In this document: positions 1-64,000 of the stretch, piece after piece | Numbering within the stretch: position 1 is the first letter of the stretch | How the letters are laid out: every line of letters begins with the position of its first letter | Notes under the pieces: model-generated | What the model was told of the DNA's origin: nothing | Databases searched by the model: none | Seen by the model: only the letters and a program-made list of their open reading frames with translations | Position numbers and translations under genes: made by a program | From: a virus | Lineage: Duplodnaviria > Heunggongvirae > Uroviricota > Caudoviricetes | Virus record (IMG/VR): IMGVR_UViG_2645727901_000008 | Length of the DNA: 64,000 nucleotides | Strand: one strand, 5' to 3'

Positions 1-430
1 GCCGTAACGAGGTTTAAAGTCTTTGCACGTTTCCATCACTCGACTGCCGTCTGTGGCTGTTCGTTGCAGCGGGGGTGCCTCCCCCTGGGGATATCCCCGG
101 CCTTACCCCATTCTTTCAAGACACAATGCAAGGCCGCATCCGCATAGGTGCATTACCGCAACATTAAGGAGACTTAGGGCAAAAGGTAATCGCCACAAAA
201 AAAATCCCTATGCCTCCTTAATGTTGAGGATGTGCATTGATGATGATTCGATGCGGCGAGTCCCGTTACTCTCTGCCGGACCATCATCAATGAACATCTT
301 AAAAAGACCTTCCGTGGCTCAACATGTCTTGTCGTTTACTCCGTAAAGTGCTCTCTCTGAAACCACTTTACGCACTAAACCTGCTGAACTTTGGCTTGCT
401 CGGTGCCAAAGCGAGTCCCTGTATGTATGT

Positions 431-448
431 AATTTTCTAACACTTTAA
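431..448 (+). promoter_or_regulatory. C1-operator-like motif copy (aattttctaacactttaa)
   Basis: One of 9 intergenic copies of an asymmetric ~16-bp motif ATTTTCTAACA(C/T)AAA. Resembles the asymmetric P1 C1 operator class (shared TCTAA core); the assignment is inferred. Confidence 0.4.
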
Positions 449-586
449 TTTGTTATTTGCTGGTGGGCGAACAACAACCAATAAGTGACTATCAAGCCCA
501 GCAAGCGAAATGTGGCAACGCTCCACCAGCAAGGAAAATTCTAAGTTAAGTTACTCTCACAATCAATACGTTCGTTTAGTGAAATT

Positions 587-603
587 AGATTTCTAACATT
601 TTA
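587..603 (+). promoter_or_regulatory. C1-operator-like motif copy (agatttctaacatttta)
   Basis: Same motif family, read directly; no ORF >=60 aa follows it, so the target may be a small gene or RNA. Confidence 0.4.
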
Positions 604-1821
604 TTTCCCATAAAGATCTTCTACGCCCCCATTCTTCTTGTCCCATTCGTTAGCCCACACCCGGCAGGCATCAATAATTTCTTGACGACGGTCGCCCTGC
701 ATAAAGGGGATGCTTTCATGAAAACTACTTGGGATACAGGCCACGCTGAATACGGTATCAAACGCAGTCTGTTTGATAGCTTCCAACGTCTCTGGGCGCA
801 TTTTCAATTCATCGATCGGCGCATCCTTAGAGTCCATAATCCGGCGATGCAGGCGCGGGAAATCAGTCTCCAGGTACGCCATAATTTTATCTGCCAGGCA
901 TTCGTCTATATCGGTATTCCAGTCCGTTTCGAAGCCGGGCAGGCGATAGTAAAGCGGCGTTCCCCATACTGATGGGATCACATCCATCGTCAGCAGGCGG
1001 TTGGTTCTAATTTGTTGATGGTAATTAGCCGTCAACAGAGCTTCACCACGCTGACCAGTCTCCGCAACCAGACCATGCGGGTACTCATGGATATAGGCAA
1101 TAGCATCCACCCCGTCATACATGAGCGGGAATGTCTCTGGCCTTTGTCCCATACCACAAGCGCGGTTCAGATCATGACCAAGCTGTGAGCACTCTCGTTT
1201 CAGCGTTTCAATAATGTTCTGCGCTGTTGCTAACTTTTTACGCAGTGTGACGCCTTCGCCTTGATACTTAATGCATTGCTGATTCAGCTCTGTTAAACGC
1301 TCTTTTAGTTCCCGACGCTCTCTTTTCAGCGCACGGTTATCCTTCTCCGCAACATCCAGTCGTTTTGACAGACTGGCTGGATAGTCTTTTTTGTAACGAC
1401 TCAAATCGGCTTCTGCGGATTTGCGCAGTGTGTTTGCCTGTTCAAGACGCGCTTCCAGATTACCGATCTCACTACGCATATTCGCGGCAAATTGATTAAC
1501 AGCATTGCCAAGACTTTCAACTGTCGCTGATACGCCTGTGACTTGTGAAAAACGGATCAAGCCATCATTAACGGCTTGTTGATATCCCTCAAACTGATCC
1601 ACCAGCTTGTTGTAATCAACCGTCCCTTCCTCAAGTAGCTGGTTGATCTCCGCGACCAGGTTATCAGTAGTGGCAATGACGCTCTCATGTAACCGTCTGG
1701 ACAGGTCATCCCCCGGATTCCGCTTTTGAATAAGGGCGATCTGTGTCCGCAGCGTTTCAATCGCGGCTGAGATGATTTCCAGATTAGAAGTATCAGTTTG
1801 TTGACTCATTGCAGTTCCCAT
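601..1821 (-). CDS. hypothetical coiled-coil protein, operator-controlled
   Basis: ORF track 601..1893. The N-terminal half is heptad-like and K/E/L/Q-rich; no catalytic motif recognised. The track start lies upstream of a terminator hairpin (1892..1918) and an operator copy, so the in-frame ATG at 1821 (or 1809) is the likelier start. Confidence 0.5.
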   Translation of the reverse strand: MGTAMSQQTDTSNLEIISAAIETLRTQIALIQKRNPGDDLSRRLHESVIATTDNLVAEINQLLEEGTVDYNKLVDQFEGYQQAVNDGLIRFSQVTGVSATVESLGNAVNQFAANMRSEIGNLEARLEQANTLRKSAEADLSRYKKDYPASLSKRLDVAEKDNRALKRERRELKERLTELNQQCIKYQGEGVTLRKKLATAQNIIETLKRECSQLGHDLNRACGMGQRPETFPLMYDGVDAIAYIHEYPHGLVAETGQRGEALLTANYHQQIRTNRLLTMDVIPSVWGTPLYYRLPGFETDWNTDIDECLADKIMAYLETDFPRLHRRIMDSKDAPIDELKMRPETLEAIKQTAFDTVFSVACIPSSFHESIPFMQGDRRQEIIDACRVWANEWDKKNGGVEDLYGK

Positions 1822-1837
1822 TGTTTTTTGCAAGATT

Positions 1838-1855
1838 AGTTTTCTAACATATTTT
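1838..1855 (+). promoter_or_regulatory. C1-operator-like motif copy (agttttctaacatatttt)
   Basis: Motif copy 17 bp upstream of the proposed start of the 601..1821 gene. Confidence 0.45.
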
Positions 1856-1891
1856 ATTAGTATGAGAACAAGAGCGAAAGATGTGATAAAC

Positions 1892-1918
1892 AAAAAACCC
1901 GCTAATCGGCGGGTTTTT
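1892..1918. terminator. bidirectional intrinsic terminator
   Basis: Stem aacccgc/gcgggtt with a 6-nt loop, flanked by an A-run on one side and TTTTT on the other. Confidence 0.6.
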
Positions 1919-1924
1919 GAGCGG

Positions 1925-2239
1925 TTATTGTGTCATTGCCTGGTAGATAAAATACACGATGCATACCGGTACGATAGCCCATTGCAGCAATGAAAGCAGC
2001 CTCATGGCTGTCATGGGAGTAACTCCATCTACGTATTCCTTCTCTGACATTTTCCCTAACCAACTAACCGACAAAAGGGTCGAGTTCTCCCCCATTTCCA
2101 GCTCCCTGAGGGCTTCCCGGATTAAAGGCGCTGTTACCACCTTGCGGGCAGTGTTGAGCGTAATGCTCCGCGTCCTCCCGGCGTCATCGGCAAACGCCAG
2201 GTTCACATGATATTTTTTGCTCAATGTACAAACTCCCAA
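1925..2239 (-). CDS. hypothetical protein with C-terminal hydrophobic segment
   Basis: 104-aa ORF; the C-terminus LLSLLQWAIVPVCIVYFIY looks like a TM helix. Last gene of the VRR-NUC operon before the terminator. Confidence 0.4.
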   Translation of the reverse strand: MGVCTLSKKYHVNLAFADDAGRTRSITLNTARKVVTAPLIREALRELEMGENSTLLSVSWLGKMSEKEYVDGVTPMTAMRLLSLLQWAIVPVCIVYFIYQAMTQ

Positions 2240-2421
2240 TCATTGGCTTTCGCGCTTTCCGGGGTAATGCATACCTTGTCGCCGGTAACTATGTTTCGGG
2301 CTTCTAATGCCCCATCATCCATCTTTTTAAGCTCTATACAGAAAGAATGAGGCCATGAGCAGCGACGAGCAACAACGTTAGCACCAGCAGGGATAAGTTC
2401 AGCCACGTTAAGTAAACGCAA
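2221..2421 (-). CDS. hypothetical small protein
   Basis: 66-aa ORF between the VRR-NUC gene and the 104-aa gene; overlaps the next ORF as in a coupled operon. Confidence 0.35.
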   Translation of the reverse strand: MRLLNVAELIPAGANVVARRCSWPHSFCIELKKMDDGALEARNIVTGDKVCITPESAKANDWEFVH

Positions 2422-2435
2422 AACGATTTCTCCGT

Positions 2436-2882
2436 TTAATCAAGACAAACATATTCCGTGATAGCTTTTATGGCTTCATCGGCACTGCGCGCCTCAAAGC
2501 AGTAATAGCCTGCTTCCGTGAGGCGAGTCATCCAGACGAGCTGTTCGGGAGTCAGACGGTTTCTCCCGTGCTTCATCTCAATGCGCATTCCGTGATACCC
2601 ACCACGAGCAAGGTCAATAGAAAGGTCCGGATAGCCCTTCTTCTGACCTTCTGCCACCATCTTAATGGCTGTCCTTTTGCCTCTCAGGCCGCCGTTCGGT
2701 GTTGAGTGTGTGTGCTCATACACGTATCGCATGTTGCGATACAGCCAATCCAGAACGCGAACCTGTTCGTAATGTTCGTAATTCCGTTTTAATAAGTCAG
2801 GATTTCTTTCTAACTCTCTCAGTGCAGCAGCGTGCGGGGATATTTCAGAATACGCACTATGATGCCTGCGTCTTCGCATCAA
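2436..2882 (-). CDS. VRR-NUC domain nuclease-like protein
   Basis: Motif GYPDLSIDLARGGYHGMRIEMK fits the VRR-NUC / PD-(D/E)xK pattern (D...E.K). Operator copy sits directly upstream. Confidence 0.65.
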   Translation of the reverse strand: MMRRRRHHSAYSEISPHAAALRELERNPDLLKRNYEHYEQVRVLDWLYRNMRYVYEHTHSTPNGGLRGKRTAIKMVAEGQKKGYPDLSIDLARGGYHGMRIEMKHGRNRLTPEQLVWMTRLTEAGYYCFEARSADEAIKAITEYVCLD

Positions 2883-2896
2883 ATTTCTAACACAAA
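2879..2896 (+). promoter_or_regulatory. C1-operator-like motif copy (caaatttctaacacaaac)
   Basis: Motif overlaps the start codon region of the VRR-NUC gene. Confidence 0.45.
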
Positions 2897-3067
2897 CTTA
2901 CTGAATTCATGAACACGATAATAACAAGAGCGTTAGTTTTATCAAACCGAGGGGAATACTACTGAAGAGATAGGCGGATGCAACAGGTCGGACTTGTTTT
3001 TAGAGTAAATGGTGATGCGGGTCAACAAGCCGGGTAAATTGTATGTCATTTACCCAACTTGTTATTT

Positions 3068-3328
3068 TTAATGGTTTATTTTATCAGGTTCGTTAATTTC
3101 CGTAACCGCCTTGTCGATAGCAATCATCCATCCTTCATAGGATAAATCATCAACAAGTCCCACCAGCTTATCGTCAGTGTGCGGAAAATAAATCCATCCC
3201 CATTTCGAAGGGTTTCCTATATGCCGCAGGGTAAATACCCGCTTATAACGGTGGTATTCAAGGGCGTATCCCTTCCCTTGTGAGTACGCTTTTAAGTCGT
3301 CGATCGTAAACCTACGATTCTTCCGCAT
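3068..3328 (-). CDS. hypothetical small protein downstream of darB (P1 lxc/ulx region by synteny)
   Basis: 86-aa ORF, tightly packed after the preceding gene; no motif recognised. The P1 comparison is from memory only. Confidence 0.45.
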   Translation of the reverse strand: MRKNRRFTIDDLKAYSQGKGYALEYHRYKRVFTLRHIGNPSKWGWIYFPHTDDKLVGLVDDLSYEGWMIAIDKAVTEINEPDKINH

Positions 3329-3330
3329 GG

Positions 3331-3765
3331 CTACCCCACGATTCGATATTTCTCTATAGACTCGTCGTAACTTGTGTATACGTATGGCTCTGTATCATCA
3401 GCATAAGGCGCGACTTCCAGAGCATGAACGGGATTGTATACCGCGTCATTTTCCAGGCGATCGCTCGAATACAGATGCCCGGCTAAAACCGTAAGCGCCG
3501 GGCGACTCATTTTGTAGATTTCTGCCACATCACTATCTACAACTTGTCCAAATGATATGTCGCCACGCTCCAGCAATAACGTTTTAAGCGCAGGCCACCA
3601 CGGCCCATAAAGATGATAAAGCTGTGGATCTCTTTTCAGCCTTTCCGCCATGCCATCCAGATATGCATCCAGAAACGCCTCTTCACTCCTGCCATTGAGC
3701 GCCTGCGGCAAAATGTCCTCAAGGTAGGATTCCGTCGGTTTTACAGTGTCAATTAATGTCGTCAT
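3331..3765 (-). CDS. hypothetical protein co-transcribed with darB
   Basis: 144-aa ORF 36 bp downstream of darB on the same strand, with a short stem-loop (3770..3795) between them. Confidence 0.5.
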   Translation of the reverse strand: MTTLIDTVKPTESYLEDILPQALNGRSEEAFLDAYLDGMAERLKRDPQLYHLYGPWWPALKTLLLERGDISFGQVVDSDVAEIYKMSRPALTVLAGHLYSSDRLENDAVYNPVHALEVAPYADDTEPYVYTSYDESIEKYRIVG

Positions 3766-3801
3766 TCAAATTCGGCCCCGGTTGGGGCCGCTCCTTATCT
3801 G

Positions 3802-6800
3802 TTAGGCCGCATCGGCGATTATTTTACGCAATTCATCTACCGAGTAACGCGTAGATACCATCCATGCAGGACGGTCAAAGTTCACATCAGCAACCGGGTT
3901 TGCTTCAAAATTCCAGAAACGCCCGCCAATCTTCTTAATCGCGTCTTTGGCGTTCCGTATTGTCGAGGAACCAGGTTGGTCGGCAATGAGATAAACCGCA
4001 CCGACGTCCTCGCTGACACTCCACCAGCGCCCGCGAACACGCGCCTTAGCGCGAATCGGCTTATCATTAACCACAATGATATAGTCATCATTCGCCGCTT
4101 CATCAGCTCTGGCTTCAGCCACTGCCGCCTGCTCTTCTCTTTTGCTTTCAGCCTGTTCAAGCCTTTCCGCGATCTCTGATTCGGTGGCCCCGCCGTTTTT
4201 CAGCGATACATAGTCTTGCCACGTTGCTGATTTGAGCGCATCCGGCAACTCATTCACATAGTCACCGTCTTTCAACTCACGGGCGCGGCGGGTAGCCATT
4301 TCTACCAGGCGATTAACAGAAACAGCATCAGCAAAATCGTCCTTACTAATGTGTTTTTCATCAAATGCATTGATGACAGCCCCCACCTTAATCCACTGCG
4401 CTGCTGGCGAATCCAGAGGATTATCGGCCTGAACAATGGCTAATTTCGCTCCATCGACACCATTATTAGCCAGCTGCTCCAATGCCGACCAGCCATCGGC
4501 ATCGCTGAGTGATTTATATTGCTCAAACAATGCATCGCGCCAGGCCACCAGCGCAGCTCGTGTTTTCTCAATTTTCGCCGTAATTTTCGCGGCCTTCACC
4601 TGATTAAACATCCGTTCAATGTCATCAGTGTTGCTAAAGGCTTTCATCCTGCCCTGGAATAAACGGTATGCCACCACGGTCTTCCAGAAAGATTCCAGCC
4701 CTTCTCCGGACGGTTTACGGAACAGGCTAAGAATATCTTCAGAAGTAACTTTATTAAGTGAGCGACCGGACAAACCACGCCCTGCCATCCAGTTTTCAAA
4801 CTCCTGGGAAACATCATCCATCGTGGCCTGTGACCCCCATGCCTGCATTCCCTGGATGTAATCATATCCATACAATGCCTGGAGGAATCCCTCGCCGTCC
4901 ACGACATTCAGCGGGTTATCACTGGCTTGTATTTTTGCCACTTCACGCTTCAGCGCCTCATCGTTGCCATCAGGGTAAATCCACCGCTCAGGCGCTATAT
5001 CCGATGCTCGCCCGATTTTTTGACCTATTACGCCATCATAAGCCGATGACAGTGCAATCTGACCATCATCGGTGCGATAAGCCCAGTATTTAATAGCTGA
5101 ACCACCGCCCCATACTCTACTAGGCTTCCCGGCAGTGACATTCATTACCCCATTGCGAATAGCATCATAGAACTGATCGCGCGTAAGTGTTGTTGATAGC
5201 TGGTGGCATTGAACACCACGTGCAGCTGTTTCACGCGATTCTGCAACTCCCTCTTCAAAGGTTACCGATTCAATTATCAGGTTAAAGGGCAAAAATAATG
5301 CCGTCCCCGGAGAACGAGAGTAACGACTAGCCACATCCAGCCAGGATATGCGGCACGTACACCCGCCCCTTTCCGCATCAATGGCGGTAACACGAACAAT
5401 TGCTGTCGTATTGTGATTCTCATCGATGATCGCGCGATAATGGCTGCCCTTGTGCAACAAGATATTTTTCTCAGTGCGTACATACTCCTGTGGGTTCTGC
5501 AATACATCGGCATCAAGCTCCAGAACCCCGGCTTTAATCGCACGTTCCAGATCACCACGAGAACGTTTCATAACGGTGTCAGCGTCTTTAGCTCTGGTGA
5601 TCGCAAAGCGTAGCTCCCGCACACGTTTTCTGTAGTCTCGCAACTGTTCCAGAACATATTTCTGCCCGTTCCTGTTCGTCCCCGCTTTAATCAGGTCGTC
5701 AAGATTGCGCTGGTAATGCTCTACCTGCTCCATCGCGCTTTTCAGTTCTGTCTCCATCATGCCGATATCTTTCCCGGCAGCATTCGCCGCTTTCAGGTAG
5801 TTATCGAGAGCATTATTGGCTTCGCGTAGGGCTTTCAGTTTCAGACGTTCTTCACGCTCTTGCGCCTGACGACTCATGATTGCACGGCGTTCTTCCGGAT
5901 TTGCCGCCAGCATAATGGCGCGTTCATCTGCGTCATCCGCATCACCATTGGCGATCTCTGACATGTCGGAGGTCATCACCATATTGATCCAGTCCTTCTT
6001 ACGTTTCAGCGTATCCAGACGGAAGTCATCAAATGTGCCTTTGCCACAATAGTAGTGAACATTGACCTTTTCTTGTGGTGAGCCTACCCGAGCGCCGCGC
6101 CCATTACGTTGGTCGATACTGGCAGGAGTCCAGGGTAGTGTCAGATGGTGGATATCGGTTGTCCCGATGTGCAAGTTAATACCTACTTCAGCCTTCTTGT
6201 TACAGATTATGATGCGCGTGCGACCTTCGTTATAGTCGGCGGCAATACCTTCCATGCCCTCAAGGCCAGCATCATTTTTAGCTGAGAGATAATCCTCATA
6301 TTGGGCAAGTTTGCTGTAGTAGGTTTCCCATGCACCTTCTTTGTATTCACCGTTTTTATTTGGCGTAGGTTCAGTCGGCTTATTCACCTTCTTCAGCTTG
6401 ACGCCGCCAGCCTGGCTAACTGTCGTCGCATTGATAATGCCTATCTCCTGCTCCGGCATTTGCAGTGCACTGGCAATAATACGGCGCAGCTTCTGGTGCT
6501 GGGCTTTTTCATCAATGAAGACGATTTGTTTACCGTTCTTCAGACCTTCACGAAGGTTTTCGATCAGCGCGGCATACTTCGGCGGGATGGGGTGTGATAC
6601 CTGCTGCATATCAATACCGGCAGCCGCAATGGCCTTCAGTATTTCAGCTTCCAGTTCAATGCCAGCACGTATTTCAACATGCGACGGATGTTCGCTAAAG
6701 GTGGTCTTCACTACCTTGCTGGCACGCGTACTGACCAGCCCACCAGCGCCATCTTCTTCGGCCTCGTCTACATCATCTGCCACTTTACCGCCAGCTACTT

Positions 6801-9800
6801 TTGGCAGGGCATCAGCAATAGCTTTTACCTTGTCTGCAAGCTCAACGGGGAACTGGAATGTAATCGCACTGGCATACAGATCAGGATCTATAGCAACCTT
6901 ATCCATGTCGCGGATGATGGAGAAGATGAAATCATCCGGTTTTTCGTTTGTGATATGCCCGTTTTCATCGACCGTCAGCGCATCTTTACTACTTAACTCC
7001 TGTGCACGCTTACGAAGTTCTTCGTAAATGGCCTCTTGCTCTCCTGTCATCGGGATCTGCAAGGTATTCTCGACAATATCAGGGATTTTTACCGTCGCCC
7101 CGACGTCCGCAGCAGTCTTCAGAGTAGTCCAGCGATGGAAAATACCACGCAGACCATCCAGGTTCTGGAAGCCCACCAGTCCCTGCTTCTCTTCCACCTC
7201 ACCGGAAATTTTCTGAACCTGAACTGTGGCTGTTTTACCGAACACGCGAACGAAATCATCCGGCGTAACAATACCCATGCGCATCCACTCTTCCTGCGGA
7301 ATGACAGTAGACAGCATGTTGAAAGCATCAATCGGGCTGTTCACCAGCGGTGTTGCCGTCAGCATAACCACACCACGCCCGTTGTTGCGTTTCATCATGT
7401 ACGCAGCTTTTACAGCCATGTCGCGGGCCATTTTGGATACTGCCGGGTTAGGCAAATATGCCAGTTGCCCCGCTTCGCGCCCGGCGCTAAAGGAGTTGCG
7501 GTAGTTATGCCCTTCGTCGGCAATTACGCTATCGAAGTTCATATCCTCAAAGTACGGGATATTCTGCTTCTTCGTTGTACCGGTATTTGCGGCCTGGTCC
7601 TTAATCTTGTTCTTCTTCTGCGCGTCACGGTGTTTGCCAGATGCCAGGTCAAGACGCCCCATTTCCACAGCATTAAAGACCGCTTGCTGTGAGTTTTCCT
7701 CAATGGTTTCTTCTCGTAGCGGGATAGACGCGAATTGCTCTTTTGTCATGATGACCGTTCGCCAATTTGACGACGGGATCATGTTCATGCGCTGAACGAT
7801 AACGGCGCTGGCGGACTCTTTCACAACATTTCTGGTAAGAGCCTGCCCGTTACTGTCGAGGCGTGGTTCGCCATTTTCATCAAGCACCGGCGCGGTCAGA
7901 ATATTTCCGCTGTCATCACGAACTTCATCCAAACCGATAAACATCATATTGGCGAAGGCATCAGAACTGTAGAAACTCTGTGCCTCGTGATACCAGTTCT
8001 GATAAACCGCCTTCGGAACAACAATACACGTGCGTTTAGTGCGACCTGTTTCGAAGTTATACGCCTCAAGCGCAAGCGCGGTCGTGGTTTTACCCAGCCC
8101 GGTGCCAAATCCCATGATGCCGCGCCCATCTTCTGATAAGCGACGAACTTCTTCATTCTGATAAGTCAGAGGAATGCGCTTCCCACTAATCCCCTCCAGG
8201 CCAAGCGGTGCGTCAGAATGCGTAAACGGGATGAAGCCATTAAATGCGTCGTTATAGTCGCGGGCTATCTGATCAGCCTGCGGGTGAGTGCGTAACCAGT
8301 CGTTGAAGCTAATTTCCAGTTGAGCAATCTTATCCAGGTACTCGTTAGCGTTCTGCCCACGCGGTTTAATGCCGTTCAGGTAGTTTTCTAACTGGTTCAG
8401 GAAGCCGTCTTTATTGTTGGCCTTCTTGAACTCATTCCCGTTTTTGCCGTTTACGGTTCGTAGTTGATAGCCAGTAAATACCCCGTCCTTACCTTCGTAA
8501 TCGTCCGGAGATACCAGAATGCCGTCCTCAACCTTAAGGTCGGGTTCTGTATACTTAAACTCGTCATAGCCCTGCTCTGCCAGGAACTCTTTTATCAAGC
8601 GGCGATCCAGCCAGCGGGCGTTCAGATTAACGGTGACTTTATTTAGTGGCGTGAAAATGCGTTTCTCTTCGATTTTCGCCAACTGACGCTCAAAGTTCGC
8701 TTTCTGCTCACCTGTTGACGCATCACGCCAGCCCACCAGCAATGCTGTTTTGGTTGCAATATCGCCGCTGGTGGCGCGGTCCATCGGCAGCAGGCAGCCA
8801 TACCCATCAATAGCGATATCATCAAATTTCGCCAGGTATTCCAGAGCAGCATCGTCGTCTCCTGGCAGTTCGCCAGCAAACGCCTCACGAAAATCGTCCA
8901 GTGTGATTGGATTAAGTGCCACGTCACTGAAAAGGTGGGTTACAACTTGTTCCGGGCGTGTAAAGTCAATACCGGCAGCACCATCCGTTACATCAAGTCG
9001 TCCAGCAAGGAGGTCAGAAGCAGAGCCGTCCTGTTTCACGTTGCCAGTGAAAGTCATCCAGTTTTTAGCGCCAGCTTCAGCAATCCCATTCAGCTTAATC
9101 GCGTGCGGCGGACCATACTTCGCAATTTCGGCTTCCGCCAGGCGCGCGGCATCAGCAAGTACATCATCAACATTTTCCCCCAGATTACGCTTATCAAGCG
9201 CCTTGTTGATCAACTGCCCTATCAGTGCGCCGCGCATAACGCGTTCTCTGTCTTTTTCTCTCTGCTTGCCAGCAAAGCGAATCATTGCCGCTACTTCATC
9301 ACTGATAACCGATGGATAGTCGGACGCGATCGCCGATATCTGGTCCCATGACAACGCCAGAATGCCATTTGTTGACTGAAACGCGATCTGCAGATCACCA
9401 AACGTCGTAACACCATATCGATTTACATCAAGCGCGGAGGATTTGGTTGTCGCGTCCTTGACCCATTTCAGACCATCAAACTCATGCCAGATGCCGCCTA
9501 CAAGGCGTTTATCGCCCACTTTCGCGCCCTGCCATGCCTGAGTAGTTACGCCAAGCAAATCCCAATTAATGCGGCTTTCAAAGCGGCGCGATAGAGCGGT
9601 TTTCATCGACTCATTGGATACACGACCGTCCTTTTTCACCACCAGGGTATTGCGGAAGCTGGTACGCTCCATATCGCCGTAAACAAATCGCTTCCCTTCG
9701 GTTGTAAACCATTTTCCTTTGAGGAAGGTATCCCAAAGGACGTTTGCCGATTTGAGCGTTGCATCATCCGTGTCGGGGATCATCTCCAGGAAGGTTTCCG

Positions 9801-10641
9801 GGTGTTTACGCAATACCCATACGTCCACCACGGTATCTGTACCGGATTCGCTGAACGTACCAGAAGGCATACGATGTGCGCCCAAAAATTCCGCTTTACG
9901 GCTGACTTTATCGCGCAATTTTTTGTATTTCGTACCATCGGTCATGCCATTCGGCACCACCAATACAATTAGTCCACCAGGTTTAACCTTGTCGATCGTG
10001 CGCAACACAAAGTAATTGCCAACGTTCTTCTCGTTTGCATATGCCGGATCAAGCCCGGCAACGCCGGAACGCCCTTCACCAAACGGTACGTTACCAACAG
10101 CGTGGTCATACATTGCGTCTTTCGCCGCCAGCGCCTCAAACGCCCCGATATTCACATCGTCTTCCGGGTGCAAAAGCTGGTTTATTCGACCGGAAATCGG
10201 AGACAGTTCGGCGCTGGTCATTATCATGCCCTGCCGTTTTGTCTCCTGGAAAATACCTGTGCCCGCTGATGGTTCCAGTACGTGCCCACCATCAATACCG
10301 TAGTCAGCAAACAGATCCCATATACCTTCAGCCATAAACTGTGGCGTGTAGTATTCGTATTGGCTGCCCTCACCATCTGTCAGGCCGCCTTCACCGGTAT
10401 ACCCGGCAAGAATCTGACGTTGTTCGTCAGTTAATTTCGCCCCATCGAAGCCGGGCGGAAGGGAATTAAGAAGATTTACTGCGGCATTGTTTGCTGCCCG
10501 GCGTGTTTTCTGAATACTGACGCCATCGGCTTTCCTGACGCCAAAGGTCGCAACAGCACGTAATTTATGCAACCGACTAACAATTTCAATCAGTTCGCCT
10601 AAGCTGGAGGCTTCACTGATTGAATGAAGTAGTTTGTCCAA
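3802..10641 (-). CDS. darB: DarB-like antirestriction protein (N-terminal methyltransferase + helicase domains)
   Basis: 2279-aa ORF. SAM-binding-like VLEPSAGTGIF, Walker A GLGKTTTALA and DExH box VIADEGHNYRN are present. Size and architecture match P1 DarB (about 2255 aa, from memory). Start is TTG with SD gaggggg. Confidence 0.8.
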   Translation of the reverse strand: MDKLLHSISEASSLGELIEIVSRLHKLRAVATFGVRKADGVSIQKTRRAANNAAVNLLNSLPPGFDGAKLTDEQRQILAGYTGEGGLTDGEGSQYEYYTPQFMAEGIWDLFADYGIDGGHVLEPSAGTGIFQETKRQGMIMTSAELSPISGRINQLLHPEDDVNIGAFEALAAKDAMYDHAVGNVPFGEGRSGVAGLDPAYANEKNVGNYFVLRTIDKVKPGGLIVLVVPNGMTDGTKYKKLRDKVSRKAEFLGAHRMPSGTFSESGTDTVVDVWVLRKHPETFLEMIPDTDDATLKSANVLWDTFLKGKWFTTEGKRFVYGDMERTSFRNTLVVKKDGRVSNESMKTALSRRFESRINWDLLGVTTQAWQGAKVGDKRLVGGIWHEFDGLKWVKDATTKSSALDVNRYGVTTFGDLQIAFQSTNGILALSWDQISAIASDYPSVISDEVAAMIRFAGKQREKDRERVMRGALIGQLINKALDKRNLGENVDDVLADAARLAEAEIAKYGPPHAIKLNGIAEAGAKNWMTFTGNVKQDGSASDLLAGRLDVTDGAAGIDFTRPEQVVTHLFSDVALNPITLDDFREAFAGELPGDDDAALEYLAKFDDIAIDGYGCLLPMDRATSGDIATKTALLVGWRDASTGEQKANFERQLAKIEEKRIFTPLNKVTVNLNARWLDRRLIKEFLAEQGYDEFKYTEPDLKVEDGILVSPDDYEGKDGVFTGYQLRTVNGKNGNEFKKANNKDGFLNQLENYLNGIKPRGQNANEYLDKIAQLEISFNDWLRTHPQADQIARDYNDAFNGFIPFTHSDAPLGLEGISGKRIPLTYQNEEVRRLSEDGRGIMGFGTGLGKTTTALALEAYNFETGRTKRTCIVVPKAVYQNWYHEAQSFYSSDAFANMMFIGLDEVRDDSGNILTAPVLDENGEPRLDSNGQALTRNVVKESASAVIVQRMNMIPSSNWRTVIMTKEQFASIPLREETIEENSQQAVFNAVEMGRLDLASGKHRDAQKKNKIKDQAANTGTTKKQNIPYFEDMNFDSVIADEGHNYRNSFSAGREAGQLAYLPNPAVSKMARDMAVKAAYMMKRNNGRGVVMLTATPLVNSPIDAFNMLSTVIPQEEWMRMGIVTPDDFVRVFGKTATVQVQKISGEVEEKQGLVGFQNLDGLRGIFHRWTTLKTAADVGATVKIPDIVENTLQIPMTGEQEAIYEELRKRAQELSSKDALTVDENGHITNEKPDDFIFSIIRDMDKVAIDPDLYASAITFQFPVELADKVKAIADALPKVAGGKVADDVDEAEEDGAGGLVSTRASKVVKTTFSEHPSHVEIRAGIELEAEILKAIAAAGIDMQQVSHPIPPKYAALIENLREGLKNGKQIVFIDEKAQHQKLRRIIASALQMPEQEIGIINATTVSQAGGVKLKKVNKPTEPTPNKNGEYKEGAWETYYSKLAQYEDYLSAKNDAGLEGMEGIAADYNEGRTRIIICNKKAEVGINLHIGTTDIHHLTLPWTPASIDQRNGRGARVGSPQEKVNVHYYCGKGTFDDFRLDTLKRKKDWINMVMTSDMSEIANGDADDADERAIMLAANPEERRAIMSRQAQEREERLKLKALREANNALDNYLKAANAAGKDIGMMETELKSAMEQVEHYQRNLDDLIKAGTNRNGQKYVLEQLRDYRKRVRELRFAITRAKDADTVMKRSRGDLERAIKAGVLELDADVLQNPQEYVRTEKNILLHKGSHYRAIIDENHNTTAIVRVTAIDAERGGCTCRISWLDVASRYSRSPGTALFLPFNLIIESVTFEEGVAESRETAARGVQCHQLSTTLTRDQFYDAIRNGVMNVTAGKPSRVWGGGSAIKYWAYRTDDGQIALSSAYDGVIGQKIGRASDIAPERWIYPDGNDEALKREVAKIQASDNPLNVVDGEGFLQALYGYDYIQGMQAWGSQATMDDVSQEFENWMAGRGLSGRSLNKVTSEDILSLFRKPSGEGLESFWKTVVAYRLFQGRMKAFSNTDDIERMFNQVKAAKITAKIEKTRAALVAWRDALFEQYKSLSDADGWSALEQLANNGVDGAKLAIVQADNPLDSPAAQWIKVGAVINAFDEKHISKDDFADAVSVNRLVEMATRRARELKDGDYVNELPDALKSATWQDYVSLKNGGATESEIAERLEQAESKREEQAAVAEARADEAANDDYIIVVNDKPIRAKARVRGRWWSVSEDVGAVYLIADQPGSSTIRNAKDAIKKIGGRFWNFEANPVADVNFDRPAWMVSTRYSVDELRKIIADAA

Positions 10642-10736
10642 AGGATTTCCCCCTCTAAACCGTAAAAAATTCCGCTATGCGGTACGGTTGAGAGGGTATG
10701 GAGAATGTTATTTTCAGGGGGACGATACTACCGTCA

Positions 10737-10751
10737 AAATCACATACTCCC
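10737..10751 (+). promoter_or_regulatory. late-promoter-like motif (aaaatcacatactcc)
   Basis: Copy of the conserved motif (sense AAATCACAnACTG), 42-56 bp upstream of the CHAP gene ATG. Confidence 0.4.
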
Positions 10752-10792
10752 CATAGTTTGCCTACTTATTAACCCATGACCGGGAGAAAAAT

Positions 10793-11278
10793 ATGGCAAA
10801 CATTGAACCTCGCTGGCTAATTGAAGCCCGTAAGCACATTGGCCTGACTGAAATAAAAGGCGCTAAACACAACCCTGAAATCGTTCAGTTCTGGCGCGAC
10901 ATCAAGCGCGGCGGAATTAAAGACGATGAAACGCCGTGGTGCGCAGCATTTGTCGGTGCAATGCTGGAACGTGTAGGCATCCGCTCAACAAGATTTGAGT
11001 CGGCAAAATCCTATCTGGATTGGGGCGAGAAATTAGATACACCGGCATACGGATGTATCGTTGTATTTACCCGCGTAGGCGGTGGGCACGTAGGCTTCGT
11101 TGTCGGACGCCGTGCCAATGGCGATCTGCTTGTCCTGGGTGGGAACCAGGGGGATGCTGTTAATATTCGCGCATTCCCAACATCAAGAGTGTCTGGCTAT
11201 CGCTGGCCTGCTGGCGAACCACGCAATACCGCTCTGTTACCAGTCGGAGACGCAGCAACCTCAACTAATGAGGCATGA
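10793..11278 (+). CDS. CHAP/NlpC-P60-like peptidoglycan hydrolase (candidate endolysin)
   Basis: 161 aa with a Cys...His arrangement (TPWCAAFV ... GGGHVGFVV) typical of CHAP-like hydrolases. Good SD; late-type motif upstream. Confidence 0.55.
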   Translation: MANIEPRWLIEARKHIGLTEIKGAKHNPEIVQFWRDIKRGGIKDDETPWCAAFVGAMLERVGIRSTRFESAKSYLDWGEKLDTPAYGCIVVFTRVGGGHVGFVVGRRANGDLLVLGGNQGDAVNIRAFPTSRVSGYRWPAGEPRNTALLPVGDAATSTNEA

Positions 11279-11280
11279 AA

Positions 11281-11302
11281 AAAGCCCCGGCCAGGCCGGG
11301 GC
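11281..11302 (-). terminator. intrinsic terminator ending the immI-like operon
   Basis: Hairpin gccccgg/ccggggc; the U-run follows it only in the minus-strand orientation. Confidence 0.5.
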
Positions 11303-11310
11303 ATCACGCT

Positions 11311-11511
11311 TCAATTCACGATCCAATCATTACCGACTATATCAGCCGTCGATAAATCAACTTCCCGGATCTGGAGTCCATTAATACAAAACCATCCGGT
11401 AGTAGAGTAATTATCAGGCCAGGCCCATACACCAACACTCCATGCTTTACGGCGGCACACTTCAGCCTGTCCTTCCCTGATTTTTTTTACCGCCTGCATG
11501 ATGTCCATCAC
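11311..11511 (-). CDS. hypothetical small protein
   Basis: 66-aa ORF whose start overlaps the stop of the Rha-like gene; followed by the terminator. Confidence 0.3.
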   Translation of the reverse strand: MMDIMQAVKKIREGQAEVCRRKAWSVGVWAWPDNYSTTGWFCINGLQIREVDLSTADIVGNDWIVN

Positions 11512-12215
11512 TCACCTCCCCAACCGATCACCTGGAATTGCCCCATTTTGGGGTGATACCAGCGTTTTCCTCGGTGTTCAGCCTCCGACATCATCCGGTT
11601 AAAAGCATTCATGAAGGGAGATAAGGCCACGATGGAACGACGCGACAATACCCCCTCTGGAGTTAAAAACTCATGTGTATCGGTGGGGATCCGGTAAGCG
11701 TTAACCAGGTTGCGACATTTGGCTTCGGTCAGGCCGCATTTTGCCGCCAGCTGGCGGTAGCCAATGTAACCTTCCGGCATGTTGCCCTTCTTGATTTGCT
11801 CGACGGTTTCTACCACCTGGCTAACCTTTGACTCAACAACATGAAGCCGCTTTTGCTGCTGAACTGCATTTGCAGCCATTGCGGCGATCATCTCTATTTC
11901 GGTCAACGGCTGGCGTGCTTGTTCTTCCAGTTCGCGCCAGCGGTCCACCAGCCGGGCGGTGAATTCGGGAGAGAGCTGCGCGACGACGATAATGCTATCG
12001 CGCTTGCCTTGCTCGCCTTCGAAGACGTAAGCCTCAACACTACGTCGTAGTCCTAAGTTATTGATTTTTTCGAAAACCTCAATTTGAGGACGAACAATAA
12101 CGCCACCTTTGTCTAATGTCTCAATAGTGCGTTTCACATTGTCATGACGTTTTCCCACCAGCTCCGCGATCTCAATGCTGGTCATTGATGGCTTTTCGAG
12201 AATGCAGATATCCAT
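11508..12215 (-). CDS. Rha-family phage regulatory protein / antirepressor-like
   Basis: N-terminus MTSIEIAELVGKRHDNVKRTIETL matches the Rha/antirepressor N-terminal pattern. Sits in an operator - leader - small ORF - ant-like arrangement. Confidence 0.6.
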   Translation of the reverse strand: MDICILEKPSMTSIEIAELVGKRHDNVKRTIETLDKGGVIVRPQIEVFEKINNLGLRRSVEAYVFEGEQGKRDSIIVVAQLSPEFTARLVDRWRELEEQARQPLTEIEMIAAMAANAVQQQKRLHVVESKVSQVVETVEQIKKGNMPEGYIGYRQLAAKCGLTEAKCRNLVNAYRIPTDTHEFLTPEGVLSRRSIVALSPFMNAFNRMMSEAEHRGKRWYHPKMGQFQVIGWGGE

Positions 12216-12439
12216 CAGTGAGCCTCCGCAATGCCGGGATTGGTAATATTGCGATACCAGGGATTGGTGTTTGGTTGTGGGGAAGTGGAGAAACGACCAG
12301 TGAGAACGCCATACTGATCAGGGATCAGAGAACGGGCTTCTTTTTCAGTTGCGGCAATTGCGAAGTGATCGCAGTGTTTTTGCAGGGAGTGAAAACGCCA
12401 GATGAATTCTGGACGTGAGCAAGGATTGGCATTAACCAT
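12215..12439 (-). CDS. hypothetical small protein (icd-like position)
   Basis: 74-aa ORF whose stop overlaps the start of the Rha-like gene. The position resembles P1 icd upstream of ant; no sequence motif supports this. Confidence 0.3.
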   Translation of the reverse strand: MVNANPCSRPEFIWRFHSLQKHCDHFAIAATEKEARSLIPDQYGVLTGRFSTSPQPNTNPWYRNITNPGIAEAH

Positions 12440-12787
12440 AGTTACGGCCTCACTAACAGGTTTAACAACCTGCTACCCGCTGCTAAACAGGTGGCAGGAC
12501 GTGACGGGGTTAGCAGACTGGCGTTAGTGAAACCAGCAGGCCGAAGCCTCCCCATCACGCCCCACCATAATTTGGGCGTAACGCGGTTTTACGGACACAA
12601 AAATACCGCAATATCGGATATCTGCGGTTGTCCGCACTAACATTCAGGCTGCTAAACCCGGTCGCAGAATTTGCTACGACGACATGAATATAAGCCTGAA
12701 AACATGGAAGATCAACTAAAAATTTCAGCAATAGATGACTTCAGTCGATGATGCAGATCATACATTCCGATTTAGAAACGGCAAATT

Positions 12788-12805
12788 AATTTTCTAACAC
12801 AAAAT
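12788..12805 (+). promoter_or_regulatory. C1-operator-like motif copy (aattttctaacacaaaat)
   Basis: Motif at the head of the about 350-bp leader preceding the small ORF and Rha-like gene. Confidence 0.45.
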
Positions 12806-12853
12806 GTCGAGCGAGCATTTTCCGATCATTGGGATGTTTTGTAGACGCACAGG

Positions 12854-13816
12854 TCACCCCCTAAAGCCAGCCGGGATTGACCAATCCTCACGGTCAAATT
12901 CAGACCGATAGCCACGCTGTTTCATCAGGTCAAAGGCTTCACCAATGGTTGCACACCCCTGGGAGCCAGAATAATCCATTGAGAAATCCAGGGCACTGGA
13001 TTGTTTAGGCTTATTCACTGCGGTAGCGGCACTACGTATCCATGCAAATTTTTTTGCCAGCTTTTCAGCGGTACGATACAGAGCCTGCCGTTTTGTGTGC
13101 CCCTCGTCTGAACGACGCTTTGCAGCTCTCGCTTTTGCCGCCGCCAGGCAGTGGTTGGTCTGTTCTTCCCTGATTACTGTTTTTTTATCCAGCACCCCGT
13201 TATCCGTTTGAGAACTATCTGCTGGTGAAGCCTTTGGCTGAACCGCGCATGATCTTTCTCTTCTTTTGGCTATAGAGTGACTCTTATTTTCTATTGGCTG
13301 TTCATTTTGAACATGGGGGGACTTGTTCAATTTGAACAGGGGGTTCCCAGTTTCAAAAAAATAACGAACCTTTGAAATCAACTGCTTAACCAGTTTTGTG
13401 GCGTTGGCAAATTTGATGCCCTGCTTACCCCCTATCTCCATTGCTACATGAATGAAGTGGAGAAATTGTGTCGTAAACCGATATACGTTACACACCTGGG
13501 CATTGTTATTCGCTACCTGATGTTGCTTAACAAGCATTCCGCACTTCGTCGCTTCAGCAAATGCCCGGCGTACAGTAGAAATACTGCGTCCTGTAATCTC
13601 GGACATATCAGCATATGAGCGACGGATCATGTATTCATCGGTAGACCCTGCCAGGTTGGCGAACTCGGCAATAATGGCGCTATGTGAAGGGGAAAGAAGA
13701 CCGCTATGACGAGCAAAAAAACTCAACTGATGACCTTTGATTTTTTTGTGGTATTCAGTGTTGTTTTTATACTCAGAAGTGTTGAAAGTTACTGAAACTG
13801 AATTTAAAATATTCAT
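12854..13816 (-). CDS. HTH DNA-binding protein (RepL-like or regulator)
   Basis: 320 aa with a helix-turn-helix-like segment MSEITGRSISTVRRAFAEATKCGMLVKQ and a basic C-terminal half; function not resolved. Confidence 0.5.
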   Translation of the reverse strand: MNILNSVSVTFNTSEYKNNTEYHKKIKGHQLSFFARHSGLLSPSHSAIIAEFANLAGSTDEYMIRRSYADMSEITGRSISTVRRAFAEATKCGMLVKQHQVANNNAQVCNVYRFTTQFLHFIHVAMEIGGKQGIKFANATKLVKQLISKVRYFFETGNPLFKLNKSPHVQNEQPIENKSHSIAKRRERSCAVQPKASPADSSQTDNGVLDKKTVIREEQTNHCLAAAKARAAKRRSDEGHTKRQALYRTAEKLAKKFAWIRSAATAVNKPKQSSALDFSMDYSGSQGCATIGEAFDLMKQRGYRSEFDREDWSIPAGFRG

Positions 13817-13876
13817 CAGATAGTTCCGTGCAAAAATCTATCTACCGTATAAATCTATGCCAGTGGATTTATACAC

Positions 13877-13911
13877 CAAAAAGCCGCTTCTCAGCGGCTT
13901 TTGCTTTTTTT
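13877..13911. terminator. bidirectional intrinsic terminator
   Basis: Hairpin aagccgc-ttctca-gcggctt followed by ttgcttttttt, with an A-run upstream. Confidence 0.6.
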
Positions 13912-13985
13912 GGCAGTCGCTACCGGAGCAGTGACCGCGATCCTACTCAATCACATCGGACAGGATCAACAGTGTATATAAATAC

Positions 13986-14005
13986 ACTATGTTAGAAATT
14001 TAATT
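13986..14005 (-). promoter_or_regulatory. C1-operator-like motif copy (reverse orientation)
   Basis: Reverse complement reads aaatttctaacatagt; adjacent to the palindrome agtgta-tataaa-tacact. Confidence 0.4.
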
Positions 14006-14016
14006 TCATGCAGCGG

Positions 14017-15015
14017 TTATCCCCGTCGCGAAACGAAGAGTAATGGGGTAGTATTTTTGCTCTCCTTCGGCGATAACTCCGGCTCTTTCTTGCCTGATAT
14101 CGGCAAGCCATAAGTCGCATTTGCCCCCAGAGATTCAAGCATCGCAGCCACTATGCGAGCATCATCTTCAGACTGCATACGGCAGAGCGCCCGACGCTGT
14201 TCTGCGCTGATAAAAACAGGCAGCTCCTGGATAGCATCACGCAAAATCCTACGGCATTTCTTCGCATCTTCGCCCTGGCTTTCCATCATTGCGGCCTGGT
14301 TGCGTAATTCGTCGCGAAGTTGCATATTTTCCACTTCAAGGAGCATCAATTCTGACTCAAGGGCTTCACGCTGTGCTGACTCGAAAATAGCCTGCTGATT
14401 CTTCATTGCTGAAAAGTGGTGAACAAGATCCGTAGCCGCGTTATCGGTAAAACCTTGTTCGATAAGTGCCGCATGAATAGCCGCGTCGCGCTCTTCTGCT
14501 GATTCCAGCATCAGACTTTTCTTGTCGAGGCTGATATAGTTAGGCACAGTTACGTAATCAAAGCCGTGGAAAGACTTTACCAGGGATACCGATGAATCTG
14601 GACCAGATGTAGCCCACGACCAACCACCAGCACCAGAGTTAATCATGCCCTGAACAATACGCCCGGTGTCTGTATCCAGTATTTCCTGCGTATGAGTAAC
14701 AATGCCGTTGTCGTCAATCGAAATGTCGATAGTCCTGTTTGACGGCACGTTCTCCAATACAACAGGCTTCCCATCTACCATCACAACAGAGACTTCCGGC
14801 AAGTTCAGGCTTTTCGTTTTGTTATAGTGCATCGCCCGGCGACCATGACCGTAATAACCATACATCTCACCCAGCGCGATACGCTCTTTTGTTTCTGGCG
14901 AGTTGAATGTGTCTCGTACCGACTGAATGACGTAATTTCGGTTGTTCTGCGGTGTGTGTTTGCGGATTTTCTCTACCAGGGAGAAGCGATCCGTAACAGT
15001 ATTCAGTGATTGCAT
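14017..15015 (-). CDS. putative head morphogenesis protein (prohead protease/scaffold-like)
   Basis: 332 aa with a C-terminal coiled-coil segment, immediately downstream of the putative portal gene. Assignment by position and composition only. Confidence 0.4.
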   Translation of the reverse strand: MQSLNTVTDRFSLVEKIRKHTPQNNRNYVIQSVRDTFNSPETKERIALGEMYGYYGHGRRAMHYNKTKSLNLPEVSVVMVDGKPVVLENVPSNRTIDISIDDNGIVTHTQEILDTDTGRIVQGMINSGAGGWSWATSGPDSSVSLVKSFHGFDYVTVPNYISLDKKSLMLESAEERDAAIHAALIEQGFTDNAATDLVHHFSAMKNQQAIFESAQREALESELMLLEVENMQLRDELRNQAAMMESQGEDAKKCRRILRDAIQELPVFISAEQRRALCRMQSEDDARIVAAMLESLGANATYGLPISGKKEPELSPKESKNTTPLLFVSRRG

Positions 15016-15028
15016 TATTTCCCTCCGG

Positions 15029-16711
15029 TTAATTGCTCATCACAAATTTTGCAAAGTTTATTAACTGTTCTGGCGTCCAGTTTTCCGGATCGTCACCGGA
15101 CGACAACGGCGCGGATTCGTACATACCATGCTCGTTGTTTTGCTCTGATTCATTCGCCTTAAACTCTTTGATCATGGTGTTGAGAGTGTCATCGTCGATG
15201 TGCAACTGCTCAGTGAACAGATAACGCATAAACGCGTCGCTACCAGCCAGTTTCGGGTTGTTCTGGATCTGGTCCATAATTTGGGAGATGACAGCAACAA
15301 AGTTGGCGCGTGCATCCAGTTCTCGGTTTTCCTCTTCCTGGATAGCAGTGTTCATTGAGTTGAATTGCACGTCATAAGGGCGGTTTGTTTCGGTGTAAAC
15401 CTTGCCGTATTTATAAGCGAGGTGAATGTCCAGAAGCCGATAAATAGTTCGCTGGGCGGCCTGTCTGATCCAGTTCGCACGCAATGCAGCCTGGATAGCA
15501 GTTTGCTGCCAGCCGCCTTCTCCAAGCCCTCCGCTCATCTGATCAGCCCAGCCAAGCATTGTTGCGTCAATGCCGAGGCTTGCAGCAAGCTGCCGGAGGT
15601 GAAACATAACGTCTTCGATACCACTGATATCTGCGGGTATGGATTGCGTATCAATGGTGATGCCGTTCTTCCCGTCTCCCATAACAGGTATCAGATGGTT
15701 AAGCACAGTCGGAATAGCGTTGGCATTAATCGACCTTTGCGCCACCAGGTCACTATGACGCTTCAATGCCTGGCTGACGCCACGCGTATAGTTCGCCGCA
15801 TTAACCGGGTCCAGTGTGTTCGTCGTAAGAGCAATCAGGCGGTCAATTTTGGCTGCATTATTTCGCGTTGATTTCAGCGCGGCGAGCGAAGCACATAAAT
15901 TAAGGTAAGGTTCATAGCTGTATTCCAGGAATGAAGTTCCGTAATTCTGCGTCTCCATTAACGGCTTATCAGCCTGATCACTTAACAGTGAATACCCTTT
16001 TGTACCGTAGCTAACCGGAATAACCTTATGCTGCGGCGTCCAATACGGGTTTTTCATGGAAACAAGATTCCACGGTTCGGTTATTACCCTGCGCAAACTA
16101 TGCGTATCCAGAATGTAATCACCACTAAAACCGACCAGCTGGCTACCGCGATAAAATTCCTGGACGAAGTGTGGAAGAGTGTAATAACTGGATTCAATGC
16201 CAGTTATCCCTCTGCCCTGTTCAGCATAAGGTCGGACATAAGACACCCCAAAGATCGCCATAATCATGGCCCATGAAGGAAGTCCGTCATTAATCATTGC
16301 CCCCAAATCAGCTGTTAACTCTTCACACCTACTTACCGCCTCGGCATCGGAACCATCTTTTGGCGAAAGCATGAATGCCAGCCCGGTTTTCTTTGAAGGC
16401 GCAAGCGCATGTGCAATATGAATGTTTAAAGCCGTTGAGATAGTCGGGCTTTTAGCCATCGTTTCCAGGATGTTGTACTTTTGCAGGCGCTCGCCGGGCA
16501 GTTCAGCGGATAAAGAAATTGAATCTGCTGCACTCGTCATGCCATCGCTGTTGCTACCCAGGATGCCTGGACGTAAAGCGGACAGGCCGGAACGAGCAAC
16601 GACACTATGCCCGCTCGTAAAAACGACCGGATCGGCGGGCGTAACATCACCACCGTTGAAGGCTTTCTTCAATGCCGACAGAAAGCCTTTGTTTTTGTCT
16701 TTCGTTGCCAT
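15029..16711 (-). CDS. putative portal protein
   Basis: 560 aa, first gene of an operon with a late-type motif upstream. Size and position fit a myovirus portal; no diagnostic motif. Confidence 0.45.
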   Translation of the reverse strand: MATKDKNKGFLSALKKAFNGGDVTPADPVVFTSGHSVVARSGLSALRPGILGSNSDGMTSAADSISLSAELPGERLQKYNILETMAKSPTISTALNIHIAHALAPSKKTGLAFMLSPKDGSDAEAVSRCEELTADLGAMINDGLPSWAMIMAIFGVSYVRPYAEQGRGITGIESSYYTLPHFVQEFYRGSQLVGFSGDYILDTHSLRRVITEPWNLVSMKNPYWTPQHKVIPVSYGTKGYSLLSDQADKPLMETQNYGTSFLEYSYEPYLNLCASLAALKSTRNNAAKIDRLIALTTNTLDPVNAANYTRGVSQALKRHSDLVAQRSINANAIPTVLNHLIPVMGDGKNGITIDTQSIPADISGIEDVMFHLRQLAASLGIDATMLGWADQMSGGLGEGGWQQTAIQAALRANWIRQAAQRTIYRLLDIHLAYKYGKVYTETNRPYDVQFNSMNTAIQEEENRELDARANFVAVISQIMDQIQNNPKLAGSDAFMRYLFTEQLHIDDDTLNTMIKEFKANESEQNNEHGMYESAPLSSGDDPENWTPEQLINFAKFVMSN

Positions 16712-16751
16712 GAATCACCGCGAATTGTTTCCAGTTTCGCGGCAGCATAAT

Positions 16752-16765
16752 CAGTATGTGATTTG
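16752..16765 (-). promoter_or_regulatory. late-promoter-like motif (cagtatgtgatttg)
   Basis: Motif 41-55 bp upstream of the portal-like gene start. Confidence 0.4.
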
Positions 16766-16795
16766 ATAGGAGAGTTTTATTGGTGCTGTTAATGA

Positions 16796-17128
16796 TTACT
16801 TACACGCTTCCCTGCCCACATAGTCAGCGATGGAACCACTTACAATCCCCCCCATTTTGGGATCAGGTTTTGAATTTTTCATCTGTTCAAGCGTCTCCCC
16901 AGAACCAAGATACTTCACTTCATTTGTCATGCAATTATATATTCTCTTCGAATATGCTGTCCCAGATGGGCCTTCCCTTTTTGTAATGATAGTTTTATAT
17001 TCACCTTCACGACCAATATCCAGCACTGTATAAGTAGCTTTTGGATCAGAAGGGATTTTTATCTTATAGGGCGCAGCACAAACTGATGCAGAAGCTAATA
17101 AAGCACAAACCAGGATTATATTTCTCAT
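16796..17128 (-). CDS. secreted small protein (signal peptide), cargo
   Basis: 110 aa; N-terminus MRNIILVCALLASASVCA is a signal peptide with an AxA-type cleavage site. Lies in an AT-rich islet. Confidence 0.5.
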   Translation of the reverse strand: MRNIILVCALLASASVCAAPYKIKIPSDPKATYTVLDIGREGEYKTIITKREGPSGTAYSKRIYNCMTNEVKYLGSGETLEQMKNSKPDPKMGGIVSGSIADYVGREACK

Positions 17129-17172
17129 AACTATACTCCATGTTATAAATTATCAAAGCTAAGTAAGTAAAA

Positions 17173-17730
17173 CTAATCTGGATCAACAATAAGTTGTGAA
17201 ACCTTCGCTGCAAGTCTTATATAGCGTTCAGCTTCATTTCTGGTGATTTCAAAATCCAGAAAGTGCGCGGCTTCATTTCTTAGCGAGCGAAGCCGTTTTA
17301 ACAGCAAAGCAGCGGAATCTTCAAGTTTTCCTTCTTGAATCAACCAGTCAATGAATAGTTCTGGATTCCGTTTCGGCTTTAACCCTCCCTGTATAAAACC
17401 AGAGCGCCCGGCAGCCTCCTCTACCATCAACCATGACTCCATAATAGCAGCTCTAGGTGAAAAATCAGCAATTCTCTCTAATTGTGCGATTTTATTTATA
17501 TATTCAGAGTTATTATTACCATTGTTAATATTTTTATTCCCAACTGATGCATCTGTTGCTAATACTTCTGCTGCGGTTAGTCCCGCATTAAACTCAGCTT
17601 CAGCTGCTCCAATCTTGAATCTACTCAGACGTACTATTAACTCCTTAATATCAACCCCATACTTATTAACAAACCACACAAACACCAATGGCCATGCAAG
17701 AGCTGAAACCAAATCTGTAAATGATGACAT
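17173..17730 (-). CDS. membrane-anchored HEPN-like protein (Rx4H motif), cargo
   Basis: 185 aa; N-terminal hydrophobic helix SALAWPLVFVWFV and C-terminal LRSLRNEAAHF (R-x4-H, HEPN-type). AT-rich, with no late motif upstream. Confidence 0.5.
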   Translation of the reverse strand: MSSFTDLVSALAWPLVFVWFVNKYGVDIKELIVRLSRFKIGAAEAEFNAGLTAAEVLATDASVGNKNINNGNNNSEYINKIAQLERIADFSPRAAIMESWLMVEEAAGRSGFIQGGLKPKRNPELFIDWLIQEGKLEDSAALLLKRLRSLRNEAAHFLDFEITRNEAERYIRLAAKVSQLIVDPD

Positions 17731-17855
17731 CGGTTATCCTCATTCATTATATTCTCAGCTAGTTTACATATTATTAAACAGGAACAAAAATGAATTATGC
17801 GCCCATCTTCAGATATGTTATGAACGCACAGAAAGAGCATTAAGTTACATTGATG

Positions 17856-19232
17856 TTACCCAACAGAGGTTGACTCAAACATAGAAAAAATTAACCCTTT
17901 ACCTTCGCCAAACTCAGTCTCAATTTCATCAGAAACGGCAGATAAAATGCTACGCAGATCGACATCTCCGCCGCCGAACATATCGCCTAACGCTTGTTGT
18001 TGGTGAATAAGTTCATCGTTAATTTTTTGCGCCAGTTTCTTGAAAGCGGCCCCCATTCGCTTAGCGCTTCGGTTGTTGGCAACAATAAACAGAGCAAGCG
18101 CTTCTGCTTCCGGAGTGCTATCTCCAAACAATCCACGCTGTGCGATCACCTCTTCTACTGCCTGACCGTTATCTTTTGCTTCACGAACAAGGTTAATTGC
18201 TTCCTGGAGTGCTGCTATCGCCTGTGTATCCAGGCCATTAACCTGCTCTATACCGTCCACTAAGCCTGTTACTGCGTCATGGTGAGCGTCGCCAGACAGC
18301 GACTGCATTTGCGCAAAATCGCTGGCTGCCGTATTTAATGCGGTCAGGATATTACGCATTTCCGGATCTGGCTCTTCCGACACTAGCCGAACAAGCCTTT
18401 CATCCTTGTACGCTTTGGCAAAAATTGCATTCTGGATGCGATCGATAAGCTGTTTCGTGGGACGCCCATCGGCAGTAAGCAAGCCTGCCGTCGCTGTATC
18501 GCCAATTTCGCGCAAAAACGCACGAATAAACGCATCATTGGACCGCGCCAGCAGATTTCCATCATCTGAAGGATTAAATAGCGCCATGACGCTCTCAGTG
18601 AGAAATTGCGCATCCGCATACGCTTTTTCACTTGCTGCCATCTCTTGCAGATCGCTAATGTTTGAATCGCGGGCAAATTGAGCGCGGTCTACATCTGTGA
18701 GTCTTTCTCGCACTAGTACGGGCATAGACATTTGCGAAATTTCGTCAGGATTCAGACCAAACTCTTTCGCATGGTCGATCAGGTACTGGCGATACTCATC
18801 CGCCTGTCCTTGCTCATAGGCACGCCAGATACCCATACTCCTTCCGTTGCCGGATTCAACAACGTTGTCCGGACCAACTATCGGCGCTCCGTGGCTGCTC
18901 ATACCGGAATCCGTTAATTGTGCCGGGCGTAAATTGGAGGCAATACGGTTAACCTGGAGTTTGCTGGATAGCCGGGTACGATCTCGTGGTTGGAGTTCTT
19001 CCGGGAAGGCCGGGTTAATCATACCGTCAAGGTTGTTCGAAATGATCAGACTGCTGGCATCAACGACCTTAAAAGCCGTCTTTACCTCTGCACCTTTGCT
19101 GGTGACTACGTAGCTACTTCGCCCCAGGCGTGTTTCTTTCCTCTCTAATGAAGAAACCAGAGCAATGACGCTGTTAATATCTGCGGCCTCGGAAAGCGCA
19201 GAAGTAACTGATTTGTTCAAAATACACTCCAA
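17856..19232 (-). CDS. hypothetical virion-associated protein (Dar-operon neighbourhood)
   Basis: 458-aa acidic protein with its own late-type motif upstream; position suggests a head internal protein. Confidence 0.45.
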   Translation of the reverse strand: MECILNKSVTSALSEAADINSVIALVSSLERKETRLGRSSYVVTSKGAEVKTAFKVVDASSLIISNNLDGMINPAFPEELQPRDRTRLSSKLQVNRIASNLRPAQLTDSGMSSHGAPIVGPDNVVESGNGRSMGIWRAYEQGQADEYRQYLIDHAKEFGLNPDEISQMSMPVLVRERLTDVDRAQFARDSNISDLQEMAASEKAYADAQFLTESVMALFNPSDDGNLLARSNDAFIRAFLREIGDTATAGLLTADGRPTKQLIDRIQNAIFAKAYKDERLVRLVSEEPDPEMRNILTALNTAASDFAQMQSLSGDAHHDAVTGLVDGIEQVNGLDTQAIAALQEAINLVREAKDNGQAVEEVIAQRGLFGDSTPEAEALALFIVANNRSAKRMGAAFKKLAQKINDELIHQQQALGDMFGGGDVDLRSILSAVSDEIETEFGEGKGLIFSMFESTSVG

Positions 19233-19260
19233 CTATAGAGAAAGCTGTGAGTGTAAAAAG

Positions 19261-19271
19261 AGTGTGATTTA
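19261..19271 (-). promoter_or_regulatory. late-promoter-like motif (agtgtgattta)
   Basis: Core GTGATTT 29-39 bp upstream of the 458-aa gene start. Confidence 0.35.
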
Positions 19272-19314
19272 TGTGAGAACAGAGAAGTGAAAGGGGCATT
19301 TCGCCCCCTTTTGA

Positions 19315-19683
19315 TTACCCGGCATAACCGTTGGCTTTCACCCAGCTTATGGTCTGTTCTTTAGCCTGCTCCAACGTAAGGAACTCGCCAACATAGTTTG
19401 AGATCCCACGCAGCGCATCAATAAATTCCATTTGTGTGGACTTTGTGAACACACCGCCCAGGAAGTCAGTCACTATCTTAGGGACTTCATCTACAACAGG
19501 ATCAGTCTGTTGTTGCGGTTCCGCTGCCGGTTGCGCGGCAGTCCCCAGGCCCAATTTCAGCATCACATCAACAATCTGCTTACCAATGGTGACGCGTTGC
19601 AATACTGGCGCAGTTTTCTGCGCCTGCATTAGATCTGATAGCTCTTTACCTAATTTCAGGCGGTCTAAAACAGAGATGGTCAT
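19315..19683 (-). CDS. hypothetical protein
   Basis: 122-aa ORF whose start overlaps the stop of the 654-aa gene. Confidence 0.45.
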   Translation of the reverse strand: MTISVLDRLKLGKELSDLMQAQKTAPVLQRVTIGKQIVDVMLKLGLGTAAQPAAEPQQQTDPVVDEVPKIVTDFLGGVFTKSTQMEFIDALRGISNYVGEFLTLEQAKEQTISWVKANGYAG

Positions 19684-21614
19684 TAAGCACCTCCCTGCTG
19701 AATTTCAGCCAGAATGTTGATCAGGTAGTCAACTGCTGCACCCACAGTGGCTTCGTTCTCGTCGTATCGACCTGCACTGATTAGAGCATTTGCTGCTTCC
19801 TGTACATGATCAAGTTCAGTACTGATGACCGTCAGATCGCGGGGTGTAAACTGCTCCGGAACGGATTTCAGGTACTCCAGCGCTTTATCTGCCTCCTGAT
19901 CAGCTTCACTTGCTGATTCACCAGCTTCTTCTGGCTCCGGCTCCTGTTCTGTTGCTGGTTGTGGTTGTGATTCCGGATCAACCACATGCTCTGTTTTTAC
20001 TTCGATTGAATGATTTTGAAGGGCGTTATACACGTCCATAATGAAAAGGTTCTCCCCATCACCAAGTGGATACGCCACGTTTGGAAACGCTTTGCGGAAA
20101 AGAATTTTCACTTGCGCCTTGAATGTTTTCAGGTCACTGCCAAACAGGTCTACATAGCCATCAATATGTTTCGACATGCTGGACACAACCAATTGGCCTG
20201 CAAAATCTTTCAGCTCATCTTCATCAGGAAGATAGAGCAACTCGTACTGGCTGACTTCTTCATCTGTCAGTTTACGGTCATACGTAATGATACCGTGACG
20301 AGCATATTCGTAATACTGATCAGCCTGGTCAGGACGATCAATCACGGCTTTATTTCCATCCGGCACAGCACCAACACCAGCCGGGCGAGATTGAAGTGCA
20401 TAGTGGTATTTACCTACATCCTGGCTCTCTTGTTGTGATACTGGGTTCGTCTCGGGGTCTGTCTGTGGTGGTTCGGAGTCTTCCTGCTGGCCTGGTAACA
20501 CATCAACTTTATATTTATCTGCGTTATGCTCTCGGTAGGCTTTAAGTAATTTGGTTGCAGCATCTGCCAAACTGCCTCCTTTGACAGCACTGGCATCAAT
20601 ACTGAATTTACCTTCAGGTGCTACTATCGTAACGAAATTGTCACTGCCGGACGTGACATAATTAACTTCAGCGCCATTATCCAGCACTGTTTTTCCGTCA
20701 ATGGCAAGATTATGTTTTACATGTCGCAGCTGGTCACTAAACGCTCGCTCTTTCGTTTTTTCACCTTTAGCAGACAACAATTTATCGCGTTTTGCTTGTA
20801 ATTCCTCGTTGATGGCTTTCTGGGCATCAAGTTTTTTTTGCATCTCCGTAAGAGCAGCACGCTTTTCAGTCAGCCCACGTTGCGCAACTTCCACCTGATC
20901 AATCATTATTGACCGTTCTTCTGCCAGTTTATCTGCTTCATTGAGATAACTCTCAATATCTGCCTTCATTTTGTCCTGGCGCTCTTTTGCTTTCTTAAAT
21001 TTTTCGCTGTTACGCTCAATCAAATTAGATAGCGCCTGGCATACCTGGCTTAAAGAAACATCTCTCCCACCAATCGGGGCGACAACGTGAGTTACGTTAC
21101 GTTTATTAAGTAAAAACTGAAATGCAACAAGCTCGTCGTTACTCTTTATTTTTGCCCCGTCAGATGTTGGAGAGTGGAAAATTATGCTTGTACTCTGCCC
21201 GTCAGTAAGCGGTATCTGCGCGGTCAAAACAGGGATATTAGCTACCCGACGTACACGACCGATAATCGCACCACCAATACAATTACGTCCATTTTCATCG
21301 GCCCCGGCTTCATCAGTCCCTGCCATAATATTCGTACCATTCAGGCCACGATTCAGCGCACGGACGAAAGCTCGCATTGTTTGAGCTAACCGAATTCTGG
21401 TTGTAGTTATGGACTCAAACATAGCTTCGTCAGACACAACCAGAATTTCATTGCCCATATAGGCAAGCTCAATATCTTCTAAGGTCGCCGCCTCAAAAAT
21501 CAGGTCATCTTCGCTTAATTCTTCTGAAGACCAGCGACTTGGCATATAGCCGGGGATCGTATCAGCAAAAGTAGACTGAATATTAATTCGTAAAGGATTG
21601 TTAATCATGCTCAT
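19683..21614 (-). CDS. large acidic virion protein, DarA-like by size and position
   Basis: About 640 aa from ATG 21614; long coiled-coil and acidic segments; sits after the holin pair as darA does in P1 (from memory). No diagnostic motif. Confidence 0.4.
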   Translation of the reverse strand: MSMINNPLRINIQSTFADTIPGYMPSRWSSEELSEDDLIFEAATLEDIELAYMGNEILVVSDEAMFESITTTRIRLAQTMRAFVRALNRGLNGTNIMAGTDEAGADENGRNCIGGAIIGRVRRVANIPVLTAQIPLTDGQSTSIIFHSPTSDGAKIKSNDELVAFQFLLNKRNVTHVVAPIGGRDVSLSQVCQALSNLIERNSEKFKKAKERQDKMKADIESYLNEADKLAEERSIMIDQVEVAQRGLTEKRAALTEMQKKLDAQKAINEELQAKRDKLLSAKGEKTKERAFSDQLRHVKHNLAIDGKTVLDNGAEVNYVTSGSDNFVTIVAPEGKFSIDASAVKGGSLADAATKLLKAYREHNADKYKVDVLPGQQEDSEPPQTDPETNPVSQQESQDVGKYHYALQSRPAGVGAVPDGNKAVIDRPDQADQYYEYARHGIITYDRKLTDEEVSQYELLYLPDEDELKDFAGQLVVSSMSKHIDGYVDLFGSDLKTFKAQVKILFRKAFPNVAYPLGDGENLFIMDVYNALQNHSIEVKTEHVVDPESQPQPATEQEPEPEEAGESASEADQEADKALEYLKSVPEQFTPRDLTVISTELDHVQEAANALISAGRYDENEATVGAAVDYLINILAEIQQGGA

Positions 21615-22221
21615 CCTCCAGGCGCGCGATTTCTTCTTTAAGAGCACGTGTCTTAGCTACTTCCTGAGACAAGGCAGCTTTAACGTTACCCGTATCTTGC
21701 ATTACTTTGTCTGACTTGCTCTGGAGTTTAGACAGTTTGTCGTTAGCATTAGCGATATCTTCACGGAGTGCATCACGTGATTCTTTCGCTTCAGCTAATT
21801 TCTGAGCGTTAGATTTAACTCCCTGCCGCTTCTTATTTCCGTCATCAATATTTTTTGCTGCACGAGCAAGTTTTCGAGCTAATGACTTCTGGAAAGAAGT
21901 TGCTCCGCGATTAAATAAAGCCGCAAGAGATTGCCCCAAAGCCGACATTGTTTTTACTGGCTTGAACGGTACTGTTTTACCATTCAGTTTGATCCCAGAT
22001 ATATCACCGGTATCGTTAACCTGAACTTCCATTGTCTGTTCATCAATACCAATAAGGGTAAACGTGCGCGTCATGATCCCATCTTTCTTCCTGCCATTAC
22101 TTGCAGGGATCACCCTCGCTATCTTGTAACCACCTTTGCTGATTTCTTTGACGAGTTTTGCCAGCCCCTTTTCGTTTAACTCATCATAATTAAGAAGAAC
22201 ATAATTATTCTTATTTGACAT
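21601..22221 (-). CDS. hypothetical lysine-rich protein
   Basis: About 206 aa from ATG 22221, K/A-rich with a coiled-coil C-terminus; overlaps both neighbouring genes. Confidence 0.45.
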   Translation of the reverse strand: MSNKNNYVLLNYDELNEKGLAKLVKEISKGGYKIARVIPASNGRKKDGIMTRTFTLIGIDEQTMEVQVNDTGDISGIKLNGKTVPFKPVKTMSALGQSLAALFNRGATSFQKSLARKLARAAKNIDDGNKKRQGVKSNAQKLAEAKESRDALREDIANANDKLSKLQSKSDKVMQDTGNVKAALSQEVAKTRALKEEIARLEDEHD

Positions 22222-22657
22222 CCCAGTCTCCTTCACGCTTTTCGATCGTAAACTGGCGCTCTATGCAGTCATTGATAGGGAAAATGCGATAAAGCGGATT
22301 CAGTCGACAGTTACCGTTAGTCAATGTGACTTTCAGATCCCACTTCGTTGGCTCAAGATATTTCGTATCGATGAGCAAATACTCTTCTCTCTCACCGCGT
22401 TTTGAGGCGTCAACTGGTCGCGTTTTCCCTGAAATAACCACAGATGGATTTTTCAGGTCTTGCAACCAATATTCGATTTGAGCATTGCTGACCCAGCTTC
22501 GCTTAACACGTAGCGAAACAGGAAATGCTATAGCGGATTCTTTCACTACAGCGTCACCAATACTCAAAATCTCAACACTCTTGCGACGAAAAATGAAACG
22601 GTCAATGATGGCAACAAATGCCATGATAAAAATGAAATAATTTCCAAAGTTACCCAT
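22211..22657 (-). CDS. membrane protein, antiholin-like (LydB position)
   Basis: 148 aa with N-terminal TM helix YFIFIMAFVAIIDRFIF; second gene of the late operon after a holin-like gene. Confidence 0.4.
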   Translation of the reverse strand: MGNFGNYFIFIMAFVAIIDRFIFRRKSVEILSIGDAVVKESAIAFPVSLRVKRSWVSNAQIEYWLQDLKNPSVVISGKTRPVDASKRGEREEYLLIDTKYLEPTKWDLKVTLTNGNCRLNPLYRIFPINDCIERQFTIEKREGDWDVK

Positions 22658-22983
22658 TATTTCTCTCCACCTTTTCCCCCATTCGCTATTACGCTTAAGA
22701 GATTCAAGACGTTACTAGCTCTGGACTTCAAGCCCTGTAAAATTTCACTACCGTTGTTACTGGCAATCAGAACAACGCAGAAAATGATACCTTCAGGCCA
22801 TTCTTGGCTAACCGCCACCCCATACCCCGCAAGCCCGGCTGTTACCGCAGTAAACAATTCACTCGCAAGATTGAGCAGGGACGCAGAAATGCGCCCGTCT
22901 CTAACTCCGAGAAGGAATACGCCGGTTCCACTTAGTAGGGATGTTATGACTACTACAGCCAGATTTTCATAATCTGCAAACAT
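22657..22983 (-). CDS. holin-like membrane protein (LydA position)
   Basis: 108 aa with two or three hydrophobic helices; SD ggagggg; first gene after a late-type motif. Confidence 0.45.
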   Translation of the reverse strand: MFADYENLAVVVITSLLSGTGVFLLGVRDGRISASLLNLASELFTAVTAGLAGYGVAVSQEWPEGIIFCVVLIASNNGSEILQGLKSRASNVLNLLSVIANGGKGGEK

Positions 22984-23023
22984 ACCCCTCCAGAAATAAC
23001 ATCTAATGCGCCACTAACTTAGT

Positions 23024-23038
23024 CAGTTTGTTATTTCC
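23024..23038 (-). promoter_or_regulatory. late-promoter-like motif (cagtttgttatttcc)
   Basis: 14 of 15 identical to the copies at 28729 and 60401; 41-55 bp upstream of the holin-like gene. Confidence 0.45.
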
Positions 23039-23061
23039 TTACAGGACATCTTCTAGAATCT

Positions 23062-23084
23062 CCCCCCTTAACATACAAGGGGGG
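23062..23084 (+). promoter_or_regulatory. stem-loop sequestering the cin Shine-Dalgarno
   Basis: Perfect 8-bp stem cccccctt/aagggggg with a 7-nt loop; the 3' arm is the G-rich SD 4 nt before the cin ATG at 23089. Confidence 0.45.
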
Positions 23085-23088
23085 ACAT

Positions 23089-23649
23089 ATGCTTATTGGA
23101 TACATTCGCGTATCAACTAATGACCAAAACACCGCTTTACAACGAAACGCCCTTGAAAGCGCAGGATGTGAGCTAATTTTTGAGGATAAGGCGAGCGGCA
23201 AAAAGGCTGAACGCCCAGGGTTAAAAAAGGTTCTGCGTATTCTTTCCAGAGGTGACACCCTGGTCGTATGGAAGTTAGATCGTCTTGGGCGCAGCATGCG
23301 TCACTTGGTTGTGCTGGTGGAAGAGCTGCGTGACAGAGGCATTAACTTCCGGAGTCTCACTGACTCCATCGACACCAGTACACCAATGGGGCGCTTTTTC
23401 TTTCACGTAATGGGGGCGCTGGCAGAAATGGAACGTGAGCTTATCATTGAACGTACACGCGCTGGACTTGATGCAGCTCGCGCAGAAGGTCGTATAGGTG
23501 GGCGTCGGCCTAAATACCAAGAAGAAACATGGCAGCAAATGCGGCGATTGCTGGAGAAGGGCATCCCTCGTAAGCAAGTTGCAATCATCTATGATGTGGC
23601 TGTTTCCACGCTTTATAAGAAGTTTCCGGCATCATCATTTCAATCCTAA
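23089..23649 (+). CDS. cin: serine DNA invertase (Cin/Gin/Pin/Hin family)
   Basis: 186 aa; MLIGYIRVSTNDQNT ... VVWKLDRLGRSM ... FFFHVMGALAEMERELIIERT is near-identical in pattern to P1 Cin and e14 Pin as recalled; lies next to the invertible segment. Confidence 0.92.
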   Translation: MLIGYIRVSTNDQNTALQRNALESAGCELIFEDKASGKKAERPGLKKVLRILSRGDTLVVWKLDRLGRSMRHLVVLVEELRDRGINFRSLTDSIDTSTPMGRFFFHVMGALAEMERELIIERTRAGLDAARAEGRIGGRRPKYQEETWQQMRRLLEKGIPRKQVAIIYDVAVSTLYKKFPASSFQS

Positions 23650-23666
23650 ACCTTGGTTTAAGAGAA
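23641..23666. other. cix-like crossover site (left)
   Basis: 26-bp site caatcctaaaccttggtttaagagaa matches 19 of 26 positions of the hix/gix consensus as recalled; straddles the outer edge of the left inverted repeat. Confidence 0.6.
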
Positions 23667-23834
23667 CTCGGTACCAGCGGTGAAAAGATCCCCCTGTTGA
23701 GTACGGCTAACACATGGAGTGCGCGCCAGACTTTCAACGGCGGGATCACCGGGGCGCTGACAGGGAACGCCGACACCGCGACGAAATTGAAAACAGCTCG
23801 AACAATCAACGGGGTGGGATTTGATGGTTCTAAA
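23650..23834 (+). repeat. left 185-bp inverted repeat of the invertible segment
   Basis: Reverse complement of 26839..27023, identical by direct reading. Confidence 0.85.
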
Positions 23835-24761
23835 GATATTACACTGACTCCTGAAAATCTTGGCTTGACGGATATCGTGTCTCAAGCTGGTAACGCCGTT
23901 CAGCGTTCCGGCGATAAAATGACCGGAGAACTGAAAATTGGTACGGTGAATGCGCTTCGGATATTTGATGAAGCATTCGGTCTTATTTTCCGTCGTTCAG
24001 AAGATTTTCTTCATTTCATTCCGACGGCTGAAGGACAAGGCGAAAACGGTGATATCGGCCCATTAAGGCCATTCGCTATAAATCTGAGAACAGGTGCTAT
24101 ATCTGTCAGCCACGGGGCCAAAATTGAAGGAGGTCTAGCTATTGGTGCTACTGATAACGCACTGGGTGAAAACTCCATTGTTCTGGGAGATAACGACACC
24201 GGATTTAGGCAAGATGGAGATGGTATTATTAGCTTCTATTCAAATGGTTCGCGCATCGGACATATTGATGGGTTAGGATTATATCTTTATAAAGATATTG
24301 AATCTAATGGCAGCAATTTTAGATTAAAAAGTAATTACCGCCACCACATTACATTCGCCAACGAAGACGGAAGTATTCGTATGTTTTTGTGGAAAGATAA
24401 CGGTGGTGATGGTGTTCATATTAATAACGGTTCAGATGGTGGTGGTGACTTCATCTTTAAAAGGGATGGCGGTTTCACTCTGGGAAGTGGTGCGCAAGTC
24501 GCGTCTAGTGGCGATATTTATGGTTCAGTGTGGGAAAACAACTGGTTAAGCACATGGCTGCATAATCATGTCGTTCGGGATATTCGTCTTGGCAGCATTG
24601 AACATAAAAACGTATGGCGCGACTACGGCTTTGGCGATGCGTCAGGTTATGTTTTAACAGCCGCAATTAACAGCAATGCGGATGATATTGTCGACACTGT
24701 TGCCAGAAGGCCAATTCAGAAATTGATTGGGGGAATATGGTACAACGTGGGGAGTGTTTAA
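23650..24761 (+). CDS. alternative tail-fibre C-terminal segment (Sv'), silent in this orientation
   Basis: In-frame coding starts at the repeat edge with no own start; shares [22 protein letters not shown]... with the expressed fibre and ends in the fibre-tip motif [16 protein letters not shown]. Confidence 0.75.
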
Positions 24762-24762
24762 G

Positions 24763-25290
24763 ATGATGCACCTGAAAAATATTAAGGCCGGGAATCCGAA
24801 AACACCGGAACAATACCAGCTAACTAAAAAAGCGGGCGTGGTATGGCTCTTTTGCGAAGATGGCAAGAACTGGTATGAGGAACAAAAGAATTTTCAGCCA
24901 GACACCATAAAAATTGCTTACGATGAGAACAACATCATCGTTGCTGTCAGTAAAGACGTTTCAACTATTAATCCTGAAGGGCTAAGCATAGTTGAAGTTC
25001 CTGATATTACGGCAAATCGTCGCGCAGACAATAACGGAAAATGGATGTTTCTGGATGGTAAAGTAGTAAAGAGGGAATATACAGAACAGGAACTGCAACA
25101 ACAGGCCGAATCACAAAAGGCCGCGTTACTTTCCGAAGCAGAAAGCGTTATTCAGCCACTGGAACGCGCCGTCAGGCTGAATATGGCGACGGATGAGGAA
25201 CGCGCACGACTGGAGTCATGGGAACGCTACAGTGTTCTGGTCAGCCGTGTGGATACGGCAAATCCTGAATGGCCACAAAAGCCTGAATAA
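24763..25290 (+). CDS. tail-fibre assembly protein (U'), alternative copy
   Basis: [23 protein letters not shown]... parallels the minus-strand assembly gene; start overlaps the Sv' stop. Confidence 0.8.
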
Positions 25291-25298
25291 AAATTAAG

Positions 25299-25318
25299 GC
25301 CCGATATCGGGCCTTGTC
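25299..25318. terminator. bidirectional terminator between convergent assembly genes
   Basis: Palindrome aaggcccgatatcgggcctt flanked by A/T runs. Confidence 0.6.
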
Positions 25319-25852
25319 TCATTCAGGTTGTTCGGGAAACGTTACTGGCAGGCAGGAGGTGTCTGTGGATTCGACTTTCTGCGCATAGAGCATCCACTCT
25401 GTTAATTTTTGTTTATTCTCGTCGGAAATGATGCCCAGCCGTAGCTGTGAGTCCCATAGCTGGGTTTTATCCCTGACGAGCTGTAGCAGGCTTTGCTTTT
25501 CATTTTCCGCCTGCTGCCTCTGCTCTTCCTCGGTATAAGTTCGCTTTACCACTACGCCATCTTTGAACATCCATTTACCAGAAATATCAGCCCGGCGATT
25601 TGCTGTAATATCAGGAACCTCAACGACGCTTGCGCCTTCTGGATTAATTGCTGAAACATCCTTTTCAATACAAATAATAACGCCGTTGTGGTCATAGACC
25701 ATTTTCAACGTATCAGACTGGAAATTCTTTTGTTCCTCATACCAGTTTTTTCCATCCTCTGTATAAAGCCATTTGATGTTAAATTGTTTCGTTAGCTGGT
25801 ATTGCTCTTTTGTTTTAGGGTTGCCCGCTGTAATATTTTTTAAGTGCATCAT
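25319..25852 (-). CDS. tail-fibre assembly protein (U), expressed copy
   Basis: 177 aa, MMHLKNITAGNPKTKEQYQLTKQ...; directly downstream of the fibre gene. Confidence 0.85.
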   Translation of the reverse strand: MMHLKNITAGNPKTKEQYQLTKQFNIKWLYTEDGKNWYEEQKNFQSDTLKMVYDHNGVIICIEKDVSAINPEGASVVEVPDITANRRADISGKWMFKDGVVVKRTYTEEEQRQQAENEKQSLLQLVRDKTQLWDSQLRLGIISDENKQKLTEWMLYAQKVESTDTSCLPVTFPEQPE

Positions 25853-25854
25853 AA

Positions 25855-28239
25855 TTAAATGCTCCCCGCGTTATACCACGTCCCATTAATACAATACTGA
25901 ATTGGCCTTGCCTGTGTTGTATCAATTAATTCATCACGGTTTCCATTAACTGAACCCGTAACGACATAACCTGACCTGTCAGACCAGCCGGGACCATTCC
26001 ATGTCTGAACAGATGACAGACCGCCCAGGCGAATACCTGTAATAAACCTTGAGTTACATTCTGCCTGTGTATATGCACCAACATCCCCCGCAGAGGGTTT
26101 GCGGGTTGTGGTGTAAAACTCTGACCAGTTAGCTTCAAAGCCATAACCATCACGCGCTGAACGATAAAAGATACCGCCGTTCTTATAATTCACGCGGAAC
26201 TGTACAGCAGGGCAACTCCCCGCATTCATATTAAAGTGGAGGATTAATGTCGATGCACCACTGATATCTGCATCATAAACGCCGCTATTCCAGTTCCAGC
26301 CAACAGCTTTATCATGTGCAACCCTGCTTCCTGTTTGCCCTAAAGCAAATGCAGGCTGCTGGTTTTTCGTATTGTAGTCTCTTCGCCAGCCAGGAGCATA
26401 AGCATCACCATGATTAATATAAGTGAATTGAGCGTTAGTGATTCCGCCGCCGCTGGACGTACTCGGAGTAGTAACGCGTATGGTCATTGCGCCGCGAGTG
26501 CCAATAACTTCCACCACAGCACCTGCAAGACAAATATTTCCGCAACCTGTATCTGTAATGACCTTATTATTTGCATAAGCCCATGAGCCTTTGCACATCC
26601 AGTAAGGATGGTTAAATGCCCCCTGACTCTCCAGCCACGAAATAAATTGCGCAGTTGTCCAGATCTGACTATCGCCACCAATATCCACCCATGCGCTATA
26701 TGCGCGGCAGGCACCAATATTTTTGGTGAAGGTATCTTTTCCCGGAATATCTGCGCCGTTCTGGTTTTTCTGTAATGCTCCTGCGGCTAATTCTACGGTT
26801 TGTTCAAGATTTAAATCTTCCGCCGTTAGCTCAATGTTTTTAGAACCATCAAATCCCACCCCGTTGATTGTTCGAGCTGTTTTCAATTTCGTCGCGGTGT
26901 CGGCGTTCCCTGTCAGCGCCCCGGTGATCCCGCCGTTGAAAGTCTGGCGCGCACTCCATGTGTTAGCCGTACTCAACAGGGGGATCTTTTCACCGCTGGT
27001 ACCGAGTTCTCTTAAACCAAGGTATTGGATAACGGCCAGTGTGCTTGTTTTAGCCAGAATATCGCGACCGACTGACGTTAAATCAGTCTGCGCTACCGTA
27101 TCCTTATCAATGAAATAAGGCAGTTTGTTTGCACCAGTCGCAAGACCAGCAAGCGCGGTTAAAGTTGCATCCAGAGGCTGTTTGCCTGCCAGCGCATTTG
27201 TCATTGTTGTCGCAAAGTTCGGGTCATTGCCCAGTGCTGCTGCAAGCTCATTCAGGGTATCAAGAGCTTCAGGTGATGAGCCGATCAATGCAGAGATAGC
27301 AGCTCTTACATAAGCGGTCGTAGCAATCTGCGTGTTATTCGTACCCTGTGCAGCGGTAGGCGCAGTAGGTATTCCCGTTAATGCAGGGCTTGCTAAAGGC
27401 GCTTTGAGAGCCAGGGCATTGTTGATAGTTGTGCTGAAATTCGGGTCGTTATTGATCGCAGCCGCTATTTCTTTCAGCGTGTCCATCGTTCCCGGAGCAC
27501 CATTGATAAGCGCATTTATAGCAGCATAGACAAAGGCCGCATTTGCGATCTGTGTGTTGTTTGTACCGGGTTCAGGTGTTGGCGAAGTCGGCGTACCTGA
27601 CAGATGCGGACTATCGAGCGGAGCTTTTGTATCAACCAAATCATGGAGAGTTTTGACAGCCAGAGGTGTAGCCGCTTTTCTTTCTTCTGTACTGCTTATT
27701 TCATTAGAGAATTCGACACCAACAGCACGGTTAACTCGGTATTTAAGCACAATCATTTCTTTAGTCACAGCCGTTGCGCCGCTAGGCACGATAACTCGAC
27801 ATAATTCAATTTGATTCTGCCCAATAGTATTGTCCGTACGCACGTAAATTCTTGCAGCGCTGACAGAAGATGCGCTATCTACCTGTGTCGTTTTTACACC
27901 ATGTTCAAAATTGGCTTCCAGCACAATAATGTTGGTAGCCCCAGCCTTTACCGAGACAGTCACATCTTCTATTTGCTGAACGGATATCTGAACATTATTT
28001 ACATCTACTGAAGCAGCCCCTTTACCTTCTGAGTTTTCAGAAGTTATACGGACGCTCAACCCTGTGCCGGGAACTGGTTCAAATCCACAGTAAAAGCCAG
28101 GCAAAACAATATTTTTAAGTTTTCTGTTAAGAGCCGAACTACTATAGAGTTCGAAATATTGAACATCAGCAAGCAACGGCTGTGAGACACCAGAGGATAG
28201 TGTCATTATGTTGTTCGTTTTATCAGCCCCCATAATCAA
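25855..28239 (-). CDS. tail fibre protein (constant part + current variable part)
   Basis: 794 aa with repeated PALTGIPTAPTAAQGTNNTQIATTAYV-type fibre motifs and C-terminal tip ARPIQYCINGTWYNAGSI. The 3' third (25855..26838) lies inside the invertible segment. Confidence 0.9.
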   Translation of the reverse strand: MIMGADKTNNIMTLSSGVSQPLLADVQYFELYSSSALNRKLKNIVLPGFYCGFEPVPGTGLSVRITSENSEGKGAASVDVNNVQISVQQIEDVTVSVKAGATNIIVLEANFEHGVKTTQVDSASSVSAARIYVRTDNTIGQNQIELCRVIVPSGATAVTKEMIVLKYRVNRAVGVEFSNEISSTEERKAATPLAVKTLHDLVDTKAPLDSPHLSGTPTSPTPEPGTNNTQIANAAFVYAAINALINGAPGTMDTLKEIAAAINNDPNFSTTINNALALKAPLASPALTGIPTAPTAAQGTNNTQIATTAYVRAAISALIGSSPEALDTLNELAAALGNDPNFATTMTNALAGKQPLDATLTALAGLATGANKLPYFIDKDTVAQTDLTSVGRDILAKTSTLAVIQYLGLRELGTSGEKIPLLSTANTWSARQTFNGGITGALTGNADTATKLKTARTINGVGFDGSKNIELTAEDLNLEQTVELAAGALQKNQNGADIPGKDTFTKNIGACRAYSAWVDIGGDSQIWTTAQFISWLESQGAFNHPYWMCKGSWAYANNKVITDTGCGNICLAGAVVEVIGTRGAMTIRVTTPSTSSGGGITNAQFTYINHGDAYAPGWRRDYNTKNQQPAFALGQTGSRVAHDKAVGWNWNSGVYDADISGASTLILHFNMNAGSCPAVQFRVNYKNGGIFYRSARDGYGFEANWSEFYTTTRKPSAGDVGAYTQAECNSRFITGIRLGGLSSVQTWNGPGWSDRSGYVVTGSVNGNRDELIDTTQARPIQYCINGTWYNAGSI
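26839..27023 (-). repeat. right 185-bp inverted repeat of the invertible segment
   Basis: Identical to the reverse complement of 23650..23834; encodes residues about 406-467 of the fibre. Confidence 0.85.
27009..27034. other. cix-like crossover site (right)
   Basis: ttctcttaaaccaaggtattggataa matches 21 of 26 positions of the hixL consensus as recalled. Confidence 0.6.
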
Positions 28240-28682
28240 CCCTCAACTTGCTCGATTGTCATGAGAATACTGTAACGTTTACCTTTATAGAGGGTATCTT
28301 GCTGGGTGCAAAGCACACCAAAAGCCTGTTCCTCAGCATCAACAAGCACAAGCGTGTTAAAGTCGTAAGGCGTGTTATCCGGCATTCTTTCTTGAGGGAA
28401 GGCTGCATTGATAGTGATAATCCCATCCACACTGGACAATATCAGATCGGACACTGCAAACTGTTGAGCATCACTCAATTTAAAATCGAGTGGAATGTCA
28501 GCTATATTCCAGCCTCCTGCACCATTAGCAGTTACCAGACTAGATTTGCACCAATACGCCTTAGAGATAACAAAACGCGCACCTTTGCCGATCGCCGACT
28601 CAGCGCGGCGTGAATAATAGTAGGAAAGCAATTGCGCCTTATACAGGCGGTTACCATCTCTTGCCTTTAAATTTTCAGCCAT
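28236..28682 (-). CDS. tail protein upstream of the fibre gene (P1 R-like position)
   Basis: 148-aa ORF whose stop overlaps the fibre start; late-type motif upstream. Confidence 0.45.
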   Translation of the reverse strand: MAENLKARDGNRLYKAQLLSYYYSRRAESAIGKGARFVISKAYWCKSSLVTANGAGGWNIADIPLDFKLSDAQQFAVSDLILSSVDGIITINAAFPQERMPDNTPYDFNTLVLVDAEEQAFGVLCTQQDTLYKGKRYSILMTIEQVEG

Positions 28683-28728
28683 ACGAACATAGCCCCTTCA
28701 TAAGCAATGAACCAAAGGAGAGTATGCT

Positions 28729-28743
28729 CAGTTTGTGATTTCC
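28729..28743 (-). promoter_or_regulatory. late-promoter-like motif (cagtttgtgatttcc)
   Basis: 15-mer identical to 60401..60415; 47 bp upstream of the R-like gene start, with a -10-like CATACT 2 bp downstream in sense orientation. Confidence 0.5.
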
Positions 28744-28776
28744 GTTGTTCTTCCCCCAAATGCGGGGGAAGAATTA

Positions 28777-29622
28777 TTAAACAGGTTGAAGGTGGTAATC
28801 CAAAGGCCACGCATCGAGTGGGGTTACATCAAGATGTAATTGCTTTTCTGCCGTTCGGTTCGGTATGGCGTTAAGAGAAATATTGTCTACCTGGCAGGAG
28901 GTATCACTACGGGATAGCATATCAGCCATACTCTCAGTAACATAAACACCTTCAATTACCGAAACATCCGTAGACAAGCAATTTAGTATTTCTGCCACTT
29001 CAGGGAATACAGCACTAAGCCGAAACGAGACGCCATCAAAAACAATATGCAATGGCAACAAAGGGGCTATTACTGTTTCGAAGTCAGATAACAATTTCTG
29101 CACAGCGGCTTCTTTATCCTGCTCTCCATATGAGCGATATAGCTTGTTCTGATCAACAACGACCAGCCCCCTTGATGTCAGGAAGAACTCACCGAATTGA
29201 GCCTGTGCCGTAGGTATTTCTATTTCGGTCGCAAAATATGAACCATAGGGGTGTTTTTCTATATTTACAGGTGCATATAGCGGTTCCCAACTAACAGGAA
29301 TACAACCGAATTCACGCCAGAATGTCTGCTCAATAGGCAAGATAGTGCCTTTAAAGTGCACTTCATCTAAACGTTGCGCCAGCAGCATTGGCCTACGGGC
29401 CTTATCTTTTTCAGTGATAACGAAAAAACGCCCGTATTCAGCAATGCGGGCATCCATATCCTCACTGTCCATAGTGAAGAAGGATTTTCTGTTACTTATT
29501 CTTGTTAATATTGGTTCTACTGCCTCATTCCAGACATCTTGCAAAGCGTCTATAAAGGCACTCCAGAGATGGGAATCCTGTTTTACTTTAGTTAATCGTT
29601 CCTTAAGCCAATTATCTTTCAT
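28777..29622 (-). CDS. baseplate/tail protein (gpI-like position)
   Basis: 281 aa, last in a W-J-I gene order typical of P2/Mu baseplate modules. Position-based. Confidence 0.4.
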   Translation of the reverse strand: MKDNWLKERLTKVKQDSHLWSAFIDALQDVWNEAVEPILTRISNRKSFFTMDSEDMDARIAEYGRFFVITEKDKARRPMLLAQRLDEVHFKGTILPIEQTFWREFGCIPVSWEPLYAPVNIEKHPYGSYFATEIEIPTAQAQFGEFFLTSRGLVVVDQNKLYRSYGEQDKEAAVQKLLSDFETVIAPLLPLHIVFDGVSFRLSAVFPEVAEILNCLSTDVSVIEGVYVTESMADMLSRSDTSCQVDNISLNAIPNRTAEKQLHLDVTPLDAWPLDYHLQPV

Positions 29623-29632
29623 GCTAACCTCA

Positions 29633-31063
29633 TTACGGGTAAGAAATGCTGAACGTTGAAGATTTCACGTCAAGATAAATGAAGTCATTAAAGTAAACAG
29701 CATCTTTCATATTTTGTATTGTTATGTCGTAAGACAGAAACATGTCCAGAGACTCTATTACTCGCCAAATATCTTTAACTTTTACCTGTGCATAACATTG
29801 CTGGGAATCATCATCACTCTGTAGTAATAAACTGAATGATGACGAATCACGGCCAAAATTATCTTCCAACGCTGCTTTAATAGCATTTTGAGCATCGTCT
29901 ATCAGAACATTTTTACGTGCAATACCTATAAAATTTATAGTAAATGGCTGTTCATTTGTATCTACATACTCGAACCGCTTGTTCAACTCATTTGGAACAT
30001 TCTCTAGAGCTTTCAGTATTTCTGATTTTAGCTGAGCCTGGCTTACACCCGGCTTATGTCCGCAAAAGAAAATTTTGTTGATGTTTCGAACGTCAAACCC
30101 AGTTATTTTCTCTTGTAACGCTTCGCCCCAAACGTTCAACCATGAAGTTCCATGAACAACATTCTGAATGAATTGGCGATAATCACCGCCCCATATCACT
30201 TGTTCATCGTATGCAACATAATACTGAGCACGATTTCGAGTTTCTTCTGTAGTTTCCATACCACTACCACCGGTAATGATCGAATCTGTTTTAAACTCTA
30301 GTGACTCCACATATTGAGCGATATTTCCAGCCGGTTCTAACTTTTGTCCTTCAGCCAAAGTATAGTCGCCAAGGCTAGCCATAACATCGATTCGAACCTG
30401 ACAGCCTGCTGGAGGCATCATACCCATAGAACCATCACCAAACTTGACTCCAAGTTGTTCTGTAGGTTTATATGCCAATGAATAGTGCTTACTCTTGTCT
30501 CTGGACATTCTAAATAATGGGTTATATGTCCATTTTTCTTCTACGCCATCTGTAATAATATAAACATCCAGGCTAGAGACTTCTTTTGTTAACTCTCTGG
30601 AAAGCAACAATGTCAGAAATAAAGTTTCCTTCTCAATATCAAATGTAACGCTAACAGCTTCATGCTGTTTAGTTTCTACGCCAGAAACAGTTCCTCCAGC
30701 AGGAATTACAACACTGTTAATAATTGCCAAAGGTGTTTGGTCATTGGCAAGCAATTCAGCCCCGGCTGGCAACGTAATATCCCGATCAGTTTTATTGGTT
30801 ATAGACGTTGTTCCGTATGAAGCACTAACAAATCGCCCTACGTAGCTACGGTCTTCAGCAACCGCTAAAATACTTGAGCGGCGCGTAGCCGTTGAAATAA
30901 GTCCCTCAGTGAGGCCGCGGCTTGCAAATGTACGGGCAATATAAATAAGCTGTGATCCGAATATAGCGTGCATCTGCACAAACTGACTATTTACAAATCG
31001 TGACCACCATGTGTTTTCATTTAACTTGGCATTAAATTTGTCCAGTAATTCTGTAATCGTCAC
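29633..31063 (-). CDS. baseplate J-like protein
   Basis: 476 aa following a gp25/W-like gene; size and order as in Mu gp47 / P2 gpJ. Confidence 0.45.
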   Translation of the reverse strand: MTITELLDKFNAKLNENTWWSRFVNSQFVQMHAIFGSQLIYIARTFASRGLTEGLISTATRRSSILAVAEDRSYVGRFVSASYGTTSITNKTDRDITLPAGAELLANDQTPLAIINSVVIPAGGTVSGVETKQHEAVSVTFDIEKETLFLTLLLSRELTKEVSSLDVYIITDGVEEKWTYNPLFRMSRDKSKHYSLAYKPTEQLGVKFGDGSMGMMPPAGCQVRIDVMASLGDYTLAEGQKLEPAGNIAQYVESLEFKTDSIITGGSGMETTEETRNRAQYYVAYDEQVIWGGDYRQFIQNVVHGTSWLNVWGEALQEKITGFDVRNINKIFFCGHKPGVSQAQLKSEILKALENVPNELNKRFEYVDTNEQPFTINFIGIARKNVLIDDAQNAIKAALEDNFGRDSSSFSLLLQSDDDSQQCYAQVKVKDIWRVIESLDMFLSYDITIQNMKDAVYFNDFIYLDVKSSTFSISYP

Positions 31064-31434
31064 GCGCCCACCCCACTTGATTTCTGCATAACAATATCCA
31101 TGCTCCCACCTTTCGCATAAAAACTAATTAATAAAGAATCTTCAGAAATTGATGTGCAACGAATCCCCTGCACATCCAAACCTGGCAAGTCTTGTCGTAG
31201 TTTTTTCATCATTCTCCCTTCAATAGCCACTTCAACTATGTGCGAAGTTTCAGAGCCGAATGGTTCATGCTTAAATTCTTCCATTGGATTCCCCCAAGAG
31301 GGTAAACCATAAACACTCCCTTCAGGGGTTCGTAGCCACTCGTCAAGTCGGGCCATCCATGCTGCGGTACTTCCTTCTGCAATAATGACACCGCTCTCAT
31401 TCGTTTGAAGTCTTGCGTCTATTTCATAAAGCAT
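31060..31434 (-). CDS. baseplate wedge protein (gp25/W-like)
   Basis: 124 aa, overlaps the J-like gene; size and sequence flavour of GPW/gp25-type subunits. Confidence 0.45.
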   Translation of the reverse strand: MLYEIDARLQTNESGVIIAEGSTAAWMARLDEWLRTPEGSVYGLPSWGNPMEEFKHEPFGSETSHIVEVAIEGRMMKKLRQDLPGLDVQGIRCTSISEDSLLISFYAKGGSMDIVMQKSSGVGA

Positions 31435-31439
31435 CTGTA

Positions 31440-34400
31440 TTAATCCTCAAGCAGAGCATCCAGCGACGGGTCATTAATAGTTGTGCTAGCACGTGGTCGC
31501 GGTTGCGGCTGCGATGTTTTGACAACCTTATCCGGATCGCCTTTTGTATTGTTCTTGTTCACATTCAGAAGATCGTTCAGGATAGAGCAGATGTTATCCA
31601 GCGCCTTCAACATAGCAGGATCGTTATTTATAGTGTCAGTAGTTAATGGTTGTCTTATTCCGCTTCGTGCGAGATCTGTTACAGTAGGAAGCTGTGGTGG
31701 CAAAGCAAGAAAAGGTTCTTGCACGGCTGACGCAGAGCCAAATATGGCATTATTGGCTTCGTTTGATATACCTCTAATGCTATCTGCGGTTTGTTGAATA
31801 CCATTATTCAGCCAACTACCGGCGCTCTTGGTAAGCGGGCTAATAGCCCTGGCAATTGTTGAGTTCTGCCCAGTAGCCTGATAAACCAAATCATTAACAA
31901 TACCTGTGCCATCTACCCCACCAATAAGTTGTGAAACGTTATCGCCAATTGCAGGTAACACAGCAGAGCTAATACGTTTCAGACCTGTTAATGACGAGTC
32001 AAACAAAGAGCCAAGCACCCCCTTATCTTCACCATCAATTACCTTGTATCCATTGTCATAAACTGGAATCCCCCTTGAGTTTACAGAGATTTTTTCACTC
32101 TCACTTGCCGAAGAAACACCGGAGAGAAGATCCACTGAAGGCATATCGCGTTCAGCTTTTGGTCTTTTTTGTAAAGCGTCTCTTATATCAGTTACCTGGC
32201 TTGCTTTTTGAAATCCAAAAGATTTACCGGTTAAGCTGGATATCTTTTCAGTAAGAGCCTGATCCATTCCTTTCGCTTTTTCGGAAAGCGAAGATATGGA
32301 ACCAAACGAAGTCGCCGACGCAAAATCCTTAATCAGGCCAAGGTTTGTACCAGCAAGGCTGGTAGCCGCACCTCCAAATAAATTACCTACCCCGCTGTCA
32401 TTTATAGCGATTAATCTCTCAAGCAGACTTGATGGCGAGCCAGTATTAACATCAACAATCTCTGGATTAATCGGTTGCGATTGATTGCCTGTTTTTTGTG
32501 GCTTTTTGACTGCCTGGGCATGTTGTGCAACCTCAATTGGCTGTTGTGTTGCTGTCGGAACGGCATTCAAAACTGGTTGAGCTGGAGATTTTCCATTAGC
32601 ATATTTTACCTTGCGACCAACACTATATTGCGAATCGCGGGCAATTAGCTGACCACCATTTTCTTTCTGAATTTTATTAATCCGCGCCAATGTTTCGTCA
32701 GAGAATTGTCCCTCCCATCGACCAGTGTTAGTGTTAAATGCTCCAAGTGCATTCTTAATGAACTCATTATTAACTGCCGGATTTCCGCCTTCTTTCGTCG
32801 CAATTGCACGAACTAATTGCGTCATAACCTCTGGGTTGCTGACATCTATTTTTTCATTAGGCGATACACCAAGATATTTACTGACGTTATCAATATATTG
32901 GTTAGTATTGTTCTCATTTGGCGGTGCCCATTTTGAAATGATGCTGGATACCGTCTGTAACTTCTGATATCCCGCTGCAGCACTGGTGCCGTTGTAATAG
33001 CTGGAAACCTGGTTTGCCAGTGCCCTGATCCCTTCTTCAGGTGTGTTAAATCGCGCAAAACGTTGTTCACCCTTTGCATTTGGCGATTCCAGCGTCGCCC
33101 CTTCCTGGTTGGCAAAAACAAGATTACCGAGATTATTATTTCGGTAATTGCGGTTTTTAGCGTTGCTGCCGCCAATATTCAGATCCGCTGCAATGGTGTT
33201 GTTGGCAGGTGCACTAAATTCAGTTGGAGAAGTATACCCGTGCTCACCAACTCCATCCTCGCCATTACGCCCACCTTGTAATTGTTCACCTAGAGAATGA
33301 ATCGCATCGACAGTTTTTTTGGTGCCGTCTTCAACAGCTTTTTTTACTTGTTTCGTGTTTTCGTCAGTGGATAAAAATGTATCCTTAAGGCTACCAAAAA
33401 CAGATTTGGTGATATCTACCGCGCCGTTAACACCACGAGCAATATCTCCGGTATCAAAATTCTGAAGTTTTTCACCTGCTCTTTCAAATCCTAGCGCAGA
33501 AATTCCTTTCCCTATCAAGTTCGTTGCGCCCGACACCAAGCCACCCATATCGAGCACATTAGCTGTTGCGTAAGCCGTTTTTTGCTGTTCGGATACAGCA
33601 TCATCGTCACTTAAACCAAAGGCTGCCTTTTGCGCCTCTGTATCTGTGTAACCATCTATGGCGTCATATCCAGCCATTGCCAGCGAACCGATGATAGGGA
33701 CCGCTCTTGCCGCTGTGGATGCTGCTGATTTAACACCTATTTTTGCTGCACTTTTGAGGGCTACAGATTCAGTTTTTTTCTTTGCAATGACTTCGCCGGT
33801 TTTAATGGTGGCATCTTCAGCCACAACACCAGCTGACTTCACGGCCTTAGCAGTATTTTTTGTTTCCTTTGCAATCCCCTTTGATGTATCGCTGATAGTG
33901 CTTACATCTTTGGGTTTGCTGATCTTATTTTTAACTACTTTTGCTGCTCCGACACCAGTGCCAGCCGCAGCGCTACCGGCAGCAACTTTTTCGCCAGCGG
34001 AGAGTGCTTTTTTCCCAAGATTGCGGCCTTTCCTTTTCGATTTGTTCCGTTTATTTTTTCCCGTCTGATCACCAATATTGATTTTATTTCTTCTGCTTGC
34101 TCGATTTTTCCAGAGATCACTTAAGCCGAACTTATTTCCAGAAGACACTGATTTCCGAAGCTTAACTATCTCGTCAGAAACATTTTCCAGACCATCAATT
34201 ATTTTGTTGTCATTGGTCTGAAGGATTTTGGTTTGCTCTTCTACTGCTTGTGCGGATTTTGTCTCAACAGCGTTATTGAATGCTTTTGCAGATGTTGCTT
34301 TTTGAGAATTCACCGCCGCCGGATAAGTAATTACTGGTGATATCGCTTTCGAGGTTGATGTTTCTTTTTTCCCCTTTTCTACCAATTCTTTAAGAGATTC

Positions 34401-35222
34401 TGCTTTACCTGTGATCTCTTTAGTTATGTCGTACATGCCACGAGCCGCCATCCATAACGGCCCACCAGCACCGACACCAGCTGCATTTGTTAAAGACTCT
34501 TCACTGGAAGACTGATTGCCATCTACCCCCATAATGGAACCTAGCTTTCTGAGAAAGCCAGCTTGTAATTTTGCGTCGGCTTTACGTGCGTTCTGCAATT
34601 CTTTTTTTCTGGCTACATCCTCATTGCTTTTTTGGGATACAAAACGTCCATTACTATCCCGCAGCGGGCCTTTTAGACTTTGGGGGGATTGTGGTTCAAG
34701 AGGGGCTGAATTAGCAGCTACCGGTATAAAACCGTCCGATTTTCGGATGGTCTGACGTGATTGCACGGAGCGAACACTTTCTTGTGTGTTCGTTGCAACG
34801 ATAGAGCGGTCCACGGTTTGGTTTATCGGTGCCCTTTCCTTTTTAGCAGGGAGACGTTTTTTATATGGGTTAGTTTGGACATCTCTAACGCTATCAGATG
34901 TACTTTGCTCGTAGTCTTTACGCCTGCGTGATAGTCTGTTGCTAACTCTGCCTTGCCTTTCGTCCTGTTGAGTTATGGTGCTTGCCCCAGAAAGAATGGC
35001 GTCTTTTACCTCAGCAAGAGCTTTAAGTTCGTTTGTGCTCGCCTCCTGAATAGCGTCAATTATTGCGATACGGTTTTTATTCTCTTTCAAAATAACCTCT
35101 CTTTTACCAGCGCGATCAACGTTTCCCGGCTTGAGCTTTGTATTTTTCTTCCAGGGCTTTTGACATATGGAGTGCTCGCCATTGCGGTAATTGTTCAACG
35201 TCGCTAACGGGCTGATATCCAT
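31440..35222 (-). CDS. tail tape-measure / injection protein (Sit-like)
   Basis: 1260 aa, K/A/G/S-rich with long low-complexity stretches and no Cys-rich motifs; immediately upstream of the baseplate genes. Confidence 0.55.
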   Translation of the reverse strand: MDISPLATLNNYRNGEHSICQKPWKKNTKLKPGNVDRAGKREVILKENKNRIAIIDAIQEASTNELKALAEVKDAILSGASTITQQDERQGRVSNRLSRRRKDYEQSTSDSVRDVQTNPYKKRLPAKKERAPINQTVDRSIVATNTQESVRSVQSRQTIRKSDGFIPVAANSAPLEPQSPQSLKGPLRDSNGRFVSQKSNEDVARKKELQNARKADAKLQAGFLRKLGSIMGVDGNQSSSEESLTNAAGVGAGGPLWMAARGMYDITKEITGKAESLKELVEKGKKETSTSKAISPVITYPAAVNSQKATSAKAFNNAVETKSAQAVEEQTKILQTNDNKIIDGLENVSDEIVKLRKSVSSGNKFGLSDLWKNRASRRNKINIGDQTGKNKRNKSKRKGRNLGKKALSAGEKVAAGSAAAGTGVGAAKVVKNKISKPKDVSTISDTSKGIAKETKNTAKAVKSAGVVAEDATIKTGEVIAKKKTESVALKSAAKIGVKSAASTAARAVPIIGSLAMAGYDAIDGYTDTEAQKAAFGLSDDDAVSEQQKTAYATANVLDMGGLVSGATNLIGKGISALGFERAGEKLQNFDTGDIARGVNGAVDITKSVFGSLKDTFLSTDENTKQVKKAVEDGTKKTVDAIHSLGEQLQGGRNGEDGVGEHGYTSPTEFSAPANNTIAADLNIGGSNAKNRNYRNNNLGNLVFANQEGATLESPNAKGEQRFARFNTPEEGIRALANQVSSYYNGTSAAAGYQKLQTVSSIISKWAPPNENNTNQYIDNVSKYLGVSPNEKIDVSNPEVMTQLVRAIATKEGGNPAVNNEFIKNALGAFNTNTGRWEGQFSDETLARINKIQKENGGQLIARDSQYSVGRKVKYANGKSPAQPVLNAVPTATQQPIEVAQHAQAVKKPQKTGNQSQPINPEIVDVNTGSPSSLLERLIAINDSGVGNLFGGAATSLAGTNLGLIKDFASATSFGSISSLSEKAKGMDQALTEKISSLTGKSFGFQKASQVTDIRDALQKRPKAERDMPSVDLLSGVSSASESEKISVNSRGIPVYDNGYKVIDGEDKGVLGSLFDSSLTGLKRISSAVLPAIGDNVSQLIGGVDGTGIVNDLVYQATGQNSTIARAISPLTKSAGSWLNNGIQQTADSIRGISNEANNAIFGSASAVQEPFLALPPQLPTVTDLARSGIRQPLTTDTINNDPAMLKALDNICSILNDLLNVNKNNTKGDPDKVVKTSQPQPRPRASTTINDPSLDALLED

Positions 35223-35236
35223 ATAGAGTCAGGTTG

Positions 35237-36058
35237 TTAATAATGGTTAGCCATCCATTCAGATCTAATTGATGGGATAAACTCTCTATTGAGAAAGGGG
35301 ACGTACAGTGTGGTTGTCACATCTGCACCCTCCTTAGCGTTTTTGCAATGTTGCGGAGGCAGGATCAGTCGGCTTGTGCCTCTCTCAATAGACATTTTCA
35401 GGCCGTGGCGTAGGTCTTTTTGCATAAGCTGTATGCGAGCCACAAGCGGTGTAAACTCGGTTTCAAGCGCCATGCTTTCAATGATGTCGAAGCGTCGGTT
35501 AGCTGCTTGAGTGAAGTCTTCCGGATCGTCGTCCAGTGCTGTGCATAAAGCGAGTTCTGCAATGCGCATACGGGCCACGCCTGCACTGTATTCAGGGCTT
35601 TTCATATCAGGAAGTGACGCACGCATACGTTCAAGGAGTTCCGCGCCTTTCCCGGTTAATGGTTTAAGTATCCAGTCAGTTGGTACGCCGTTTACCGGTA
35701 CGTTGGTTTTTACGTAAGGCGGTACAGTGAGTATCTCTACTGTTTGAGCCAGATCGCTCAGGTTTATATCGGCGTGATGCGTATTACCGCAGTGACTGCA
35801 CTCATAGGAGTAGGTCATTACTGCATCGGGGCGCGAATTAACAAATATCCACCAAAGAGCAGTTCTGCGATCCTGAACTGTCCAGTTAGCACTGTCGTTA
35901 ATTTCACCATCCTGCATAGAGTTAAGGTACTCTGTAGTAGTTGCCTCATCTTCTGCCGGGTTCAGGTCAGAATATTTCAGCGCATCCTTCACGGTAGGGG
36001 CGTGGAACTGAATTTCTGTCTCAGGACGGGAAGGCAATGGGAATTTTGGAATGTTCAA
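35237..36058 (-). CDS. tail morphogenesis protein (hypothetical)
   Basis: 273-aa ORF leading the operon that includes the tape-measure gene; late-type motif upstream. Confidence 0.5.
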   Translation of the reverse strand: MNIPKFPLPSRPETEIQFHAPTVKDALKYSDLNPAEDEATTTEYLNSMQDGEINDSANWTVQDRRTALWWIFVNSRPDAVMTYSYECSHCGNTHHADINLSDLAQTVEILTVPPYVKTNVPVNGVPTDWILKPLTGKGAELLERMRASLPDMKSPEYSAGVARMRIAELALCTALDDDPEDFTQAANRRFDIIESMALETEFTPLVARIQLMQKDLRHGLKMSIERGTSRLILPPQHCKNAKEGADVTTTLYVPFLNREFIPSIRSEWMANHY

Positions 36059-36105
36059 TTATTCCTCCGAAAAGCAGGTATCTGTTCATTTTCCAGAGGA
36101 TAGGG

Positions 36106-36119
36106 AGTGTGTGATTTGC
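36106..36119 (-). promoter_or_regulatory. late-promoter-like motif (agtgtgtgatttgc)
   Basis: Core TGTGATTT 48-61 bp upstream of the 273-aa gene. Confidence 0.4.
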
Positions 36120-36163
36120 GATGGGGATTGAATGAAGATCTTTGCTAGTCGAGAAGCGATTAT

Positions 36164-36422
36164 TGAGGGTGATTTTTACACCTTAAGTGACGCTACTCAC
36201 ATATCCACAGAGTATTTTTATAAACCTTTTTCCATTTTTAATCCTTTTTAGATCCTTTTTAGGCGTCGCTGGAGCCAGTAGTGGCGCGGGCTGTAGAGGA
36301 GGCTGGTGTAAGATTTGCCCTCAATTAAATACGATCGGTGTAAGATTCGCCCTCAAAAGGTGTAAGATTTGCCCTCAAAAGGTGTAGTAATTGCCCTCAA
36401 AGTGATGTAAAAATTGCCCTCA
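36164..36422 (+). other. plasmid origin region (oriV): inverted iteron, DnaA box, AT-rich tract, five direct iterons
   Basis: Inverted iteron 36164..36182; DnaA-box-like aTATCCACA at 36201..36209; AT-rich 36211..36262 with repeated cctttttag; five iterons on a 21-22 bp period. Confidence 0.7.
36305..36422 (+). repeat. five direct iterons (GGTGTAAGATTTGCCCTCAA)
   Basis: Copies start at 36305, 36337, 36359, 36381 and 36402. Confidence 0.85.
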
Positions 36423-36446
36423 CCATTCGAAGGAACACACAGGGTT

Positions 36447-37202
36447 ATGAACAGAGCGGAATTAACAGCAAAAGCCGTCAGCCTGATTGAGTCAGCGACA
36501 CCTATTAGTCGTAGTTTGGCACAAGCCAATGAGATCACGGAGGCTGCTTATCACCTGACTCGCGACCAAAAGCGACTGTTGTTTATTGTGGTGGGAAGAC
36601 TTCGCTATGCTTCTAAGGATGGCGTTCTTGGTTCAGGTGCCTGTGAGTTGACGGTCAACGAATATGCAGAGATGTATAATTTGCCCTCTGCTGAAGCCAG
36701 CAAGGATATTCGTAAGGCCATTTCAGGGCTTAGCGAGAAGAAAGTTACGATATATAACCCTGATGAATCGACCGAATCAGAAGACAGTTATGAGTCTTAT
36801 CCTTGGATGATTAAGGATGCCTATTCACCACGGCGCGGGACTTACATTATTCATCTTAATCCATATCTCATGCCGTTTTTTACTCTGCTTGATAAGAGAT
36901 TCACGAGGCTGAATTTTACCGAAGTATCTCGCCTTACAAATCCTTATTCTATGCGGCTTTATGAGTCCTTATGCCAGTACAGGAAGGATGATGGAAGCGG
37001 CTTTGCCATACTTGGCGTCGAATGGATGCGGGAGCGTTATGGGTTACCAAAAAGCTATCAGCGGTATGCCGAATTTAAGAGAAGTTTTTTAACGAAGGCT
37101 GTAGCAGAGATTGAAAAAAATACAAAAATGAAAATAGTCTTCTCAGAGGTGACGGAAGGCGGAAAAGTTACCAGGATAAAATTTACCTATCAGCAGTCTT
37201 AA
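36447..37202 (+). CDS. repA: iteron-binding replication initiator RepA (Rep_3 / RepE-like)
   Basis: Starts MNRAELTAKAV...; the pattern EVSRLTNPYSMRLYESLCQYR...ERYGLPKSYQRYAEFKRSFLTKAVAEIEKNT is typical of Rep_3 initiators; flanked by iteron arrays. Confidence 0.85.
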   Translation: MNRAELTAKAVSLIESATPISRSLAQANEITEAAYHLTRDQKRLLFIVVGRLRYASKDGVLGSGACELTVNEYAEMYNLPSAEASKDIRKAISGLSEKKVTIYNPDESTESEDSYESYPWMIKDAYSPRRGTYIIHLNPYLMPFFTLLDKRFTRLNFTEVSRLTNPYSMRLYESLCQYRKDDGSGFAILGVEWMRERYGLPKSYQRYAEFKRSFLTKAVAEIEKNTKMKIVFSEVTEGGKVTRIKFTYQQS

Positions 37203-37531
37203 GGGCAATTTTTACACCCTTCTCAAGGTGTAGAATTTGCCCTTAACGATCGGCAATTGAGGGCAATTTTTACATCTTAATTGCATGTATCTTGTTATTA
37301 GCAAGTTGTGTTTTTATATAACGTATTGATATGTAAGGATTATGTAAAAATCACCCTCAACCAATATCGTGCGTATCGTGCATTCTTATTGCGCTTTTTT
37401 ATTATCATTCACTGTGTTAACTGATTGATATTATTGAAATGTGTAAAGAATGCCTTCATTACAGATGAATTGATGATGTAAAAAATGCCCTCAAAATTGC
37501 GCTACCTTCCCTACCCGCTATCGTTGAGGGC
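37201..37531. repeat. downstream iteron cluster in mixed orientation (copy-control-like)
   Basis: Iteron-like copies at 37201 (rc), 37228, 37257 (rc), 37339, 37471 and 37524 (rc, partial), with an AT-rich tract between. Confidence 0.7.
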
Positions 37532-37583
37532 GTGGGTGCTGACGGGAAATGAGCAACCCTCCAGCACACATAATTAAAGCGCT

Positions 37584-38291
37584 TCAGAATTTAATCACTC
37601 CACTCACAGCTCCCTTTAACGCACTTGTAGCCATGCCTGCGGCACCGTTGACCAAAGCAGAAACACCTGAGCCTGCGGATGTGTATTTCTGGAAAGTGAT
37701 TGGGTATGACAAGAACTCTGACACCTGATCACGTGAGCGAGTGATTTCCCCAAGTTGTGTAGGAAATACGCGCATTTCTTCTTCCAGTTCTTTTCCGCCG
37801 TCCTGAGTCACCCGGTAGACACGGATTTTCATCAGATATTCAGGAGGAAGGTTTATTGTTCCATCAGGGTTTGTTACACGAGAACGACGCTCTTTGAACC
37901 AGTCCATGATCTTGCCATCTTCGGTATCCCTCACGGTCATAGTGACCGGTCCGGCGCTAACATAGGTTGGCTTGCTGAATTCTACGCTGCCGATCACCTT
38001 GCTTTCTGTCTCAATGTTTCCACTGCTGTAGGTGATATCCTTCACGAACATATCGAAGCCGTTCAGGCCATCCACTTCAACGGTCCACTGCCACCCCTGG
38101 GCGTAACGGATACGCATAGCGGCAGCAACAATATTTTTCCCGTAGGCAATATCGCTACTGTAATTCCCGCTTACCCCGCCGCCTGATATGGCTTTATCAA
38201 GAATGTCGCTAATGAGGTTGCTGGTGAATGATTTCGTGTTAAATGACAATGCGGTGGTCAACGTTCTACCAACGCTGCTGAAAATACTCAC
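37584..38291 (-). CDS. tail/baseplate structural protein (hypothetical)
   Basis: 235-aa ORF in the contiguous late operon running from the capsid gene. Confidence 0.45.
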   Translation of the reverse strand: MSIFSSVGRTLTTALSFNTKSFTSNLISDILDKAISGGGVSGNYSSDIAYGKNIVAAAMRIRYAQGWQWTVEVDGLNGFDMFVKDITYSSGNIETESKVIGSVEFSKPTYVSAGPVTMTVRDTEDGKIMDWFKERRSRVTNPDGTINLPPEYLMKIRVYRVTQDGGKELEEEMRVFPTQLGEITRSRDQVSEFLSYPITFQKYTSAGSGVSALVNGAAGMATSALKGAVSGVIKF

Positions 38292-38306
38292 TCTGCGCCT
38301 CCAGCG

Positions 38307-38897
38307 TTAAAAAATGGTAGCCCCCGGAATAATGGCCCGGTTTGAGGACATTTTTTCCTCTATCTCCTGCACTCGGGCATATAGCGTGGCTTCATCGGGC
38401 AGATCGGAGTAGTCAAATTTCCCGTCGATGGACGCTCTACGCTGCCGGGCGACATTTCTGACATTGATAAGCGCCTCCAGATATTCCTCCAGCATTCCAA
38501 TGATTGCAGGAGGCACTTGCCATTCATCCAGCTTTCTGTCGCGTAGATTAACCAGATAGAGCATCCGAAAAGGCCAGCGTTCTGAACCTGTTAGCTCTAA
38601 TTCAATAAAGCCGGATAATTCATCCGAATAGACCAACAGGCCATTGTTGTCGGTAACATGAACCAGAGAGAGATAATCTTCTGGCAATGGAATTGCAGTA
38701 CCACCAGCTTTTTCAAGTTTTAACGTTTTCACTACCCCTGCCCTGTCCTGATACGTGGTCAGAGCTTTGATCAGGAAGGCTTTCAGCGTTTCTTCTTCAC
38801 GCACAAGCAGTGGATTAAATCGTGCTTTAACGCTTTCTAATAATTCGGTTGGTGTCATCGTGCCTACAACTCCAAAACAAAGATGTTCCCGCCACAA
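38307..38897 (-). CDS. tail structural protein (hypothetical)
   Basis: 196-aa ORF, tightly packed in the late operon. Confidence 0.45.
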   Translation of the reverse strand: MWREHLCFGVVGTMTPTELLESVKARFNPLLVREEETLKAFLIKALTTYQDRAGVVKTLKLEKAGGTAIPLPEDYLSLVHVTDNNGLLVYSDELSGFIELELTGSERWPFRMLYLVNLRDRKLDEWQVPPAIIGMLEEYLEALINVRNVARQRRASIDGKFDYSDLPDEATLYARVQEIEEKMSSNRAIIPGATIF

Positions 38898-38912
38898 GGG
38901 CGGGAGCGGGGA

Positions 38913-39404
38913 TTATTCTGCCCAGTTGTAAACAATACGCAGAGAAGGTTTAACAACAGCCGTTACGTCTTCGGAAGAGAAGTCCACGGCGTCGGAATAC
39001 ACTTTGCAGTGAGAATATGTGCGGATCAGACCTTTATGGTTACCGCTATTCGATTCAGCCGCCGCCTGTAAGGTAATTTCCAGATATTCTTTTCCGTATA
39101 CCATCTGTTTTACAGCGGCGAGAACTGCGCCTTCGATAGTTTCCGCGCATGTGACCTGAAATTCACCAGAGTTGCGTAATGGTCCGTGCTGGTTGAATTT
39201 CATGCCACCAGGGGCGTAATCCTCCACATCTTCACGTGTCATTTCTGGTAACTGAGCTGTACGAACTAGTACAGACAGATGTTCGTAACCCTTAATGGTC
39301 ATCCAATATTCAGAACCAATAAGTTTTTCGCCTGCAGCCAGGTTTTTATTAAACCGGGATTTTAGAAAGGCCATATCGGCTTTTGTATTTGCAAAACCGG
39401 ACAT
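38913..39404 (-). CDS. putative tail tube protein
   Basis: 163 aa, downstream of the sheath gene as in contractile-tail modules. Position and size only. Confidence 0.4.
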   Translation of the reverse strand: MSGFANTKADMAFLKSRFNKNLAAGEKLIGSEYWMTIKGYEHLSVLVRTAQLPEMTREDVEDYAPGGMKFNQHGPLRNSGEFQVTCAETIEGAVLAAVKQMVYGKEYLEITLQAAAESNSGNHKGLIRTYSHCKVYSDAVDFSSEDVTAVVKPSLRIVYNWAE

Positions 39405-39412
39405 AAATACTC

Positions 39413-40003
39413 CTACACAAAAACAGATGAGATATTGCTACGGTTGATCGATGTGTTACCGCTGCATTGCAGGGTTACCGTGTTATGAGTGAAATAGCCT
39501 TCCGGTGTGCGCGGGGCGTCCAGTTGGTAACTCACGCTTTTGATAACAACGTCGGTAAGGGCTATGTTCCTACCTATGTTTAACGTTACTGTCTCCGGGC
39601 GACGACCGAATGGCGCTACATTGTTCAGTTCCGGCGATTCCATCTTCAGCAATGCTGTAATGGCTGCGTTCACTTCAAGTTGCGCATTCACTGTCGCCAT
39701 GAAATCAATTACCAGATTAAATTCAGGCGGTTGCTGACCTTCCCAAACAAGCATTGAGTTGAAGAGGGTTTTTGTTGTTACGCCGGTTGCGGTCTGAAGC
39801 GTATCTGCAAGAGAGCCAGCCGCAGCGCTAATACCGCCAAGCAAACCTCCTACTGACTGGTTTTCAAATGGTGATTGCCACATTGATGACAGTTCTGCGG
39901 TAGATCCTTCACCGATATAACCGACGACCATATCCTCTGAAGAGAGGATATAAACCTTCATTAACGGACTTATTCCGTCAGGCATTATCGCGCCGCAAAT
40001 CAA
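39413..40003 (-). CDS. tail structural protein (hypothetical)
   Basis: 196-aa ORF in the late operon. Confidence 0.45.
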   Translation of the reverse strand: MICGAIMPDGISPLMKVYILSSEDMVVGYIGEGSTAELSSMWQSPFENQSVGGLLGGISAAAGSLADTLQTATGVTTKTLFNSMLVWEGQQPPEFNLVIDFMATVNAQLEVNAAITALLKMESPELNNVAPFGRRPETVTLNIGRNIALTDVVIKSVSYQLDAPRTPEGYFTHNTVTLQCSGNTSINRSNISSVFV

Positions 40004-40052
40004 ACGCTATTTCTCCCAGGTAGAGGCCACCTTTGCAGGCGGCCTGTGTCAC

Positions 40053-40793
40053 TTACAAACCGCGTTTTTTGCGAATGCGCATTGATTTTTTGCGGTTAAT
40101 ATTCGCTACGGATGTATGTGCTTTGCGGCGTGCTTTTTTCAGCGCCTGTTTTTGCAATGACGTCATGCGGCGAGGACGCGGGCGTTTACGGATGATGGTA
40201 ACCTTGCCATCACGAACCACTTTTTTACGTACCGCTTCCAGCATTGCGCTATCACCACCAGCAACGGTGTAAATGGCAATAGCTGTTTCCATCATGTCGG
40301 TGTCGCTTTCGGAAAGAGCGTCATAAACACGTTCGGCAGCTGAGTCATCTTCATCGTCGATCATTTCGGTTACATCGTCCTGATCAGCGCCAAGCGCAAC
40401 AGCTGCATCAGCAAGAGCTGCGAGAGCATCGTTATAAGCATCGATTTGCTCATCGGTGAAATCGGTGTCTTCATCGATATCAGCCAGGCCAGCCATAGTG
40501 ATTGCTAATGCATCAAATGAGTCAGCCTCCGGATCACCATCTTCAACCCAACCAGCAAGCATGGAAGCTGCCAGGCTACGCATATCACCTTGTGCACGGG
40601 ATTCAACCGCTTCCATCATCGCGGTTTCAATGTCGTCTTTGGGCTTTGGTTGAGTGTCCTTTCCTTTCTGTCCTGCGCTTTCCAGCATGGCGTTATCATT
40701 ATTGTCCTGCGTGGATTTATCACCGCTTTCAAAGCAGCCAGAACCGAAAATCGCACGCATAAAAGGATCAGCAGTATAATTTTTCATATTCAA
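40053..40793 (-). CDS. acidic protein with a basic C-terminal tail
   Basis: 246 aa; D/E-rich body and a K/R-rich last ~50 residues (…IIRKRPRPRRMTSLQKQALKKARRKAH…), suggesting a DNA- or RNA-binding tail. Confidence 0.45.
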   Translation of the reverse strand: MNMKNYTADPFMRAIFGSGCFESGDKSTQDNNDNAMLESAGQKGKDTQPKPKDDIETAMMEAVESRAQGDMRSLAASMLAGWVEDGDPEADSFDALAITMAGLADIDEDTDFTDEQIDAYNDALAALADAAVALGADQDDVTEMIDDEDDSAAERVYDALSESDTDMMETAIAIYTVAGGDSAMLEAVRKKVVRDGKVTIIRKRPRPRRMTSLQKQALKKARRKAHTSVANINRKKSMRIRKKRGL

Positions 40794-40832
40794 ACCTCTC
40801 TCCCCCGCATCATTTAGCGGGGGGGTTATAAA

Positions 40833-42491
40833 TCAGCGCATCAGAATTGGCTTACCGACGATTCGGCGAGCTGTACCGGTCGGACAAACAGACCAGGACA
40901 CTTCCCACAGATCGATGTCCTTTTGGACAACCTGAACAACATATGGATCTTCGCCCTGGGACTTGTCACGTGGAGTAACCAGCGCACCGGCTGCAACGTA
41001 ACGGTCAAGCAATTCAGTCATTGCTTTCATTAGCGTTTCTTTAGTAATGCCATCTGGTTCATGCTTAATTGTCTGAGCAACTTCATAGAAATTGCGGGCA
41101 ATAGCATTCATCAGAGACGAAACGTGCTGGAATCGCAGGTAGTTGTTTTTACTGAAAGTAGTTAAAGAGTCGTCGATGTAGACAGAACCATCAGCAGCAA
41201 CAGAAACTGGATTAATGCGCGCAAGAACGAACGCTTCACGATCAACTGCACCGATATTTGGAATTCGGGCAATGTTCTGTCGATCAATAATCGCGCGTGA
41301 TATACCTGCCGGTGCGTAATGCCAACCACCAACATCCGGTACCAGCGCCACTCCTTTTGCCTTCGCTACGAATGCGTCGCAGCTAATGCCATAGACGACA
41401 TTCATTCCAGTGAAAGTATCTCGGCAGGAGAGTGGGAAGTAGTAACGGCTTGGTTGATGTGAGCCGCCAAAACTATGGCTTTTCGCTTCTGAAATAGCGT
41501 TTTCAGGTGTCTGGTTGCCCTTCAGGTCATAGAACATGTCTACGCGAACATCTTCAGCCAGCTTTTTGATTGCGGCTAAGGCGGATGCGTCATAACAGCC
41601 AAGTGACAGCAATGCGGTGTAATTAACCTCTGAAGCTTCGAGAACCTTTAATGCTTCCAGATAGTCTGCAGCGTTAATTTCGGACAGATTTCCATCAGTA
41701 CCACCTTCAAAAGCTACATCCTCAAAAATGAGTTGAGCAGCGGATGCTTCTGCATTATCTGCCAGTACGGCACCAATGCGAGAGGACTGGCTTTCAAGCA
41801 GTGTCGGAATCCATGCTGGTTGGCCCATGTCGTTGGTGCCTTCTGGATTGAAAGACACTTGGTGACTTTCCAGCACCTCAATGGACCCATCGGTTTGTTT
41901 TTCTTTCAGCGTCAGCGTAAAGAGTTCGCTTTCTTCATCATCGCGAGTTAGTGATAACGTGCGATTTTGAGATGCATCACCATCTTTGATGAAGAATAAT
42001 GCCTTCTCTCCACTTTTAATCTGGGGCGTCTCTTTGGGTGTGAAGGTCACTGATTGAGTCGTTGCAGTTGAAGCAACACCAACGCTTAATGTGTCACCTG
42101 GATTTACTGTGGTTTCAGTAGGTTCAACGGAAAGTTCTTTGCTCGCCTTTGCCGCTTTTGCTTTGCCCACAACGGAAACAGAAATACCCGGCACCTTCAT
42201 GTCTTTAGCGCAAACTCGAACGACATATCCAGAGCCGCCTTTTACTGCACGCTCCACGTGGCGATATGGTTCAAATGCCGCGCCCTGGCGAGGGTGAATC
42301 GGTGAACCTAATACGCTTTGATAAGTCGTATCGTCAACTTTCAGTACCTTACCCGGTGCGCCACGACGCGATATTACAAGCCCAGCAAAGACGGATGCGC
42401 CACCGCTGGTATTGGTGAGGGTAGCGTCAGCATTTACTGACATTACAGCAACGCCAGCTGCCTGCCCTACCGAAAAACTAATCTTATTCAT
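40833..42491 (-). CDS. tail sheath protein
   Basis: 552 aa; size and C-terminal region consistent with contractile sheath proteins; adjacent to the capsid gene as P1 genes 22/23 are (from memory). Confidence 0.6.
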   Translation of the reverse strand: MNKISFSVGQAAGVAVMSVNADATLTNTSGGASVFAGLVISRRGAPGKVLKVDDTTYQSVLGSPIHPRQGAAFEPYRHVERAVKGGSGYVVRVCAKDMKVPGISVSVVGKAKAAKASKELSVEPTETTVNPGDTLSVGVASTATTQSVTFTPKETPQIKSGEKALFFIKDGDASQNRTLSLTRDDEESELFTLTLKEKQTDGSIEVLESHQVSFNPEGTNDMGQPAWIPTLLESQSSRIGAVLADNAEASAAQLIFEDVAFEGGTDGNLSEINAADYLEALKVLEASEVNYTALLSLGCYDASALAAIKKLAEDVRVDMFYDLKGNQTPENAISEAKSHSFGGSHQPSRYYFPLSCRDTFTGMNVVYGISCDAFVAKAKGVALVPDVGGWHYAPAGISRAIIDRQNIARIPNIGAVDREAFVLARINPVSVAADGSVYIDDSLTTFSKNNYLRFQHVSSLMNAIARNFYEVAQTIKHEPDGITKETLMKAMTELLDRYVAAGALVTPRDKSQGEDPYVVQVVQKDIDLWEVSWSVCPTGTARRIVGKPILMR

Positions 42492-42558
42492 GCTGGTTCT
42501 TATCCTCTAAAGCGAGAGAACGAGGCAAGGCTACCCACGGTTAATGGGCAGCCTCTGA

Positions 42559-42837
42559 TCAGGATTGGCTTACCGTGAAGTTATCGCCTACGGTTACTTC
42601 TTTCGTAGTTGGTTCAACACTGACGGTGCTTACGCTTTTATGTGCCTCCCTAACAGTGACTGTGCACTGTGCGGTTTTATTGCCGTCATTTGTTTTGATT
42701 GTCAGCACTGCCTGCCCGGCCTTAAGAGCGGTACATGTAGTGCCATCAACCCGGACAATATCAGGGTGATCTGACTCAACAGTGAAAGATTTGTCTGTTG
42801 CGTCAGATGGCGTGATAGTTACTTGAATGTTTGCCAT
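42559..42837 (-). CDS. Ig-like domain protein (possible decoration protein)
   Basis: 92 aa, Thr/Val-rich beta-strand pattern typical of bacterial Ig-like domains; SD aggag. Confidence 0.5.
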   Translation of the reverse strand: MANIQVTITPSDATDKSFTVESDHPDIVRVDGTTCTALKAGQAVLTIKTNDGNKTAQCTVTVREAHKSVSTVSVEPTTKEVTVGDNFTVSQS

Positions 42838-42983
42838 TTTTTCTCCTGAACGCCCCTTAATCAGGGGCGTGTTTTTGCCTTACTTCTGCTTTGTTTTTTT
42901 CTGTGCCTTTGAAGTGTTCGCGGCGATAGTTTCACCTTCATCTACGTCAAGTGACGTTGGTGATACCGACACGTTCGCCACCA

Positions 42984-44681
42984 TCACTTTTTTTCGTTAA
43001 CCTTGCCTGTCAGCATGTCGATAGCACCTTCTTTGGCACGAGTCAGACGCAGGCGGGTGAAGTAGTTTTCACCGTTGCGAGGATGTACTTCGTTGATGGC
43101 ACTGCCCCAGAGAGTGGTACGGTTAACGAGAGACGGATTGGTTTCGTGAACGTAAGGGATTGCTGGGACTGCATCACCAGCAATCAGACCGGCTTTACCA
43201 ATGCCTTCGCCACGCCCATAGAAGAAGATGTCATCCAGCCCGAAGTCATATCCCTGTGCCTGGAATTGCTCACAGACAGGTTGCGGCACTTCGTAAATAC
43301 GAATCGTGCCAAACAGGGTGCCGATGTACTGTACATACGGCGACTGAACGTAACCTGGTGCGATCTGGAAGTGCTGTGGAGGCAGAGAGCGCAGGAAGTT
43401 CGCGGCGTCACCACCAGCAAAGCCGCCACGAATACCCGTTGTCAGGGTACGATTTGCCATTTCTTGAGACAGAGCGTTTACTACGTGACGCAGGAGGCCG
43501 ACCCAGGACTCATAGTTTTGAGCTTCCGGCAGAGCCACATCAAATTCACGACCATAAACGGTATGGAATACCAGGGTGCGCAGACGCATGATGTCGGTTT
43601 CATGGGAGATCCAGTTACGCATCGCGGAGAACTGAAGTGCCGCTAATTCAAGGCCGTGCTCACGGCTTAAATCGGATGCGGACATTACCGTGTGTTCGGA
43701 AGCAATTACGTACTGGGACGGACGAACTTCGTACTTACGCATAGCCTGGTTGATCACCGGAATCAGGCTTGGATTGCGCTCGATGTTAATTTCGACCTGA
43801 ACAGCAATTTCAGTCCCTTCTGCTGGCGCTTGAGTGAAGGTAATGTCGATGACACCAGTGTCATAGGCAACTTTGGCAGTCGCTGAGAAAGCATTACCTT
43901 TGCTGTCTTTAGCATTGAAATAAAGGTTGCCATCGCCGTCGTCAACTTTGGACGGTTTGCGGTTGATCAGCAGTTTGTTATAACCAGCGCGAAGCGGGCA
44001 GGATTGTCCCTCAAAATTTTGGATGTCGAACTGGAAGGTTTTGGTGCTGCCATCCCCTTTAGTGGAAAGGGTATACAGGCGCTTCATTTGAGAATAAACA
44101 CCAGCTGACTGCATATTCAGTTCGTCACCTTGTTTGAAGGTGCCGAATTTTGTGCCTGCTACGTTGACCAGTTCATAAATATTTGACTCGTCACGATCAC
44201 AAGGAACAAAAGTACAGGCATCACTGGTAGCAGCGCCCAGAGAGGCAGGCAGAATTAGAGCAGCATATTGAGCAACTTTCATTACGCCGTCAGAGCTACG
44301 CATTGATTGCGCGACAGACTCAAACATTGCCTTACCCGTGCCTTCATGGGTATCACTGGCACATTCAGTCATCAGGCGTTCAAGAGCCATGTGTGCGTTC
44401 GCCAGGATGTCACTTGCCGGGTAATGACCATGTTGACGTTTATACTCATGCAGAGACATAGCCCACCCACCAGTGATCTGACGAGCGACCTCTGGATTTA
44501 CGCCTTCAAACATAGGCACTTTCTGGATTGCTTTATCCAGGTTTTCCATCATTACTGCCTGGTCAGCAATCATGTTGCCTGCTGCATCGGTGGTCGGATC
44601 GACGGTCATAGCCATGACGCTTGCCGCCCGATTCATAATCTCGCGCTCGCGATCACGAGCTGGCTGAATGTTTTTATTCAC
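42984..44681 (-). CDS. putative major capsid protein
   Basis: 565 aa, first gene after a late-type motif and followed by a stem-loop and the sheath gene. Confidence 0.55.
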   Translation of the reverse strand: MNKNIQPARDREREIMNRAASVMAMTVDPTTDAAGNMIADQAVMMENLDKAIQKVPMFEGVNPEVARQITGGWAMSLHEYKRQHGHYPASDILANAHMALERLMTECASDTHEGTGKAMFESVAQSMRSSDGVMKVAQYAALILPASLGAATSDACTFVPCDRDESNIYELVNVAGTKFGTFKQGDELNMQSAGVYSQMKRLYTLSTKGDGSTKTFQFDIQNFEGQSCPLRAGYNKLLINRKPSKVDDGDGNLYFNAKDSKGNAFSATAKVAYDTGVIDITFTQAPAEGTEIAVQVEINIERNPSLIPVINQAMRKYEVRPSQYVIASEHTVMSASDLSREHGLELAALQFSAMRNWISHETDIMRLRTLVFHTVYGREFDVALPEAQNYESWVGLLRHVVNALSQEMANRTLTTGIRGGFAGGDAANFLRSLPPQHFQIAPGYVQSPYVQYIGTLFGTIRIYEVPQPVCEQFQAQGYDFGLDDIFFYGRGEGIGKAGLIAGDAVPAIPYVHETNPSLVNRTTLWGSAINEVHPRNGENYFTRLRLTRAKEGAIDMLTGKVNEKK

Positions 44682-44739
44682 GGTTAAGCCCTAAATTCGG
44701 GCGCGGCGTGAAGGTTCTTTTGACGGGCTAACAATACCT

Positions 44740-44753
44740 ACTTTGTGATTTAG
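44740..44753 (-). promoter_or_regulatory. late-promoter-like motif (actttgtgatttag)
   Basis: Core TTTGTGATTT 59-72 bp upstream of the capsid gene start. Confidence 0.4.
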
Positions 44754-44812
44754 TCAATAGGTTTAGTAAAATAAAATCTATTAACACTCATGTTGTTATG
44801 TGGTTTAATTTT

Positions 44813-44830
44813 AGTTTTCTAACACAAATC
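44813..44830 (+). promoter_or_regulatory. C1-operator-like motif copy (agttttctaacacaaatc)
   Basis: Motif 10 bp upstream of the ATG at 44840 of a plus-strand gene pair. Confidence 0.45.
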
Positions 44831-44839
44831 ATTAGAGTT

Positions 44840-45232
44840 ATGGCGTATCGAATCTTTGTTTCGTATAAAAATGGCGCTAAGAGCCACTCTCTGAACACAA
44901 CAAGTCGCTTTCTTGTTGAGGCGCAGTTGGCATCAATTCTTGCCGAAAGTGAGATACTCTCGCTCGCTGAACGGATCGTTATCCAGTTTTCTGGTAGAGA
45001 TATACTCAATGTCCCCGCCCTCACCCCGGCCTCCGAAGTTATGGAATCAATTAAATGGCCTGTATGCGGATGTCCTGCCAGGGTTGAAGAGCCGGTAACA
45101 GCAACGCTCTACATGCCGAAAGCAGTAAGAGATTGGCTTGCTATGGTTGGTAATGGGAAAGTCAGTGCTGGACTTCGCAAGTTAATTGAAATGGCAGATA
45201 TTCCTGAGTTAAAAAACGCATGGCGACAATGA
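44840..45232 (+). CDS. hypothetical protein (operator-controlled early gene)
   Basis: 130 aa from ATG 44840 (the track start at 44798 is an alternative codon inside the operator region). Confidence 0.45.
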   Translation: MAYRIFVSYKNGAKSHSLNTTSRFLVEAQLASILAESEILSLAERIVIQFSGRDILNVPALTPASEVMESIKWPVCGCPARVEEPVTATLYMPKAVRDWLAMVGNGKVSAGLRKLIEMADIPELKNAWRQ

Positions 45233-45248
45233 GTAAACAAGGGACAAA

Positions 45249-45707
45249 ATGAGCCACGTTAACCCATCAAAAACACAATATCGCTTAATGCTGGCGATCG
45301 CGTCAGCTATACCAACCAGCCTGAATCCCCCGGCAGGCTATCCCGCTGTTGTTGATGATTGTTTTCAGTATTACGGAGAAGACATCCTGAGCCAGTCCAA
45401 AGCGCTCAAGCAGTTATGTAAGGCAGGTATTCTTCACTGTATCGGAGATCCGGACGATTTTGTTGTTATGCTGGCGGATCGTGACTCTTTTCTACTGTCC
45501 TGGAAAGCCGGTGCGCGCGAAGCACGTTTGGGGAATGGTATTGGTTACATAGACTATAGTGATTGTCCGCTGGCATTTGCTGGTGGATATATGCATTGGC
45601 ATGAGCGAAATAGAGGCCGTCAGCGTCAGTATCGCTTGAGTGACTTTAACGTCTGTCACGGTTTCGAAGAAGCTGACAGCCAGGACATCTGGCTTCAGGA
45701 GCCTTGA
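45249..45707 (+). CDS. hypothetical protein
   Basis: 152-aa ORF with SD aaggga, 16 bp after the previous gene. Confidence 0.45.
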   Translation: MSHVNPSKTQYRLMLAIASAIPTSLNPPAGYPAVVDDCFQYYGEDILSQSKALKQLCKAGILHCIGDPDDFVVMLADRDSFLLSWKAGAREARLGNGIGYIDYSDCPLAFAGGYMHWHERNRGRQRQYRLSDFNVCHGFEEADSQDIWLQEP

Positions 45708-46027
45708 TCCCCCTTCCCTTCCCAAATCTCCCTGTTTCTTTGGTTATTCAGTGCGTTTCGTTGGTTGCATTCGTCGATCGTGCTGAATAACTGTTCAGCG
45801 TATGTCGGATACTTGTTTAACAGCACTGGCGTGTCCTCTGGCACTAAACAAGGGGAGTAATCAATCAGATTTGCCTGCGGCTTGCTGGTGGCTTCTACGG
45901 TAATTTTCACTGGCACGCTGGTTGATGGCTTTTGCCCGTTCCCGCTGCATCCTGATAACGTCATCAGGCACACGCACATCGTTAATCCCAGCACGGCGTA
46001 ACGCATTTTCAAGGCGAGTGATTTCAT
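45695..46027 (-). CDS. o-spanin (Rz1-like outer-membrane lipoprotein)
   Basis: Lipobox LMTLSGCS after a hydrophobic signal, Pro-rich mature part; start lies inside the Rz-like gene in another frame. Confidence 0.55.
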   Translation of the reverse strand: MKSLALKMRYAVLGLTMCVCLMTLSGCSGNGQKPSTSVPVKITVEATSKPQANLIDYSPCLVPEDTPVLLNKYPTYAEQLFSTIDECNQRNALNNQRNREIWEGKGDQGS

Positions 46028-46334
46028 TCTGGCTTTCCTCTCGTTGTTTGATTAGGTTGGCATTCAGTTCTGCTGTTTTGCGCTGGTACTCCTTTTCCAG
46101 TGCTTTAATTCTTTCGTTTTCGGTCAGCATGGCTGAGCGAGCGTTCTCACTTAACTGTAATGCGGTAGAAAGCGTGTTGTTCGTGCTTTCCAGTTGTGAT
46201 TTTGAGTCTTCAAGCGATCGGACATACCTGATGTGTTCGATAACTGCCGTCGTTGTTCGGTAAATTCCAGAAATGGCTAAAAGCGCAATTACAATCAAAA
46301 TTATCTTTTTCAAAACCATCCTCTCCAGGTTCAT
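45861..46334 (-). CDS. i-spanin (Rz-like)
   Basis: 157 aa; N-terminal TM KKIILIVIALLAISGIY followed by a long coiled coil. Confidence 0.65.
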   Translation of the reverse strand: MNLERMVLKKIILIVIALLAISGIYRTTTAVIEHIRYVRSLEDSKSQLESTNNTLSTALQLSENARSAMLTENERIKALEKEYQRKTAELNANLIKQREESQNEITRLENALRRAGINDVRVPDDVIRMQRERAKAINQRASENYRRSHQQAAGKSD

Positions 46335-46389
46335 TTTTGGTGTTAAACATGTACCAATTTACATCCTTTTGTGTGCCTAAGTGGTGTTT

Positions 46390-47196
46390 CTATGGTTCCT
46401 TTTTGGTGTTCTTTTGGAGCGCATCGATAACGCCTTGTGGCATGATTAAACTGATTGCCGGACTCATTACTGCATCATCCAGTAGAGAACCAGTTAACGT
46501 GATGGCGACAGCGTTCTCTAAACCTCTGGTTGCCTGAGTGGTTGACGTTTTAATGCGACCTGTAAGGGCTACGACACCCTCACTTGCTGAGTTAATTTCG
46601 GAGAGTAAAACTTCGGCGGCTGTCACTGCTTCCCGTAAAGCATCAATTTCATCCTGAGTAATGACTGGAGCCTGAGCGCCCCCAGCACCACCCTGTCCAC
46701 CATTGCTTTCACCACCACCAGCACTTCCGGTAGCTTCAATTTTTGCGTTAATGGCGTTCATGGCGGTTTTCAGAGCATCAAGTTTTAGCGCCGTCAATGC
46801 GTCCGTCAGAGATTGCGGAATGGAAACATTCCCCATTCCCTCAACAAGGGCGAAAGCAGGTATGGGGGTCAGCTCGTTACCTTTTGCGTAGCATTCCCAG
46901 CCAATCTTCATCTGTAACAGCTCTGATGGTTTGGTGTATGGGGAAAGAGAATCAGCCAGTAATGAAGACGCTTTGCTGGCCTCATTGAGCTGTTCAGAAA
47001 AGCCAAGCAATTGAGTAGTCCAGGCCGAAACAGAATCAGGATAGGTTTTATCGGCGTGAACTATTCCCTGTATGGCGCTGGCGAGCGATGAGGCTTTTAC
47101 AGAAGCTGCCCGGCTTATGGTTATAGATTCTGGTGTAGAGATACCGGCATCTGACAGAATTTTGAAGGCTTTAACTTCACCTATTGAATCAAGCAT
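46390..47196 (-). CDS. hypothetical protein downstream of the PAAR gene
   Basis: About 268 aa from ATG 47196, which overlaps the PAAR stop by 1 nt; Ala/Ser/Gly-rich middle region. Confidence 0.45.
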   Translation of the reverse strand: MLDSIGEVKAFKILSDAGISTPESITISRAASVKASSLASAIQGIVHADKTYPDSVSAWTTQLLGFSEQLNEASKASSLLADSLSPYTKPSELLQMKIGWECYAKGNELTPIPAFALVEGMGNVSIPQSLTDALTALKLDALKTAMNAINAKIEATGSAGGGESNGGQGGAGGAQAPVITQDEIDALREAVTAAEVLLSEINSASEGVVALTGRIKTSTTQATRGLENAVAITLTGSLLDDAVMSPAISLIMPQGVIDALQKNTKKEP

Positions 47197-47480
47197 TATG
47201 CAACCTGAAAAATATCCTCGCCGTTGGCGATAACAGAACCACAAGAAAGCGGATCGCCTACACAGACAACTCCCTTTCCACCTATCGAAAACCATACTCG
47301 CGTCGATACAGCTGCCCCTGGATGTGCACTGTTACCGTCAGTGTGACTGGGAAACATGGCACCATCTACAACAACTGGCTTACCGTTAACGGTGAACCAG
47401 GGAACGGTTTCAGCTACCAGTCGCGGCGGAAATCCTCCGTGACCAGAACAAAGGGTGTCGCTGGTGGCTATTGCGCTCAT
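47196..47480 (-). CDS. PAAR-like spike-tip protein
   Basis: 94 aa with Cys/His/Gly pattern (…LCSGHGG…NGKPVVVDGAMFPSH…GDPLSCGS…) as in PAAR proteins. Confidence 0.6.
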   Translation of the reverse strand: MSAIATSDTLCSGHGGFPPRLVAETVPWFTVNGKPVVVDGAMFPSHTDGNSAHPGAAVSTRVWFSIGGKGVVCVGDPLSCGSVIANGEDIFQVA

Positions 47481-47513
47481 TCTTCACCTCCTGGTTATCC
47501 TCCTATTGTCATC

Positions 47514-47528
47514 ACTTTGTTATTTCGT
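47514..47528 (-). promoter_or_regulatory. late-promoter-like motif (cactttgttatttcg)
   Basis: Motif 34-48 bp upstream of the PAAR gene start. Confidence 0.4.
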
Positions 47529-47559
47529 CATTCAAACGGAGAGTTAAATTTCGGAATAT

Positions 47560-47735
47560 TTTTGTATTCTCAATTCGTTCTCAAATAAATCTCACTGTCA
47601 GACCATCATTCGGTGGGTGATTAAGATATTCTCAAAATAAACTCAACAATCGCTCTTTTTATCTCGTTTGGTGTGGATTTTTGGGTGCTTCTCTTTTAAA
47701 ATTACATTTTGGTTCTCAAATGTGTCTCAGAAGTG
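47560..47735 (+). repeat. parC-like centromere repeats upstream of parM
   Basis: Repeated TTCTCAA(A/T) elements at about 47567, 47578, 47629 and 47714. Confidence 0.5.
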
Positions 47736-47745
47736 GAGCAAGAAG

Positions 47746-48702
47746 ATGCGCATTTTTATCGATGATGGTTCAACCAATATCAAAATGCTGTGGGAGCACG
47801 ACGGGGAAACTCGCACTCACATCAGCCCTAACAGCTTTAAGCGCGGATGGTCAGCAACATTTGGTGCTGGCAAGCCATTTAACTATGTCATTGACGACGA
47901 AAAGTATTCGTATGATTTGATCTCGCCAGATGTTCTGCCGACGAATAACGTGGAATGGCAATACAGCCCGCTTAACGTCCTGGCTGTTCACCATGCCCTG
48001 CTGACAAGTGGCATTGAGCCGCAGGAAGTAGAAATTGTGGTTACGCTGCCACTGGCGGAGTTTTACGACGACGACGCGCAATACAATCTCGATAACATCG
48101 AGCGCAAGAAAGCCAGCCTTATGCGCCCCGTCACGCTGAATAAAGGCAATGTATTCACGATTAAGAAAGTTACGGTACGCCCGGAGTCTATTCCGGCAGG
48201 AATTGGTCTGTGCGACAATCTGAACCCTGCCCACTCTGTTCTTATCGTCGATTTGGGTGGAACTACCCTTGATGTTTCAATGGTCGCCGGGCAAATGACG
48301 GCAGTTTCCCGTGTTTTTGGCGATTCGAATCTTGGTGTATCACTGGTCACCAGGGAAGTAAGGCAAGCACTTGCCAGAGCCAATACCGAAACGTCAAATT
48401 ACAATGTCGATCAGCTCATTATTAACCGCCACGATGAAGATTATCTGAACGACAATATCAATGACCCATCAGCGGTTGGTGATGTGAAAAAGGCCATTGC
48501 CGCAAGCATTGACCGTCTGCGTACCCGCGTTCTTGATGTGATTGGCGACTTTAAAGGATATACGCATGTCATGGTGATCGGTGGTGGCGCACCGCTGGTG
48601 GCAGATGCAATTCGCGAGCAAGTTAATATTCGTGATGACCGTTTCTTCGTGGCGGATGACCCGCAACTTGCTCTTGTTCATGGCCTGAAAGCAATCGGTT
48701 AA
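47746..48702 (+). CDS. parM: plasmid segregation actin-like ATPase ParM
   Basis: MRIFIDDGSTNIK…ISPNSFKR…DLGGTTLD…GYTHVMVIGGGA is highly similar to R1 ParM as recalled. Confidence 0.9.
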   Translation: MRIFIDDGSTNIKMLWEHDGETRTHISPNSFKRGWSATFGAGKPFNYVIDDEKYSYDLISPDVLPTNNVEWQYSPLNVLAVHHALLTSGIEPQEVEIVVTLPLAEFYDDDAQYNLDNIERKKASLMRPVTLNKGNVFTIKKVTVRPESIPAGIGLCDNLNPAHSVLIVDLGGTTLDVSMVAGQMTAVSRVFGDSNLGVSLVTREVRQALARANTETSNYNVDQLIINRHDEDYLNDNINDPSAVGDVKKAIAASIDRLRTRVLDVIGDFKGYTHVMVIGGGAPLVADAIREQVNIRDDRFFVADDPQLALVHGLKAIG

Positions 48703-48709
48703 CGAGGTA

Positions 48710-49054
48710 ATGTCCATGTCTCAGGAACGTAAGAAAGTGATGATTTATCTTCGCCCAGAGGCTTATGCCAATGAAAAGGCGGCGAGCGAGAAGATAAAAA
48801 AACATAGCGATATGGCAAGAACCGCATTGTTGGCAGGGCTTGCGCTGGGAGAAGTCGATAGCAGGCTTCCAGGATTACTGGCTTCCCTGCTGACCGAAGA
48901 CAATAACCCGGAGCTGATCCGAAAAATGCTGGCATCCTTCCTGGAACTACCAGCTGCGGTTGAGGAGCGCCCTGCCTCCATTGAGCCAGTGAAGGAGCAA
49001 GTTGTTGCCAAAAGCGCGTCGGCGCGTAATCTTGCTGATTCTCTACCTGATTGA
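48710..49054 (+). CDS. parR: ParR-like centromere-binding adaptor
   Basis: 114-aa ORF 7 bp after parM, matching the R1 parMR order; followed by a terminator. Confidence 0.55.
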   Translation: MSMSQERKKVMIYLRPEAYANEKAASEKIKKHSDMARTALLAGLALGEVDSRLPGLLASLLTEDNNPELIRKMLASFLELPAAVEERPASIEPVKEQVVAKSASARNLADSLPD

Positions 49055-49073
49055 TGGTCAAAACTCTATTTTA

Positions 49074-49097
49074 AGGCTGCAAATTGCAGCCTTTTTT
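49074..49097 (+). terminator. intrinsic terminator after parR
   Basis: Hairpin ggctgc-aaatt-gcagcc followed by ttttttg. Confidence 0.6.
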
Positions 49098-49098
49098 G

Positions 49099-49320
49099 TT
49101 CCTTTTTGGTGTTAAAATGGCATCAAAGCGACACCAAATGGGAGTCGTTAATGTACTGGTGCATACTTGGTGCTAATTTAGTGCTATTCAGGCGCAAAAC
49201 GTGTACCAGTATCCATCGGATTTGATGTTATACTTCCGGCATTAAGAATGGTGCTATTGCTGTACCGTTGATGTGTAAATGTGGTGCTGTTTTAGTGTAA
49301 AAATAGAGCCAAAATAAAGC
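49099..49320 (+). repeat. centromere-like repeat region upstream of parA
   Basis: Dense (T)GGTGC(T) and GTACCAG-type repeats, including acttggtgctaatttagtgctatt, aatggtgctattgctgtacc and tgtggtgctgttttagtg. Confidence 0.5.
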
Positions 49321-49326
49321 CGAGGT

Positions 49327-49974
49327 ATGGACATGATTATCCTGGTAGCAAGTCAAAAGGGAGGCTGTGGCAAGTCAACCACCAGCGTCAATATTTGTGC
49401 CGAGCTGGCCCGAAAAAACAAAGATGTCGTCTTGATTGATGCTGATAAGCAGGGAACGGCAGCTCGATGGGCGTCAGACCGTAATTCGTCCGAAGTGACA
49501 CCAGTTATTCATTGCGTCCAGAAGTTTGGAAATATTCGAGAAACTCTGCTCGATCTTAACAATCGATATGAATACGTGGTTGTTGATACCGCAGGTCGTG
49601 ATAGTAAAGAGATGCGCACAGGTATAACGGCGGCGGATATTCTATTGGTTCCATTCAGGCCGTCTCAGCCAGATTTGGACACGCTGGCACACTTTGTTGA
49701 GGTGTTTGAAGAGGCTTTGGATCTGATGCCTAATCCCAATATTAAGGCGTGCGCAGTCTTAACTATGGCCCCGTCAAATCCGGTTGTGAATGAAGCAAAT
49801 GAGGCCAAAGAGTATCTGGCAGAATATCCGCAACTGAAATTGCTGAAAACCATTATTCGCGATCGCAAGGTTTACCGCGACTGCATGGCTGAAGGAAAGG
49901 GTGTTGTTGAGATGGATAACGGTAAGGCGAAAGGTGAAATTCAGATGTTAGTTAAGGAGTTGCTAAGTGATTAA
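49327..49974 (+). CDS. parA: small ParA/ParF-type partition ATPase
   Basis: Deviant Walker A (KGGCGKST) in VASQKGGCGKSTTSVN and a VVDTAGRD segment; 215 aa. Confidence 0.8.
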   Translation: MDMIILVASQKGGCGKSTTSVNICAELARKNKDVVLIDADKQGTAARWASDRNSSEVTPVIHCVQKFGNIRETLLDLNNRYEYVVVDTAGRDSKEMRTGITAADILLVPFRPSQPDLDTLAHFVEVFEEALDLMPNPNIKACAVLTMAPSNPVVNEANEAKEYLAEYPQLKLLKTIIRDRKVYRDCMAEGKGVVEMDNGKAKGEIQMLVKELLSD

Positions 49975-50251
49975 ACGTCGAGAACCAGCTAAAGCGCCTA
50001 AGGCTACTGATCCGGAACTTGAGCGAAGAATTGAAGAGTTCGCCAGCAAAGCGGATTTAATCCCGGATGAAATTACAACGGGGAAGGTGCTTGATAAAGA
50101 TGCGCCGCGCGACTTTAAATCCATACGCGTGAGCTTTAATGAATATGAGTACGGGGTGCTCGATGCGTTAAGCAAAAAGCTTAACCGCAGCAAATTGAAC
50201 CTGATTCGACATGCCATCCTCATGCTTGCTGAGTCAGAGGATGCTAAATGA
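49967..50251 (+). CDS. ParG-like small centromere-binding protein
   Basis: 94-aa ORF overlapping the parA stop; C-terminus IRVSFNEYEYGVLDALSKKLNRSKLNLIRHAI is compatible with a ribbon-helix-helix fold. Confidence 0.55.
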   Translation: MIKRREPAKAPKATDPELERRIEEFASKADLIPDEITTGKVLDKDAPRDFKSIRVSFNEYEYGVLDALSKKLNRSKLNLIRHAILMLAESEDAK

Positions 50252-50370
50252 TACCGATTTGATGCCTTATTGGCGTCTATCGTGTACCAGTGCAATAATG
50301 TGTCAAAGTGGTGCCATAATGGTGTTAATATACAGCCATATTGATATCAAATTGACACTGTATCGGCATC

Positions 50371-50396
50371 AAAAAGCCCCAGGCGGGGCTTTTTCT
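50371..50396. terminator. bidirectional intrinsic terminator
   Basis: aaaaagcccc-aggc-ggggctttttc between the parA/G locus and the convergent dam gene. Confidence 0.65.
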
Positions 50397-51300
50397 ATTT
50401 GAGCGTTGCAATGATATCGTTAGCGACTATTCGCGTGGATGCTTTGCATGACACGGACCGTCTGGCTGGCATGTGGTACAGCTTAAAACCGTTTCTTTCG
50501 TACAATTCGCGAATTTTTGGCGCGCCACTGTTTGTTATTACTATCTTTGCACCGCGCTGGTGGGCCGCCACCAACAGTGATACAAGCCGTTTTTGTTCAT
50601 CGAAAAGGAAGCTATTTCCTGAATAGCTGGTAAATCCCTCTGTATCTGGCAGCGGCTCATACGGCGGGTCACAAAAAATCACATCGTCTTTACCAGCCGC
50701 CTCGATGACACCAGCAAAGTCACCTGATACAAAGGAAGTGTTTTTGAGTACGTCATCAGCCAAAAATGCCTTCATCTCTGCATGTGGGAAGTAGGGCGCT
50801 TTGTATTTGCCATACCCCACGTTGAACTCGCCATTTTGGTTGTACCGCGTTACGCCATTAAAACAGTGACGATTAAGGTACAAAAATGCGGCAGCATGAT
50901 GTAGTTGGTCATACTTTCCTCTGTTAAATGCCTCACGCACTTCGAGGTAAGCGTCAGCGTTGTTGTAATTTTTGAAAAAACTATATGACAGCGTGACGAG
51001 CGAATGTCCTTCTCGCTGCAATGTCTGATAGAAGTTAATCAGGTCACCGTTAATATCATTAAGCAGGTTGTGGCGAAATCCTGCATTCGTAAATACGGAA
51101 CCGCCACCAACGAATGGTTCTATTAACCGCTTACCGTGTGGTAGATGCTCAAGCACTGTAGGCAATTCTGAGAATTTACCACCTACCCATTTGAATATCG
51201 GACGCTCATATTCATCCGGAGTCCGAATGGTGCGCATATAGCTAATTTCAGCCATCGTATCCTGTTTTTCTATGGCTATGCTTGCTATAGATTTACTCAT
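50395..51300 (-). CDS. dam: DNA adenine methyltransferase (Dam family)
   Basis: KWVGGK…EPFVGGGSVF…FLYLNRHCFNG…FCDPPYEP matches Dam motifs; ATG 51300 has SD aaggggg. Confidence 0.85.
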   Translation of the reverse strand: MSKSIASIAIEKQDTMAEISYMRTIRTPDEYERPIFKWVGGKFSELPTVLEHLPHGKRLIEPFVGGGSVFTNAGFRHNLLNDINGDLINFYQTLQREGHSLVTLSYSFFKNYNNADAYLEVREAFNRGKYDQLHHAAAFLYLNRHCFNGVTRYNQNGEFNVGYGKYKAPYFPHAEMKAFLADDVLKNTSFVSGDFAGVIEAAGKDDVIFCDPPYEPLPDTEGFTSYSGNSFLFDEQKRLVSLLVAAHQRGAKIVITNSGAPKIRELYERNGFKLYHMPARRSVSCKASTRIVANDIIATLK

Positions 51301-51913
51301 AGAGCACCCCCTTATTCGCTTCGAAAACTGCCTTTGCGAATCCATGTGGAGTAGCACTTCGAAAATTAGCCCTGTCAGGCCCTGGTGGCGCGGCATGGAT
51401 TCTGTTATCTGGCTTGCCTAATGATTCGTCCATTAGGGCATCAGGCATGACAAAGCCCTGGCCGCTCCAGAGGCATGTTTTTTTTGTGTAGTTATCTTCC
51501 TGACAATATGCAGTGAAGAAGTAAGGGTGAAAGATGTGATCTGGCTTACGCCAGAATGTCGATATTTTGCTGACCGGATTTTCAATCATGTACGGACAAC
51601 CGATCATCTTTGCAATGTCATAACACTGCCAGACAACCTGCATTGCTTTGAACTGGAAAACCGGATCTTTATTAGCCTTGTCCGAAAACCAGCGCGCGCC
51701 GGAAACAGCCAGGTCAGTACACGGTGGGAACCCGGCCAGAAACACGATGCGCTGCAAATTCTTACGGAGAAAAGCGTATACTTCATCGCTATCGATGATC
51801 GCACTAATACGCGTCAGAACGGCACCTGATTGCATCCGCTCGTCACTGGTCGATAAGTGCTGTGGATCGACGATAGCGGCATCGACACCGTATTCCAGCC
51901 AGGGGGCAACCAT
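51293..51913 (-). CDS. C5-cytosine-methyltransferase-like protein lacking an evident motif I
   Basis: Motif IV-like FLAGFPPCTDLAVSG and motif VI-like CPYMIENP are present. The track start at 52045 would overlap rdgC by about 88 nt; ATG 51913 has a strong SD (acggggg). No FxGxG seen in either version. Confidence 0.45.
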   Translation of the reverse strand: MVAPWLEYGVDAAIVDPQHLSTSDERMQSGAVLTRISAIIDSDEVYAFLRKNLQRIVFLAGFPPCTDLAVSGARWFSDKANKDPVFQFKAMQVVWQCYDIAKMIGCPYMIENPVSKISTFWRKPDHIFHPYFFTAYCQEDNYTKKTCLWSGQGFVMPDALMDESLGKPDNRIHAAPPGPDRANFRSATPHGFAKAVFEANKGVLYE

Positions 51914-51956
51914 TGCCCCCGTAAAATCACAAAGACTCACAACAAGCTGTCGGTTA

Positions 51957-52862
51957 TTATCGTTCTGCTTCACCGCCAATGGCCTCCACCAGCGCGTTAA
52001 ACAGTGCAGATAATTCGCCCGTAAAGAGCACGAAATCAGCATCAAATCGTTGTGCTACATCCTCCCGGTCGATATCGTCGTTCTGGTCATAGAGATCATC
52101 ACAGAATGTCAGGGCTTTGATACTCATATCATCGTTGACTCTGAACGACGCACGGTCCATCCAGTTAATTGCAACGGTCGTAGCTACTTTCCCCGCCTCA
52201 ATGTGAGACATAATCTCGTCGGACTGTAGATCAACTTTGTTGCAGCGAACGGCACCACCATTATCGAGCAGACCCTTTAATGTGGCGTCTTCACCTGCTG
52301 TAAATCCGGCAGGGAAGCCGCTTTTAAACCACTCGGTCATTGTAATTTCCAGCGGTTCGCGTGGTGTGAATGGAATGACAGGCAGGCTGCCGAGCGACTT
52401 TCGCAATAAAGCCAGCTGGTCCTCTGCCTTTTTGGCGCTGCTTGCCTCAACGAATACCAGATGGTTGCTGCGGTCGATCAGGATTTTGGCGAGTGATTTT
52501 CTCGTGAACGCGCGAGGCAAAAGTGAATGCAGGACTTCATCTTTAAGACTGTCTCTTTCCGTTTTCTTCAGCTTGCGGGCTTGCTCTTCTTCGAGTTTCA
52601 GGACTTTTTTCTGCAACTCTTCCTTGAGCACCTGCGAGGGGAGAATTTTTTCTTCTCGCTTATGCTGTATTAGCAGAAAACCCTGGTATTCATGGGTGAG
52701 GTTGTCACCAAGAACAGGTGTCCAACCGACTTTAGCTGTGTCCTGAGAACCGCAAGGAGTAAACACGAATTTGCTAAGAGCATCGGATACTTCTGCGGCA
52801 CTCCAGTTAACTTCACGTGAAAGACGATAGATGAAGATGTTTTTGAAAGCGACTGATCTCAT
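51957..52862 (-). CDS. rdgC: recombination-associated protein RdgC (P1 HrdC-like)
   Basis: …VYRLSR…FTPCGSQD…EEKILPS…[22 protein letters not shown]…[13 protein letters not shown]… is collinear with E. coli RdgC as recalled. Confidence 0.9.
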
Positions 52863-52871
52863 GTTTCACCA

Positions 52872-52910
52872 ATTGTGTTAGAAAATTCTATTCAATTATC
52901 TAACACAATT
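52872..52910. promoter_or_regulatory. palindromic pair of C1-operator-like motifs
   Basis: ccaattgtgttagaaaatt…aattatctaacacaattgg: two motif copies in inverted orientation directly upstream of the rdgC start. Confidence 0.5.
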
Positions 52911-52921
52911 GGATGTGTTTT

Positions 52922-53575
52922 CTATCCCTTCTTGAAATCAAAGTTGCTTGCGATGGCCTGGAAGGTGCCTCCAGCCTTGAAATCAATATTTTCGTCGGCT
53001 GTCACAGTAATGTTTTTGCCATTAACGCTGATGTTATCGGCTGATTTGACGTTAACACTCCCTCCCGCATTCACTACTACATCAGCCGGACCAATGATGT
53101 ATATCTGCCCTGATTCATTCATTCCAATCCTTGAGCCTGCTGCCGTATTCGCTATTTCATATCCACCGCCAGCCGTTCGCACTTCGAGCACATTGTTGCG
53201 GTGAATCACGAAATCTTTTGTCGCCGAAAATTGCGGGCGGGGAGGCGCTCCGTCTACTTCTGGTGGCGTCCAGCCGCTACCATTGCCTGACGCCTCCGGC
53301 GCGACGTTTGGTACTCCTCCAGGCGCATCCTGAGCTGCGCCAACTATCATTGGGCGTCTGGTATCAATTCGACCATTAACATCCAGATAAGGAAACTCTA
53401 CCCATACCAGGTCGCCTTTTACTGTAGGTACAAACGCGTTACCTATGGGTAACAGGTATTCTGCCCAGGGTAGATCGTCATCAGGAACGCCATTCCAGTC
53501 TGGTAAAACACGGACCTGAGCACGCATAAGCCCTGCCGGGTGCACAGTTCCAACAATTTGCGCTCTACGCTTCAT
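52922..53575 (-). CDS. baseplate spike/hub protein (gpV-like)
   Basis: The N-terminus resembles the gpV-type baseplate spike domain, followed by a repetitive beta-helix-like C-terminus (…VVNAGGSVNVKSADNISVNGKNITV…). Confidence 0.45.
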   Translation of the reverse strand: MKRRAQIVGTVHPAGLMRAQVRVLPDWNGVPDDDLPWAEYLLPIGNAFVPTVKGDLVWVEFPYLDVNGRIDTRRPMIVGAAQDAPGGVPNVAPEASGNGSGWTPPEVDGAPPRPQFSATKDFVIHRNNVLEVRTAGGGYEIANTAAGSRIGMNESGQIYIIGPADVVVNAGGSVNVKSADNISVNGKNITVTADENIDFKAGGTFQAIASNFDFKKG

Positions 53576-54552
53576 TTGTTCGGCACTCCTAATATCATTC
53601 GTGTTGTGTAGCCTACGCGGTCTTCAAAGTGCGCAACATTTTTTACTATCAGCTTGCGGGGCATTGATTCATCAATGCGGTTTTCCTGGTCATAGCGGTA
53701 TACGATAATCTCTATTACCATTCCCGGTTTTATATCCGGATTGCCTGCGACTTCTATATCCATTTTGGGGACGAGAGACAGCTGCATATTGCGAAGAGTT
53801 TCCATATCAGAATCGGATATATAACGCACTGGGAGTGAGCTATCGCCATATTCGACGTAGCCATCGGTCATGGAATACCCAACAAAACGATATTGATTCT
53901 TTGCTGTTGTCGCATGTTCCTGTTGGAGTAGGCGCATTTTGGACAAAGTGTATTCTGCTTTAGGGTTATTCCCCTCGTAGGTAAATGATGGCGTTTGCTT
54001 CATCAGATCAGCCAGGGTGTAAAAGTTAAATTCCCCACGGCATACCCAACATAATGCACCTTTGTCTCGCGCTATCTGCGAGAGCATTTTTGACGGTTTG
54101 TCACCGGCATTCAGATGATATGTAACTGCGCGTTTTAGCACGCTGCTGGTAATTTTAAGCTTGCCGGAATATGCCTTGAATATAGCGTCTGGTGTTTTGT
54201 TGGTATGTAAATTTGTGCGCGGGGAGGGGATCTTAAACCTGCGCACGTCTTCACTGACAGCAATAACGGTAACAACATCACCAGCCAGCATTGCAGACGT
54301 AACAAAGAAGTCTGTTTTAAAAGTGCCTGCATTACCGTTTGGATCGCCCATTTCAGCCACCAGCGATGCACCGTATTTGGCTTTCCAGTCATCAATTACG
54401 GTGCCGGTAGCGTCATGAATTTCCAGTTTTAGCAAAGGGGCTTTGAGGCTGGTTTTTTCTACATATACTGCGGTAAAAATCCAGTCTCGTGGCACTTTGT
54501 TATCGTTAATGAGCACTGACTGTAGAAAATATTGTTGTAACTCCTGGGCCAC
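53572..54552 (-). CDS. putative baseplate hub protein (gpD-like), hypothetical
   Basis: 326-aa ORF immediately upstream of and overlapping the gpV-like gene. Position-based. Confidence 0.35.
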   Translation of the reverse strand: MAQELQQYFLQSVLINDNKVPRDWIFTAVYVEKTSLKAPLLKLEIHDATGTVIDDWKAKYGASLVAEMGDPNGNAGTFKTDFFVTSAMLAGDVVTVIAVSEDVRRFKIPSPRTNLHTNKTPDAIFKAYSGKLKITSSVLKRAVTYHLNAGDKPSKMLSQIARDKGALCWVCRGEFNFYTLADLMKQTPSFTYEGNNPKAEYTLSKMRLLQQEHATTAKNQYRFVGYSMTDGYVEYGDSSLPVRYISDSDMETLRNMQLSLVPKMDIEVAGNPDIKPGMVIEIIVYRYDQENRIDESMPRKLIVKNVAHFEDRVGYTTRMILGVPNK

Positions 54553-54555
54553 TTA

Positions 54556-55323
54556 TCACCCCATAGATATCGAGGTTTCGGTAATAATACGTTTTGCGTC
54601 CAACTCCCATGCTGTGATCACGTCTGCAATCACACTTATCGGCGCTTGTGTGGCATAAATACGCTCTTCTCCAATTGGTGCCGAAACATCCGTAAATCCG
54701 ACTTCTTTGGCATCCTGTATCGAGCAAATCAGCGGGACCGGGACACGAACAAGGTGAGTGGTTGCTTCAAATTGTGTACCTGTCATCAGGCGAAGCCGTG
54801 CGCCCAGCGAATTACACATCAGACTCATGGTCGCTTTATCAGTTGACATTAACGTAACGTCATACGTCAGAATGGCCTGGGTGTATTCCAGTTCTGCTAA
54901 AGGCATTCCGGTATCCGGTTCGCAAAAACTGGCTACTTTTTTGCGGTCAATCTGCTGATCATCGTTGATATAATTGATATCCATAGTGCGTGAGATATTG
55001 ACCAGGGGGAGAGCATCCCGGTTAATGTTCTGGTTTTCAGGTTTTCTCCCTTGCCCGGCATTTGCGCGACGAACTGCTTTAAGAAACTCGATCGCATTGT
55101 CGAAACGGGCCACATAGACACGCTCTGCTGGTGGACGATTCAGGAATGACGCAAAGCGTTTTTCTTCCGGCGCGGGGGCCACCAGTAAGATATCAGAAAA
55201 GATATTGCTGATTAGCGTAGCAAACGCGTTATCCACGTTTTCAAAGCCCGTGGTCTGGAATTTCCCTGTGCGTGAGGTTTGCCATTCACCTGTTCGCGCC
55301 AGGAGGGTTTTATTTGAAGTCAT
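54556..55323 (-). CDS. hypothetical structural protein
   Basis: 255-aa ORF in the same late operon. Confidence 0.4.
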   Translation of the reverse strand: MTSNKTLLARTGEWQTSRTGKFQTTGFENVDNAFATLISNIFSDILLVAPAPEEKRFASFLNRPPAERVYVARFDNAIEFLKAVRRANAGQGRKPENQNINRDALPLVNISRTMDINYINDDQQIDRKKVASFCEPDTGMPLAELEYTQAILTYDVTLMSTDKATMSLMCNSLGARLRLMTGTQFEATTHLVRVPVPLICSIQDAKEVGFTDVSAPIGEERIYATQAPISVIADVITAWELDAKRIITETSISMG

Positions 55324-56111
55324 TCGATCACTCCGTTTTGAGTCGTATCAAAATTCCTGGCAGGTATGCAGTAGTAAAGCGAACCAACATGCTGTGTGCC
55401 GTAGCTAAAAATACGGTGCACGTACCACCAGCGGCGGGCTACGCCGTTTACCATCTCTTCATTCCATTCAAGAATTGATCCGACGGGGACGTTATTTGCT
55501 GCAATACGCAGAATCAGAACATCATCGGTTAAGCCATCCTGCTCACCGTCTGCGTCAATCGCATGGAAAGAGTCACGCCCGTCCGGGTTATCCAGCACAT
55601 AAACGATTTCAGGTTCCTGGTAAGTCAGTTCGCGCTGGTTGTTATCCAGTTCAGTGAATGACTCTTCTCCTGTTTCGTCGCTGACTACCCCATATGTGCC
55701 AACATCTGGTCGATATAAGAGAGCCTGAAACGCGTCTGGGCTGGATTCAATAATCAGCATCCAGTCTGCGCGGATTTGGTCGTTAAAGGCTTTATGCCCG
55801 TTATAGCGTGCTTTTAGCTGTGGAGTTGGTTCTCTGCCAGCCAGGGAAGGTGGAAGTATGGCTATATCTGATTCGGCAGCATCCGGAGTAAGGCCAGCGT
55901 TGCTATCAGCAAAATTATCATGGCTATCAGCTTTGGCGGCGGGTTGCTCTTCCAGAATGCTGAATGAATCCGAACCGGTATTGCCATGTTCCGGCGCGCC
56001 TCCTGCATTCGCTTCAATCGGCGCTGGCGTTTCTCTCTGCGTGCTGTCATGTTCTGACTCATTACTTGCCAGGTTTGCATCGTCAGCAAACCATTCGTCA
56101 AAACGGCCCAT
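55320..56111 (-). CDS. hypothetical acidic protein
   Basis: Track ORF 55320..56153; ATG 56111 (MGRFDEW…) has SD gagg at good spacing and sits 52-62 bp from the late-type motif. Confidence 0.4.
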   Translation of the reverse strand: MGRFDEWFADDANLASNESEHDSTQRETPAPIEANAGGAPEHGNTGSDSFSILEEQPAAKADSHDNFADSNAGLTPDAAESDIAILPPSLAGREPTPQLKARYNGHKAFNDQIRADWMLIIESSPDAFQALLYRPDVGTYGVVSDETGEESFTELDNNQRELTYQEPEIVYVLDNPDGRDSFHAIDADGEQDGLTDDVLILRIAANNVPVGSILEWNEEMVNGVARRWWYVHRIFSYGTQHVGSLYYCIPARNFDTTQNGVIE

Positions 56112-56162
56112 AAGCATCCTCAAAGGTCGATTTATCAGGTATCGAGGGTGCATTGTCTGGAG

Positions 56163-56173
56163 ATTGTGATTTC
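56163..56173 (-). promoter_or_regulatory. late-promoter-like motif (attgtgatttc)
   Basis: Core TTGTGATTTC upstream of the 55320..56111 operon. Confidence 0.35.
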
Positions 56174-56181
56174 AATTCATA

Positions 56182-56226
56182 TCCCAACATGGGACTAAAG
56201 TGCTTTACATTGTCCCATATTGGGAC
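56182..56226 (+). promoter_or_regulatory. two palindromic operators in the higBA promoter
   Basis: TCCCA-ACA-TGGGA (56182..56194) and GTCCCA-TAT-TGGGAC (56212..56226), with a -10-like TATACT at 56231..56236. Confidence 0.5.
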
Positions 56227-56256
56227 TACTATACTTTCAGAGAGAAGGAATCTGTG

Positions 56257-56559
56257 ATGAAAATAATTTCGGTAAAAACACTAAGGGATTTCTGGGCGAA
56301 GAATCCCGATGCAGAACAGCCATTAAAGGCATGGGTTGATGAAGCAACAAAGGCTGACTGGAAAAATCCGGCTGAGATCAAAGAACAGTACCGGACAGCC
56401 AGCATCCTTAAAAACAGGCGCGTGGTGTTCAATATTAAGGGAAATGATTACAGGTTAATTGTCGCAATTGCTTATCAGCGAGGATGGATGTTCGTTAAGT
56501 TTATTGGAACACATAAGGAATACGATGCCATTGAAGCGGATACAATAGAACTGGAGTAA
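56257..56559 (+). CDS. higB: HigB toxin (RelE/ParE superfamily)
   Basis: MKIISVKTLRDFWAKNPDAEQ…VVFNIKGNDYRLIVAIAYQRGWMFVKFIGTHKEYD; the THKEYD motif and fold pattern match E. coli HigB as recalled; SD gaagga. Confidence 0.85.
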   Translation: MKIISVKTLRDFWAKNPDAEQPLKAWVDEATKADWKNPAEIKEQYRTASILKNRRVVFNIKGNDYRLIVAIAYQRGWMFVKFIGTHKEYDAIEADTIELE

Positions 56560-56562
56560 ATC

Positions 56563-56922
56563 ATGAACATTAAACCTATCCGTACAGAACAAGATTATGA
56601 GGCCGCACTGCGTGCGGTCGAACCGATGTTCGATAACGAACCGGAAATGAACACACCGGAAGGCGATTTCTTTGAAGTAATGTGCCTGCTCATTGAAGAG
56701 TACGAGAAAAAGCATTACCCAATTGAGCCACCATCACCTATTGAAGCCATTAAATTCCGTATGGAACAGCAAGGGCTGACCGTGAAGGATCTGGAACCGG
56801 CGATTGGTAAGTCAAATCGAGTTTACGAAGTGCTTAATGGGACACGAAATTTGACGTTACCTATGATTCGTCGTTTACATGCCCAGTTTGGTATTCCACT
56901 GGAAAGTCTGGTTGGTGTTTAA
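56563..56922 (+). CDS. higA: HigA antitoxin (HTH)
   Basis: 119 aa, 3 bp after higB; C-terminal HTH-like segment LTVKDLEPAIGKSNRVYEVLNG. Confidence 0.8.
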   Translation: MNIKPIRTEQDYEAALRAVEPMFDNEPEMNTPEGDFFEVMCLLIEEYEKKHYPIEPPSPIEAIKFRMEQQGLTVKDLEPAIGKSNRVYEVLNGTRNLTLPMIRRLHAQFGIPLESLVGV

Positions 56923-56984
56923 GTTTGGCGGTCTGGAGGACCGCTTTTTATCTAAAATAAAAATTAGAAGGTTTGATAGCTTGT

Positions 56985-57722
56985 ATGGGCAAAAATTCAT
57001 CAACAGAAAACACATCTACAATTGACTCAATCAAGGGCACAATGGATGAAGCCATAAAAGATAAATTATTTAATAAATTATTTGCATATGTGGTGGTTTC
57101 ATTTTTTGTCGTTAATTGGCAAGAAATACTAATTTTGTTTAAATCTAAATATGATATATACACAACACTGTCTATAGTATGGGTAGGGGATAAATATCAA
57201 ATCCCTTATTTTGGAACCTTCATTGTATCTCCGTTTTTAGCTCACTTTGTGATGCCGTTTATATATGGCACTATTGCGTCCATAGTGATGCCTTATATTA
57301 CTATGCGTATATCAAAACTCACTGGTAGAAATTATGCGCAAATAAGATACATTGACCATGAATTTGACTCAGAAGAGAAAGCAAGAGTAAAGGCGTTGCT
57401 GAGAAACCTAAAGAAAAAAGAGGAAGAGCTTTTAAAATTAGAGGAACAAATAGAAGGTCAACAAAAAATACTGAATACAATCGAAGAAAAGAAGAGAGAG
57501 ATTGAGAGTGCCAGAGTGGCTCTGTATCACGGTATAAAAGTAATTGTTGATATATATAAAGCAAAAGATAAAAGGATTTCCACCAAAGAAGATTTTGCCG
57601 ATTTATTAAAAGCAATTGAAGAAAGTGATTTTTATAAAGACACTGGGTTGTGGGGTATTAATAAATTAATAGATGACGTGGAGACAATATATGAGTCTCA
57701 ATCGACATCAAAGGACAAGTAA
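56985..57722 (+). CDS. membrane protein with C-terminal coiled coil (cargo)
   Basis: Very AT-rich; hydrophobic helices FAYVVVSFFVVNW and FIVSPFLAHFVMPFIYGTIASIVMPYI, then a K/E-rich coiled coil. Start codon uncertain. Confidence 0.5.
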   Translation: MGKNSSTENTSTIDSIKGTMDEAIKDKLFNKLFAYVVVSFFVVNWQEILILFKSKYDIYTTLSIVWVGDKYQIPYFGTFIVSPFLAHFVMPFIYGTIASIVMPYITMRISKLTGRNYAQIRYIDHEFDSEEKARVKALLRNLKKKEEELLKLEEQIEGQQKILNTIEEKKREIESARVALYHGIKVIVDIYKAKDKRISTKEDFADLLKAIEESDFYKDTGLWGINKLIDDVETIYESQSTSKDK

Positions 57723-57726
57723 TATA

Positions 57727-57752
57727 AAAGGCGGGATAACCGCCTTTGTTGT
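57727..57752. terminator. bidirectional intrinsic terminator
   Basis: aaaggcgg-gataa-ccgccttt between convergent genes. Confidence 0.55.
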
Positions 57753-57755
57753 AAA

Positions 57756-58952
57756 TTAAGAACCTTTCTTCACATACTCCATGAACATTTTTTCAGCTTG
57801 TGCAGGTGGTGTTCCTGCCATGACCAGCGCATCAATGAACGCCTGCTTCTTCAGTGCGAACTGATCGGCCAGGCGTTGCTGAAGCTCCTTGTTTTTCTGT
57901 TTCTCACGTTGCAACGCCGCTTCTTTTGCTGCCGCCCGTTTTTTCTGTGCGTCTGACAACTTTCTGGCCTTGGTCAGTTGGTCACGTAGCTTGTCAATCT
58001 TGCCGTTGTCCTTTGCCAGTTTTGTGCTTAAAGCGGCCTGGCGCTTCTGATAGAGCCTCCATTCGCGCTTGGCAGCGTCAACGTTTGTTTTACTGTTGCG
58101 ATTGCGATTAAACTCCCTCTCGTCTTCTTTTGAGAAGTGTTTGGTTGTACGGCGGCGATCGTCACCAAATGCAATTTGCGTTGCGGCCTTTTGTAACGCA
58201 CGAGCAATACTCATTTGCCAACTAGCGGACTGTAACCGCGTCATTGAGTGGATCACGTGTTTACAGGCGACGCCTTGTAGCTTAGGGTTACGAACTTTTG
58301 GATAGGCGTATTCTTTTGGCGGGGCCAGGGCAAAGTTACCCGCAGTAGCGATGTAACGATACCAGTATTGATGACGACCACAGTCACAATCGAAAGACAC
58401 CCGCCCGGCGCACAGTGATTTAGTGATTTTCAGAGCTGATTTATCGTCTTCTGCGATGTCATCGACCATCTGATCCCATTCTTCAAAGCGTATCCGGACG
58501 ATATGGTGCTGGTGGACGGATATATCCGATGCTTCTACGCGGATATGAATCACGTTGTGGCGAAGAGATACGGGTGTAGCTCTTTTGATACCAGATCCGT
58601 CATCCACGGCGTTATTTGCACGCTTAATATCGATTGCCTGGCTGGATGCCACCAGCTGGGCGTATGTGATGCCAGCCGTCTTGCTGTCATATTTTTCGCG
58701 TGTTTTACTCCGTAGCTTTTCGAAACCTTTCAGGTCGTCTCGCGTGAAGAACGTGCCGCCTTTTTTCTTCCCTAACTTGAGAATATCTTCGGCGGATTTG
58801 TTCCTCAGTCTACCTGGCGTCAGCGTCCGGTGAGCTTGTCGGCGCTTACGGGTTTGTTCTTTCCTGATAAGGTCGAATAAACGCGTGAAGTCCTTAGAGG
58901 ACAGGCCGTCAGTGATATAGCGCCCGTCCTGGTTTTTCAGGAAATCAGGCAT
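57756..58952 (-). CDS. Cys/His-motif protein with lysine-rich coiled-coil C-terminus
   Basis: 398 aa with FDCDCGRH…CKHVIH, a possible zinc-binding motif, and a K/A/Q-rich coiled coil; start overlaps the upstream gene by 8 nt. Confidence 0.5.
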   Translation of the reverse strand: MPDFLKNQDGRYITDGLSSKDFTRLFDLIRKEQTRKRRQAHRTLTPGRLRNKSAEDILKLGKKKGGTFFTRDDLKGFEKLRSKTREKYDSKTAGITYAQLVASSQAIDIKRANNAVDDGSGIKRATPVSLRHNVIHIRVEASDISVHQHHIVRIRFEEWDQMVDDIAEDDKSALKITKSLCAGRVSFDCDCGRHQYWYRYIATAGNFALAPPKEYAYPKVRNPKLQGVACKHVIHSMTRLQSASWQMSIARALQKAATQIAFGDDRRRTTKHFSKEDEREFNRNRNSKTNVDAAKREWRLYQKRQAALSTKLAKDNGKIDKLRDQLTKARKLSDAQKKRAAAKEAALQREKQKNKELQQRLADQFALKKQAFIDALVMAGTPPAQAEKMFMEYVKKGS

Positions 58953-59274
58953 TTTCTATCTCCGGTTCCGCGCTCGCGTAATCACGGATCTTGTTCCTCA
59001 GCCATGCCACATCAGGAAGAGTTAACGTGGTCCCGGCGGGCATTTCTTCCATTTCTGACTCATGGCCCACCAGCACCCGGAATACCCAGCGCAAATCTGC
59101 ATTGCCATACGCCCTGTAGGCTGCAAGGTCTGAACGATATACTTCATCAATCTTTATCGTGTACTGGAAATTATCAGAGTGATACTCCGATACCCGCTTA
59201 ATCATTTCCTGGTGAAACAGCGCACGAAAAATATCGTCTTCAATGTACCTATCGTCGAGTCTGCTATAGCCCAT
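58945..59274 (-). CDS. hypothetical protein
   Basis: 109-aa ORF translationally coupled to the 398-aa gene. Confidence 0.45.
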   Translation of the reverse strand: MGYSRLDDRYIEDDIFRALFHQEMIKRVSEYHSDNFQYTIKIDEVYRSDLAAYRAYGNADLRWVFRVLVGHESEMEEMPAGTTLTLPDVAWLRNKIRDYASAEPEIENA

Positions 59275-59467
59275 AACAAAGCCTCTCAGTCATAACATGG
59301 GGGAAACTGTATGCAGGGTGTGAAATGCGAGAAACAGACAGGCCACCAGTTCAGGGGGATGTGGTTCATAAATCCCCTCACTGGTGACAAGTGACTTTCA
59401 TTAATCTTTATGCGGGGGCCAGCTTCATTTGCTGGCATTAGATTAAAAATTAAACGGAGTGAATGAC

Positions 59468-59601
59468 ATGGATGTTATTCTAGAATTGTTAAAGCTTATT
59501 GATCTGTTTATGAACGCCTCATTGACCACTCAAATACTGGCGTCAATATTTTTGTTACTCTTCTACCTGGTATTGAGGGAGTTAACAAAGCTACTAATGT
59601 G
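59468..59601 (+). CDS. unannotated small hydrophobic peptide (44 aa)
   Basis: Below the ORF-track cutoff. ATG 59468 with SD ggag; encodes MDVILELLKLIDLFMNASLTTQILASIFLLLFYLVLRELTKLLM, one predicted TM helix; the stop abuts a convergent gene. Confidence 0.3.
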
Positions 59602-59602
59602 A

Positions 59603-60256
59603 TCAAAGTATCACGGTATCTTCATCAACTTCTTTCCCAGCCAGTGACTTTGGCTGGGAGGTGCCTGCTTTAACTTTTTCATGCCCAATAATGGAAAGGA
59701 ACGAAGCGAGTATGCCTGTTTTTTGCTCTTTCTCGACTGTACCGGTCATCTGCTCTACATAATCTGCACTGGCAACGTTGTGGTATACGGTCGCGTAGCA
59801 ACACAGGATCATCAGAATATGCTCCGGCCTGATATCCTGCCAGTTCACCCTGTAGACTTCTTCTCCGTTACCGTTGTATTCGGTATCAACGATAGAGTCG
59901 GGGATTTCGAAAGCACCTTTGTTATTTTGCGGCAGGGATAATAGTTTCTGGAGTTTTAACTCTCTGTATCTTTCCATCCCGACGATGATTGCTGCTCTTC
60001 CATCGGCATGACGGGTCTTGAGAGTCACCTGACTTGCTCCGGTGCCAGCGGAGATCGTTGGCGTAATTTCGTCTACCAGTACCTTAAATTTGCTTTTCCG
60101 CAGGGCTGCTATAGCTGGAGGAATTTTTTGCTTTTGCTCCAATGCTGACGCGGGAAGGGGTTTTACTTCGTTAATAATGAGAGCACCGTCTTTCAGTATT
60201 GCAGTGAGCATTTGAGGCTTGCTGGTGGTCAGGCTGAATATTGCGATCTTTTCCAT
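59603..60256 (-). CDS. hypothetical protein
   Basis: About 218 aa from ATG 60256 (MEKIAIF…) with strong SD ggaggaagg; a 15-mer late-type motif lies 145 bp upstream. Confidence 0.5.
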   Translation of the reverse strand: MEKIAIFSLTTSKPQMLTAILKDGALIINEVKPLPASALEQKQKIPPAIAALRKSKFKVLVDEITPTISAGTGASQVTLKTRHADGRAAIIVGMERYRELKLQKLLSLPQNNKGAFEIPDSIVDTEYNGNGEEVYRVNWQDIRPEHILMILCCYATVYHNVASADYVEQMTGTVEKEQKTGILASFLSIIGHEKVKAGTSQPKSLAGKEVDEDTVIL

Positions 60257-60400
60257 TGTCCTTCCTCCACGGATGACGGATACAAAAAAAGGCCGCACAT
60301 GGCGGCCTGCTTTGGCGTTATGACTCCCTACCGCGCTTCGGCTGAAAGTTAATCGTCAAAAGAACCTTCAACGGGAGCCGTTAGCGCGATGGATTATGTG

Positions 60401-60415
60401 CAGTTTGTGATTTCC
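60401..60415 (-). promoter_or_regulatory. late-promoter-like motif (cagtttgtgatttcc)
   Basis: Identical 15-mer to 28729..28743; CATAAT follows 4 bp downstream in sense orientation. Confidence 0.45.
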
Positions 60416-60524
60416 AAAATAGTGTCAACCACTTTTTGTGGATTTTATTTTTTGACCGAAATTTGGCCTAAATCATGTTGATGTAGTTAATTGTTTTTAT
60501 AACATAAAACTTCATTTTGTTTAC

Positions 60525-61148
60525 ATGAAGGATGGTGTAGTGAAGTTAAGGGTTTTAGGGGCCGCGCTCGCGGCTATGTTGGGATGCGTATCTGCTAATA
60601 CTGCCAATGCAACTGCGTTACCTGCACAATTCAGGGCAGGGCAGCAGGTTATGAATAATGCTGGTGGGGATCATTCACAAGCGGCCATTATGGACTTTTG
60701 CAAGAGGGAGGGCATTCCATTACGGCCTGTTGGAACTCAGTTTATTGGTAAAACTGACTTTTGCGTTTTTGCATATACAGCATATCTGACGGACAAAGCT
60801 ATAACAAAAACAGGTTATTCAACCAAAGATACTCTTTCCAGATTAAGTCAGGGATGGCAGCAATTCGAAGTGTATCGCCAGCAAGGATTAGGTGAGTTAT
60901 TGCAACCACTTTTTATGCTTGCGTTGGTGCCCGAGGGGCAGCAATTTTTGGTTAAAAAGGGAATGCTTCGCCAAAGTGATATTGCCGGGTTCGATAGCAT
61001 GATGGCTTATGAGCGCAAACTAACCGAGCAGCGAAATAAAAAACCATCTGCTTCATGTGTGCAAAGTAAAACAGCAGAATACAGTGCAGTAGCCGGGCCT
61101 TTAGCCAAACAAATGGCAGAGCAATGGTGTAAAAAATACGGGCAATAA
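60525..61148 (+). CDS. secreted/periplasmic protein (signal peptide)
   Basis: Signal peptide KLRVLGAALAAMLGCVSANTANA; likely GTG start at 60540 with SD aagga; possible lipobox MLGC. Confidence 0.5.
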   Translation: MKDGVVKLRVLGAALAAMLGCVSANTANATALPAQFRAGQQVMNNAGGDHSQAAIMDFCKREGIPLRPVGTQFIGKTDFCVFAYTAYLTDKAITKTGYSTKDTLSRLSQGWQQFEVYRQQGLGELLQPLFMLALVPEGQQFLVKKGMLRQSDIAGFDSMMAYERKLTEQRNKKPSASCVQSKTAEYSAVAGPLAKQMAEQWCKKYGQ

Positions 61149-61168
61149 GTTACGCAGCGGAGGCAGAA

Positions 61169-61561
61169 TTGAAAAGATTGACTATTGCTTTACTGGCGTC
61201 TTTCCCTTTGATCGCGAGCGCCGGAAATTTACAAGTTAAGTGCGGTCGGTTTGATATAAAAATCTATCCAGATGCCATATTTCTGAATGGGAATAAGGTT
61301 GATAACGTACACCGAAAAACTAAATCTGACGTAATGAGCTATGTGTTCCAGGAGTATGCGGAGATGGGGGGAACTTACACGCTGTACTCGCTGGATGTTC
61401 CTTCTCGCGGTGATATGACATTATCCCATCAATGGCAGAACGCCGATGGCGAAGCTCTGCGCGAAGTTAAAACAGAAAAATGCGGCACTTTCCATTCTTT
61501 TAAAGGGAAAGTGCCAAATGTTAAATCTGTGCTTGAAAAACAGCGCGCAGGTGATTTTTAA
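61169..61561 (+). CDS. secreted small protein (signal peptide)
   Basis: MKRLTIALLASFPLIASA signal peptide; 130 aa; followed by a terminator. Confidence 0.5.
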   Translation: MKRLTIALLASFPLIASAGNLQVKCGRFDIKIYPDAIFLNGNKVDNVHRKTKSDVMSYVFQEYAEMGGTYTLYSLDVPSRGDMTLSHQWQNADGEALREVKTEKCGTFHSFKGKVPNVKSVLEKQRAGDF

Positions 61562-61583
61562 ACTGCGTTAGCACTTTGAACAT

Positions 61584-61628
61584 GGCGACAACACATCTTG
61601 GTGGCTGCGTTGTCGCTGTATGTTTTTA
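61584..61628 (+). terminator. intrinsic terminator
   Basis: Stem ggcgacaac/gttgtcgc followed by tgtatgtttttat. Confidence 0.55.
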
Positions 61629-61649
61629 TAATATAAAGCATTAAAGTTT

Positions 61650-62279
61650 TCATTTTTGTCGGATCTTTTCCAGCATATTTAATTCATTATCACTTTCTGC
61701 TGCTGAGACGGTTGGCCTCACATTTCCGAAATATTTCCTGTGAGACTCATGACTTATGTATTCACCGACAGTTTCATTCTTGAATATACGAATTTGACAT
61801 ATGCGAGATCCAACAATAAGTTCTACAGGGCTATTCCCATGATTAAATAACTCTAAAGATATACAGCCTCTGTACCCTGGTTGTATCATGGTATTTAATG
61901 AAAGACCAAGCCTTGTATAGCTGCTTCTGGACAATACATCAGCGTAGCAATCTGGTGGCAAACAAACATATTCTAATGTTGTTGCCAGTACCACTTGATT
62001 CGGGTAAACAATGAATCTATCCCCAAGATCTCTCCTTGTTTCCTGGAAAAATGTTCTGATTGGTTGATGAGTATCATTGTTTTTTGATGGAATTAACTCT
62101 ATTGACGGCTTCCTTGTCATAATAGACACTAAAAAATCGTAACCAAGTCTAAGGTCTATGGTGAAGTTCCCAATTTGGTTTTTATTTAGAAGAGGTTCAA
62201 TGAACAACGACTCAGGTTCTTCTGATTCATAATATTGCAGCAATTCAGCTTTGCTTAGGAGATTCATTGTGCACTCCAT
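61650..62279 (-). CDS. dCTP deaminase family (Dcd / dUTPase-fold) protein
   Basis: IDLRLGYDF…LSRSSYTRLGLSL…IQPGYRGCISLELFNHGNSPVELIVGSRICQIRIF is collinear with E. coli Dcd motifs as recalled, including the S/R and E catalytic positions. Last gene of a coupled operon; AT-rich. Confidence 0.75.
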   Translation of the reverse strand: MECTMNLLSKAELLQYYESEEPESLFIEPLLNKNQIGNFTIDLRLGYDFLVSIMTRKPSIELIPSKNNDTHQPIRTFFQETRRDLGDRFIVYPNQVVLATTLEYVCLPPDCYADVLSRSSYTRLGLSLNTMIQPGYRGCISLELFNHGNSPVELIVGSRICQIRIFKNETVGEYISHESHRKYFGNVRPTVSAAESDNELNMLEKIRQK

Positions 62280-63337
62280 TTTTCAAGAATCATTACGTTT
62301 CGAATCGATTTTTCAACCAAATCATTTATAGTTTTTTCTATGGCTTCTTGTGACAACCCAGACCATATACCCGTAGGTTTTTCCCATTCAGAGCATAAGT
62401 ACTGCCAGCTGCTGTTAATAAAAGCATGCATTTCATTGTGGTCGCGAATAACAAAAGGACGCACATTATCAAAAGCTGATTTCACATCAAGCAAAGGTGT
62501 CGGCAATGTCAAACAAGGAGAAATAATCTGCCCACCATTATGTAAGGCTGATATCACAGCATTGAACATGCCAACAACTGGATTTTCCACTTTGTTCAAA
62601 AAGTCGCTTACAATTTTAACTCTATCTTCTGTGGATGGGTGAGTATAGCTTGCAGGATGAGAGCCAGCTAATTTGTATAAGAAATCTACCCCACTTTTTC
62701 CAATAAATTGGGCACTAAATAGATCTGCAAAATATTCTCTGCAATGATTTATCCAAATAACATCAGGTAGATTACTCCATTCTGGTCCAGGAAGTGTGCC
62801 TTTGTCCTTGGAACGATAGTTAAGACAGGCAAGCTCAGAAATACCTTTGCTAATATCAACGAAATGTCCCAATTCGTGATATAAAGGTATAGAGCATAAT
62901 GGTCGTCTTCTGTACATTTCAGGTAATGAAATCTGAATTAATTCGACATCGAATTTGACATTTAAAACTTCGTCAAATAAAGAATACAAATTCTTGTTTA
63001 CAGACTTAAAATAAAACCCATGCATATCTGGAGATAGGGCTGTGGTTATAAGTGTTTTTTCACTTATCCATTTTTTACAGGCATCATTTAAGCAATAGAC
63101 AATCTCGTAGGGAATTTTCTTTGTAGTACTGCCAGTGAAAAAATTAACTGCATCGGTGATAAAAAAAGTACAATCCGCAATTATTTTATCAGCAACATTC
63201 ACATGGTTTTCATAGAGCTTATCCACCGCTTCTTGTAGAACAGCAAGATATTCATGCATGTCTTTAGAAAAATAGGGAGATTCTGATATCTCCCTTAGCT
63301 TATTTCGAACTAATGTAAGTTGTGTAAATGCAAGCAT
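62264..63337 (-). CDS. HExxH zinc-metallopeptidase-like protein (ImmA/IrrE-like core)
   Basis: 357 aa with LYHELGHFVD and a downstream HCREYFADLF element resembling the ImmA/IrrE E..A..FA motif; start and stop overlap the neighbouring genes. Confidence 0.6.
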   Translation of the reverse strand: MLAFTQLTLVRNKLREISESPYFSKDMHEYLAVLQEAVDKLYENHVNVADKIIADCTFFITDAVNFFTGSTTKKIPYEIVYCLNDACKKWISEKTLITTALSPDMHGFYFKSVNKNLYSLFDEVLNVKFDVELIQISLPEMYRRRPLCSIPLYHELGHFVDISKGISELACLNYRSKDKGTLPGPEWSNLPDVIWINHCREYFADLFSAQFIGKSGVDFLYKLAGSHPASYTHPSTEDRVKIVSDFLNKVENPVVGMFNAVISALHNGGQIISPCLTLPTPLLDVKSAFDNVRPFVIRDHNEMHAFINSSWQYLCSEWEKPTGIWSGLSQEAIEKTINDLVEKSIRNVMILEKWSAQ

Positions 63338-63642
63338 TAAATGTACTCTAATACATTCCGGGCCATTACGGGTTCTAACATATCTTCGCTAGTTACTTTG
63401 GTTAGCACCTGGGCGAGCGCCTTAGTGTGGCGTATCTCTACCGCGAGCGAGATGGACTCTCTGTGAGAAGGAATCTGTAATTGATCACCTTTATCTACAC
63501 TTAAGTTTGAGGCTTCTCTGATCACCTCATAAACCCGTAACTTTAACTGCTGTGACACTTCTTGTTGAGATGCTATAAGCTGAAGTACAGTCTTGATCAA
63601 CTTCAAAGAATCAGAAGCTTGCTGAGGAACCGCATAGAGCAT
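63337..63642 (-). CDS. small protein, first gene of the peptidase-Dcd operon
   Basis: 101 aa with strong SD aaggagg; its stop overlaps the peptidase ATG by 1 nt; no motif recognised. Confidence 0.5.
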   Translation of the reverse strand: MLYAVPQQASDSLKLIKTVLQLIASQQEVSQQLKLRVYEVIREASNLSVDKGDQLQIPSHRESISLAVEIRHTKALAQVLTKVTSEDMLEPVMARNVLEYI

Positions 63643-63779
63643 AACCCCTCCTTTCCCTTATCTATAACCGCTTTCTTTTTTCTGTGTATGTTAAAAGTAG
63701 AAGCGGTTTTTACCTTTTGTAATATATATAGTGTCTAAAACTAACTTTGGCACTATATATGGCATGATATCTATGTTTT

Positions 63780-63821
63780 AAAGACACAAAAGCTCTGTTA
63801 AAACAGAGCTTTTGTGTCTTT
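63780..63821. repeat. 42-bp perfect palindrome upstream of the peptidase-Dcd operon
   Basis: aaagacacaaaagctctgtt-aa-aacagagcttttgtgtcttt with 20-bp arms, flanked by T/A runs; terminator or operator. Confidence 0.6.
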
Positions 63822-64000
63822 AACTTGATCATTTTCTCGCTGAAGTGTATGTCAGGCTTAGCTCATAATCAAGTTGCTTCCAAGCTAAAAATGAGCTAGC
63901 TCCCTGAAACACTAAGAGCGGGGTGTTTCATTTATTAGCGTTGGGCCTGACGGTGTGTAGGTGAATTTTAGCTCATTACTCGATAACGACGGGGAATGGA

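Follow-up and report, generated by a model that had tools for sequence, protein, structure and literature searches.

A three-gene module of a small protein, an M48-like peptidase and a Dcd-family dCTP deaminase on a phage-plasmid: a candidate undescribed nucleotide-depletion defence

Introduction

Why should a phage-plasmid carry a dCTP deaminase gene that is tied, through overlapping reading frames, to genes for a peptidase and a small protein? The question is raised by a locus in IMG/VR record IMGVR_UViG_2645727901_000008, of which a stretch of 64,000 nucleotides, referred to here as the window, was analysed. The host element is a D6-like phage-plasmid and the three genes occupy an AT-rich cargo slot. 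A first-pass annotation, made from the sequence, had read them as a coupled cargo operon encoding a small protein, an ImmA/IrrE-like Zn-peptidase and a Dcd-family deaminase, and had put them forward as a possible defence module.

Organisation of the operon and its leader

The coupled operon is present on the minus strand as the first-pass annotation had described, with reading frames that overlap at both junctions (Table 1). Many genomes contain homologues of each of the three at E < 1e-20, and they can therefore be regarded as real genes rather than chance open reading frames. The claim of a single strong ribosome-binding site ahead of the operon is borne out by a Shine-Dalgarno sequence, AAGGAGG, 4 nt ahead of the gene 1 ATG. 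Genes 1 and 2 are joined by the sequence TAATG (63335-63339), where the stop codon overlaps the start codon by one base, as the annotation had it. At the second junction, for which 2-14 nt had been proposed, the overlap has to be revised: it is 16 nt if gene 3 starts at its first ATG (62279, an ORF reading that gives 61650-62279 and 209 aa), and 4 nt, within the sequence ATGA (62264-62267), if it starts at the second. The second start is the likelier, because Dcd homologues begin M-x-L-L and the RefSeq annotation of the gene is 618 nt long. The GC content of the module is 0.35-0.39 against 0.44-0.51 in the adjoining backbone, in agreement with the AT-richness noted earlier.

Table 1. Positions of the module genes and of the elements upstream of them in the window
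Feature	Coordinates	Strand	Remarks
Gene 3, predicted Dcd-family dCTP deaminase, dUTPase-like fold	61650..62267	-	205 aa from ATG 62267
Gene 2, predicted soluble zinc metallopeptidase (gluzincin), closest to M48	62264..63337	-	357 aa; ORF
Gene 1, small protein, predicted helical	63337..63642	-	101 aa; ORF
AAGGAGG ribosome-binding site of gene 1	63647..63653	-	Direct sequence reading
Inverted repeat 2, 15-nt arms	63724..63760		Overlaps -10-like TATAGT; conserved with the module
Perfect palindrome, 22-nt arms, in the module's upstream leader	63778..63823		Travels with the module
Conserved (C/T)TGACATACACT box, -35-like	63844..63855	-	5' end of the conserved leader

The leader upstream of gene 1 is itself a conserved part of the module. 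The palindrome with 22-nt arms is found in the module-bearing plasmids and in a copy from Pantoea, and is absent from a related plasmid without the module (L002) and from phage D6. In the Proteus copy, eight of its pairs have changed on both arms, with the palindrome retained, and in inverted repeat 2 one pair has changed from A-U to G-C on both arms in two of four sequences. The (C/T)TGACATACACT box is invariant save for its first base in all four enterobacterial copies. A scan of the leader against Rfam gave no match reaching the gathering score.

The dCTP deaminase

Judged by its sequence, the product of gene 3 is a Dcd-family dCTP deaminase with a dUTPase-like fold and an intact active site. 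It matches Pfam PF22769 at E = 1.3e-30 (107 bits, cutoff 27) and NCBIfam TIGR02274 at 113.3 bits, above the curated equivalog cutoff of 92.8, and Dcd structures in the PDB are matched down to 1.9e-16. The RSSxxR motif and the glutamate of LELFN align with S111, R115 and E138 of E. coli Dcd, so the earlier statement that the product keeps the Dcd hallmarks was well founded. Among 54 Dcd proteins of the module, the motifs RSSy.rLg, qPG..Gc...El.N and RKY....RP..s....D are invariant. The catalytic Ser, Arg and Glu are kept in all 54, and the enzyme appears to be active. The protein is 34.5% identical to E. coli Dcd, and the module Dcds share a clade-specific tRR motif and a C-terminal extension of ~12-20 aa. 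Gene 3 also matches a phage dCTP deaminase family in PHROGs, phrog_1663.

The peptidase

The product of gene 2 is confidently predicted to be a soluble zinc peptidase whose closest family is M48 rather than ImmA/IrrE (M78). It contains HELGH (residues 154-158) and a downstream E201-x-x-A-D205 element, both invariant in a family of 33 members, in which H154, E155, H158, E201, D205, H233, P234 and R239 are likewise invariant. This series, HExxH...ExxAD...HPxxxxR, is of the M48 type. The match of the window protein to Pfam M48 (PF01435) reaches 16.1 bits, which is below the gathering score of 20.3; nevertheless, weak but consistent M48 matches are found in 20 of the 33 members, the best at E = 2.5e-5. 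M78 (PF06114) is matched by none of the 33 at E <= 0.1, nor by the window protein at E <= 1. Thus, of the earlier description of the 357-aa product, the zinc peptidase with HELGH and a downstream glutamate element stands, and the ImmA/IrrE identity has been abandoned in favour of M48.

As the HExxH motif, the glutamate ligand and HP....R are kept in all 33 members, the peptidase looks to be active. It has no membrane segment, and it is extended at both ends by extra helical domains, one helix of which, NDLVEKSIRN, is invariant. A Foldseek search of the PDB with the peptidase found nothing significant, and sequence and profile searches of the PDB gave chance matches only.

The small protein

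Gene 1 encodes an orphan family, the fastest-evolving of the three. A word-indexed search for homologues returned only 10-18 proteins, and the family was therefore defined from genome loci with a family HMM. In an AF2 model (pLDDT 84.8) the protein is predicted to form a helical bundle, with residues 1-10 disordered. It has no significant Pfam match, no match to an HTH profile and no significant Foldseek match in the PDB. Many of the homologues end in -LAA, -VAA or -AAA, which we take to resemble ClpXP degradation tags; the enterobacterial proteins have no such C-terminal Ala tail.

Conservation of the triad

Searching genomes with the peptidase yielded 57 loci. In 55 of these a Dcd homologue lies directly downstream, within ~20 nt, and in 50 a gene 1 homologue of ~105 aa, recognised with the family HMM, lies directly upstream. 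These loci come from Gamma-, Beta-, Alpha- and Deltaproteobacteria, Nitrospirota, Leptospirales and Bacteroidota. A natural fusion of peptidase and Dcd occurs in one lineage (P0223, 631 aa), where it follows the small-protein gene through the same TAATG overlap, and at one locus (L055) the small protein and the peptidase adjoin a Bub (bacterial ubiquitination-like, 6E/DUF6527) operon without a Dcd. On the strength of this gene order, the three genes are a conserved triad and not a chance neighbourhood. The triad is nonetheless rare, with 490 clusters at 50% identity among 1.84 billion.

The components have diverged to different degrees. Median identity to the window proteins is 54% for Dcd, 34% for the peptidase and 25% for the small protein, and Dcd is more conserved than the peptidase in all 50 loci compared. 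Such rates fit a conserved effector accompanied by diversifying sensors or regulators.

Distribution and genomic neighbours

The module is present in 12 of 67 related plasmids and in 8 of 5,426 E. coli genomes, in each case on a plasmid; none of the 50,697 deposited phage genomes, D6 among them, contains it. In D6 the same slot, between mat and ant/icd, is occupied by a simB-like superimmunity gene. This distribution, together with the 34.5% identity to E. coli Dcd, led to rejection of the idea that the deaminase is a core phage gene or a housekeeping Dcd. Plasmids of Rhizobiales and Emticicia also carry the module, and most copies are found on bacterial chromosomes and non-phage plasmids. Several RelE/HigA pairs lie nearby on the module-bearing plasmids.

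The surroundings include defence and mobile islands. The Proteus copy directly follows QatABCD in an integrase island, the Rhizobium copy adjoins a type I restriction-modification system and an integrase, and the Dickeya copies lie in integrase/AlpA islands. Some others, such as the Aeromonas copy after uvrD, have ordinary-looking chromosomal surroundings. Bub operons, which encode a Ubl, an E1 (ThiF), an E2 and a DUF6527 protein, adjoin the triad in ~19 of the 57 loci, about a third, and CapH/CapP regulators, which are true M78/HTH pairs, do so in many genomes. In the window itself, tblastn with Bub and CapH/CapP proteins found neither.

Proposed function

From the genes, families, conservation and contexts observed, we infer that the module is an undescribed nucleotide-depletion anti-phage defence in which the small protein and the peptidase control Dcd; the probability of this reading is put at about 0.5. 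Its candidacy as a defence system is strongly supported by how strictly the triad is conserved and by the islands in which it lies. It would act as an autonomous three-gene cassette of the abortive-infection type, carried as accessory cargo, with gene 3 as the effector. Once unleashed, Dcd would turn the dCTP pool into dUTP or dUMP, and the loss of dCTP would starve phage DNA synthesis, with uracil perhaps entering DNA as well. Genes 1 and 2 would form a control layer, made in a fixed ratio with Dcd through translational coupling, and the three proteins probably form a complex that keeps Dcd, or the peptidase, switched off. On an infection cue, the peptidase would then turn the deaminase on by cutting either the small protein or Dcd itself, in its clade-specific extension at the C-terminus. 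E. coli itself has a housekeeping Dcd, so the activity is not obviously toxic; to deplete dCTP, such an enzyme would have to escape dTTP feedback or be highly active.

The same architecture might instead serve chiefly to keep the plasmid or island, as a toxin-antitoxin-style addiction or stabilisation cassette in which a toxic Dcd is held in check by the small protein, acting as a labile antitoxin that the peptidase is dedicated to degrading. The layout, with a small gene upstream of coupled ones on plasmids and islands, agrees with this, and the palindromic repeats, which accompany the module and overlap a promoter-like site, recall autoregulated toxin-antitoxin operons; the presumed ClpXP-like ends of many small-protein homologues and the nearby RelE/HigA pairs also suit it. 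However, the small protein has no recognisable DNA-binding fold, its enterobacterial versions are without the Ala tail, and E. coli is not inherently killed by Dcd activity. An addiction cassette is thus considered unlikely, and toxin-antitoxin and abortive-infection roles are in any case not mutually exclusive. Another conceivable reading is that the peptidase is the effector, cutting a host or phage protein that is essential, as EF-Tu is cut by the Lit protease, with Dcd sensing nucleotides or contributing as a second and lesser effector. The invariant active site of the peptidase would be explained in this way, as would locus L055, but Dcd is present in all save two of the loci, is the most conserved component and has an intact catalytic triad, and therefore catalysis rather than mere binding is favoured. 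As the peptidase also evolves faster than Dcd, this alternative is judged quite improbable. That the phage-plasmid uses Dcd for its own replication, by raising the supply of dUMP and dTTP or altering nucleotide pools, would agree with the existence of phage dCTP deaminase families in PHROGs, among them that matched by gene 3. Most copies are nevertheless in bacterial chromosomes and non-phage plasmids, none is in the deposited phage genomes, and the obligatory peptidase and small-protein partners would be left unexplained; this view is highly improbable.

Dcd is an enzyme of pyrimidine metabolism that belongs to the synthesis of dTTP. The module might therefore adjust nucleotide pools under DNA damage or other stress rather than confer immunity, with induction of the CapH/CapP type shifting dCTP towards dUMP and dTTP synthesis during replication stress while the peptidase processes a partner. 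The recurrence of the triad beside CapH and CapP and beside Bub operons is in line with this, and the discoverers of those pathways have allowed that they may be stress-response rather than immune pathways; Bub operons are not known to protect against phage. The frequent association of the module with CapH/CapP and Bub is as compatible with a response to DNA damage or stress as with immunity against phages. Against a stress role, the module is sporadic, mobile, island-borne and rare, its hosts already possess a housekeeping dcd, and it adjoins Qat and restriction-modification systems. A role in stress is accorded a small share of the probability.

The adjacency to Bub operons also allows a bolder proposal, which must be viewed as doubtful, that the triad is an output or partner arm of Bub pathways. 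The Bub E1, E2 and DUF6527 proteins, controlled by the DNA-damage-sensing CapH/CapP pair, would through Ubl conjugation target a triad protein (the small one, the M48-like peptidase or Dcd) and thereby license the destruction of dCTP, and the stand-alone copies of enterobacteria and phage-plasmids would be a Bub-independent, self-triggering version. If so, it would provide the first functional handle on Bub operons and define a protease-gated, dUTPase-fold form of nucleotide-depletion immunity. The repeated adjacency offers a concrete lead on what the uncharacterised Bub and CapH/CapP pathways target. The module is easy to test: it is compact, at ~2 kb, and the phage-plasmid carrying it in E. 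coli and Salmonella is transmitted by infection.

Relationship to known systems

The first-pass annotation knew of no described system with this pairing, and none has come to light. PADLOC v2 (5,027 defence-protein models, library of 2023) has no match for Dcd or the peptidase, and its sole match for gene 1, Csx1 at E = 0.015, is at chance level. Nor is the triad described in the literature searched in full text, which included DefensePredictor, other papers on the discovery of defence systems, those on Bub and CapK/S, and Iyer 2006; identity with an already known defence system was accordingly rejected. DefensePredictor contains only 'a dUTPase' domain and a few proteins named 'dCTP deaminase', which are unvalidated predictions from a different operon type.

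Housekeeping Dcd (E. coli dcd, PDB 1xs1) and bifunctional Dcd-Dut (PDB 4xjc, 1ogh) belong to the same family as gene 3 and share its Ser, Arg and Glu. Unlike E. coli dcd, the module enzyme is coupled to a peptidase and a small protein and is mobile and accessory rather than core, and its sequence is set apart by the low identity, tRR motif and C-terminal extension described above. From the M48 peptidases HtpX, BepA and Ste24 (PDB 6sar, 3c37), gene 2 differs in its sub-gathering score, its solubility and its extra helical domains. The pairs of ImmA/IrrE (M78) and HTH proteins, such as CapH/CapP and RosmerTA RmrA, embody the same concept, in which an immune or toxic module is controlled by a metallopeptidase that a signal activates, but gene 2 has no M78 match and its partner is not an HTH protein.

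Protease-activated immune effectors are known from bacterial gasdermins with their associated proteases and from the CRISPR-associated proteases CalpL or Csx29. Their logic is the same, in that a dedicated protease is encoded beside a latent effector, and in the module cleavage would likewise be the switch; the protease families and the effectors differ. Deamination of dCTP is a proven anti-phage strategy of another enzyme (Tal et al., 'Antiviral defense via nucleotide depletion in bacteria'). That defensive dCTP deaminase ('dCTPdeaminase' in DefenseFinder and PADLOC) and AvcD presumably share with the module the same chemistry, in which deoxycytidine nucleotides are deaminated, and the same outcome, dCTP depletion during infection. 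Each of them, however, is one protein in which an N-terminal kinase domain is joined to a zinc-dependent cytidine-deaminase fold, a difference in fold that the earlier annotation had correctly drawn, whereas the module would use a metal-independent Dcd of dUTPase-like fold with two obligatory partner genes. Should the module defend, it would represent a second, unrelated enzyme fold for dCTP-depletion immunity and a new control logic for nucleotide-depleting systems, in the form of a dedicated zinc peptidase and a small orphan protein.

Gene organisation and genomic setting

The small-protein gene (gene 1), the zinc peptidase gene (gene 2) and the dCTP deaminase (Dcd) gene (gene 3) are minus-strand ORFs that together span 61650-63642. 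Gene 1 is preceded by a ribosome-binding site, read from the sequence as AAGGAGG, 4 nt 5' of its ATG, and overlaps gene 2 at a TAATG that holds the gene 2 start. Gene 3 has two possible starts, one placed 16 nt before the stop codon of gene 2 and the other in an ATGA overlap at 62267; comparison with relatives makes the latter more likely, because M-x-L-L opens the homologues and the RefSeq annotation is 618 nt long. GC content is 0.35-0.39 in the module versus 0.44-0.51 nearby. As ORFs, coupling signals and the GC drop are all present, the first-pass annotation of an AT-rich, coupled three-gene operon is confirmed.

A leader of about 215 nt lies 5' of gene 1, with a box, a perfect palindrome and a second inverted repeat within 63724-63855. 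Module copies of Pantoea, Proteus and Dickeya share this leader; a module-less sister plasmid and phage D6 lack it, and it matches no Rfam family. In Proteus, eight pairs of the palindrome are altered on both arms with symmetry retained. The palindromic elements could be either a protein operator or a 5'-UTR hairpin, and neither is preferred here.

Across positions 40000-60000 the window shares 96.9% identity with the P1 relative Escherichia phage D6. The module region matches 90-95 kb plasmids of E. coli and Salmonella, yet the module is present in only 12 of the 67 that match, and the others share just a 164-nt flank. It occurs in only eight of 5,426 complete E. coli genomes, plasmid-borne every time, and DNA and protein searches found it in no deposited phage genome. 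In D6 a simB-like superimmunity gene takes this slot, which is bounded by mat on one side and pmgF/ant/icd on the other. Judged by this sporadic presence and by the D6 gene, the module is accessory cargo, as had been proposed, and occupies a variable slot for exclusion-type genes; its sparse distribution rules out a core phage gene.

Two further genes lie in this region, between mat and the module. Both products have signal-peptide-like N-termini and fall into the uncharacterised PHROGs families phrog_12786 and phrog_13864. Given the simB-like gene that D6 bears there, the pair may be cargo of the exclusion type. Sister D6-like plasmids have RelE/HigA toxin-antitoxin pairs, one or two per plasmid, within their tail genes, and one has a TnpB gene; thus the D6-like backbone has several small cargo slots.

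Coordinates of the module, its leader and related features (L-handles denote other genome or plasmid loci compared; all other positions are in the window)
Feature	Location	Strand	Remark
Small protein, 101 aa	63337-63642	minus	ORF
Peptidase, 357 aa	62264-63337	minus	ORF
Dcd, 209 aa from first ATG	61650-62279	minus	ORF
Two genes, 207 aa and 130 aa	60525-61561	plus	between mat and module
(C/T)TGACATACACT box	63844-63855		TTGACATACACT-like
Perfect palindrome	63778-63823		22-nt arms
Second inverted repeat	63724-63760		over -10-like hexamer
RelE/HigA pairs	L001:2902-3613; L002:2936-3647, 6296-6867		sister plasmids
TnpB gene	L002:15564-16772		one sister plasmid
Fusion P0223	L074:1745-3945		peptidase + Dcd; on two metagenomic contigs
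Triad with Bub/CapH/CapP	L036:599-7604; L072:5386-11669; L040:1532-7517; L017:6001-11503
58-aa basic protein	L004:5059-5226; L005:4343-4501; L021:8246-8413; L072:8333-8509
Ferruginibacter locus	L055:5490-9537

The three proteins

The gene 3 product matches PF22769 in Pfam (1.3e-30), exceeds the NCBIfam dCTP-deaminase equivalog cutoff (113 versus 92.8 bits) and finds its best match among solved Dcd structures at 1.9e-16. The equivalents of S111, R115 and E138 of the E. coli enzyme do not vary among 54 module Dcds, which bears out the earlier assignment to the Dcd family with its catalytic Ser, Arg and Glu. Overall identity to E. coli Dcd is just 34.5%. The 54-sequence alignment also reveals a tRR motif peculiar to this clade and an extended C-terminus.

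The peptidase had been taken for an ImmA/IrrE-like (M78) enzyme, an identity that did not hold. Pfam gives a single hit, to M48 at residues 198-243 and below threshold, and across an alignment of 33 homologues (identity down to 32%) H154, E155, H158, E201, D205, H233, P234 and R239 are invariant. The resulting pattern, HExxH...ExxAD...HPxxxxR, is that of M48-type gluzincins. A profile scan of these 33 members matched M48 in 20 and the M34 family ATLF in 11, and found M78 in no member. The AlphaFold2 model is confident (pLDDT 92.5, pTM 0.91), and no membrane segment was found. By motif and profile the protein is best classed as a soluble zinc peptidase, nearest M48.

The small protein has no match in Pfam or by structure search. 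Structure prediction gives a bundle of helices and a disordered N-terminus, in which the opening residues (M-L-A/Y-A) are conserved. Many non-enterobacterial homologues (for example at loci L010, L017, L025, L026, L041, L045 and L048) end in -LAA, -VAA, -AAA or -IAA, recalling ssrA-type ClpXP degradation tags; the window's protein has no such tail.

Conservation and neighbourhoods of the triad

A peptidase-motif scan of one genome per species yielded 57 loci. In 55 of these a Dcd homologue, 40-81% identical, starts no more than about 20 nt from the peptidase stop; one of the other two is truncated by a contig end. A small-protein homologue of about 105 aa, detected with an HMM built from ORFs upstream of the peptidase, abuts the peptidase start in 50 of the 57, the remainder being decayed loci or contig-end fragments. 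Hosts include Gamma-, Beta-, Alpha- and Deltaproteobacteria, Nitrospirota, Leptospirales and Bacteroidota. In a metagenomic lineage, peptidase and Dcd are fused into a 631-aa protein (P0223), preceded by a small-protein gene with the same TAATG overlap as in the window. Measured against the window proteins, median identity falls from 54% (Dcd) to 34% (peptidase) and 25% (small protein), and Dcd is more conserved than the peptidase in all 50 comparable loci. The family is rare, forming 490 clusters (50% identity) among 1.84 billion proteins.

The Ferruginibacter locus is the sole complete one of the 57 without a deaminase: a diverged small protein and a peptidase adjoin a convergent type I Bub operon.

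The triad lies within integrase/AlpA islands in Proteus mirabilis, where it follows QatABCD, and in Dickeya. In Rhizobium phaseoli it is flanked by an integrase and a type I restriction-modification system, and in Geobacter it adjoins an IS200 element. The Aeromonas triad is a small insertion 3' of uvrD, with no defence genes seen in its neighbourhood. Bradyrhizobium, Agrobacterium, Shinella, Rhizobium and Emticicia have plasmid-borne triads.

In a Pfam scan of 280 neighbouring ORFs from 50 loci, ThiF occurred 15 times, Peptidase_M78 12 times and Prok-JAB nine times, alongside Multi_ubiq, TniQ, RES, AbiV, Fic, BrxL and integrases. Genes of the ThiF, JAB, Multi_ubiq and DUF6527 families are components of Bub operons (bacterial ubiquitination-like, 6E/DUF6527); the M78/HTH pairs represent regulators of the CapH/CapP type. 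Bub or CapH/CapP genes lie within 6 kb of the triad in about 19 of the 57 loci (L003-L059), in at least seven arrangements and several phyla. In Rhizobiales, BubAB-BubCD-BubE lie about 57 nt ahead of the triad on the same strand; in Methylophilus and Pedobacter, CapH/CapP and then the triad face a Bub operon; in Polaromonas the Bub operon is downstream. Neither Bub nor CapH/CapP genes were found in the window, so the triad can stand alone. Published work describes 544 Bub operons, often associated with CapH/CapP, with targets unknown and phage protection not demonstrated; the accessible Bub literature makes no mention of a deaminase or triad link. In Beta- and Deltaproteobacteria a conserved 58-aa basic protein (MATNPPKGDGHR...) likewise recurs beside genes of the triad, Bub and CapH/CapP.

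Interpretation and relation to known systems

Strict conservation as a triad, the peptidase-Dcd fusion, catalytic sites kept in both enzymes, the pattern of rates, and the mobile or defence-island surroundings suggest a self-contained conflict module in which Dcd would be the effector and the small protein and peptidase its control. From sequence, we put at about 0.5 the probability that this is a peptidase-controlled, Dcd-mediated nucleotide-depletion defence. Dcd would deplete dCTP, while the peptidase and small protein would form a control layer with a presumed trigger and cleaved protein. Less weight is given to the triad being an addiction cassette, a module adjusting nucleotide pools in a stress response, or metabolism of benefit to the phage, and likewise to the peptidase, rather than Dcd, being the effector.

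In agreement with the first-pass annotation, which knew of no such system, no PADLOC v2 (2023) model matches the triad proteins, and their PHROGs entries are only families of 'unknown function'. No description of the triad was found in the openly searchable literature. DefensePredictor lists, as unvalidated predictions, only a dUTPase domain and a few proteins named 'dCTP deaminase'; accessions of the three proteins are absent from searchable papers and from the supplement text searched. Deamination of dCTP is a proven anti-phage strategy. However, the known defensive enzyme is a kinase plus zinc cytidine-deaminase protein, whereas that of the triad is a Dcd, of different fold. If the defence reading is true, nucleotide-depletion immunity would gain an enzyme fold and a control layer that both appear new to it.
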